The notes beneath the pieces are model-generated. The model was given only the letters and a program-made list of their open reading frames with translations, was not told where the DNA came from and did not search any database. From Verrucomicrobiota bacterium (lineage in GTDB: Bacteria; Verrucomicrobiota; Verrucomicrobiia; Opitutales; Seribacteraceae): 42,221 nucleotides of DNA. The stretch lies in assembly GCA_027622665.1 (NCBI GenBank), contig JAQBYT010000036.1:1-42221 (forward strand). Reading direction: 5' to 3'. The position numbers were made by a program, and so were the translations under genes. Each line of letters begins with the position of its first letter. Within the stretch, counting starts at the first letter, position 1. This document shows positions 1 through 42,221 of this stretch, one piece after another.

Positions 1-1
1 G

Positions 2-3000
2 GGTGGCACCACGATCGTGAATGCCGGAGGCGGTTTCAGCAACACTCCATGGGAACTCGAGCCTAGAGGCGCGGGCGGATCTTATGCGGGTCAAGGAACC
101 GGACCTGTTGCCAACGATCGCAACGTAGTCGTAGGCTCTACTTACGGTGACCGCAAATTGGAGGCCATCTTCGGGGGCGCAGGCGGTTCCGGAGCCAGTG
201 GTTGGTGGGACGGCGGACAGCAGCGCGAACGCGGTGCAGGCGCAGGCGGCGGTGGCGGTGGAGCCATCGAGCTTTCGGCAGACGGAAACGGCTCCGTGAC
301 CATCGGGACCAACGTAAAGATTCTAGCCTACGGGGGTGGCATTCCCTTGCTCGGCCACGCCAGCAACGCCATCAACGGATGGAACGGCGGCAACGGCGGC
401 GGCGGCGCGGGTGGCGCCATCCGCATCGAGGGCAATAACATAACCAACAACGGCTTCCTCTCCGTAAAGGGAGGCAAGCGCGGTCACGACTTCTACGGCG
501 GAGCAGGTGGCGGCGGTCGCATCGCTCTTATCGCCCGCAAAGCTCTCGTACCCGGTCAATACGACATCTCGGGCGGCGCCAATGCGGACGAATCCGTAAC
601 CGTGGCGGGCGACGGCACACTCTACGTAGAAGCCACCGAGGGCGGCATGGCCGTACTCGAGGCAGTCTCCGGTTCGGTGGTCATCGACACCTCGGCCGGC
701 ACCCTACTCTACAGTGGTCCGGCAGGCAGCGGTCTGGCCTTCGGCACGGTCGAGGACAAGATCATATCGTCCGGCGGCTCGGACTATTCCTACGCCGTAT
801 GCACCTTCACCTTCGACCGAATCAACTTGGCTGGCTCCGTGATCGTGCAGGTAAAGGGCATGAACTCCCTCACCTTGGCGACACGCAACCATGGAAACAT
901 CACCGTGGCCGCGGACCTTACCCTAACCGGCTCGACCGACAGTTCCGCCATAGCAGGTGGCTGGAAAGGCGGAGGAGCCGGAGGAGCGGGCGAAGGTCCC
1001 GGAGGCGGACAGCTTACTACCGGAGCCGGTGCTTCCTACGGCGGTCCCGGCACGGGCGACGCAAGCCCCGTAACTTACGGCGACTTCGACCTCAACGCCA
1101 CCGTGGGTGGTTCCGGTGGTTCCAATTCGGGCGCAGGCGGAGGAGGCTCGATCAGCTTCAAAGCGCACGGCACCGGCGACGTGACCTTCGCTTCTACCTC
1201 CAATATCGTGGCGAACGGCGGAAACGGCGACGCCATCGCCAACGGCTCGGGCTCGGGCGGTTCCATCCGCGTCGAGGGCGATACCATATCCAATGCGGGC
1301 CAACTTCAAGCCAAGGGCGGTGCCGGCAGCGGCAAAGCGGGCGGCGGCGGACGCATCGCCATACACACGACCAAGGAGGTCGTGTTCGGCGACGTCGACG
1401 CGGGCAACGGCTCCGTCGCCGTAATCGGCGACATGGGCATAAAGACTTTGGAATACACCACGGGCAAGCTCGTCTTCGACACGGGCGGCGCCTCTTGGTT
1501 CCACTATGCGGGCAAGCATGGCCAAGGCCAAATAATGGGCGGCTACAACTTCAACGGCAAAGACATCAACGCCGCCGTGTTCGAGTTCGAGAAAATCGAT
1601 ATCGGGGCCGACGTCGAAGTGGTCGTCACCGGTCCGAACGCGCTCGTCCTGAAGGAAACCAACGGTTCGGGCATCGTAATCAAGGCCCACATCCGTCACG
1701 ACTTAGCCGACTCCGGTCTATCCATCGAGTCCGACGGAATTGTCACGCTCGGTCGCGACGACGGCACGACCGCCACCTTCTCCACCAACGGAGCGGGCGG
1801 CACGCTGCAGATTCGCGGTCATGGCATAATCAACAAGGGAGCCTTCGAGGCCAAGGGAACGGGCGGACGAGTCATTCTCGCCTACGCCGCCGCCTTCGTG
1901 GGCGACGCGGGCACCATAGACGCCGGGCAAACGATCCACCTCACCTTGCCTTCGATCTTCGGTACCCTCGACGTAAACGCCACCTACCTCATCCGTACGC
2001 CAATTCCCAACGAGGAGCACATGACCGCATGGTTCCGCTTCGAGGAAGGAAGCGGCACCAAGACCTACTCCGACGTGGGAGGCTACGAAGGTGTATTTCA
2101 AGGTCTGAACGGCAACCTGCCCGAGTTCGTCGACGGCAAGTTCGGCAAGTCCATAAAGTTCACCCGACAAGAGTGGGTCTACACCGACGCCAAGCCTGCC
2201 GACATGAACGTAGACGGGAAGAAGCCCCGTACCGTATCCTTCTGGTTCTACACCTACAACGGCCAAGGCAGCGAAGCCGGCCTATACGGCTATGGCGACC
2301 AAACCTGCGACTACGGCGAAAACAACAATTGGTCGCTTCGCAACTTGGGTCGAGACAACTACAAGAGGCTTATTTCGCAGCACTGGTGCTGGGATCCGGA
2401 GACTGAAAGATGGAACGGGAATGACGACCAGTACAAGGACAAGTGGGTTCACGTAGCTCATATCTACACCGGAAGCAACGCGGATTCCAGGGTCCAGCTC
2501 TACTTCAACGGTGTCATGAGAAACAACTGGGTGCGCACTCAGATAAACACCACCCAAGACAACAGCAACCAGTGCAAGTTACAGCTTGGCCGCTGGACCA
2601 CATGGGACAACGAGCTCCGCACTATGAACGGTATGCTGGACGACTTCCGCATCTATGCCAAAGCGCTCGACGCTTCCGAGATCGGAGCCATATACAACAA
2701 TGGGGACGGCGACGGCGCCGTGCCGCCAAACAACGTATTCTCGATACAGGCAACGCAAAATGCGAATCGCTTCACGGCCGCGGGCTTGCCCGCCGGACTG
2801 TTGTTGGACGACCGCACAGGTAAGATAGCAGGCGCCACCACAGCCGTGGGTGATCACAATGTAACCATTAAGGCAGGTAACTTCCTCGGTTTCAGCGATC
2901 CACAAATCCTGACAGTCAAGGTACTTCCGATTGCTCCGACATTCTCCACCGACGCAGCCGACTTCACCTCTTCCGACGTCTTGGGCAACTCCGCCGCTCT

Positions 3001-6000
3001 TAACTTCAAGATCACCGAGGTGGGCGGCGAGGACGCCAACGTGACCGTCTACTACGACAGTTCCGACAAGGGTACCGTTGCAGGCGACTGGGGTTCCAGC
3101 GAGAACATGAGCACCTTCCAAGGAGTAGGCGACTTGAGCGCCTCGCTCACAGGCTTGTCTCTAGGCACCGCCTACCACTTGCGTGTTCAAGCCAAGAACT
3201 CCGCCGGAGAAGGCTGGACTCCCAACTCCATCACCTTCACGACCAGCGCCACTCCCCTGCCCCCGGTCGTCACGGTCTACGATGCCAACGCCACTACCTT
3301 CACCACCACGGGAGCCACCCTCATAGGTCGCCTCCGTTCTCATGACGCCACCGACGCTCCCACCGTTACCCTCTACTACGGTCTCGTAGACAAGGGTCTG
3401 ACGGATGCGGGTTGGGACGGCAACGTAGTGGTCGGCGCCGTGCAAGCGGGAGCCGATTACGCCAAGCCCGTAACCGGACTGGCAGGCGGCAAGCAGTACT
3501 ACTACCGAGCCAAGGCCGCCAACTCGGCGGGCACCTCCTATTCCTCCCTAAAAGCTACCTTCGTAACCGTCGGCACACCCGCCGTGGAGACGGCGGTCGC
3601 CTCCAACGTTACGCCAACGGAGGCCACCATAAACGCCAAGATTGTCGGCACGGGTGGGGTAACCCTCCAGCTCGAGGGCAAATGGCAGGCCAAGACGTTG
3701 GCCGGCATGGGCATCTGGTTCGACGCCTCCGCCATCGAGGGCGTAGCCGACGGCGGAGCGATCTCCAGCTGGCTCGACATATCGGGCAACGGTCGCCACA
3801 TGAACAACGTGTACGATGACCCCGTTCTCCGCACTTCCGAATCCACCCTGAACAACAAGCCGGTGGTCGACTTCAAGGACGAAAACGACCGTATGTGGAC
3901 CAGCTACAACTTCCGCGACGGAGCCGAGGTAGGCAAATGGCGAGCCGAGGGTTACACCGCCATCGGCATATCCCGCTACAGCGGCAACGTGAATTCCGGT
4001 CAAAGCGAGCGCGTGATCGCCTCCAACGGGGGCAACTGGCTCTTCGGCCACGATGGCCAGATCACCAACCGCTTCCACTTCGACGGCTGGATCGACGACG
4101 GCGACAACGTCCGCGACACCAACTGGCGCTTGTATATAGCCAAGCACCAAGGCAAGGACACCGCTGGCGATCCCGCCTGCATCATTTACGACACCGGCGA
4201 AGAACGCGCGGACAACCAGCCCGCCACCGGTTCGAACAACGATTGGTTCATGCCGCAGCAGCTCGAGTTCGGCGCCATGAACAACAACGGATCGAACTCC
4301 GTTTGCCAGATCGCCGAGTACATGATGTACTACGGTGAATTGGCGGATGGCGACCGCCAGTTGCTGGAGGGCTACTTGACGGCCAAGTATGGTCTCACCC
4401 TGCCCGACGGACACCCCTACAAGGGTGCCGGCAACCCGCTTGACAGCGAGGTGGAAATCGGGGGCGAGAACGCCACCGTGAAGCTCTACTGGGGCGACGA
4501 CAACGGGACTGCCAACGGGAACGTATGGGACAACACCGTGACCGTATCCGGAACTCATCCGCGTGGCACAGTCGGAACCGACATCACGGGCTTGACCAAT
4601 GGCGCGACCTACTACTTCCGGGCATTCGCATCCAATGGAGCGGGCGACGTCTGGGCAAGCGACACCAATAGCTTCAAGGCGACCAACACCTTGCTCAACA
4701 AGGATACCGTACCCGGCTTAGTATTCTGGGTAGCCGCCGACGACGTCGACGGAAACGGCGTGGCCGATTCCTTGGCCGACGGAGCTCTCGTTCATGAGTG
4801 GAAGGACAAGTCGGACAGCGGACTGCTGGCCAAGCAACTATCCAGCTCTTCCGCTCGTCCGAGCTACCAGACTCAAGAGTTCGGGAAGCGGGCATCCATT
4901 CGCTTCGACGGGGTGAACGACAACCTCTTCCTCGACGCCGCCGTACGCGACTCATTGGGAGGTGTGAGCACTTTCGTGGTCTCCAAGCGGATCGAGAAGC
5001 AGGACGGCGGAGCCGCTACCAGGATTCTCGGAACTTCGGAGTTCGACGTTCTTTCCGGAGTGGAAGAAGCCTTCGAAGCTAGGATCGACACCTACTCGGC
5101 TGCCGAGAACAAGATCATCAACGTAAAGATTGGTCGCGAGGACGCGACCGCCTCCGAGTACTTCTCGGGCGACGTAGCCGAGGTACTCATCTTCAACCGA
5201 GCTCTCACAACACTGGAGACGCTAATGGTGCAGGGCTATCTCGCCCACAAGTGGAGCGCCACCGACAGCCTGTTGGCCTCTCACCCGTACAAGGGAGTGG
5301 CCCCGAGCTTCGACAACAGCCCGATACTCTCGATGGTTCAGGGTGTTGACGGGTTTGACGCGCCTTCTCGCGACGGTCTGCTCGGCGAGTGGCTCTTCGA
5401 CGACGGCAACCTCAACGACACCTCGGGCAACGACTATCACGGCGCCACCAACGGCGCCGCATACGTAACCGAAACAAACTCGGGTACGGGCAAGGCCATA
5501 AACCTGAACGGCAACAAGTACGTGAACGTGGACGACGGCCAAGGCCAGACCGTATTCGGCGGCGGGACCAAGTTCAGCATCAGTGCGTGGGTGAAGGAAG
5601 AACCCGACGGCGACTGGGAACCATGGATCTCCAAGCGAGGCGAAGGTGGCAGGGGCTGGCAGTTGCGAAAGAGAGTTGCCAACGAGATTACCTTTACCAC
5701 CCACGGACCGGGAGGTGGCGACGGCAACTTTAGGAAAACGGCCACCGGTCCGGTCGTGAACGACAACGAGTGGCACCACTTGGTGGCCGTGCACGGTCAC
5801 GACGGCGGCAAGCAGCGAATCTACTTGGACGGAGCCCTCTTTCACGAGCAGACCCATAGCGGCTACATCAACGCCACCGGTTCTCAACTCGTGTTCGGCG
5901 CTCGCGACAACTCGGACAACGCCGGGAACGCCATTAACATCGGCAACCACTCCAATACCTACTTGGACGACATCCGCTACTACAACCGCGCCCTCACCGA

Positions 6001-9000
6001 GAACGAGGTGGCGGTCATGGGTGGCGCCCTCCTCAACAAGATCGAGGGCAACTTCGCGAACGCCTTCGATTATCAGGTGCAAGCCGTACGCGGCCCCGAC
6101 ACTTTCTCCGTAACGGCAGGCGCCCTGCCCGACGGACTGACCATGGATGCCGCCGGCAAGATAACGGGCAATCCGAGCAAGACGGGCGACTTCAACGCGA
6201 CGATCAAGGTATTGAATAGTTCCGGTTTCAACGAAAAGGTCTATTTCTTCCGCATTCATCGCGGTACGCAGAGCATCACCTTCACGCCCGACTTCGGGAA
6301 CAAGACCTACGGTGACGCCAACATGACGTTGAGCTCCACTAGCTCGGCAGTCGGTCGCTCACCGGTGTTCCGTAGCAGCAATTCCACCATCGCATCCATT
6401 TCGGGCAACCCCGTTCTGGTACCAACGGTGGACTCCGGCTTGATCGCCCACTTCCGCTTCGAAACCGGTTCGGGGACCACGGCCAAGAACGACTTCGGCT
6501 TGGACGGTACGCTGAACAACATGGTCGCCGCCGACTGGGTGGACGCCAAGTTCGGCAAGGGTCTCGATTTCGACGGTTCCAATGATTACGTGGAAGTGGA
6601 CAAGAGCGTAGGCGAACTCAAGAACATCACCGTTTCCTTCTGGGTGAAGCCAACTCAAATGGCTTGGGACCAAATCATCAGTAAGGTTGCCAGCGGAGGC
6701 AGCGGCAAGGGTTGGGCGTTCCGAGTGAGTAGTGCCGGTGAACTCCGCATGCGAGCAGGTAGTAGCGGCAGCACTTCAGAGGTTACGTCTCCCGTGGCCA
6801 AATACGCCCAAGGCGTGTGGACACACATGGTGGGAACTTTCGACTCGAATACACGTTACGCCAAGGTCTATGCAAACGGCACGCAAGTCGCCTCGGAAAC
6901 ACTAAGTTCCGGGCGCACTTCCTTGGAAGGCGACACCGTCCTCCGTTTCGGTGTACCGCTCAACCAGAACACCAACGACAAGTACACGGGTATTCTCGAC
7001 GACGTTCGCATCTACGACAACGTACTCGATCCCGCCGACGTGGCCTCCATATACGGCGACGGCGACGGCGACTGGGTGACCTACTACGACGGCAACAAGC
7101 TCGCCTTCAATAAGGCGGGTCAAGTCAACATCATTGCTTTCGGCGCCGCCGACGCCGACGTAGCATCGGGTGCCGCGGTATCTCGTCCGTTGATCATCGC
7201 GAAGCCTGAGATTACCATCACCGCGGACGACAAGAGTCGCAAGGTCAACGAGGCCAACCCAGCCTTCACTTACGTTGCGACTGGTTTCGTAAGCGGTGAA
7301 ACTGCCTCCGTAATCACCACCGCACCCACCCTTACACCGAAGGACGGCAGCGGGGCGACGATCGCCGATAATTCCAACGTTGCAGGCAGCTACACGATCG
7401 TACCTAGTGCGGCAGTTGCCGAGAACTACGTGTTCAAGTACGTGAACGGCGATTTTATCATCGATGCTCGTACCGCCCAGACCATTACTTGGTCGCAGGA
7501 CTTGTCGAGCGTATCATTCGGCGACACCGTGGCCTTGACCGCGACCTCCAGTTCCAACTTGCCCGTCACCTACGAGATCGAGACGGAAACGATCGCCTCG
7601 CTGGTTGTCACCCGAGATTATCACCTCGATGCCTGGTGGCGTCTGGACGAGACTACGGGTACGACCGGTTCGGACAACTCGGGGAACAGTCATCCGTTAC
7701 TTCTCGTCGGCGGACCCACTTGGAAAGTCGGCAAGTTCCGCAACGGCTTGTACTTCGACGGAATCAACGACTATGCTCAAGCCTTCTCCTACAAGGGAGT
7801 TACGGGGACGGCCAAACGCACCTACTCCTTCTGGCTGCAGACGAATACGGCCAACCGAGGCATTCTTTCCTCGGGAGCTTCATCCGGTGCCGGTTGCTTC
7901 GCCCTCACCCTCGATGGTTCGGGCAAGCTGAAGGTCGACTACGGTAACGGTTCTCTCCTCTCCACCATCGCCGTGACCGACGACGTTGGGCACCAAGTGG
8001 TGGTGACCCTGCTTAAAGAAGGCAAGGTGAACGAAACCAAGATTTGGATCGATGGAGCCGACAAGACGGGCACTGCCACCAACGGAACCAATGCGGTGAC
8101 CACAAACGCCACGCAGGATGTAATTCTGGGTAAAGTCGGTGTTTCCTATTTCAAGGGAACACTGGATGACGTCCGCGTATACGTCGGTGATCTTAAGGAG
8201 GAAACCGACAATATGGAAATCACCGCGATCTACAGCGGTGGATTCGGCGATTTCAACAAGATTCGCATCATCGGCACGGGCACGACCAAAATTACGGCCG
8301 ATCAACCAGGTGACCTCGCTTATGCACCTGCCCTCGACATCGAGAAGACGATCACGGTGTCCAAGCAGAACCAGTCGATCACCTTCACACCTATGCCGAA
8401 TAAATCCGTCGGTGACTTCGACTTCGATGCAGGCGCCACGGCCAGCTCGACTCTGCCGATCAGTTATGCCAGCTCGGATACGAACATCGCCCAAATCATA
8501 GGTCCCGACAACGATGGCGACTTCTCACCCGATCCCGGAACTCAAAAGATTCGCATTCGTGCCGCAGGTACCGTGACCATTACGGCCAGTCAAGCGGGCG
8601 ACAGCATCTACAATGCCGCCACCAACCTGCAGCAGACCTTGACGATCAACTTCTACAACCTGTTCCCGGATTCCATAACGGGCATGGAGTTCTGGTTCGA
8701 CGGTAACAACGTGAATGCCGACACCTCGGTAGACGTGATCGTAGACAATTCTGCGTTCTTCACCTGGAACGACATGTCCGGCAACACTCGCAACGCGGTG
8801 CAGGGAGATGCTGCCAAAATGGGTATTTACAAGCTAAACAGCTTGAACAGCAAAGGAACCATTCAGTTCGATGCGGCCGACACCTTGGACCTGCCCTCCA
8901 CTTCGGGCATCAAGATGGTGTTTGCGGTGATCAAGCAGGATTCGGGGCAGTCCGCCGTGACCAAGCCGTTCGGCGGTGATCTCGAGGCGACCACTTCGGG

Positions 9001-12000
9001 TGGTAAGGTCGGACTCAAGCGAACCGGTGCCGCCACCGGCATGATCGATTCAGGAATAAGCTCTCAAGCTTTCAACGTGGTAGTTTGGCAAGCAGATGCC
9101 GGATCCTACGCCCTGTACGTCAACGGTGGCGACCAAGGCCAAGGTACGGAAGCCCAAGCAATATCCGCACTCGATAAGATCGCCAACGACATGAAGGGGT
9201 CAATCGCCGAGGTCGTGGGCTACGACCGCGTATTGCCTTCGCTTGCCCGCCTGAAGATCGAGGCTTATCTCGCTCACAAGTGGGGTCTGCAAGGTTTGCT
9301 TCCGGCCGATCACAAGTACAAGAGCGATTTGCCAACCTTCGGCGGCGCTCAGGAAGTTGTCTTCCAACCACTGGGAGACAAGACGCCCGAGAGCGCTCCC
9401 TTCCAATTGTTGGCTGAGTCGAGCTCGGGACTCCCCTTGACCTTCGAAAGCAACAATACCTCTCTGGCTACCGTTTCGGGTAATACGGTGACCGTGATCG
9501 CCAAGGGCTTGGTCGGAATCAAGTCAATTCAGGCTGGCGACGGTAACTGGTGGCCTGCCGACACCACGCAGACCTTGAACATCACGGACGCTCCTCGGAA
9601 GGATCAGCACATCGTCTTCGCCGCTATTCCCGACAAGACCGTTCTCACGGCCAACTTCGACTTGAATGCGACGTCCCTCCGTAGCGACAACAATGAGACG
9701 ACCGGGTTGACCGTGGCTTTCATCAGCACGAATACCGCCGTCGCCACGGTTGCGGGCAAGACGATCACGATCAAGGGACAAGGCACCACCACTCTGCGAG
9801 CTTCGCAGGCAGGTGACAACCAGTTCAATCCCGCGTCCTTCGCGGAACAAGAACTGAAAGTCACCAAGGTTGGTCAAACCATCACCTTTGCAGCCATCCC
9901 TTCGAAGAAATTAAGTGACGGCACCTTTAGCTTGACCGCCAGTTCGGACTCGGGACTACCAATCACATTCAACAGTTCCAACTCTACCATGGCATCAGTT
10001 GCAGGTAACGTGGTGACCTTGAATGCTGGGGGTACCGTCTCCATCGCCGCAACTCAAGCGGGCGACGTGACCTATGACGCGGCATCCGCCGTAAGCCAAA
10101 CGCTGACCATTCAGGATGACTCACTACAGGAGCAAACCATCACTTGGACTCAAGATCTGTCCGGTAAACGTTTCGGAGATGCTGACATCACTCTAAATGC
10201 TACTGCAACTTCTACCGGACCGGTAACTTACGCGAGTTCAGACACTGCCGTAGCGACTATCGTAGGTGGCAATAAGTTGAGAATTACGGGGGCTGGTTCC
10301 GCGACGATTAACGCATCACAGGTCGGTGGCAGTATCGGAGGAGATGAGTGGCAAGCAGCTTCTCTTTCCAAGAGCATGACCATTGCAAAATCGACTCAGA
10401 ACATCGTCTCCGCAAACAATGGATCAAATCTCTTGAACCTAGTTATGAGTGCGGGCGACTTCGATTTTGATCCCGGAGCAAAGTCCATTGACGCAGTAAG
10501 CAGTGTGGCTACGGGTCTGCCCGTAACTTATGCGAGTTCAAATACTAGCGTAGCCTTGATTATAGGTGGCGGCAGCAAGGTTCGGATAGCAGGCCCGGGT
10601 TCAGTAACAATTACTGCATCCAGTGCTTCTACTTCTGGCTACGATGCTGCGACAGACAAGACATTTACGATAACGGTTAACGAGTACAACATGTACGCTG
10701 ACTCCGTTGCCGGATTGCTGTCTTGGTTGGATGGAACTGATGTCAACGCCGACGGACAATCCGAAACGTCATCGGACTTCACTCAAGTGGGTGGAGTCGC
10801 AAAGGTGAGTCTCTGGGGAGACCGTTCGGGTAAAGGCAATAACTTGACTCAAAGCAATACCGCCAATATGCCAATTTATTTACCAAGCCTAGGGAATGCG
10901 GTACTGAAACCGTTTGTAGCATTTGGTCCAACCTTAACTTCGACCAGTTCGACGCACCTTCTGGGCTCTTTGCCTGCGACAATAACAGGCAGTCCTTCCA
11001 TTACTGTACTGGTTGCGGCAATGTCGGGGAATGATTCCGCAAGCAAGCTGGTTCATTTCGGAGCAACTGCGGGAACAGCCGGTCAAGTAATGGGATTGGC
11101 TCAGGATAGCTCATTCAACTACAATAACGGGAAATTGGCATTCGGCGGTAATTTCATGGATGCAAAAACTGTGGGAGCTTTTCGTCGGAGTAGTCCAACC
11201 ACTCATGCCGATGGAGATTTCTTTAGAAACGGCGCGGCAGTAAGTGGAACCGTTACAAATGGATCGAATACATTGAATATTCCTTCCACTGGAAACCGAG
11301 AGATATTGGTAGGTTCAGGTCGTGGAACAAATGGAGCTCTAAACGACTTTTTCGATGGGGCGATTCTGGAAGTGATTATCTTCGACGTTGCTTTGGACGA
11401 CTGGAATATTCGCCGACTGGAAGGATACCTCGCTCACAAGTGGGGTATGCCAGGTAGTCTGCCATCCAATCATGCCTTCCGCAACCAGCCGCCAACCTTC
11501 GGTGGAACTCAAACCATCACTTTGGCATTCGAGGACTTGTCTGTTGATTCCGAGAGCGGTCTTTCTCAGATCAGCGACCTAGCCGACGCCTTCTATCCAA
11601 AAGGTTCACATGCCAGTTCGGGACTTCCACTGACTTTGACGTCTTCCAACTCGGCCATAGCTGCAATCGTAAACGGCCGAATCAATCCGGTCAGCGTAGG
11701 CACTGTCACCATTACCGCCACACAAGCGGGAGACTCTCACTTCTCTGCCGCAACTACAGTGACCAAGCAGCTAAAGGTCATCACGAAGCCACCGCAAACC
11801 ATCACCTTCACCGATCCCGGTGAATTGGGTCAAGGTTTGTCGGCAAACCTTGTGGCCACCTCGGATTCTAACCTCACCGTGACGCTTGCGATAACCGCGG
11901 GAGCGGACAAGGCGACCCTAAACGGTACGACGCTTACAGGCACTGCCCTCGGCAATGTGACGATACAGGCTACTCAAGCAGGTAACAATGATTACTTAGC

Positions 12001-13183
12001 CGCGACGCCGGTGTCTCGGACCATTGCAGTCAAGAAGGGACTTAACCTCGTCTTCGATGCCATCGGGACAATGGGCAAGAATCAAGTGATACCTCTTCGG
12101 GCCAAGGTATTCAACAAGCGCACCAATAAAGTTATGCCAGTTCCGATTACCTTCACCGTTGTGTCCGGTCCTTCCGGTACGGTCATCACCGGTGGCGACA
12201 AGATAACATGTGGAAACGCGGAGGGTGCGGTCGTAGTGAAAGCTACAACCACTGATCCCTCCGGTGCCTTCTCCGAATTCGCGATGACCTCGAAAAGCCT
12301 CTCTTTCGCGATCAACGACATGCAAGGTCAGATGATCGTGTTCAAGCAAGGTGAAAGCGGAGGGTTACGCGACCTACCCTTCTCGCGCAAACCTATCCAC
12401 ATCGGAATGATGGTAACCTCGATGGCATCGGCTACGACACCTACCAATATAGCGGTGTCTCTATCGATCGTCGGAGGAGCGAGCAATTTTGTAGAAGTTG
12501 TTGGATCAGGAGTAAACCAACGTCTTATGTTCAAAAAAGGAGCTACGCCGACAAAAGTTGGCGGAAAGATGCAGCCTATTGCTATACAGCTCAAAGCCAC
12601 CGCGGCAGGTAATGCGAACTTCAATGCAGCGGCTCCCGTAATTAAAGATCTAAATATTCTTCCTCCAGGTAAAGATGCGTTCTTTAACGATCGCATGATG
12701 GATGAGCGATATTCATCCGTACGAAACGATTTCGCCCGAAAACTCCTAGCCCGCAAGGATTTGGGCAAAATCAGTGACTTGGACGGTGACGGAGATACTG
12801 ATCTTGATGACGCAAAGGCAATGTTCGACTCCGATGAGGCCGATTCGGACGGTGACGGTAAGAGTAACTTGCTTGAGCGTGCCTTCGGGTCAGACTCTCT
12901 CGGGCCGGACACCAAACGAAATATGCCCCGCCGTATGCCTTCGAAGGCTGGCAAGCAGCGCATTAGTTTTGTGCAGTACCAAAGTGATTTCAATGAGGAA
13001 GGAATCGAATATATCGTAGAAAGAAGCACGGACCTTCGTACTTGGACAACCTCAGGAGTGTCGGTAATGGCATCGGAAACGAATGATATCGGCGGCGGTA
13101 TGGAGCGTGTCGTTTGGCAAAGCGATGCCAAGGTCGTCGATGGTTCGCGCCAGTACCTTCGCTTGAGAATCAGAACCAAGTAA
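2..13183 (+). CDS. Giant secreted/surface adhesin-like protein, 5'-truncated by the window edge. Contains Gly-rich repeats, 4 LamG-like domains, 4 'GYLAHKW' jelly-roll modules, 2 He_PIG-like Ig domains, 3 FnIII-like domains, 1 MBG domain, ~10-12 'QTITF' Ig-like repeats, acidic Ca-binding motifs and a PVC-type C-terminal domain
   Basis: Frame is open from base 2 (GGTTIV...) to TAA at 13183. LamG motifs (WFRFEE..., WVHVAHIY, G.LDD.RIY), He_PIG (GLPAGL...TGKIAG), FnIII-like (YYYRAKAANSAG), MBG (ITADDKSR...NPAFTY), repeated Q.ITF...SS.LP.T..SSN...A.Q.G, and C-terminal DSDGDG.SNLLE.AFG and YIVERSTDL..W. Confidence 0.9.
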   Translation, partial: GGTTIVNAGGGFSNTPWELEPRGAGGSYAGQGTGPVANDRNVVVGSTYGDRKLEAIFGGAGGSGASGWWDGGQQRERGAGAGGGGGGAIELSADGNGSVTIGTNVKILAYGGGIPLLGHASNAINGWNGGNGGGGAGGAIRIEGNNITNNGFLSVKGGKRGHDFYGGAGGGGRIALIARKALVPGQYDISGGANADESVTVAGDGTLYVEATEGGMAVLEAVSGSVVIDTSAGTLLYSGPAGSGLAFGTVEDKIISSGGSDYSYAVCTFTFDRINLAGSVIVQVKGMNSLTLATRNHGNITVAADLTLTGSTDSSAIAGGWKGGGAGGAGEGPGGGQLTTGAGASYGGPGTGDASPVTYGDFDLNATVGGSGGSNSGAGGGGSISFKAHGTGDVTFASTSNIVANGGNGDAIANGSGSGGSIRVEGDTISNAGQLQAKGGAGSGKAGGGGRIAIHTTKEVVFGDVDAGNGSVAVIGDMGIKTLEYTTGKLVFDTGGASWFHYAGKHGQGQIMGGYNFNGKDINAAVFEFEKIDIGADVEVVVTGPNALVLKETNGSGIVIKAHIRHDLADSGLSIESDGIVTLGRDDGTTATFSTNGAGGTLQIRGHGIINKGAFEAKGTGGRVILAYAAAFVGDAGTIDAGQTIHLTLPSIFGTLDVNATYLIRTPIPNEEHMTAWFRFEEGSGTKTYSDVGGYEGVFQGLNGNLPEFVDGKFGKSIKFTRQEWVYTDAKPADMNVDGKKPRTVSFWFYTYNGQGSEAGLYGYGDQTCDYGENNNWSLRNLGRDNYKRLISQHWCWDPETERWNGNDDQYKDKWVHVAHIYTGSNADSRVQLYFNGVMRNNWVRTQINTTQDNSNQCKLQLGRWTTWDNELRTMNGMLDDFRIYAKALDASEIGAIYNNGDGDGAVPPNNVFSIQATQNANRFTAAGLPAGLLLDDRTGKIAGATTAVGDHNVTIKAGNFLGFSDPQILTVKVLPIAPTFSTDAADFTSSDVLGNSAALNFKITEVGGEDANVTVYYDSSDKGTVAGDWGSSENMSTFQGVGDLSASLTGLSLGTAYHLRVQAKNSAGEGWTPNSITFTTSATPLPPVVTVYDANATTFTTTGATLIGRLRSHDATDAPTVTLYYGLVDKGLTDAGWDGNVVVGAVQAGADYAKPVTGLAGGKQYYYRAKAANSAGTSYSSLKATFVTVGTPAVETAVASNVTPTEATINAKIVGTGGVTLQLEGKWQAKTLAGMGIWFDASAIEGVADGGAISSWLDISGNGRHMNNVYDDPVLRTSESTLNNKPVVDFKDENDRMWTSYNFRDGAEVGKWRAEGYTAIGISRYSGNVNSGQSERVIASNGGNWLFGHDGQITNRFHFDGWIDDGDNVRDTNWRLYIAKHQGKDTAGDPACIIYDTGEERADNQPATGSNNDWFMPQQLEFGAMNNNGSNSVCQIAEYMMYYGELADGDRQLLEGYLTAKYGLTLPDGHPYKGAGNPLDSEVEIGGENATVKLYWGDDNGTANGNVWDNTVTVSGTHPRGTVGTDITGLTNGATYYFRAFASNGAGDVWASDTNSFKATNTLLNKDTVPGLVFWVAADDVDGNGVADSLADGALVHEWKDKSDSGLLAKQLSSSSARPSYQTQEFGKRASIRFDGVNDNLFLDAAVRDSLGGVSTFVVSKRIEKQDGGAATRILGTSEFDVLSGVEEAFEARIDTYSAAENKIINVKIGREDATASEYFSGDVAEVLIFNRALTTLETLMVQGYLAHKWSATDSLLASHPYKGVAPSFDNSPILSMVQGVDGFDAPSRDGLLGEWLFDDGNLNDTSGNDYHGATNGAAYVTETNSGTGKAINLNGNKYVNVDDGQGQTVFGGGTKFSISAWVKEEPDGDWEPWISKRGEGGRGWQLRKRVANEITFTTHGPGGGDGNFRKTATGPVVNDNEWHHLVAVHGHDGGKQRIYLDGALFHEQTHSGYINATGSQLVFGARDNSDNAGNAINIGNHSNTYLDDIRYYNRALTENEVAVMGGALLNKIEGNFANAFDYQVQAVRGPDTFSVTAGALPDGLTMDAAGKITGNPSKTGDFNATIKVLNSSGFNEKVYFFRIHRGTQSITFTPDFGNKTYGDANMTLSSTSSAVGRSPVFRSSNSTIASISGNPVLVPTVDSGLIAHFRFETGSGTTAKNDFGLDGTLNNMVAADWVDAKFGKGLDFDGSNDYVEVDKSVGELKNITVSFWVKPTQMAWDQIISKVASGGSGKGWAFRVSSAGELRMRAGSSGSTSEVTSPVAKYAQGVWTHMVGTFDSNTRYAKVYANGTQVASETLSSGRTSLEGDTVLRFGVPLNQNTNDKYTGILDDVRIYDNVLDPADVASIYGDGDGDWVTYYDGNKLAFNKAGQVNIIAFGAADADVASGAAVSRPLIIAKPEITITADDKSRKVNEANPAFTYVATGFVSGETASVITTAPTLTPKDGSGATIADNSNVAGSYTIVPSAAVAENYVFKYVNGDFIIDARTAQTITWSQDLSSVSFGDTVALTATSSSNLPVTYEIETETIASLVVTRDYHLDAWWRLDETTGTTGSDNSGNSHPLLLVGGPTWKVGKFRNGLYFDGINDYAQAFSYKGVTGTAKRTYSFWLQTNTANRGILSSGASSGAGCFALTLDGSGKLKVDYGNGSLLSTIAVTDDVGHQVVVTLLKEGKVNETKIWIDGADKTGTATNGTNAVTTNATQDVILGKVGVSYFKGTLDDVRVYVGDLKEETDNMEITAIYSGGFGDFNKIRIIGTGTTKITADQPGDLAYAPALDIEKTITVSKQNQSITFTPMPNKSVGDFDFDAGATASSTLPISYASSDTNIAQIIGPDNDGDFSPDPGTQKIRIRAAGTVTITASQAGDSIYNAATNLQQTLTINFYNLFPDSITGMEFWFDGNNVNADTSVDVIVDNSAFFTWNDMSGNTRNAVQGDAAKMGIYKLNSLNSKGTIQFDAADTLDLPSTSGIKMVFAVIKQDSGQSAVTKPFGGDLEATTSGGKVGLKRTGAATGMIDSGISSQAFNVVVWQADAGSYALYVNGGDQGQGTEAQAISALDKIANDMKGSIAEVVGYDRVLPSLARLKIEAYLAHKWGLQGLLPADHKYKSDLPTFGGAQEVVFQPLGDKTPESAPFQLLAESSSGLPLTFESNNTSLATVSGNTVTVIAKGLVGIKSIQAGDGNWWPADTTQTLNITDAPRKDQHIVFAAIPDKTVLTANFDLNATSLRSDNNETTGLTVAFISTNTAVATVAGKTITIKGQGTTTLRASQAGDNQFNPASFAEQELKVTKVGQTITFAAIPSKKLSDGTFSLTASSDSGLPITFNSSNSTMASVAGNVVTLNAGGTVSIAATQAGDVTYDAASAVSQTLTIQDDSLQEQTITWTQDLSGKRFGDADITLNATATSTGPVTYASSDTAVATIVGGNKLRITGAGSATINASQVGGSIGGDEWQAASLSKSMTIAKSTQNIVSANNGSNLLNLVMSAGDFDFDPGAKSIDAVSSVATGLPVTYASSNTSVALIIGGGSKVRIAGPGSVTITASSASTSGYDAATDKTFTITVNEYNMYADSVAGLLSWLDGTDVNADGQSETSSDFTQVGGVAKVSLWGDRSGKGNNLTQSNTANMPIYLPSLGNAVLKPFVAFGPTLTSTSSTHLLGSLPATITGSPSITVLVAAMSGNDSASKLVHFGATAGTAGQVMGLAQDSSFNYNNGKLAFGGNFMDAKTVGAFRRSSPTTHADGDFFRNGAAVSGTVTNGSNTLNIPSTGNREILVGSGRGTNGALNDFFDGAILEVIIFDVALDDWNIRRLEGYLAHKWGMPGSLPSNHAFRNQPPTFGGTQTITLAFEDLSVDSESGLSQISDLADAFYPKGSHASSGLPLTLTSSNSAIAAIVNGRINPVSVGTVTITATQAGDSHFSAATTVTKQLKVITKPPQTITFTDPGELGQGLSANLVATSDSNLTVTLAITAGADKATLNGTTLTGTALGNVTIQATQAGNNDYLAATPVSRTIAVKKGLNLVFDAIGTMGKNQVIPLRAKVFNKRTNKVMPVPITFTVVSGPSGTVITGGDKITCGNAEGAVVVKATTTDPSGAFSEFAMTSKSLSFAINDMQGQMIVFKQGESGGLRDLPFSRKPIHIGMMVTSMASATTPTNIAVSLSIVGGASNFVEVVGSGVNQRLMFKKGATPTKVGGKMQPIAIQLKATAAGNANFNAAAPVIKDLNILPPGKDAFFNDRMMDERYSSVRNDFARKLLARKDLGKISDLDGDGDTDLDDAKAMFDSDEADSDGDGKSNLLERAFGSDSLGPDTKRNMPRRMPSKAGKQRISFVQYQSDFNEEGIEYIVERSTDLRTWTTSGVSVMASETNDIGGGMERVVWQSDAKVVDGSRQYLRLRIRTK

Positions 13184-13324
13184 AGCGTTTCTCGATTAAT
13201 ACTGAAGCCTTGACGGACAGGGTAGCCGAATGTGAGTCATCGATGCTTTGTCTTTGAGGATTTCTCACTTTTAGTTCGCTTAAGTTGAAGCGTATTGCTA
13301 TGCGTTATTGAAAATAAAGTAACT

Positions 13325-14464
13325 ATGTTTCTGAACATTCCTTTTCAACGTGTGGTGTGGGTGACGAGTTCTTTTCTTACACTCACTGCTTTTCTCACTA
13401 TTACAGCAGTACCTGCCTACCTATGGTATTTTGGCTGGGACTGGTTCTTGTTCGGGCTTTTCTTGTTCTATTATCCGGCTACGGCAATGAGCATAACGGT
13501 GGGCTATCATCGCTTGTTCTCTCATAAGGCTTTCAAGGCGAAATGGCCTGTGAAATTGATCACCTTGCTGTTCGGTGCCGCCACCTTCGAGAACTCGGCT
13601 CTTTGGTGGAGTGCATCACACCGGATTCACCACAAGCATGTGGACGAAGATGACGATCCCTACGATATCAGCAAGGGCTTTTTCTGGGCTCACATCGGCT
13701 GGCTGATGTTCAAGTTGAAGCCTGAAGGACCGATGAACAATGTGCAAGACCTTCGTAAAGATCGGTTGGTCATGTGGCAACATCGTTGGATTAACTTGAT
13801 TGCCTTCATGGTCGGTTTCATCGTTCCCACTCTTTTAGGATATGTATATGCCCGTTACACGGGAGCAATGGATCCTTGGGTGGGGGCACTAGGAGGTTTT
13901 CTTATTCCGGGGGTGGCACGCACCACGATGGTGCAGCATGGCACCTTTTGCATCAATTCACTTTGCCATATGATCGGCACCCGCCCCTACTCTACTGAAT
14001 GTAGTGCCCGCGACAGTTGGATTGCCGCCATTTTCACGATGGGCGAGGGTTACCACAATTACCATCATGAGTTTCAATGGGATTACCGAAACGGAGTGAA
14101 ACCTTGGCAGTTGGACCCGTCCAAATGGATAATCTGGTTTTGCTCCAAGATAGGGATGGCAAGTGATCTCAAACGAGTACCGAAGGAAAGAATTCTATTG
14201 GCTGAAACTCGCGAGACCCGCCGACGTCTGGAAGCTAGTATCTTATCCATGAAGGAATCGGGCACCGAAAACGACCCACTTTTCCTAAAGGCGATGGAAT
14301 TACTTAACGAGTTGGCTGCTCGTTTATTGGAGATTTGCGACGAACTGCAAAAAGCGACTCATGAAAAGTTGGCCCTTTCAAAAACTAAATTGAAAGAGCT
14401 TAAAATTGAAGTGCGAACCATGCTTGCTCAAATCGAAAAGAGCACCAGAGTCGCCTTCGTCTGA
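13325..14464 (+). CDS. Delta-9-type acyl-CoA/acyl-lipid fatty acid desaturase with C-terminal helical extension
   Basis: His boxes GYHRLFSH, HRIHH and GEGYHNYHH, plus DYRNG..W...DPSKW and TM segments. Start taken at ATG 13325. Confidence 0.93.
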   Translation: MFLNIPFQRVVWVTSSFLTLTAFLTITAVPAYLWYFGWDWFLFGLFLFYYPATAMSITVGYHRLFSHKAFKAKWPVKLITLLFGAATFENSALWWSASHRIHHKHVDEDDDPYDISKGFFWAHIGWLMFKLKPEGPMNNVQDLRKDRLVMWQHRWINLIAFMVGFIVPTLLGYVYARYTGAMDPWVGALGGFLIPGVARTTMVQHGTFCINSLCHMIGTRPYSTECSARDSWIAAIFTMGEGYHNYHHEFQWDYRNGVKPWQLDPSKWIIWFCSKIGMASDLKRVPKERILLAETRETRRRLEASILSMKESGTENDPLFLKAMELLNELAARLLEICDELQKATHEKLALSKTKLKELKIEVRTMLAQIEKSTRVAFV

Positions 14465-14477
14465 GATAGGTAACAAG

Positions 14478-14936
14478 ATGAGCCGAGAATTTTCGGCCAA
14501 GATGCTAGTCGTTCTCCTTCGAATATTCGGAGGCTCCATGATGTTCGCTCTTATTGCCGTGATCATGCCCGATGCATGGCTTCAGTTCGCGGTGGCTGAA
14601 GTAGAACCGAATACCCCGGTCGCCGTTCTCGTGGAATACCTTGCTCGAGGTTGGTCTGCTTTCTACTTTATGCTGGGCGGCTTGATCTGGCTCTTTTCGA
14701 CTGATTTGCCCCGTTATGCCATAGCCGGGAAATGGGTTGGGTTTTGCTACGTCGTTATTTCCGGGGGAGCCATGGCAATCACCGGATGGTATGCGGTCAG
14801 CGAATCCGAATGGGAGAAACCATGGTTTTTCTGGGTCGTGTTGTTCAATCTGTCCTGCGGTTTCACCTTGGGGTTCATGATCTTTTTACTTTATCGCAAG
14901 CTTCTTCCCGATTGGCGGGCACAGCATTCGAAGTAA
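14478..14936 (+). CDS. Hypothetical integral membrane protein (~4 TM)
   Basis: ATG 13 nt after the desaturase stop; four hydrophobic segments. Confidence 0.75.
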   Translation: MSREFSAKMLVVLLRIFGGSMMFALIAVIMPDAWLQFAVAEVEPNTPVAVLVEYLARGWSAFYFMLGGLIWLFSTDLPRYAIAGKWVGFCYVVISGGAMAITGWYAVSESEWEKPWFFWVVLFNLSCGFTLGFMIFLLYRKLLPDWRAQHSK

Positions 14937-14965
14937 TCGCTAACAAGACCGCAAAGAGGTGAGGG

Positions 14966-15628
14966 TCATGGCTTCCTGTACATTCTGATCCGATCTTGGA
15001 CTGTAGGGTTTTCCACGCGACGAAACCACTTTTCAGTTACTTGTAGTCCTCGGGGATCAATGTCGCTATGTGAGCTGATAAAGACTCCATCCGGGTGCAA
15101 AGTCCTGATGATTTCGGCCTCCACTTTTCTTTTGTATCTTTCGTCAGGAAGAATGCAGTTCTCTATTCCACAGGCTACGATGCTAATCAAGTCGTCCCCT
15201 TCGCGTTGCAGGTGTTCGAGCATATCATGGGGGAGAACCTTAAAGGGAATTCTAGGTAGCAATTCATTCTGAGCACGAGTCATTTCCCCGATCGATTTGG
15301 ATAGTACATCGGCATAAAAAGGATCGACTGCCAAGTAGTTCCTTGCGCTTGAAGATGCCGCGAGGGCATAACCGTAAGCCCTCATGCCTGCCCCTAATTC
15401 TACAACTCGTTGTCCCTCAAGTGCCGATTTAATTTCATCAGCCAATCCACTCATTACAGCTTCAAACAAAGCTTTGGTGAAGTTTCCTCCCGGAGCGGCA
15501 AATCCCAAGCCTAGTTCACGAGATGCATCCAGACGAATCTTCCAATCACGATGCTTGCCGAAGTTATGTTTGAATTCCTCGGGTAGGTAGTCGGGTCCGA
15601 AAAAATCTGAGATTTCCTCCTTTGCCAC
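14966..15628 (-). CDS. Hypothetical protein, class I SAM-methyltransferase-like fold
   Basis: VVELGAG motif I, YLAVDP acidic motif II, and R.LHPDGVF; lies 3 nt downstream of ispA. Confidence 0.6.
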   Translation of the reverse strand: MAKEEISDFFGPDYLPEEFKHNFGKHRDWKIRLDASRELGLGFAAPGGNFTKALFEAVMSGLADEIKSALEGQRVVELGAGMRAYGYALAASSSARNYLAVDPFYADVLSKSIGEMTRAQNELLPRIPFKVLPHDMLEHLQREGDDLISIVACGIENCILPDERYKRKVEAEIIRTLHPDGVFISSHSDIDPRGLQVTEKWFRRVENPTVQDRIRMYRKP

Positions 15629-15631
15629 TCT

Positions 15632-16516
15632 CTATTTTTTTCGGTTTAATAGATAGACGATCAATTCGAGTAAAAATTCATTGTCGCCTCCGATTTCACG
15701 GGCAAATGAAAGAGCCTCTTCCGTATGCTGCTTCGCCTGATCTCTAGTCTCCTCTATACCACGAAAAGCGACTGACGTGGCCTTTCCTTGGGCTGCATCG
15801 GATTCAGCGTCTTTACCAAGCTCTTCCGTTGTCCGAGTGGCATCAAGCAGATCATCCATAGCCTGAAATGCCAATCCAAGCGACATCCCCAATCGACGAC
15901 CGAGAATTAGGACTTCCTCATCTCCTCCCTTATCCCCGAGACACAACCCCATCTCCATGCAGGCCATAAGAAGAGCTCCGGTTTTGTTTACATGAATATA
16001 CTTAAGGGTATCGGCATTAGGGGTGGAACCCTCAGCTAATAAATCTTCCATCTGACCACCGACAAGCCTTTCACTGCCGGCTGCGTTGGCTAATATTTTA
16101 ACAAGGTGGGCAACAAGATCAGGGCGATCCGCATAATCCACCGAGAGGATCTCGAAAGCCATTGCCTGCAGCGCATCACCGGCGAGTATCGCCGTCGCCT
16201 CGTCGAAGACCTTGTGACAAGTCGGTTGTCCCCGCCGCAGGTTTGAGTTGTCCATGGCGGGCAGGTCGTCATGGATCAAGCTGTAAGTGTGAATGCACTC
16301 GATGGCGATAGCCGCAGGCATCGGGTTGTTGCTCGAAGGGAAGAGTTGGTTGGCCGACAGAACGAGAATAGGACGTACTCGCTTGCCTCCTGCAGACACA
16401 CTGTGACGGATTGCCTCATGAAGACGACGGGGGCGAATTTCTATGGATGGAAGCCGGAAATCCAAGGCCCCATTAATCTTTTCTTGCAGATCGTTTAGTT
16501 GACGAGTGAAATTCAT
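15632..16516 (-). CDS. ispA: Polyprenyl (farnesyl/geranylgeranyl) diphosphate synthase
   Basis: GGKRVRP, SLIHDDLPAMD..LRRG.PTCH, AILAGDAL, GQMEDL, KTGAL, FQ.MDDLLD, GKAT. Confidence 0.93.
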   Translation of the reverse strand: MNFTRQLNDLQEKINGALDFRLPSIEIRPRRLHEAIRHSVSAGGKRVRPILVLSANQLFPSSNNPMPAAIAIECIHTYSLIHDDLPAMDNSNLRRGQPTCHKVFDEATAILAGDALQAMAFEILSVDYADRPDLVAHLVKILANAAGSERLVGGQMEDLLAEGSTPNADTLKYIHVNKTGALLMACMEMGLCLGDKGGDEEVLILGRRLGMSLGLAFQAMDDLLDATRTTEELGKDAESDAAQGKATSVAFRGIEETRDQAKQHTEEALSFAREIGGDNEFLLELIVYLLNRKK

Positions 16517-16557
16517 GACTTGCGGAAAATTTGCAATAATGGCATTTTAAAGAGATT

Positions 16558-17160
16558 ATGCCAAGTTTTGAAGCCCTATGTGGCCGGCTTTTCTGTCAAG
16601 CCGGCTGGATGCCCAAGGTTTTGTGGGGAGGAGCCTTGACCTTCGTTCCGGTGGTAAACTTGCTGCCCTTGGGCTATCTCATGGAATATACTGTGCGATT
16701 GAGTCGTACGGGAGATGGGGAACTCCCCGGTTGGCAAGACTTTTCCCTTTTGGAACTTTTCGCAAGTGGGTGCAAACTCGCTCTGCTGCTTTTGGGATAC
16801 TTGATACTGCCCGCATTTTTAGGATGGGGTGTCAGCGAGTTCTTGGATTTACTTACTTTTGGCTTTCTAGGTGTGGCTGCTTATTTGCCTGTGGGTATAG
16901 GCGCATTCGCGGGCATGTTCTTTTTCCTGTCCGGAGTCAGGAGTTATGCTCGAGACGGTCTATATGCCGACGCCTGGAGAATAAGGGAGGTCGCGACCTT
17001 GGCCGGGAGCGCATATCGAGCACTCATATTTCCTATTCTCGCGTTTTGGGGATTGTGCCTACTGGCCTTTCCCTTGTATGGATTTGCCTTTTTTATTGGA
17101 GCATTGAGCTTGCTTGCCTATTCGATTGCTCTCTTTCGAGAAATCGAAAAAGAGTCCTAA
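16558..17160 (+). CDS. DUF4013-like membrane protein
   Basis: K.L.GG.L.FVP......LGY.........G...LP.W.D pattern followed by several TM helices. Confidence 0.65.
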   Translation: MPSFEALCGRLFCQAGWMPKVLWGGALTFVPVVNLLPLGYLMEYTVRLSRTGDGELPGWQDFSLLELFASGCKLALLLLGYLILPAFLGWGVSEFLDLLTFGFLGVAAYLPVGIGAFAGMFFFLSGVRSYARDGLYADAWRIREVATLAGSAYRALIFPILAFWGLCLLAFPLYGFAFFIGALSLLAYSIALFREIEKES

Positions 17161-17225
17161 TCTCTTGCGGGAAAATTGCCATCCAACCTTTAACCACTGA
17201 TTTATTAGCGCACATTTTAAATATC

Positions 17226-17558
17226 ATGCCTACTTACGACTATATTTGCGAAGCCTGCAGTCACGAATGGGAATTCTTTCAGCCCATGAAAGACTCTCCA
17301 ACCCAATCCTGCCCAAAATGCAAAAAACATAAGGCTCGACGAAGAATAGGGATCGGGGCAGGACTTATCTTCAAGGGAACCGGTTTTTATGAGACTGATT
17401 ACAAGAAGAAGGCCGAGCCAAAGAAGAAGGAATCGGATAAAGAAAGTTCGGGCAGCACCGACAGCTCCAAGGTTTCAGATAAGGGTAGTTCGAAATCCGA
17501 AAGTAAGGATTCCACTCCATCCAAGAAGAAGGAGACCACGGCAAAGAAAGCCGATTGA
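17226..17558 (+). CDS. FmdB-family zinc-ribbon protein with Lys/Ser-rich tail
   Basis: MPTYDYICEAC...CPKC...G.GLIFKGTGFYETDY; ATG at 17226. Confidence 0.92.
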   Translation: MPTYDYICEACSHEWEFFQPMKDSPTQSCPKCKKHKARRRIGIGAGLIFKGTGFYETDYKKKAEPKKKESDKESSGSTDSSKVSDKGSSKSESKDSTPSKKKETTAKKAD

Positions 17559-17602
17559 TTCAGGGCGTCGCCCCACCCTTCTTCGCCCGAATGAGTCGCG
17601 GC

Positions 17603-18778
17603 CTACACTTCCACTTCCGCGGAATAATCGATGTCTGCGCGGCCGAATCCGAATAGCTTCAGAAACTCTTTGCGATAGCCCTCGAAATCCGTCAATTCAG
17701 TCAGATTCTCGGTATTCAAGTGGGGCCACCGTTCGATGATTGTTTCCTGTACGTCGGGAGACATCTCTCGGTCATCCAGACGTATGCGGCCCAGGTCGTC
17801 GCGTTCAGGGTCTCCGTCTGCGTAGAGTCGGTCACTAAAAAGCCTGCAAATCTGTTCGATGCATCCCTCGTGCGTGCCTTTCTCCTTCATGATCTTGAAA
17901 AGAAGCGATACGTACAAGGGAACTACCGGAATGGCGGAGGAGGCCTGAGTTACGACCGCCTTGTTTACTGAAACATAAGCCTTGCCTCCGATTCTTTCCT
18001 CCATCAAGGACATCAGTCCGCCAGCGGTTTGCTCGAGATGTTCCTTTGCTCGTCCAATCGTGCCGTTTCGGTAAATGGGCCATGTGACTTGCGGTCCGAT
18101 GTAAGAATACGCGATGTTAATGGCTCCGGGAGCCAATAAATCGGCATCCAACAAGGCTTCCGTCCAGGCTTTCCAGTCCTCTCCGCCCATGACCTTTGTT
18201 GTCTGAAGCACGTCATCTTCAGAGGCCGGGTCTATGGAGATTTCCTTCACCTCTCCCTTGTCGGTATCAAGAGTCTGGTTCTTATACACGGCGCCGACAG
18301 GCTTTAGGCATGCCCTATAGTTTTGACCGTCCGACGGATCCGTTCTTCGTGGAGAGGCTAGACTGTAGACCACGAGATCGAATTGCCCTCCCAATGCCTT
18401 TGCTTTTTCGATAGTCTGGTCTTTGATTTCATCTGAAAACGCATCTCCATTAACGTCGATCGCTTTTAAGCCGGCCTTCTCGGCAGCTGCGCAAAAGGCA
18501 TGTGAATTGTAATGGCCGGCTGTCCCCGTCCGTCCGTTGGCAGCTTCTCTCTCGAAATAAACGCCGAGAGTATCGGCGGAACACGAAAACGCGGCTGCCA
18601 CCCTAGATGACAGACCGTACCCGGTGGATGCTCCGACGACAAGAACTCGCTTGGGTCCTGCCCCGGCAGGCAAAGAGTGCTCCTTGGCGTATGCAATTTG
18701 CTCAGCAATATTGGCAAAGCAACCAGTCGGATGGGCTGTGATGCAAACGAATCCTCGAATTTTAGGTTCAACGATCAT
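17603..18778 (-). CDS. fabV: Enoyl-ACP reductase / trans-2-enoyl-CoA reductase FabV
   Basis: MIVEPKIRGFVCITAHPTGC, GASTGYGL, VYSLASPRR, VMGGEDW, AYSYIG, Y..GTIG.AK, VTQASSAIP, HEGCIEQ. Confidence 0.95.
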   Translation of the reverse strand: MIVEPKIRGFVCITAHPTGCFANIAEQIAYAKEHSLPAGAGPKRVLVVGASTGYGLSSRVAAAFSCSADTLGVYFEREAANGRTGTAGHYNSHAFCAAAEKAGLKAIDVNGDAFSDEIKDQTIEKAKALGGQFDLVVYSLASPRRTDPSDGQNYRACLKPVGAVYKNQTLDTDKGEVKEISIDPASEDDVLQTTKVMGGEDWKAWTEALLDADLLAPGAINIAYSYIGPQVTWPIYRNGTIGRAKEHLEQTAGGLMSLMEERIGGKAYVSVNKAVVTQASSAIPVVPLYVSLLFKIMKEKGTHEGCIEQICRLFSDRLYADGDPERDDLGRIRLDDREMSPDVQETIIERWPHLNTENLTELTDFEGYRKEFLKLFGFGRADIDYSAEVEV

Positions 18779-18928
18779 AATAATTTTTTTCTGAAATATA
18801 GAAGGAGGTAAGAAAGATGGCTTTTTTGCCTTACCTTTGCCTACGGGCAAGCCTTATCGATCTTTCGAAGAAAGTTCAGTAATATTTTTTCTTTGGCATA
18901 GCGACTCAATTGAGTTAGGGAAGTTAAT

Positions 18929-19330
18929 GTGATGACTGCAAAGAAACGCAGAAAAGTAGAAGTAGAATCTACGGAAGATCTGGTCCGGGTGTTCCGTACC
19001 CTTCCGCATTCCCCGTTTCTAGAGCAATTCAAAGGAAGAGAACCCCGGTCCATGGACGATATACTGGATGTCGCCTTCGAGAAGATGAAACTGGGGAAAG
19101 AGGAAACGGCTGAAGGAGAAATCGCAGCGAATTGGACCAAGGTAGTTGGCCGTGCCTTTGCAGGCAAGTGTGCCCCCGATAGGCTTACGGACGACGGGGT
19201 GCTAATGATTCATGCTTCTGGAGCAGCTGTGCGACAGGAATTGTCTTTTATCAAGCGACAAATTCTCTCCTCCATACAAAAACTTCCTCGTTGCGGTTAT
19301 GTGAGGGATTTGTCTCTTCGGACCACCTAG
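18929..19330 (+). CDS. dciA: DciA / DUF721-family protein
   Basis: I.ANW..VVG..FA..C.P..L...G.L.I.......RQEL.F.K.QIL..I pattern. Confidence 0.75.
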   Translation: MMTAKKRRKVEVESTEDLVRVFRTLPHSPFLEQFKGREPRSMDDILDVAFEKMKLGKEETAEGEIAANWTKVVGRAFAGKCAPDRLTDDGVLMIHASGAAVRQELSFIKRQILSSIQKLPRCGYVRDLSLRTT

Positions 19331-20799
19331 GCGTCGACTGGGTCGACCTCCTCCTCCTGAAGGTAAGTCTTGGACTTGTAGGATTTGGAAACAAAGACAA
19401 AAAGAACTGCAGCAAGGCCCACCAATCCTGTCCAGAACCAAAACTCGGAAGCCCCCGGCAATTTGGAGGAACCGTCTTCATTTAGAATGAAATACTTTAC
19501 CCCCGAGGTGAAAAAATTCCCGAAGGATACTGTAAGGAGAAACAATGAAAGGACGAAGGACTTCATTGCCTTGGGTGCTTGAGTGTAGGAAAACTCCAAA
19601 CCGGTTATTGATATCATAACCTCTGCCGAGGTAAGCAGCAAACAGGCTAAAACCTGCCACCCCATGTGAGGAGTTGCTCCATTATCAACCGCAACTTGTA
19701 CCAAGGCTACAATGGAAAAGGCGAAAGTCATGACAAAGAGACCGATGCTGATTTTACGCAAAGGGTTAAGGGGATAAACCCGTTCAATCAAGGGGTATAT
19801 CCAATAATTGAATACCGGGATCAGTAAGAGGATAAAGAGCGGATTAAAGACTGCCGCAACTTGAGCGGCCAATAATTCGTAACCTCCAAGAACCGGAATC
19901 CAATCCGGAATAATGCGGTCTAGGCTTCGAGCTTGAATTTGCCACGAGGTGCCCAACTGGTCGAATAACGACCAAAATATAATAAAGAAAGAGAAGATTA
20001 TAGATAATCGGCCGACTAACTTCAGACTTTCTCCCGAGAAAACCTGACGGAAATAAGTTGCTCCCATCGGAGGCACATGAGCAAAACGATTTCGGCCCAA
20101 CCAGAAAACGAAAGTGGCCAACGCCATGAGCACCCCCGGTAAACCAAAGGCGTAATGAGGACCAAATATTATTTCCTCTTGAGCCTTTTCCCCTACAAGA
20201 AACTCGACCCATGGATAAACTCGTCCGCCAATCGTCCCGGCGACATTGCGCCCCTCCAGAAGAAAAGGGGTAAGCAGACCGGATGCAAACGCCCCGAAAT
20301 TGATGGAAAAGTAAAACCAGCCGAAGACACGACTCAGTAACCGACCGTTTTTCTTTCCAAATTGGTCACCGACGTGTGCCGACACGCAAGGTTTGATTCC
20401 TCCAGAACCAATCGCGATTAGGAGCAAGCCTACAAAGAGCCATTCTCGAGTGTTTCCCATTACCCCCATACAGGCTAGGCAAAGATGGCCCAGACAATAA
20501 GTCATCGAAAGAGAAATGATGATACGATACTTTCCGAAAAAAGCATCTGACAGAATTCCGCCTATAATTGGGAAGAAATAGGCTGAACCGACGAAGAAAT
20601 GAACCCAAACTGCGGCTTCCTTTTCCGGAAGAATAGCCATCGTTCCGTCAGGGTTCGCGAGATAAACGGTCATATAGGCTAAGAGAACACTCCGCATCCC
20701 GTAGAAGGAAAATCGCTCAGCTGCCTCATTCCCAATTATATACGGGATGCCAGGTGGCATCTTGTCGGTGGCGAGCGGACCTGTCCTGTATGAACTCAT
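19327..20799 (-). CDS. POT/PTR-family proton-dependent oligopeptide MFS transporter
   Basis: NEAAERFSFYGMRS, GSGGIKPCVSAHVGDQF, FYFSINFG, GLEFSYTQAP. Confidence 0.93.
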   Translation of the reverse strand: MSSYRTGPLATDKMPPGIPYIIGNEAAERFSFYGMRSVLLAYMTVYLANPDGTMAILPEKEAAVWVHFFVGSAYFFPIIGGILSDAFFGKYRIIISLSMTYCLGHLCLACMGVMGNTREWLFVGLLLIAIGSGGIKPCVSAHVGDQFGKKNGRLLSRVFGWFYFSINFGAFASGLLTPFLLEGRNVAGTIGGRVYPWVEFLVGEKAQEEIIFGPHYAFGLPGVLMALATFVFWLGRNRFAHVPPMGATYFRQVFSGESLKLVGRLSIIFSFFIIFWSLFDQLGTSWQIQARSLDRIIPDWIPVLGGYELLAAQVAAVFNPLFILLLIPVFNYWIYPLIERVYPLNPLRKISIGLFVMTFAFSIVALVQVAVDNGATPHMGWQVLACLLLTSAEVMISITGLEFSYTQAPKAMKSFVLSLFLLTVSFGNFFTSGVKYFILNEDGSSKLPGASEFWFWTGLVGLAAVLFVFVSKSYKSKTYLQEEEVDPVDA

Positions 20800-20813
20800 A
20801 TTTGGTAGAGCCG

Positions 20814-21098
20814 TCAATTCCGCTCGATGCGATCAAGTTCGCGCCGCCGTTCGGCTTCTTCGCTCAACTCTTCCATCAACCGTTCTCGTTCGGTAGAGCT
20901 TTGAATTTCCATCGTTTCAGGATTCGTTAAATCCTTCTTACTGATATGCCGCCAAACGAAAACATTCACCAAAGCCCCTAGGATAGATAAAACGACAGTC
21001 CATAAAACATCATTTCCTTCATTAAGAATCGAACCAATAGCAATGCCTGAAAAAATGGCGCAATTTATCGCAACTAAACTTGCAGGTGAAAACAACAT
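20814..21098 (-). CDS. Small hypothetical membrane protein (2 TM + charged tail)
   Basis: 94-aa ORF directly upstream of the POT gene, two hydrophobic segments. Confidence 0.6.
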   Translation of the reverse strand: MLFSPASLVAINCAIFSGIAIGSILNEGNDVLWTVVLSILGALVNVFVWRHISKKDLTNPETMEIQSSTERERLMEELSEEAERRRELDRIERN

Positions 21099-21233
21099 AG
21101 AAGAAAACCTTTCATGCCGAGCAAGTGCACTTTCGTCAAGGCATTCGCCTGAGCCAAAAGGGGATTGCCTGTCAGGATACCTTAGAGTAAAGGCACTTGC
21201 ATTGAGGGTAAGCTTGTTCAGAATGTTGGTATT

Positions 21234-21992
21234 GTGAAAAATAAGTACTTCATCGTTTTACTTCCAGTTCTGCTTCTGTGGGGGTGCGATAATGGTTCAA
21301 CGGATCCTGAACAACCAAATGATTCCTCGGATGCGAATGTTTCCCATGCTCCTGAAGTAGCCGAACCGGCTGTCGTGGTATCACCTGAATCACCTCTCTC
21401 ACCGAATACATCCTCACCCGTGCCCCCGATGCAACCTCCGCCCACGGTTCCCGTTGCCCCGAAAGGACCCCAGCCCCCTGCCTTTAGCAAGGAATTGCTA
21501 GCTAGCGTGAAAAATTGGACAGCAGTGCCACCTTCCGTATTCCCATTATCCGGCGTAACTTTAAAGCAACCGTTGAACTTTGAAATAAAGACGCCATCCG
21601 GTCAAGTAATTGGGAGATTCCCGCGTGCCGCCGGCGAGGAGGTAGTCGCGTTGGCGTTGGTAGGGAACCAACTCCATGTTTCTCCTGCAAAAACTTCAAA
21701 ACAACGAAATGTTCTGTCGGTTGATGAGACTGACTTCAAAACCTGCGTTGCCTATCTTTTTGAAGTGAGAAAGAGGCAGCATAAAGCCCACGATGTAGAA
21801 TTAGCCCAAAGGAAAGAACGCAAAACCAGCCAAGCTCTTTCGAATTCTGTCGTGAGCGCAAACCCATCCTCTAGGGAACCTCATGAACGCGGAACTTTTT
21901 TTGAGGATATCCCTCCGCCTATGGATTTCGGTCACGGCAAATTTTGCATTTGCGGGGACTGCCGGAAAAAACGCAAGAACGCCCAAAAATAA
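21234..21992 (+). CDS. Hypothetical lipoprotein with Pro-rich linker and C-terminal His/Cys motif
   Basis: Signal peptide with lipobox LWGC; Pro-rich stretch; C-terminal HGKFCICGDC. Confidence 0.75.
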   Translation: MKNKYFIVLLPVLLLWGCDNGSTDPEQPNDSSDANVSHAPEVAEPAVVVSPESPLSPNTSSPVPPMQPPPTVPVAPKGPQPPAFSKELLASVKNWTAVPPSVFPLSGVTLKQPLNFEIKTPSGQVIGRFPRAAGEEVVALALVGNQLHVSPAKTSKQRNVLSVDETDFKTCVAYLFEVRKRQHKAHDVELAQRKERKTSQALSNSVVSANPSSREPHERGTFFEDIPPPMDFGHGKFCICGDCRKKRKNAQK

Positions 21993-22067
21993 TATCTTTC
22001 TATACATCCTGTGGATTACGAAAGTAAATACTTTTGTTAATATTCAACCATCAACCACCTGATAAAC

Positions 22068-22652
22068 ATGGCAGCTCCTCAACAGAAAAAGAAAAAGAAG
22101 AAAGATTTAGAAATCGGAGATTTCGTTCGAGAAACGGTTTCAGTTAAAGGCAAGAAACGTTGTGGCGAAATTCTAATGATCCTTCAGGACGATCCCGCTG
22201 ATCCTACAATGGAGTGCGTGGAAGTACACCCTGATGAACTAACTCCCTTGGAAAAAGGTTCGGATGGTATGCGCTCTTTTAAAACTAAGAAATCTCGCGT
22301 AAAGCATTATACTCCTCGGAGGCAGTTGTTTAAAAAGAAAACCTTTGAAAAAGGAGTAGTAATCAGACACAAGCGAGGTACCACTATTCGTTATGGAATG
22401 ATCGTGTGCTTTGTTCATCCGGAGGGGTTGTATTCGACCTCGCACGATGAAGGTTACAACGGCAAGGACTTACTTGAATGTGTAGAAATCTCATCCAAAC
22501 CCGGATTGTTACAGGTGATGCAACCTGATGGAGAACCCAAGCGCTTTCAAGCTCAAGGCAAGGATTGTAAGATCATGAACGTCATCACCGTTGATTCAAA
22601 GGGGGAAGACACGACCATGCATCGATTGGACATTCCTGATGAAGAAGAATAA
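22068..22652 (+). CDS. Hypothetical basic protein with two internally duplicated small beta domains
   Basis: 194-aa ORF with poly-Lys N-terminus; both halves share R.G.I...ECVE....L......G....F. Confidence 0.75.
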   Translation: MAAPQQKKKKKKDLEIGDFVRETVSVKGKKRCGEILMILQDDPADPTMECVEVHPDELTPLEKGSDGMRSFKTKKSRVKHYTPRRQLFKKKTFEKGVVIRHKRGTTIRYGMIVCFVHPEGLYSTSHDEGYNGKDLLECVEISSKPGLLQVMQPDGEPKRFQAQGKDCKIMNVITVDSKGEDTTMHRLDIPDEEE

Positions 22653-22677
22653 TCAGTGGTAAGACTTTGGGGCTAAA

Positions 22678-22917
22678 TTATTGAATAGTTCCGAAGAAAC
22701 CGTCGAGGTCTTCTTTACAAACACGGACAATTCTGCTCCCTTTCGTCTTGAAAGCCGGGACTTTCCTGCGAAGTCTGCTGCCGTCTGCCGACTCCAAGGA
22801 AATCACGACCGTTTGACCGCTCCAGCGGGTCATGCACCACTTCACCTTGTAGGCATGAAGCAGATAACCGATTGCTTCGGCTCGATTTAGGTAGCAAACA
22901 CCATCAATTTTTTTCAA
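22678..22917 (-). CDS. Small putative DNA-binding protein, excisionase/HTH_17-like
   Basis: YLN..EA..YL at the N-terminus and VPAFK..G...RV..EDLD.F at the C-terminus; TTG start. Confidence 0.55.
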   Translation of the reverse strand: MKKIDGVCYLNRAEAIGYLLHAYKVKWCMTRWSGQTVVISLESADGSRLRRKVPAFKTKGSRIVRVCKEDLDGFFGTIQ

Positions 22918-22972
22918 GAGATAGAACGAGTTCCAAGCGACATACTTATTGTTAGCAGTTCATTTACAAAGC

Positions 22973-23008
22973 AAAAAATAGCGCCGCAGGAGTTAACCCG
23001 CGGCGCTA
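22973..23008 (-). terminator. Rho-independent terminator of the 23041-23475 gene
   Basis: Stem TAGCGCCGC / GCGGCGCTA followed on the minus strand by T6. Confidence 0.8.
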
Positions 23009-23040
23009 AATAAGAACACAAGTTTTCTTGCTAAGAATAG

Positions 23041-23475
23041 TCAACTCTGAGGGTTGTCGTATTCACCCTTCTTGACTTTCATGGCAGTGGAAATTGAAAC
23101 ACCTGCCGAGTCGGCTGAAGTTTGCAGCGTCTTTCCCGAGGCGAGGTCATTCTTGATTTGCTGAACCGCTTCGGGAGTCACTTTCCCTCGACGGCCCGTA
23201 ATTCCGAAGCGAGCAAAAAGATTGGAACGTGCGATGGGCGCAATCCCTCGAATATAACATTCAAGATAGTCTCCAACTCCTCTGAAGGCATTGGAACCGT
23301 CTTCATTCTTGTGCCTCTTGTGATCGTTTTCGATTAGCGAAAAGAGCCTGCCTCGTTGTTCCGATGCGGTTTTTTTATTAGCAATCTCGGCATCAAGTTT
23401 TTTAAGCTCCTTAGCTGCTTTCTTTTTTAGGATTTCGAGTTCTTTGATAGTTAGATTTTGAGTTTCGGTAGCCAT
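23041..23475 (-). CDS. Coiled-coil + C-terminal HTH DNA-binding protein (candidate nucleoid-associated protein)
   Basis: N-terminal Lys/Glu heptads; C-terminal RRGKVTPE....IK..L..GKT....A...GVS.ST..KVK HTH; start taken at MATETQ. Confidence 0.75.
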   Translation of the reverse strand: MATETQNLTIKELEILKKKAAKELKKLDAEIANKKTASEQRGRLFSLIENDHKRHKNEDGSNAFRGVGDYLECYIRGIAPIARSNLFARFGITGRRGKVTPEAVQQIKNDLASGKTLQTSADSAGVSISTAMKVKKGEYDNPQS

Positions 23476-23580
23476 AATATAAGAATATTTTTTAGATGAT
23501 ATATGGTAAGACAATTTACAATAAAATATAGAACAAGAGATGACCCAAATTTCAAATAAAAAATATTAGAAAGGTTATTA

Positions 23581-25119
23581 TTAAACAAATAAAGACCTAT
23601 CGAGATTCCTGTATTGTATAGCTTCTAGCAAATGTGGCATTTGAATCATACTGGATTTAGACAAATCGGCTATGGTGCGAGAAACTTTTAATATTCTATC
23701 ATAAGCCCGAGCCGAAAGTGAAAGTTCCTCCATGGCTTTTCTGAGTAATTTTGATTCATCTTCGCCTACGCGGCAGTATTCACGAATCAGACGCGAGGAC
23801 ATTCCCGCGTTACAGGTGGTTCCCGAATTCGTAAAACGTTCAACCTGTATTCTACGACATGGTTCTACCCTTTGCCTTACTGTTTCTGAGCTTTCTCCCA
23901 GAGATCGTTCCTGCAATTCTTCGATGCGGACTGCAGGAGCTTCTACGTGAATATCGATTCGATCCAGAAGCGGTCCACTCACTCGTGCCCGATATTTCTG
24001 AATCTGGGGAGTGGAACAACGACATTCGCGAGAAGGGTCACCCAAATATCCGCAAGGGCACGGATTCATTGCGGCAACAAGCATGAAACGGCTTGGAAGA
24101 GTTATTTTTCCCGCACTTCTGGAGATAGTCACTTGACCGTCTTCCAAAGGTTGCCGTAGGACTTCCAAGGCTGAGCGCTTGAATTCAGGTAATTCGTCAA
24201 GGAAAAGGACGCCATTGTGGGCCAAGGAAATTTCCCCGGGACCGGGGATGACTCCTCCGCCCAGTAAGCCCACGTCGCTAATGGTATGGTGAGGGGAGCG
24301 AAAAGGTCTAGCAAAGGAACGATTATCTCCCGAACATGTTCTGCCCGCGGCTGAATGGACTCCTAGAATTTCAAGGTACTCGGTTTTAGATGGGGCGGGC
24401 AGAATAGTTGGAATACGTTTTGAGACCATGGACTTGCCCGAACCTGGCGGACCCATCATAAGCAAGTTGTGGCCCCCGGCTACAGCCACCTCGACCGCTC
24501 GTCGTAGATTCGCCTGCCCCTTGACTTCAGAAAAGTCTACCGCTTCATCTCCCCGGGGTTCCTTTAAATAGGGGCTGCGGGATGCATCTAACGGGACTAG
24601 TTCCATTTGCCCGGACAAAAAGCGAATTGCTTCGGTTAGGGATTCCACGGCGTACACTTTCGATGATTCCACAAGGCAAGCCTCCTCGGCGGATTCTAGG
24701 GGGAGAATAACGCCCTTGAGACCCATCTCTGCGGCAAGCATGGTCATGGACAAGCCGCCTCTGACTGGACGAGTCTGGCCAGACAAGGCTAATTCGCCTG
24801 CAACTAGGTAGTCCTGTAGCATCTCACTTTTCAGTTGTCCGGTCGCGGCAAGTATTCCCAAGGCAATAGGCAAATCAAAGGCAACGCCTTCTTTGCGCAA
24901 ATCTCCAGGGGCCAAATTGATGGTGACATGGGTACGTGGTTTTGCGAATCCTGCATTCGAAAGAGCGGATAAGATCCGATCCAGAGATTCCTTTACCGCT
25001 GCATCAGCCAACCCGACTAAGGCATACTTTACATCACCCTTTTCACCTGCATTTACCTCTACTGTAACGGGCAACGCTTTGTCGCCCAATAGAGTTGCTG
25101 AATGGGTGACGGCCAACAT
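23581..25119 (-). CDS. comM: YifB/ComM-family Mg-chelatase-like AAA+ ATPase
   Basis: [97 protein letters not shown]. Confidence 0.95.
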
Positions 25120-25204
25120 TTTCAGTTCAAAGAGTGTATCGTAACCTAAAGGTCATTCTGAATACAGAGAGGTAAACGAAGAGGCATGCAAGCCGGAAAA
25201 GCCT

Positions 25205-25780
25205 TTAACCGGCCGTTCTGTTGTTTACCAGTTTTGTGAAAGCTCTTAAATGGGGATGGCTGGCCGCCCCTAATATTCCATAAAAAACAGATTCGACTGG
25301 CAAAAGATGGCAGCCTGCCGCAGCAAGTTTTCTCAGCACCCATTCGCCATCGGAAGGGCGTCTGCAGGATACGCAGTCAGTAAGAATCGTTACTTCTAGG
25401 TCTGCGGAAAGTGCCTCCAACGCTGTTAGGTATACACATATCGGGGTCTCGACACCTGCCAGAAGTAAGTGCTCTATTCCATTATTGGCAAAAGCATCCA
25501 GAAGTCCATTTGCTCCAAGAGCGGAAAAGGTTTCTTTCTCGAAAACCGGAGCCGTTGGAGCAAGCGAAAGAAAGTCATCTGCAGTGTGCCCCAACTTTTC
25601 CGGAACCTGTTCGGTAAAGAAAAGTGGTATTTGAAACAGGTTGAGCGATTCGATCAGAAATCGGCAATTGAAAGAAAAATTCTCAGTTTCGTGTACTAGG
25701 TCTAGAAAAACAGGTTGTAAATCGATGACCAAGCCAGCCAGTCCAAGGGGCATATCTGTTTGACTATGTTCTTTGGGCAT
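25205..25780 (-). CDS. Isochorismatase-family cysteine hydrolase
   Basis: VIDLQ, TEQ.PEKLG, EKETFSA, AGVETPICV; start uncertain (25780 or 25753). Confidence 0.88.
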   Translation of the reverse strand: MPKEHSQTDMPLGLAGLVIDLQPVFLDLVHETENFSFNCRFLIESLNLFQIPLFFTEQVPEKLGHTADDFLSLAPTAPVFEKETFSALGANGLLDAFANNGIEHLLLAGVETPICVYLTALEALSADLEVTILTDCVSCRRPSDGEWVLRKLAAAGCHLLPVESVFYGILGAASHPHLRAFTKLVNNRTAG

Positions 25781-25871
25781 TTTGTTTGATTTGTTATAAT
25801 GTGTGGGCATACTTGCAAAAGTGAGTAGAAAGGCAATACTCAGATGCTATAATAAAACTTGCGAAAGTGAA

Positions 25872-26390
25872 ATGGACATGGGTGGAAAAGTGGAGAATGG
25901 GAATTTGGTGAATCGTCGCCAAGCGTTGTCAGGTCTTAGCGTTATGGCATTGGCTGCAATTACATCTTGTCGAGAAAAAGGACCTGATGTTGGCCAAATT
26001 ACCATGCGCCCACGTTTTGTAATTGAGGATCAACCCACCGTTCCAGTGCTTCTTGAATTTGACGTAATTGGCGTAAACCTTGGTACGGTCGACAACATTT
26101 TCTCTCCTGAACCAGAGGATCGTTCCTACGCTCTCTGGTTCGCATTTAACCGCCAGGCTTCGATCCTCTTGCACACTTTATCGGTAAAGCATTTCGGAAA
26201 GAACCTCATCCTCGGAATCAACGGTCAACGGATGGGGGTGCACCCCATAGACAACGCAATATCCAACGGAGTTCTACCTGTCTTGTTGAATTCCGTTAAA
26301 ACCGAGGAACAGGCTCTCTACTTGTATAATGAATTGTCTCGGTCGATCGTTGCCATTCAGTATCTCCTCGCAAAAGAGGAAAACAAATAA
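25872..26390 (+). CDS. Putative (Tat-)lipoprotein with SecDF head-like domain
   Basis: NRRQAL-hydrophobic-ITSC signal; C-terminal F......L..LS....GK.L.L.ING......I...I.NG pattern. Confidence 0.6.
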   Translation: MDMGGKVENGNLVNRRQALSGLSVMALAAITSCREKGPDVGQITMRPRFVIEDQPTVPVLLEFDVIGVNLGTVDNIFSPEPEDRSYALWFAFNRQASILLHTLSVKHFGKNLILGINGQRMGVHPIDNAISNGVLPVLLNSVKTEEQALYLYNELSRSIVAIQYLLAKEENK

Positions 26391-26433
26391 CCTGCTAGCT
26401 ATTAATCTGAATCTCAGAAACGTCCTCCCGGAT

Positions 26434-27447
26434 ATGGCTTTGCTTTCGGTTGGCGCAATGCTCTTTCTCTCTTGCATCTCCCAAACGGTTTTGGGTGCTG
26501 ATTTTGCACTGTCATGGCCAACGCCCAATCCGGCTTTCAGGCAAGGGTTGCAAATTGCCAAATTCCTACAAAAGACGGGTCCTGAAAACCCCGTGTCCTC
26601 TGGTGCCTACGGATGTGTTCGGAACAATGGGTACAAATTCCATGAAGGATTGGATCTTTTCCCTATGAAAAGAGATGCGCGGGGGCGTGCAGACGATATT
26701 GTATTTGCCGCCATGGATGGGATCGTCAGGCATGCGAGCCGAACGAGCACTCATAGCAGTTATGGGAAATATATAATTCTCGAACACCCGGGAGTGCCGC
26801 CCGCCTTGTATTCTCTCTATGCCCACCTTGCCGAAATAGACCCACATCTCAAACCCGGTGTTACGGTTCGAGTAGCTTCGCGGCTCGGGATGATGGGCAA
26901 CACGTCTTCCTATAAAATCCCTCTGGGTCGCTCTCACTTGCATTTCGAAGTAGGTCTGCGATTATCCGACCACTTCCAAGCATGGTATGCCAAGCGTTCC
27001 TTCAAGACTCCCAACCGCCACGGCAATTTCAGCGGATTTAATCTCGTAGGACTAGACCCCCTTTCTTTTTACGAGTCATACAAAAGCAAATCGATTGCGA
27101 CGCCCCTCTCCTTTATTCAGTCTCTTCCAGTCGTGGCAAAGGTTCGAGTCCGAAGTTCGGGAATTCCCGATTTCGTCAAACGATACCCTTCGCTCTCAAG
27201 ACAACTGAAGCCGGGCGAATCCCCAAAGGCATGGGATGCTTATTTTGCCGCACATGGATTTCCGGTTCGCATAGAACCGGCTTCGGGAGAACCGCCAAAG
27301 GGGAAATCACCCTACCGTATTCTAAGTTATGATGAGGCCGCCGACTCGGCATCTCGAAAGTGCAGAGGCATCATCATCCACAACGGGAAGCAATTGGCTC
27401 CTTCCGATCAGTTGACGTCTTACTTGGAGCTTATATTCAATCCGTGA
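26434..27447 (+). CDS. M23-family metallopeptidase
   Basis: HEGLD (HxxxD), YGKYIILEH, SLYAHL, GMMGNT, HLHFEV; N-terminal signal peptide. Confidence 0.9.
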   Translation: MALLSVGAMLFLSCISQTVLGADFALSWPTPNPAFRQGLQIAKFLQKTGPENPVSSGAYGCVRNNGYKFHEGLDLFPMKRDARGRADDIVFAAMDGIVRHASRTSTHSSYGKYIILEHPGVPPALYSLYAHLAEIDPHLKPGVTVRVASRLGMMGNTSSYKIPLGRSHLHFEVGLRLSDHFQAWYAKRSFKTPNRHGNFSGFNLVGLDPLSFYESYKSKSIATPLSFIQSLPVVAKVRVRSSGIPDFVKRYPSLSRQLKPGESPKAWDAYFAAHGFPVRIEPASGEPPKGKSPYRILSYDEAADSASRKCRGIIIHNGKQLAPSDQLTSYLELIFNP

Positions 27448-28532
27448 ATGAGCCCACGCTCGGTTGCTTCATCACATCACACGGTTTCGGTCATGCATCA
27501 CGCTCCCTTGCAGTCCTTGCGGAACTGCAAGCGTTGGTTCCAGCTCTACGATTCGAGGTTTTTACCCAAACTCCATACTGGTTTCTTGCGGAAAACCTCG
27601 ATCCCGCCTGCTTCACTCACCATGACGTCAACGTAGACGTAGGACTCGTCCAAAAAAATCCCTTTCAGCACGACCTGCCTGCAACGCTTGATCAGCTGAA
27701 CGACTTTCTACCCCTCTCGAAACCTACTATCGAGCAATTGGTCAACACCTTGCGGCCAAGAGCTTGTAGGGCGATTCTCTGCGATATCTCAGCACTTGGC
27801 ATCGCCGTAGCTAATGCAATTGGCGTGCCCTCGATCCTGTTGGAGAATTTTACTTGGGACTGGATGTACGAGGAATACCTCGACGAAATGCCTTCTTTCT
27901 CGGTTCCTATAGAAAATCTTCGATCTGTCTACGCTCAAGCGAACCTCCATTTGCAAACGGAACCTGTGTGCAATCCGATTGCCGGAGTTCTTTCCGTTCC
28001 TCCAATCTCAAGACGGTTCCGAGTGTCTCGAGAGAGAACTCGATCCAGTCTTGATGTTTTGCCTGAGGAACACCTCGTTCTACTCACGACCGGAGGCATT
28101 CGAGGTTCATACGATATGCTCGACCGGCTGCGAGAGCGATCCGAGGTTCGCTTCCTGCTGTCAGGCTCATCGGAGACCTTGCGACGCGAAGCCAACCTTA
28201 TTCACCTGCCTCATCGATCGGGCCACCATCACCCGGATCTGGTTCGGGCCTCCGATGCACTCGTCGGCAAAGCCGGTTATGGTACAGTAGCCGAAGCCCG
28301 AGCCTCGGGTATCTCTTTCGCCCGTGTTCTCCGCGACAACTTTCGGGAATCCCCGGTCCTTGGTGCCTATTTAGATAAGCACATATCCGGATTCACACTA
28401 TCGGACAGCCAGTTCAATTGTGGTTCTTGGATCGATCGTTTGGATGAACTTCTGTCCCAGCCTCGCAATAATAATGGGACCGACAACGGAGCGTCCTTGG
28501 CTGCAGCGCACATTGTTCCCTTCCTCGGGTAG
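27444..28532 (+). CDS. GT-B glycosyltransferase resembling the N-terminal domain of L-arabinokinase
   Basis: ITSHGFGHASR, DVGLVQ, NFTWDW.Y, DL..ASDALVGKAGYGTVAE, R..F.E; GTG start overlaps the M23 stop (GTGA). Confidence 0.8.
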   Translation: MNEPTLGCFITSHGFGHASRSLAVLAELQALVPALRFEVFTQTPYWFLAENLDPACFTHHDVNVDVGLVQKNPFQHDLPATLDQLNDFLPLSKPTIEQLVNTLRPRACRAILCDISALGIAVANAIGVPSILLENFTWDWMYEEYLDEMPSFSVPIENLRSVYAQANLHLQTEPVCNPIAGVLSVPPISRRFRVSRERTRSSLDVLPEEHLVLLTTGGIRGSYDMLDRLRERSEVRFLLSGSSETLRREANLIHLPHRSGHHHPDLVRASDALVGKAGYGTVAEARASGISFARVLRDNFRESPVLGAYLDKHISGFTLSDSQFNCGSWIDRLDELLSQPRNNNGTDNGASLAAAHIVPFLG

Positions 28533-28713
28533 TCCTGTTTGGATAAAATTACTCTTCGACAGGTAAAAATAGATCATCTTCCTCCATTGCGGAAAAACCC
28601 TTTTCATGATAGAAAAAAGTTGCTCTCATCAGAATCGCCGCTCAAATTTGGGTTTCATTCTCGAAATAGCTCTTCTCAGGAGCCTGAAGTAAAAATCAAC
28701 CCATCCATTAATC

Positions 28714-29097
28714 ATGAAAAAAATTCTGACTCTGCTTATCTCAACTCTCTTCGCTACCGCCATTTTCGCCGGAGAATATCCCGACGTTAGCATTAAAGAC
28801 CTTCAGAGCGCCATAAAGGCCGGCAAGGTTGTAGTAATTGACGTCAATGGGGCAACATCCTATAAAAAGGGTCATATCCCCACTGCTATCGAGTTCAGCT
28901 CCAACGGTAAGGATTTGGCTAAACTTCTGCCAAAGGACAAAAACACCTTGGTGGTAGCTTATTGCGGTGGCCCAGGATGCAACGCTTACAAGCGCGGCGC
29001 GGCTGCGGCTGAAAAGCTAGGCTATAAGAACATCAAGCATCTTTCCGCAGGTATTTCCGGTTGGAAGAAAGCCGGTGGCGATCTGGCCAAGAAGTAA
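28714..29097 (+). CDS. Secreted rhodanese-like domain protein
   Basis: Signal peptide; VIDV, GHIPTA, VAYCGGPGC, LGYKNI.HL.AGI.GW. Confidence 0.92.
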   Translation: MKKILTLLISTLFATAIFAGEYPDVSIKDLQSAIKAGKVVVIDVNGATSYKKGHIPTAIEFSSNGKDLAKLLPKDKNTLVVAYCGGPGCNAYKRGAAAAEKLGYKNIKHLSAGISGWKKAGGDLAKK

Positions 29098-29122
29098 GCG
29101 CTTAGCTTAACATCTTTAATAG

Positions 29123-29156
29123 CGGGTGCCCGGGTTGACCGGGTACCCGTTTTTTT
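29123..29156 (+). terminator. Rho-independent terminator after the rhodanese gene
   Basis: CGGGTGCCCGG-GTTGA-CCGGGTACCCG stem-loop followed by T7. Confidence 0.88.
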
Positions 29157-29170
29157 ATGGTGAGAGAAGA

Positions 29171-30430
29171 TTACCAATCTTTAGGCAATCCCGAAAGGGT
29201 TTCCCTCAGGATACTTCGAATCGTTCGTTTTTCCGAAATTGGGAGATAAGCGAAATCGGTCGAATCAGTCTCGATACTCAATGCTTTCTCAAGTTGATGA
29301 AATACTCGTGTCTTGAGTTCGAGAGGTAAACCGGCGAAGGAATCGGAATAAATCATATAGCTGCAACGAAAACGAAAAAGACGAGTGGAAAGGTCTAAAT
29401 CCTTAAGGGAGAAACCCATTTTATTCTGTCGGCGATTTGTACCGAAATCCTTTAGCAACAGTGGGTCGCCATCCACGCCTGCAGCAGGAAATTTCGCTTC
29501 ATCGGCAAACAGTAAATAGCGAACCAAGGAATTGGCTTCTCTATCAAGAAAAGTGGGCGCATCCGAGTTACCAATACTTGGAACTGCGCCGGCAAGCACG
29601 GCTCGAACTCTATAGGTAGCGGAAACCACGCGGTTCACGAACCCGACTTGATGCTCGAACAGAAGGTGAGCTAGGATATCGCTAGTGGGCACCGGGTAGC
29701 GATCGAGCGGAAATCGTTGTCCGGGTTTGTTTGGAATCGTCTTGAGACCGGCAGGAGAAAGAGTTCCAGTCAGATTGCCCCAGTGTTTTTTTATTCCGTG
29801 CCTTCCCGTAACGTGCCATCCTCCGAAACGCTCGTTAAAAGGAACTTCGTGACCGGATTTTCCTTGCCTAAAGGCATCCAGACTCCCCCCCCCGGGGCCA
29901 GGCACCACGGAGCTTATCAATAATCCTGGAGCACCGCCAATATCGCCGGAGGCATGACAATTCATGCAACGTGTGGCGCGTTGAATGAGAGGCGGTGGTG
30001 ATTTTGGGCGAGGAATCTCAAAAATATAGGTAATTGCACCCCATTGGGGATCAATCCCGATGACTTCGATTTTTCCGCCGGGCACCCAACCGACGTAAAT
30101 GTCTTCATTGAAGTAAATAGCCCTTGGGTTTTCCGGAGAGATTCGGCTCAACTGTAGACTTGTGGTAGAAAAAACCAAGGTTTGCGTAAATGGTGAAATC
30201 CCCAAGGCACGAAGCAAGCTCGTCAGGTAGGTTTTGGGGTTGGTGTGGTCGAGACGAACCTTGCCCGTCTCAATATCTGCCTTGAGCTTTGTGAAACGGT
30301 CGGTCGGGGTTCTCTTGGGGTATTCGTGGGGTGGCTCTTTGAAGTGGGGAAACTCAATATCCTCGCCATAGAGCAACCCATTGCCGAAGCAGGTATAAGT
30401 AAAGAATAAGAGACGGAATAGCTTTTGCAC
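29171..30430 (-). CDS. Secreted hypothetical protein with a single CxxCH heme-c motif
   Basis: Signal-like N-terminus; RCMNCH; TSLQ...ISP.NPRAIYFN.D.YVGWVPGG and RFGGWHVTG motifs of a PVC-type family. Confidence 0.78.
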   Translation of the reverse strand: MQKLFRLLFFTYTCFGNGLLYGEDIEFPHFKEPPHEYPKRTPTDRFTKLKADIETGKVRLDHTNPKTYLTSLLRALGISPFTQTLVFSTTSLQLSRISPENPRAIYFNEDIYVGWVPGGKIEVIGIDPQWGAITYIFEIPRPKSPPPLIQRATRCMNCHASGDIGGAPGLLISSVVPGPGGGSLDAFRQGKSGHEVPFNERFGGWHVTGRHGIKKHWGNLTGTLSPAGLKTIPNKPGQRFPLDRYPVPTSDILAHLLFEHQVGFVNRVVSATYRVRAVLAGAVPSIGNSDAPTFLDREANSLVRYLLFADEAKFPAAGVDGDPLLLKDFGTNRRQNKMGFSLKDLDLSTRLFRFRCSYMIYSDSFAGLPLELKTRVFHQLEKALSIETDSTDFAYLPISEKRTIRSILRETLSGLPKDW

Positions 30431-30581
30431 TTATAAAAAAAACCTTTTTTTGTAGCCAAAAGCCACATCGAATTCTCTCCTATGTGATGTTTTGTAATAG
30501 GGTATCCCGAAATTTCGCTTTGCACTGGGAGGGAATTCGGTCAATGTTGTTTGAAATATACTCGTGCGAAGAGATAATTAC

Positions 30582-32492
30582 ATGGCTCAAGGATTACATT
30601 CCAAAATGTTTTATGTTGCCGCGATCTGTATCGTAGGCTCGCCCTCAAATACATTTGGCGCCGATACAGGCGAGGTTGGTGACTTGAGCGGGGCTCTCGG
30701 GGTCAAACTGGAAGCGGGATCACCCCAATCTCCTTTTTACAAAGTAGTTTCAGCAGGATTGAAGAGCGAGGCAGCTTTTCGAGGACAGATCGCCTCCGTA
30801 ATCGGCAACAACTTGACCTTCGATACACTCCCGGATCTTCTTGATCCTACTTATCCGGCTTTTCCATTTGTCACTGGCATGTTTGCCACGACTCGAGCAC
30901 GAGCTACAGCAGCAGTGGTTAACGGAGAAGTCACTTCCATCTCCATCGACTCCAATGGTAGCGGTTACGTCAAACCACCCGAAGTCCGTATATACCCGCC
31001 GGATTCAGGAACAGATGCCTCGGTCGATGCGATCGATGCCATTGCCGTCGCCGAAGTGAACGGATCGAAAGTCACTGTAATCACAGTCACAAACGGAGGC
31101 AAAGGCTATTCCTATACTCCTCAAGTCGAAATCGAGGGCGGTCCTCATTTCCTTCGTCTGGTAGAAGAGGGCGGTTATGAAGGTCGTTTTTTTAGGATTA
31201 TTTCAAATTCGGGAAACCAAGTAACTCTCGCGAATCCTCTCAATCTCGATCTCGGTACAATTTTTAAGCCCGATGCCCTTGTGGAAATTACGCCGGCATG
31301 GACTTTGGGTTCTCTTTTCGGTTACAGTCCTCCCCTGCTTAAACTGAAAGAGGGCAATGAAACTACAGCGGATCACGTTTATTTGGGAGAGAGTAACTCC
31401 ACAGAGTATAAAGCATTTTATCATGACGGAACAGCTTGGCGTCGGAAGGGAGCGCTTGCGGTGGATGCATCAGACTCAATCATTTATCCTGACGAAGCCT
31501 TTATCTTGGCTCATCATAATGCACCGGCTGTAGATCTCGTTTTCGAAGGCGTTGCCCTAACGGTTAACTCTTTTGCTTATCTTCCTGATTTCAACGACAC
31601 CTTTCTCATGAACAATCCGTTTGGGACTGACATGATGCTATCCGATCTCATCGCGGCAGAAAACATTACCACTGACCTTAACGACACTGATAAATGGTAT
31701 GCTCATTCATCAGACGAAGAAGCCGATAATGTGGAAATACTCCGCAATGGTGTCTGGACCACCTATTGGCACGATGGCACTAACAAAGACATAACGGAAC
31801 CCGCTCAAGCAACGGCCAATCCGGGTTCGGGAATTGCGGGATCTCTCACAAGCAAGGACATCTCGTTGGCATCGGGCTCGATTTCTATGATTACCAATCC
31901 CCATGTCGGCCAAAATATTGTCGTCACCACTCCTTTGCCTCACGGTCTGCGAAACGGATTTTCAGTGAGTATATCCGGCGTTATGGGACGCAAGACCGAT
32001 TCCTCTTTCCCAGACAAGACGCAAGTGGATGAAAACGGAACCATTTCAGGATTTGGCTCTGGTCTCATCATCAAGAGTGCGGCAAACGGGTCCTACGAAA
32101 TCACAAAAGTCACTCCCTACTCCTTCGAACTAAAGGGGAAGAGCGGAAACTCTGATTATAGGGTCGGAACCGGGAAGTGGTCAACAGGGACAGGAGGTTC
32201 AGGGTACATGTCGAACGCTTATGCACTCTTCGTTGGTGGCGGTGGTTATGGCGGCAAGGGTATTGCAACGGTTTCAGGAGGCACGGTAGTTGGAATTACC
32301 CTTACTGACGGTGGAGTCGGTTATCTATCTGCCCCGAAAATCATCATAAACTCTGGTGGATGGCGCCGAGTCGGTGCAGGCAATTCGCCGATTAATGATT
32401 CGCTTGTGCCAGCAGGTGCCGGAATTCTTCTCAAGCGGAATCATCCAAATGGTACGGTATCTCGACTAAGAATTGGAAATCCGATCAAGTAG
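30582..32492 (+). CDS. TIGR02597-like Verrucomicrobia surface protein with inserted beta-repeat modules
   Basis: Signal peptide; P.WTLGSLFG, ADHV......Y..FY.....W, IIYPDEAF and NPF..D..LSD motifs; S.GSGY..PP.V.I repeats. Confidence 0.72.
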   Translation: MAQGLHSKMFYVAAICIVGSPSNTFGADTGEVGDLSGALGVKLEAGSPQSPFYKVVSAGLKSEAAFRGQIASVIGNNLTFDTLPDLLDPTYPAFPFVTGMFATTRARATAAVVNGEVTSISIDSNGSGYVKPPEVRIYPPDSGTDASVDAIDAIAVAEVNGSKVTVITVTNGGKGYSYTPQVEIEGGPHFLRLVEEGGYEGRFFRIISNSGNQVTLANPLNLDLGTIFKPDALVEITPAWTLGSLFGYSPPLLKLKEGNETTADHVYLGESNSTEYKAFYHDGTAWRRKGALAVDASDSIIYPDEAFILAHHNAPAVDLVFEGVALTVNSFAYLPDFNDTFLMNNPFGTDMMLSDLIAAENITTDLNDTDKWYAHSSDEEADNVEILRNGVWTTYWHDGTNKDITEPAQATANPGSGIAGSLTSKDISLASGSISMITNPHVGQNIVVTTPLPHGLRNGFSVSISGVMGRKTDSSFPDKTQVDENGTISGFGSGLIIKSAANGSYEITKVTPYSFELKGKSGNSDYRVGTGKWSTGTGGSGYMSNAYALFVGGGGYGGKGIATVSGGTVVGITLTDGGVGYLSAPKIIINSGGWRRVGAGNSPINDSLVPAGAGILLKRNHPNGTVSRLRIGNPIK

Positions 32493-32523
32493 GTCCTCGC
32501 TATATTTTCGGAGAAGATCAGCT

Positions 32524-32649
32524 CTATTTCCAGAACTCGCTGATGAATTCGGTCATGTCGGCGGTGATGATGATGATGCGTGCTACAAAGAAGCAAAGCA
32601 CCAGTGCCATGCAAATCCAGAAAGCACGGAAATTAAGGATGCTTTTCAT
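32524..32649 (-). CDS. Small single-TM protein (41 aa), not in the ORF track
   Basis: ATG...TAG encodes MKSILNFRAFWICMALVLCFFVARIIIITADMTEFISEFWK; fills the gap downstream of the lipoprotein gene on the same strand. Confidence 0.55.
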   Translation of the reverse strand: MKSILNFRAFWICMALVLCFFVARIIIITADMTEFISEFWK

Positions 32650-32748
32650 AATGCTTCGGGAATTCTGAAATGCATTGGCAAGATATTTTATTAATCACAT
32701 CCTAAATCTTCTCAAGAAACTTTTGCTTTTGAAGAAAGGATTGATGGA

Positions 32749-34188
32749 CTAGCGACCTTCGTTCCGAATCCAATTAAGAGCGTTGGAGTACTTTCGAGCT
32801 TTAGGTGTCTTCGCTTTCGGAGGAATCGAGGCACTGTCCCGCTTGTTCAACCAGTGCAAGGCACCATCGTAACGAAAGGCAGTGGGCGTTGCATTCACAT
32901 TCGTTTCGGTCGTCCTCATAGAACTCTTTCGACCAAAGAATATGCGAACGGATTCGTAATCGAAGCCTATTTCATCGGAGGAACCGGATGTTCCACCTTC
33001 GCGTGGTCGCAGTAATCTGGCAATAGAGTCATATTCCCATGGAACAGGTTCATCGATTCCTACAAGAGAAGTTTCATCAATATAACTTTCGAACTCGACC
33101 GAAAATTTGGGTTCGCCATGACCGAGATACACTTCGTTGCGTCTCGAAGTTTTAGAAGAACTACGTGACAGCCATTGGCTCAATCCCACATAACGGCGAG
33201 CACTTTTGCTGGTATCTGTGACCGGAGTATTCTTTTGGGAACGGAAGTGAATAGAAGTGGACTTATCCGATTCTAGGTCGCCGTTGGAGTTCGATTCGCT
33301 AAAAAACAGACTTGGCGAATTCTTGCCTTCCAAGTCTCGTGATTCAGAGTTTGAGTCGGAAAATCTGAGATTGGAGGTGAGGGAGCTCGACAAGGGAGAC
33401 TCCGGTCGATTTTCGCTTTCATAAGCGAGCCTGTTGCCGGAGTTGTCGGGTTTCTCAGGCGGTGAGACGTCATCCGCTGAAAATCCAAGTGTGAGGTCTG
33501 GTTCAGATTCCTGATCATCGGGATCTTCGCTTGAATCGGTGAATTCCAAATCGGTCTGATCTAGAGGCTTCTGCTCCGTTCGATTCCCCTCTCCTCGGTC
33601 GGTCTCGATGGAATCCGAGCCTGAAGTTGAATCTTGGGAGAAGATGTCCGTCACAGGGGTGTCGGATTCAGTATTGCTATTACCTGCCAAGGATTTGTCC
33701 GTATCAATTGTTTTTTCGTCAATGTCCGAGGCCTTTTCCAGTTCGAAGGAATATTTTCCTTCTGCTGAGAGATCCGTTGTTTCGGATGGGGAATCAACCG
33801 TCGAGGTTGTTTCGTTTGCTTTAGGCTTCGGTGAGCGGTCCGAATCTGATGGAGTGGACTTTGTCTCGCGTGCATCGGGTTGGTCCAAAACAGATGAATC
33901 TTCACCCTCATTTTCGTCTGACTCGGCAAGTTCGGAAACTGTTTTCGGCGATCGATCTTGCGGAACGCTATCTGGTCTTGTGTTGTGGAGTAAAGCTGTT
34001 TCAGAGACGGTTTCTCCCGTCTCACCCCCTTCCCCCTCAATTGTTAGCTTGTCCTTATTTTGTTTGTGATTCTCGGGAAGGTCGATCATGGAAGATGGAC
34101 TGTCAGTGGAGTCAGGTTTAGTCGTGGCGCAGTTGCACAGGCAAGCGAGTGCAAAAGTAGCAGCAAACCTCTCGACTCGAATGGTCAT
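32749..34188 (-). CDS. Intrinsically disordered Ser/Asp/Glu-rich lipoprotein
   Basis: Signal peptide ending LCNC; low-complexity acidic body; start overlaps the upstream stop (ATGA). Confidence 0.75.
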   Translation of the reverse strand: MTIRVERFAATFALACLCNCATTKPDSTDSPSSMIDLPENHKQNKDKLTIEGEGGETGETVSETALLHNTRPDSVPQDRSPKTVSELAESDENEGEDSSVLDQPDARETKSTPSDSDRSPKPKANETTSTVDSPSETTDLSAEGKYSFELEKASDIDEKTIDTDKSLAGNSNTESDTPVTDIFSQDSTSGSDSIETDRGEGNRTEQKPLDQTDLEFTDSSEDPDDQESEPDLTLGFSADDVSPPEKPDNSGNRLAYESENRPESPLSSSLTSNLRFSDSNSESRDLEGKNSPSLFFSESNSNGDLESDKSTSIHFRSQKNTPVTDTSKSARRYVGLSQWLSRSSSKTSRRNEVYLGHGEPKFSVEFESYIDETSLVGIDEPVPWEYDSIARLLRPREGGTSGSSDEIGFDYESVRIFFGRKSSMRTTETNVNATPTAFRYDGALHWLNKRDSASIPPKAKTPKARKYSNALNWIRNEGR

Positions 34189-37007
34189 GGGCTAACTGGA
34201 TCGGCAGGAATGGTGTCCGTTATTACTTCGGGGAAACCGGAATCGGGAGATAACGGATTGAGAGCCTCCACGAGAAGGTCAACACTTCGACGAAGAGCGG
34301 ACCCACCAGGTTCCTGTGTGCCTAAGACTAGAGAAAAAGTACCTGTTGTCTTTCCTGTTAAACGCTTGCTGAATTCCTTGGATCGAAAAATCTCGAACCC
34401 CTTGGACTTGGAGAGATCAACGCGTTCAAGGATTTGCGCCACGGTGTTGAAGTCGAACTTTTGGGCAAATAGTTCCATGAATTCTCCGGAAAAACCCTGC
34501 AGGGCAGAGGCATATTTTCCATTTCGAACTGCTTCGAGTTCACCTGCTACGCGAACGCCGAAACCCTCTTCGAGCACTGGTTTATCGTAAAGATATTGGC
34601 CGTCCACAAAGACTTCCCCATCCCTCATGTTACCCGATAGCAGGAGACGGAAGTCGAGGAATTTACGAAGATCGGAATAAAGATGCTCTTCATCCTTTTC
34701 TTTGGGGATACCTGCAAAGAAACGCTTTGAATCGAAAGAAAGGGCGACGTCGAAGTCAGCTCTCGCAAGGTCGCCAAAAGCATCGTCGCTCTGAGGGTCG
34801 TATGGAACTGCACGAGCGAAAATGTTACGAAGCTCTGCATCTAGAAAAGTAGGAGAAGGGACATCGGACCACCAAGAAGTTAAGGCCACTAGACAATTAT
34901 CGTCGAAACCAATTGATACGTGTTCGCTTTTGTGACTGACGGCAACATAACTTGGGGAGATGTTTTCAACGACACGCCATTCCGGGGAAGCACTCTTGAG
35001 ATCCAGTTGACGTAGTACGAATTCTTTGAGAACTCCCGCATTGTCTAGAGGAAACACCAAGGCGAAAAGAACATCGCTCTCGCGCTCCGAGCGTTGAAGC
35101 TGTCCGGGGAATTTAAGGAAATAGAGAAAACGTCCGTCGTTTGCCACGCCGCACGCCTCGGGATCCCAGCATACGTTGCGGACGAAAGGAGCTCGGCGAA
35201 CAAAACCATCGAGCACAATCTTGGGAATCCCGACTTCTTCCATCCCGCGAGCCCCCGTAAATGCGAAGGCGGCAAAGGCGTCGTCTGGTAGGTATCCAAA
35301 TGCTTTGGAATCTTTTTGTCGATTAGTCTTTGAAGATTTCCCGTCCGAAAAACCGTTTCTTGTGGAAGCGGCTTCATCACTGTCTCCCAGAAACTGGTAA
35401 CCTCCCCAAAGAACAACCAAACCAATCACTAGAAATATAGGAAGCAAGCCTAGTCTCGTCCAAAGCTTGTCGCCGGGATTGCTTTCTCCCATCGCATCCA
35501 TAACAATCGAAGTCCCTTCACCAAGAGTGACTGCCCCATCGGATGAAGCGCCGCTCACAATTTTCGCCTTCATTAGAGATGCGTTGAAGGCAACGACAAG
35601 GGTTACGGCAAGTGGGTCAAAGACCAACACGAGTATGAGGATAAACCATTTCACCACTCGGTTCACTCCGGTTGCATTGGCTTCACGAATAAGGGTGGCA
35701 TCACCAGTTGCTTCCGCTTCCTCAATTGACGAGTCGAAGGCGCGAGCGATAAATTTGAATGATCCTATGTCAGCCAGCCTAATGTCTCCCTGAATCTTAA
35801 GGATTTGCTGTTCGGCATCTTCTTTTTTTGCAAGAAGCCCAGCTTTCTTGGCTTCGAGTTCAGCAGAGCTGTCTGGACCAAATGCACTCTCCGTTTCACT
35901 GAATTGAGTGATTTTTCGGCTGGCTTCGGCAATTTCGTCCTCCAATGCGACAATGCGTTCGTCTACCGAGGAACGAGCATTGCGAAGATTCTCGAGAGCG
36001 GTTCGAATATTGTCTGCCTGTTCGGCTCCCCCGGTAGTCAACCCGGTTATCTGCATGCTAGCCTTACTGACTTCCTGCTGCAGTCCCGTTATTCGTTGAT
36101 CCAAGGCTGCGTGCTGAACAGCGAGGTCATCGCGGGCTTTCTGCGCATTGGCGTTAAAGGCAACAATTTGAGAACGCAGGGACTCTCTTTCCGGTCCTTG
36201 AGTCTCGAGTAATGTCGCCGCTTGTTTGAGTCCATCCTCCTTGAAGAGTCCTCCGGGACCTTTGTCGCGATAGACTTTTACGGATGCATCGAGTTCTGAT
36301 ATTCGATCGTTTACTTTTTCGATGCCCTTTAATTCGGATACGATTCGCAGGTCCACCTCCATCTTCATCGATTCTTTTTGAGTCTCAAGTTTGTCAACGT
36401 TTCCCTTGCGACCTGTTATGAAACCCTCGATACGAGTCTTTTCCGCTTCACGGCGTTCTCTTTCACCGAGAATAGTTTGATCGGCTTCCTGGCTAAGGCT
36501 GGCCTTGGCTGCCTCTGTGGCTCCTATGTCTTTGCGACGTGCTGCGATGTAACTTTCCAGTCGCGCTCGTTCCTCGGCATGCTTTTCTTCGCGAATAAGC
36601 GACCCCTTGGCGCCCGACTCACGATAAGCGGCGACTTGACGGTCGTACTCTCGTTGCTGCACTTGCAAGCTAGAGATTTGCTTCTCATATCCCTCAATTT
36701 GATTAAGGGTTTCGTCAAAGGCTTGGGTTAGGTAACCATAAATCCCTGCGGAGGTGATGCAGACGAGAACTCCGACCGCGATCAGCAGGTACAGACGCAA
36801 GGTCTTGTTGCAGGTCTTCCAGTGACGGTACAGGAAGGAGGCGGCTACCAACTTGCCGAACTCCAGGCTCGAGGCCATGATGATGATGGGGATGGTGAAA
36901 GCGCTAACGGAACCGAACGTCAGCGCTATTCCCCTTACGCTGAAATAAGCCGCGCATCCCGCGATAAATAGTGCGGCCGCACCGATCGTCAAGGTGAAGA
37001 AGTTCAT
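34185..37007 (-). CDS. Multi-pass membrane protein with long coiled coil and large C-terminal soluble domain
   Basis: 3 N-terminal TMs, ~300 aa of heptad repeats, TM with VFDPLA, a fifth TM, then a ~380-aa alpha/beta domain. Confidence 0.85.
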   Translation of the reverse strand: MNFFTLTIGAAALFIAGCAAYFSVRGIALTFGSVSAFTIPIIIMASSLEFGKLVAASFLYRHWKTCNKTLRLYLLIAVGVLVCITSAGIYGYLTQAFDETLNQIEGYEKQISSLQVQQREYDRQVAAYRESGAKGSLIREEKHAEERARLESYIAARRKDIGATEAAKASLSQEADQTILGERERREAEKTRIEGFITGRKGNVDKLETQKESMKMEVDLRIVSELKGIEKVNDRISELDASVKVYRDKGPGGLFKEDGLKQAATLLETQGPERESLRSQIVAFNANAQKARDDLAVQHAALDQRITGLQQEVSKASMQITGLTTGGAEQADNIRTALENLRNARSSVDERIVALEDEIAEASRKITQFSETESAFGPDSSAELEAKKAGLLAKKEDAEQQILKIQGDIRLADIGSFKFIARAFDSSIEEAEATGDATLIREANATGVNRVVKWFILILVLVFDPLAVTLVVAFNASLMKAKIVSGASSDGAVTLGEGTSIVMDAMGESNPGDKLWTRLGLLPIFLVIGLVVLWGGYQFLGDSDEAASTRNGFSDGKSSKTNRQKDSKAFGYLPDDAFAAFAFTGARGMEEVGIPKIVLDGFVRRAPFVRNVCWDPEACGVANDGRFLYFLKFPGQLQRSERESDVLFALVFPLDNAGVLKEFVLRQLDLKSASPEWRVVENISPSYVAVSHKSEHVSIGFDDNCLVALTSWWSDVPSPTFLDAELRNIFARAVPYDPQSDDAFGDLARADFDVALSFDSKRFFAGIPKEKDEEHLYSDLRKFLDFRLLLSGNMRDGEVFVDGQYLYDKPVLEEGFGVRVAGELEAVRNGKYASALQGFSGEFMELFAQKFDFNTVAQILERVDLSKSKGFEIFRSKEFSKRLTGKTTGTFSLVLGTQEPGGSALRRSVDLLVEALNPLSPDSGFPEVITDTIPADPVSP

Positions 37008-37122
37008 GCTTGGTCGGGGTAGATCATGTAAACCGTTCTCACTTCCATGAAAAGTTTGATTTCTATGAATGAATCACTTTTTCTAGCTTTTGACATGGTT
37101 TTCCTGATTTGGTTTAGGATGT

Positions 37123-38100
37123 CTAGCGGTCACTTCCTGCGACTCGCTTCAAAAAAACATCCGGTGTTTGATCGTCTGGATCCCCCGCTTCCCCTAAAAA
37201 TTCCAACTGTTGCAGACCGGAAAGAAAATCGAGTTGATCGTAAGAAAAGTCTTTTGCCGTTACCATAAGCCGCCGCAAGGGCATACGGGACAGGGGTTCA
37301 AGGTTGTCAATTGAAAGACCTGTTAGAGTGATTTCCTTAACGGGGCATTCAGTGAGGGGCGCAAGGTCAGTCACTGCCGAACCCGAAAGCCTGAGAACTT
37401 CTATAGGCATCCCTTGCAGCGGCGAGAGATCGGAAATTGGCGTAGCTCTACACTGAAGGATTCGCAGTGGCATGCCGCGCAAGGGGCGAATGTTTGTCAC
37501 GCCGGTACCACTCAAGTCGAGTTCTTCCAAAGCAAGGTGTCGCAAGGGGGATATGTCGTCCACTTCCGTTCTTAGTAAAATCAAGCGGGTTAACGGAAGT
37601 TTTTGGAGGAAGTGCAGATTCGTTATCTTCGAAAGCCCCAGATCGAGATCGGTGATCGGACTTTCGACCAGTGCTCCAAGGTCTTCCACTGGTGTCCTTT
37701 GCAGAATTACCCGCTGGAGGGGAGATCCGCTTAACGGAGAGAGATCGGAAATAGAGGTACGCGAAAGGTCTATCCATTCCAACGGCATCCCTCTTAGCGG
37801 GGACAGGTCGGACAACATGTGTCCCTTCAGGGACAACCCCTTTAACTGTAGATTTCCCAAGGAGGAGATGTCGCTCATCGGGCATTCGCTCAAGTCCAGT
37901 TCCCGTACCGGGAAATCTTTCAGAAACGATAGGTTGCCCGGCGAACTGGAAAGAGGCGTTATGCAGACTCCCCCGTGCACGACGCGCACACGACAAGGAA
38001 AACCTCGACTCTCGAGTTCCTCCTCGCACGAATTAACGACATCCGGAAACGGAGCCACGAATGAAGAACCGCTTTTGTAATCCACCGTCAAATCTACCAC
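37123..38100 (-). CDS. Leucine-rich repeat protein (internalin-like, ~21-aa repeats)
   Basis: About 11 repeats of ISDLSPL.GMPL..L.L..T. Confidence 0.88.
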   Translation of the reverse strand: MVDLTVDYKSGSSFVAPFPDVVNSCEEELESRGFPCRVRVVHGGVCITPLSSSPGNLSFLKDFPVRELDLSECPMSDISSLGNLQLKGLSLKGHMLSDLSPLRGMPLEWIDLSRTSISDLSPLSGSPLQRVILQRTPVEDLGALVESPITDLDLGLSKITNLHFLQKLPLTRLILLRTEVDDISPLRHLALEELDLSGTGVTNIRPLRGMPLRILQCRATPISDLSPLQGMPIEVLRLSGSAVTDLAPLTECPVKEITLTGLSIDNLEPLSRMPLRRLMVTAKDFSYDQLDFLSGLQQLEFLGEAGDPDDQTPDVFLKRVAGSDR

Positions 38101-38323
38101 TGATTCTTTTTATTAGTGACTTCTCTCGCACAATGCAAGTCGCCACTTACTGTTTCTGGCAAAAAATCAAAAACGAGGAAGGCATCGCAATCTTCGCGGC
38201 TTTCGCAGAGTGTGTAATTGCTCGAAAAATTGGAACCATTTTGCATTCTCTTCACGCAAACGAGATTTTTTATTTGTGGCGGAGGCTGATTATGGGAATT
38301 CTAATTTTAGACCCCCATATAAA

Positions 38324-40417
38324 ATGAAAAAATCACAGCTTATTCTTTTCGGCTTAATTCTTCTACTCAACTTCGTTGGTTGCTCGGATGATCCGGCATC
38401 CCCTCCATCCACCGATCCCGTCGACGCAAACCAAACCACCAAAGGGGAAACAAACGCCACCGTATCTCCTCATCCTGAAGCGAACGGCACCGCCACCCAG
38501 GCATGGTTCGGACCTCCTCAGGGAGCTGAACTGATACTCTCTCTTCGGCCAGGGCAAATCGAAACCTCTTCAGTTGCCAAGCTAACCGACTGGATCGCTT
38601 CAGGTTTCGAAGGAAACTTCACCATCCCATCGCCCTTGCCACTCGCCCTCTTTTCGAAAGGCGAACCGGTTTACCTTTTCGTGGAAGGTGCGGAAACGAG
38701 CGTCTTGGGAGTCGCGTCAAATCCAGTCAACGAAAAGGCATCCATTCCCGGATTCACCGTCGTTAATGCACATGGTCGTCGTGCCATCGTAACGGGCGAA
38801 TCACCCGAATCGATCGTCCATGCCCAAAGTATCCTTGCGGACCAACCCTATTCCGCTTCTACCGAAAATCTCCGCTCTTTCGTCGAAAGCTTTTCATCCG
38901 CTGGATTGTATATTGCCGCGTCTGACTTCGCCGTTGATTTAGGATCCGCTCCCGGCGCTCTCTCTGCATCGGTTCGGAGCCTAAACTCCGAAACCGAACC
39001 TGTCACTCCCTCCGGAAACTTGCAATGGGAAGTCGTCCCGGGGCAGTCTGCCGCCTTCTTCGGCGCCACTGACTCCAACACTCTTCTCCAACCCTTTGCG
39101 CACTTTCTCCTCGCTCGCCTTAGCTCCGAGCACAACGCAACCGGTTCTTGGGCTTTGCGCTTCGCTCAATTACTTGATTCCGGAGGAGCGACCGGGCAAT
39201 CCTTCCCCAATCCATCCGGTGGCCATCTCTTTGCCCTCGCTCCACCTTCTGATGCAAACGCCACCATCACTCCTTTCCCCGTCCCCGCCAAGCTCAAGAG
39301 CGCCGATTCAGCCTTGCTCGTGGATTTCGCCAAACTTGGTCCTTTATTGAAATCCGGTTCCTCCTCCCTGCTCGATCGCCCCGCCTTCTCCCTCGCTTGC
39401 GAGACCGCCAAGCAACTCACGATCGGTAGCGATGCCAAGTCGCTGGATCTGAAACTCACATGGTTGGATTCCTCGGAAGACGGACTGTCTTCCTTGTTCT
39501 CTTTTCTTGAGGCTCTTTCGGTTCGGCGAACGACGAGATCTTTCTACGAAGCCATCCTAAGAAATGATGTCCCCACGGTTATGCGTATTCTGGAAACGAA
39601 AGATATTTCCTCGTTGAACTTGGCCGGGGGCATTTCCCCTCTTCATTTCTGTGCATGGCAAGGGAAGGTTGGAGTTTTGAAAGTATGCCTGGACAAAGGT
39701 TTGCAGGTGAACCGGCGCGATGATTCCAATCGCACAGCCCTACACATGGCCGCTTGGAGTGGCATGCCGGCGGCGGCTCAGCTCCTGCTTGACCGCAATG
39801 CTTCGGTCGACCTGCTCAATAACGATGGCGCCACCCCCGCGATGGAAGCCGCCCGTATTGGTAACCCGGGCACTCTCGATCTTCTCCTCGCGTCGGGCGC
39901 CGACGTGAACGCCTCCGACGCGCGAGGAAACGGTCTCGTCGAGTACGCGGCATCCGGCGGACACAAGTCTCTCGTCACCATTCTAATACGTCGTGGCGCT
40001 CCCCCGCGAAACACCTTGCACGTCGCGGCCGGAATCGGCGATCTCGCAGCCCTACGCGCCCAGTTTCCCGATAACAACTCCACCGACGCCAACACTCTCG
40101 ACGGATGGGGTGCCACACCGCTTCTATATGCAGCATCGGGTGGACAATCGGATGCCTTCGATTACCTTCTCGAAAAAGGAGCCGATCCCAGAATCAAGGA
40201 TGAACTAGGGCTCACTCTCGTTCATGCCGCGGCCATGTCCGGGCACAGCAGGATTCTAGCCAAGGCCCTAGACCTCGGCCTCGAAGTGAATGCCCGCCAC
40301 GCCGAACGTGGAGCCACCGCCTTAGACTGGGCCATCGCTCGCAAGGACGGTGTCGTTGCGGATGCGTTGCGTGCTGCTGGAGCAAAAACGGGTTGGGAAC
40401 TCGAGAGCGGTCCCTAA
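38324..40417 (+). CDS. Ankyrin-repeat lipoprotein
   Basis: Lipobox FVGC after MKKSQ signal; C-terminal G.TPL..AA..G....LL..GAD repeats (~8). Confidence 0.9.
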   Translation: MKKSQLILFGLILLLNFVGCSDDPASPPSTDPVDANQTTKGETNATVSPHPEANGTATQAWFGPPQGAELILSLRPGQIETSSVAKLTDWIASGFEGNFTIPSPLPLALFSKGEPVYLFVEGAETSVLGVASNPVNEKASIPGFTVVNAHGRRAIVTGESPESIVHAQSILADQPYSASTENLRSFVESFSSAGLYIAASDFAVDLGSAPGALSASVRSLNSETEPVTPSGNLQWEVVPGQSAAFFGATDSNTLLQPFAHFLLARLSSEHNATGSWALRFAQLLDSGGATGQSFPNPSGGHLFALAPPSDANATITPFPVPAKLKSADSALLVDFAKLGPLLKSGSSSLLDRPAFSLACETAKQLTIGSDAKSLDLKLTWLDSSEDGLSSLFSFLEALSVRRTTRSFYEAILRNDVPTVMRILETKDISSLNLAGGISPLHFCAWQGKVGVLKVCLDKGLQVNRRDDSNRTALHMAAWSGMPAAAQLLLDRNASVDLLNNDGATPAMEAARIGNPGTLDLLLASGADVNASDARGNGLVEYAASGGHKSLVTILIRRGAPPRNTLHVAAGIGDLAALRAQFPDNNSTDANTLDGWGATPLLYAASGGQSDAFDYLLEKGADPRIKDELGLTLVHAAAMSGHSRILAKALDLGLEVNARHAERGATALDWAIARKDGVVADALRAAGAKTGWELESGP

Positions 40418-40432
40418 ACGGGATAACCCGCC

Positions 40433-41674
40433 CTACCCTCCTTCTTCGTCCGCCCAAGGCTGGGCGTGATCCCCGCTCAGGGCCAACTTAGACGGAGGCG
40501 ATTCCAACTCGAAAATGCTCCATGGACCCCGCTGATACGGGTACTTGTGGAGCATCCCCTCATCCACCGTTACGCCTAATCCGGGGCCATCGGGCAACGT
40601 GAGCTCCCCATTTACGGGACGAGGCGCATCGGGAACCAATTCGTCTGACAACGGATAAGGATACATTACCCGCGAATCTCGATGGGCATACTCGGGGTAC
40701 TCTAGCCAAGCTGCCGTCTCACGAGGAAAGCAAGATCCGATCAAGGCGTCCGCCACGGTTTCCAATGCCGTGCCCCAGTTGTGAAAAGCGAAGGCGACCT
40801 TCGCACTTTCGCATAGGCCTAGAATTTTAGAAAGGCCCGAAAAGCCTCCATGGTGGGAGACGTCCGCCTGAGCGAAATCGACGCACCCTCCCTCCACTAT
40901 TTCCCTAAATCCTGCCACGTCGTGTTCGTGTTCGCCCGCTGCTACGGGAACAATATTCTTGCTGCGAAAAGCTGCGTAGGCCGCCCTATCCTCTACAGGC
41001 AAAGGTTCCTCCAGCCAAGTCACGCCCAAACCGGATACGGCTCTGGCTACCTCCTCTATAGTCTCGGCGCCGTAGGACTTGTCGCCCATTCGCCACCAAG
41101 CGTGGGCATCCATGCAGATACCCACTTCGGGTCCCAGCGCCTCGCGCATTAGCTCCACCGTGCGAACGTCCTCATCGGGTCCTAGGGCAGGCCTGTACTT
41201 GTATGCGTCGTAACCGGCTTCACAGACGGCGGCGGCCTCGTCCGCGTACTCCTCGGCCGACTGGTACATACCGGCGCTGCCATAGCAACGAACGGTATCC
41301 TGTTTTCGTCCGCCAAAAAAATCGGTTACCGAGCAGCCCTCCACCTTGCCCCACAAGTCGTACAAGGCCACCTCCACTGCTCCCGCGGCGGCAAATGCCT
41401 GTGACCCGAACTTGGCCAAGACCTTCGTCACGAAACCCGATGGATCCCCCACCTCGCATCCCAAAAGCAGTTTCCGCAATTGGTCGTTCACCATCGCCGC
41501 AGTCGACTCGGACGCGGCGCCGGGACCAAATCCGCACAATCCCGAATCAGTCGACACCTTCACATACAAGGCATCTCGTTTCAGGATGGTGCGCTCGCCC
41601 CCATGGAACGGCAGTCGCACCGGTTCCGGCATGGGACAGGATAAAAGAAAGGCCCGCACCTCGGTTATTTTCAT
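40433..41674 (-). CDS. Mandelate racemase/muconate-lactonizing enzyme (enolase superfamily)
   Basis: MKITEV start, VEVALYDLWGK, KxR, metal ligands MDAH / WLEEP / AAGE, AFHNW. Confidence 0.9.
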   Translation of the reverse strand: MKITEVRAFLLSCPMPEPVRLPFHGGERTILKRDALYVKVSTDSGLCGFGPGAASESTAAMVNDQLRKLLLGCEVGDPSGFVTKVLAKFGSQAFAAAGAVEVALYDLWGKVEGCSVTDFFGGRKQDTVRCYGSAGMYQSAEEYADEAAAVCEAGYDAYKYRPALGPDEDVRTVELMREALGPEVGICMDAHAWWRMGDKSYGAETIEEVARAVSGLGVTWLEEPLPVEDRAAYAAFRSKNIVPVAAGEHEHDVAGFREIVEGGCVDFAQADVSHHGGFSGLSKILGLCESAKVAFAFHNWGTALETVADALIGSCFPRETAAWLEYPEYAHRDSRVMYPYPLSDELVPDAPRPVNGELTLPDGPGLGVTVDEGMLHKYPYQRGPWSIFELESPPSKLALSGDHAQPWADEEGG

Positions 41675-41973
41675 CGATTTGAAATAAAAATCAGACTCCC
41701 ACGTGTGCCGTGCATCGCGGTCATAGGTTCTTTGACCTTTCAAGGTCCAGGTGGGTACCTTCGAGACGCCTTTTGTCTTCCGATTTACGGCATGACATCC
41801 AACGCCTAACGAATGATTCCCTTTATAATAACAGAGTAAAGGAAAAGAACCAAGGTGCTTCTCGAACACCGCAGAAGTCTGGAACGCACTTTGGACTAAA
41901 GTTAAGAACGGGTCAAGTGATGACTAATGCCTAATGCCACTCGAAAATTGCATGCCCGCATTTTCCCAAAGTT

Positions 41974-42184
41974 GTTATTGCGAGCCCGTACAGAGCGTAG
42001 CAATACCCACACTCTTGTCATTGCGAGTCACAAAGTGACGTGGTAATCCAGTCAGGATCGTCTCACTCCACGCTGTCATTGCGAGCCCGTTAGGGCGTGG
42101 CAATCCAGTCTGTTTCGATGCGTCGGGTTGCCCAAGCGTCCGCTGGATTGACGCGTGGCCCCATTCGGGTCTCCTCGCAATGAC
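41974..42184. repeat. Cluster of REP/RPE-like palindromic repeats (GTCATTGCGAG...GTGGCAATCC family)
   Basis: Three direct copies at 41974, 42017 and 42075; the third pairs with an inverted copy CTGGATTG...CTCGCAATGAC at 42143-42184. Confidence 0.8.
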
Positions 42185-42221
42185 AACGTGAAAACAGGTG
42201 GCTTTCCGACCGTTCCGCTGG

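Follow-up and report, generated by a model that had tools for sequence, protein, structure and literature searches.

A PglB-type oligosaccharyltransferase and an acidic-sequon signature suggest N-glycosylation of an ankyrin lipoprotein and other envelope proteins in a family of Opitutales (Verrucomicrobiota)

Introduction

The ankyrin lipoprotein encoded at 38324..40417 of the stretch of DNA analysed here (42,221 nucleotides, referred to as the window) is very probably a multi-site substrate of an active, general N-glycosylation system, which would be run by the genome's own PglB under the Campylobacter acceptor rule. The initial annotation had already suggested that the organism N-glycosylates its envelope proteins through a PglB-like oligosaccharyltransferase, and this proposal gains support from an intact pglB, from an excess of acidic sequons in the predicted non-cytoplasmic proteins, and from the co-distribution of both across families. 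Bacterial lipid-linked N-glycosylation is described as mostly epsilon- and deltaproteobacterial, with the Aquificae in addition (PMC4973528, PMC4894442). No report of PglB N-glycosylation in Verrucomicrobiota or Opitutales was found in the literature covered, most subscription papers and supplements lying outside its scope.

Results and discussion

The ankyrin lipoprotein and other predicted acceptors of the window

The features of the lipoprotein are as follows:

38324..40417, + strand: ankyrin lipoprotein, 697 aa, with an N-terminal domain without known family (no Pfam) and C-terminal ankyrin repeats
38324..38383, + strand: heuristically called lipoprotein signal peptide, MKKSQLILFGLILLLNFVG-C20, with Cys20 of the lipobox as its last residue
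38423..38491, + strand: three sequons in a Pro/Thr-rich tether, DANQT (38423-38437), ETNAT (38447-38461) and EANGT (38477-38491)
38609..38623, + strand: sequon EGNFT, full sequon in this column in 5/7 aligned sequences
39128..39142, + strand: sequon EHNAT, full sequon in 6/7 aligned sequences
39251..39265, + strand: sequon DANAT, full sequon in 7/7 aligned sequences, with D/E and S/T interchanging
39662..40294, + strand: ankyrin-repeat region, aa 447-657 (Pfam Ank_2, E 2.6e-43)
39722-39736, 39791-39805, 39902-39916 and 40070-40084, + strand: ankyrin-region sequons DSNRT, DRNAS, DVNAS and DNNST

Ten of the 11 non-proline N-x-S/T sites carry D or E at position -2, just as initially listed; only PDNNS does not, and this site shares residues with DNNST. 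The cluster of three sites in the tether was also borne out, with the sequons at aa 36, 44 and 54, i.e. behind Cys20. Since D and E make up 10.2% of the protein, the binomial p-value for 10/11 is 1.2e-9, and with the three sites at the D-x-N position of the first ankyrin repeats removed, 7/8 sites are still acidic (p=8.4e-7). When its acidic sequons are set against the composition-based expectation of 0.43 sites, the lipoprotein ranks 11th among the 3016 called genes of the genome. Judged by its sequence, it is likely to be a PglB acceptor with ten D/E-x-N-x-S/T sites. The sequons YKNQT, YRNGT, TENLT and GDNRS of the cytoplasmic proteins FabV and ComM are present as annotated, and none of the four has an acidic residue at -2.

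The N-terminal part of the lipoprotein has matches in 8/36 genomes of its own Opitutales family, referred to as the home family, and in 0/24 genomes of other families. An atlas search with this domain and with the gene upstream of pglB returned only unnamed or ankyrin clusters of Verrucomicrobiota and Lentisphaerota. Five full-length orthologs (46-88% identity) contain 8-11 full sequons each, and one partial copy contains four. In the ortholog alignment, for which nine loci were tried, two of them without a usable frame, D/E, N and S/T are constant in several columns in which the X residues vary, while other sites turn over; the tether sequons are partly kept and partly turned over.

Two further proteins of the window are likely acceptors:

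30582..32492, + strand: predicted exported protein of 636 aa, no Pfam family, D/E at -2 in 7/12 N-x-S/T sites; second likely acceptor
17..13183, + strand: giant surface protein with LamG/FN3/MBG domains, D/E at -2 in 14/51 sites; weaker likely acceptor

For the giant protein, 14 acidic sites compare with 4.7 expected. Its gene may be cut by the contig start. The window itself contains no pglB, as stated in the initial annotation (0 STT3 matches among the 22 window proteins scanned), and the sole match of the genome lies on another contig.

The PglB of the genome

This single STT3 match (contig C43, G000:C43:2660-5929) is an open frame of 1089 codons without stops, giving one intact PglB with a product of 1086 aa. 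Its closest PDB matches are to C. lari PglB (E 5e-43), and the four distinct sequences matched are all PglB. The domains PF02516 (STT3, E 9.5e-20) and PF21436 (STT3-PglB_core, E 1.3e-20) both score above their cut-offs. By sequence, the genome encodes an intact PglB that is a member of GT66.

In ten home-family PglB sequences (51-89% identity), WWDYG as well as H122-D123, R218, D225-x-D227, E451, R463, R529 and W630-W631-D632 are invariant. The equally invariant motifs THD, RTLAGYYDTD, TIRE and GLRFT align to the metal-binding and catalytic motifs of C. lari PglB, in which D56, D154, D156, E319 and R375 are functional residues. Residues 308-333 of C. lari align without gaps over 26 columns, with TIME on TIRE and R331 on R463; this is a weak local stretch when taken alone, and the equivalence of R331 and R463 is also backed by a 169-sequence alignment. 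Binding of the Asp at -2 has been proposed to be the role of R331 (PMC4894442, PMC12229607). The PglB of D. gigas, however, retains an R331-type Arg yet is relaxed at -2, so the Arg is no guarantee of strictness (PMC4894442).

The DGGK motif after WWDYG is absent from the home-family PglBs, which have TSPAH instead, and the genome PglB carries a Cys-rich insert behind R463 and a long C-terminal extension. It scores 196.6 bits against the NCBIfam equivalog NF050801, whose cut-off is 1300. Marine metatranscriptome contigs from 4 of the 16 runs listed cover parts of pglB and of the two genes upstream, some pieces being nearly identical; they indicate presence in the RNA libraries rather than prove transcription. 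The shares in the runs are small (0.05-0.17), and the data are contigs that may include DNA, so that neither depth nor the parts without coverage are informative.

Sequon statistics across the genome

The statistics are based on 3016 genes from a self-trained gene model, with signal-peptide and membrane proteins called by heuristic rules. A first split into exported and cytoplasmic proteins gave no difference in acidic share (472/2118 versus 660/3004, 0.223 versus 0.220, p=0.81). The reason is that the cytoplasmic bin contained giant proteins that were truncated at contig ends or called with late starts. The enrichment in this split is limited to position -2 and to N-x-S/T; the control motifs Q/H/K/G-x-S/T, N-x-[AVG] and N-P-S/T are not enriched, and non-acidic N-x-S/T occurs at 0.92-1.02 of the shuffled level.

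Stricter bins and a 700-aa cut were picked after the first split, with at least three surface-type proteins still misplaced. In these post hoc bins, once giants without an N-terminus leave the cytoplasmic bin, the excess of D/E at -2 is found only in non-cytoplasmic proteins, as expected from the initial annotation. Among proteins below 700 aa, D/E stands at -2 in 191/1442 cytoplasmic sites (0.132, the same as the flanks), compared with 47/145 in lipoproteins, 112/686 in signal-peptide proteins and 101/481 in membrane proteins (Fisher tests against the cytoplasmic bin, p=2e-4 and 7e-5). Between 700 and 1500 aa, the share is 0.183 in the exported and in the nominally cytoplasmic bin alike, and D/E stands at -2 in only 2/58 sites of long lipoproteins. 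The number of short signal-peptide proteins having one acidic site or more does not exceed that in shuffled sequences (68 versus 75), whereas the number having two or more does (20 versus 8.3). The signal therefore resides in a subset.

The full PglB rule is D/E-Y-N-X-S/T, in which neither X nor Y is Pro. Among the sites of non-cytoplasmic proteins, 1091/4094 are acidic when neither neighbour of the Asn is Pro, 15/190 when Pro precedes it (-1) and 24/286 when Pro follows it (+1); the cytoplasmic shares in the same classes are 0.13, 0.15 and 0.12. The excess is thus lost with Pro on either side of the Asn, which is the full PglB acceptor rule. Glu alone is also enriched at -2 of the non-cytoplasmic sites (p=1e-17), and Gly is not dominant at the next position (58/696 sites). 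The exported proteins accordingly carry D/E-Y-N-X-S/T (X, Y not Pro) as a statistical signature, which is not a measure of occupancy, and arithmetic from the Pro-class counts gives about 600 predicted selected sites in this one genome.

Within lipoproteins, acidic sites are concentrated near the N-terminus, with 18/42 up to residue 60 and 31/162 further on. At least five acidic sites are found in 39 proteins, headed by giant Ig/cadherin, RCC1 and LamG proteins (79/117, 52/61 and 55/69 acidic). The giant surface proteins have 26-79 sites each, and in the largest proteins the sites are mostly distinct (79 sites giving 77 different 11-mers). Of 15 long proteins that end in a Trp-rich tail, 14 are among the top predicted acceptors. 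Predicted envelope acceptors, from 21 hand-picked top scorers, include FKBP, ExbB/TolQ, LptA, NfeD, SecDF, YidC, YdbH and an outer-membrane efflux protein.

Distribution in the home family and its PglB-less relatives

PglB was found in 31/36 genomes of the home family, which may correspond to 'MB11C04', and in none of 24 further families of the order, each represented by one genome. A loss of pglB in the remaining five genomes was considered and set aside, since these misses are compatible with assembly gaps: in three of them the upstream gene is cut off by the end of the contig, and in two the whole operon is missing. Where pglB is missing, the upstream gene retains 2-3 sequons. PF02397 matches are also lacking in the three contig-end genomes, which may be an assembly gap. 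The pglB of Ca. Chordibacter forsetii (Ca. Seribacteraceae) falls within the home-family PglB clade, which makes Ca. Seribacteraceae the probable name of the home family, and the named loci are of marine-type Opitutales. Chordibacter is not mentioned in PMC8857213.

Counts of the codon patterns for D[AG]N[AG]T and for the swapped N[AG]D[AG]T are 980/287 (3.4) in the home family, with an excess in 35/36 genomes, compared with 157/260 (0.6) and 6/24 genomes in other families; these counts are frame-blind, and related genomes are not independent samples. The same contrast is seen in individual proteins. The membrane protein encoded two genes upstream of pglB has acidic residues in 126/199 sites across 51 home-family orthologs, versus 0/11 in PglB-less families (eight families; eight orthologs from ten genomes searched), and Trp-rich-tail surface proteins of PglB-less genomes have 1/40 (five proteins). 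In non-cytoplasmic proteins, a second genus with PglB shows 169/612 acidic sites (400 kb sampled), and two PglB-less genomes show 16/221 and 28/287 (325 and 400 kb sampled). The motif excess tracks PglB across families.

A second family and the phylogeny of PglB

PglB is rare outside the home family. A survey of 400 genomes of the class gave three PglB matches, two of them real and both in one family (f112), which belongs to the Limisphaerales or Verrucomicrobiales by the record names in the matching protein cluster. A survey of 400 genomes of the phylum gave two weak, distant STT3 matches (G134 and G212); they were rejected as clade members, being distant STT3 proteins on a long branch. PglB is present in 21/31 genomes of this second family; of 20 other families, a third one has it in a single genome. 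The codon pattern follows (593/388, excess in 22/31 genomes, compared with 238/513 and 1/20 in neighbours), with the exception of two PglB-bearing genomes, G748 and G775, which show no excess (4 versus 11 and 6 versus 14). The proteome sample of the second family is weaker (54/390 versus 0.096 in the flanks, p=0.005), and its compartment contrast is not clear, the cytoplasmic bin being borderline as well (26/171, p=0.053). In one genome of this family, G746, pglB is interrupted by stops in the assembly.

In a FastTree phylogeny of 93 sequences, both families form, together with unnamed sequences, a group of 41 (SH-like 100) within a clade of 50 DGxKH-less sequences. All 14 home-family sequences lie inside this clade (SH-like 100), and the 35 DGxKH-type sequences, one of them named Epsilonproteobacteria, stand apart. 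The PglB of the second family is, by sequence, related to that of the home family. The tree leaves out sequences below 660 aa, representatives after P0200 and one home-family sequence, and includes no named Desulfovibrio sequence. Its sampling is biased to the nearest matches of the query and it is midpoint-rooted, so we claim no donor or direction of transfer.

Gene neighbourhood and candidates for the glycan donor

In the home family, no Campylobacter-style pgl locus (pglA/C/D/E/F/H/I/J/K) and no flanking glycan genes were found around pglB. Across 60 loci, the genes conserved next to it encode a membrane-protein pair, a TonB receptor, a peptide deformylase and a protein with a FecR domain or of the FG-GAP type. 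Candidates for initiation and flipping in the genome are three PF02397 genes, one WecA-like gene and an ABC transporter that matches PglK best in NCBIfam (310 bits, below the cut-off of 1000), none of them linked to PglB.

Two sugar cassettes were considered as the glycan source of the home family. The diNAcBac-like cassette on contig C13 consists of a short dehydratase, a LegC-family aminotransferase, a GNAT protein and a PglC-like gene, and was rejected as it occurs in only 3/36 relatives. The WbpABDE-like cassette on contig C21, whose genes by NCBIfam encode a nucleotide-sugar dehydrogenase, a 3-dehydrogenase, an acetyltransferase and an aminotransferase, was rejected for its occurrence in only 7/36.

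In the second family, sugar-nucleotide, glycosyltransferase and PglK-like ABC genes adjoin pglB in 7/10 regions by NCBIfam, and an eighth region has such a cluster by look-alike N-termini only. The ten regions include that of G775 from the third family, where pglB adjoins PglC-like and PglF-like genes. Compared with these clusters, the sugar clusters of the genome studied here share five sugar-nucleotide enzymes at 57-75% identity and a PglK-like ABC protein at 35-37%.

Alternative explanations

The sequons could be modified otherwise, either through PglB, with variable loci supplying polymer units that resemble O-antigen or capsule, or by another enzyme, e.g. a cytoplasmic N-glycosyltransferase of the HMW1C type. 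The C13 and C21 sugar clusters are indeed patchy in the home family and resemble those beside the second-family pglB, and a strain-variable donor fits the preferred explanation as well, from which it differs in the glycan only. Against another enzyme stand the acid at -2 and the double Pro rule, which are PglB features, and the lack of an excess in cytoplasmic proteins; an HMW1C_N search gave no match in the genome, but none in the control genomes either, so it is uninformative. We regard this alternative as very unlikely.

Still less probable is a relic system, with sequons that date from selection in an ancestor and a PglB that no longer acts or does so on few sites. A conserved glycan locus was not found in the pglB flanks or in the two cassettes tested, the RNA support consists of contigs that may include DNA, and the stop-broken pglB of G746 would also fit. 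However, the catalytic residues are invariant at 51-89% identity, PglB is present in 31/36 genomes, and between orthologs of 46-88% identity the sequons are kept or turned over while the X positions vary.

Least probable of all is a structural or compositional motif (Asx turns, Ca-binding D-x-N loops, the ankyrin D-x-N-A consensus) with PglB incidental. In its favour, three sites fall on the recurring ankyrin D-x-N position, D/E-x-N also occupies this position in two further ankyrin lipoproteins of the genome (DVNVR, EVNVK, DINAR, DVNAK), and D, N, S and T abound in the giant Ig-type proteins. However, the repeats of those two lipoproteins mostly miss the S/T at +2, 7/8 sites outside the ankyrin consensus still give p=8e-7, the shuffles preserve composition, Glu at -2 is enriched, Pro on either side kills the signal, Gly follows in only 58/696 sites, the same protein classes show no signal in PglB-less relatives, and the sites of the largest proteins are mostly distinct rather than repeats (77 distinct 11-mers/79).

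Proposed mechanism and implications

We infer that general N-glycosylation by PglB would proceed as follows. A glycan would be assembled on polyprenyl diphosphate on the cytoplasmic side of the inner membrane, and a flippase of the ABC or Wzx type would turn it over, whereupon PglB would transfer it en bloc in the periplasm to the Asn of D/E-Y-N-X-S/T (X, Y not Pro). Arg463 (R331 in C. lari) would bind the acid at -2, and WWD the Ser/Thr at +2. Selection would have placed sites in the flexible tethers of lipoproteins, in periplasmic domains of envelope machinery (FKBP, ExbB/TolQ, LptA, SecDF, YidC, NfeD) and, in tens of copies, in giant Ig/RCC1/LamG surface proteins.

More tentatively, and with the balance rather against it, the DGGK-less PglB clade of the two distant marine families may build a dense glycan shield at the cell surface, with tens of N-glycans on each giant Ig/RCC1/LamG protein that has a Trp-rich C-terminal domain, using strain-variable, O-antigen-like donor loci. 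If true, up to 79 sites per protein would amount to an archaea- or eukaryote-like load under a Campylobacter-like rule, with fixed sites dressed in each strain's own sugars.

A family-wide system would add the PVC superphylum and planktonic bacteria to the range of lipid-linked N-glycosylation and would imply that many envelope peptides of home-family bacteria escape standard searches, with the approximately 600 predicted sites per genome being directly testable in marine metaproteomes. It would also make a divergent clade of single-subunit oligosaccharyltransferases available for glycoengineering screens. The analysis also shows that sequence statistics can reveal an acceptor rule in bacteria that have not been cultured.

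Comparison with known systems

In archaeal S-layer glycosylation by AglB, N-glycan sites are dense on large surface proteins. AglB requires no acid at -2 (PMC12229607), and no archaeal structure matched the genome PglB by sequence. Helicobacter pullorum, with PglB1, provides a precedent for scattering, its pgl genes being spread over five loci, and a bacterial precedent for an N-glycan with Wbp-type uronic-acid sugars (PMC6025236); in contrast to H. pullorum, no pglA/H/J-type set is assignable here and only one pglB was found. The Desulfovibrio PglBs (D. gigas, D. marinus) also lie outside the Campylobacterota and have deviant motifs, but they are relaxed at -2, whereas only the acidic sequon is enriched here (PMC4894442, PMC12229607).

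The closest comparison is with the Pgl system of Campylobacter jejuni and C. lari (PglB, GT66; PDB 3RCE, 5OGL, 6GXC), which likewise relies on a single-subunit STT3-family enzyme. The genome PglB shares the equivalents of the D56, R147/D154/D156, TIxE/E319, R331, R375 and WWDYG motifs of C. lari PglB, and the acceptor rule D/E-Y-N-X-S/T with Pro excluded is the same, the acceptors being periplasmic, membrane and lipoproteins, here by prediction. By these sequence features the system would work like Pgl, but it lacks DGGK, falls below the equivalog cut-off and has no pgl locus: TSPAH stands in place of DGGK, and the pgl locus is replaced by an operon with a Verrucomicrobiota-specific membrane-protein pair. 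The enzyme has 1086 aa, with the Cys-rich insert and C-terminal extension, compared with approximately 712-724 aa in Campylobacter, and it occurs in a different phylum, alongside giant surface proteins that offer 26-79 sites each.

Further genes of the window and the genome

Before the LRR gene in coordinate order, two genes of the window overlap by 4 bases, and neither product (940 aa and 479 aa) matched a Pfam family:
32749-37007, (-) strand, 940-aa membrane/coiled-coil protein and 479-aa predicted lipoprotein
37123-38100, LRR protein, next after this gene pair

Fifteen proteins of more than 1000 aa encoded in the same genome (G000) end in a Trp-rich C-terminal domain of about 90-120 aa, among them the following three, with 12 more elsewhere:
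C3:128-12661, Trp-rich-tail protein
C12:42319-48480, Trp-rich-tail protein
C55:395827-409200, Trp-rich-tail protein
No Pfam match was obtained for the four tails scanned. Similar tails are carried by Opitutales without PglB, and the domain possibly serves in surface sorting or anchoring.

Two further loci of this genome were recorded:
C55:242969-245065 (L309), YidC with a DnaJ-like C-terminal domain (Pfam E 2.6e-6, just over the cut-off)
C40, L109:6152-9895, PseB and PseI, both over the NCBIfam cut-off
PseB and PseI point to a pseudaminic acid pathway, whose product may go to flagella or to a surface glycan.

Variants of pglB in other families

In some PglBs of f112, the second PglB-bearing marine family, large insertions separate the STT3 and core domains, and these proteins measure 1600-2400 aa; the homologue representatives P0140, P0145 and P0155 share both features, and one of the long sequences has a weak Sel1 match.
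L198:10970-18205, L191:8088-12959 and L196:8392-13200, long f112 PglBs with large STT3-core insertions
L192:9236-11938 (G746, f112), pglB interrupted in the assembly by frameshift-type stops, which may reflect either an error or decay of the gene
L190:5042-12111 (G765), pglB copy directly after the gene for a 1363-aa protein
L195:2593-7692 (G775, third family), pglB in tail-to-tail orientation to genes for PglC-like and PglF-like proteins, a GT4 and an amidotransferase

The 1363-aa protein has acidic sequons at 10/25, and G765 has a second pglB on a separate contig. Despite the PglC-like and PglF-like genes beside its pglB, G775 shows no excess of the D[AG]N[AG]T codon pattern over the swapped N[AG]D[AG]T (6 vs 14).

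Genes flanking pglB

Both sides of pglB on contig C43 of G000 (region L002) were considered:
L002:1-2438, downstream, FG-GAP repeat protein
L002:5982-9984, upstream, conserved Verrucomicrobiota gene pair without a Pfam family
Where the contig ends, the FG-GAP protein carries successive copies of PGSVK(F/L)PS; in relatives this place is occupied by a low-complexity protein with a FecR domain.

The upstream pair is also found in families without PglB. Its second protein (573 aa), with a coiled coil and a CDFLLL anchor at the N-terminus, has few sequons (12/215), and the first (764 aa), a multi-pass protein with a MotA/ExbB-like pattern at the C-terminus, has gained 2-4 sequons in the Opitutales family of G000. 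Judged by eye, the pair resembles a proton-driven stator pair.
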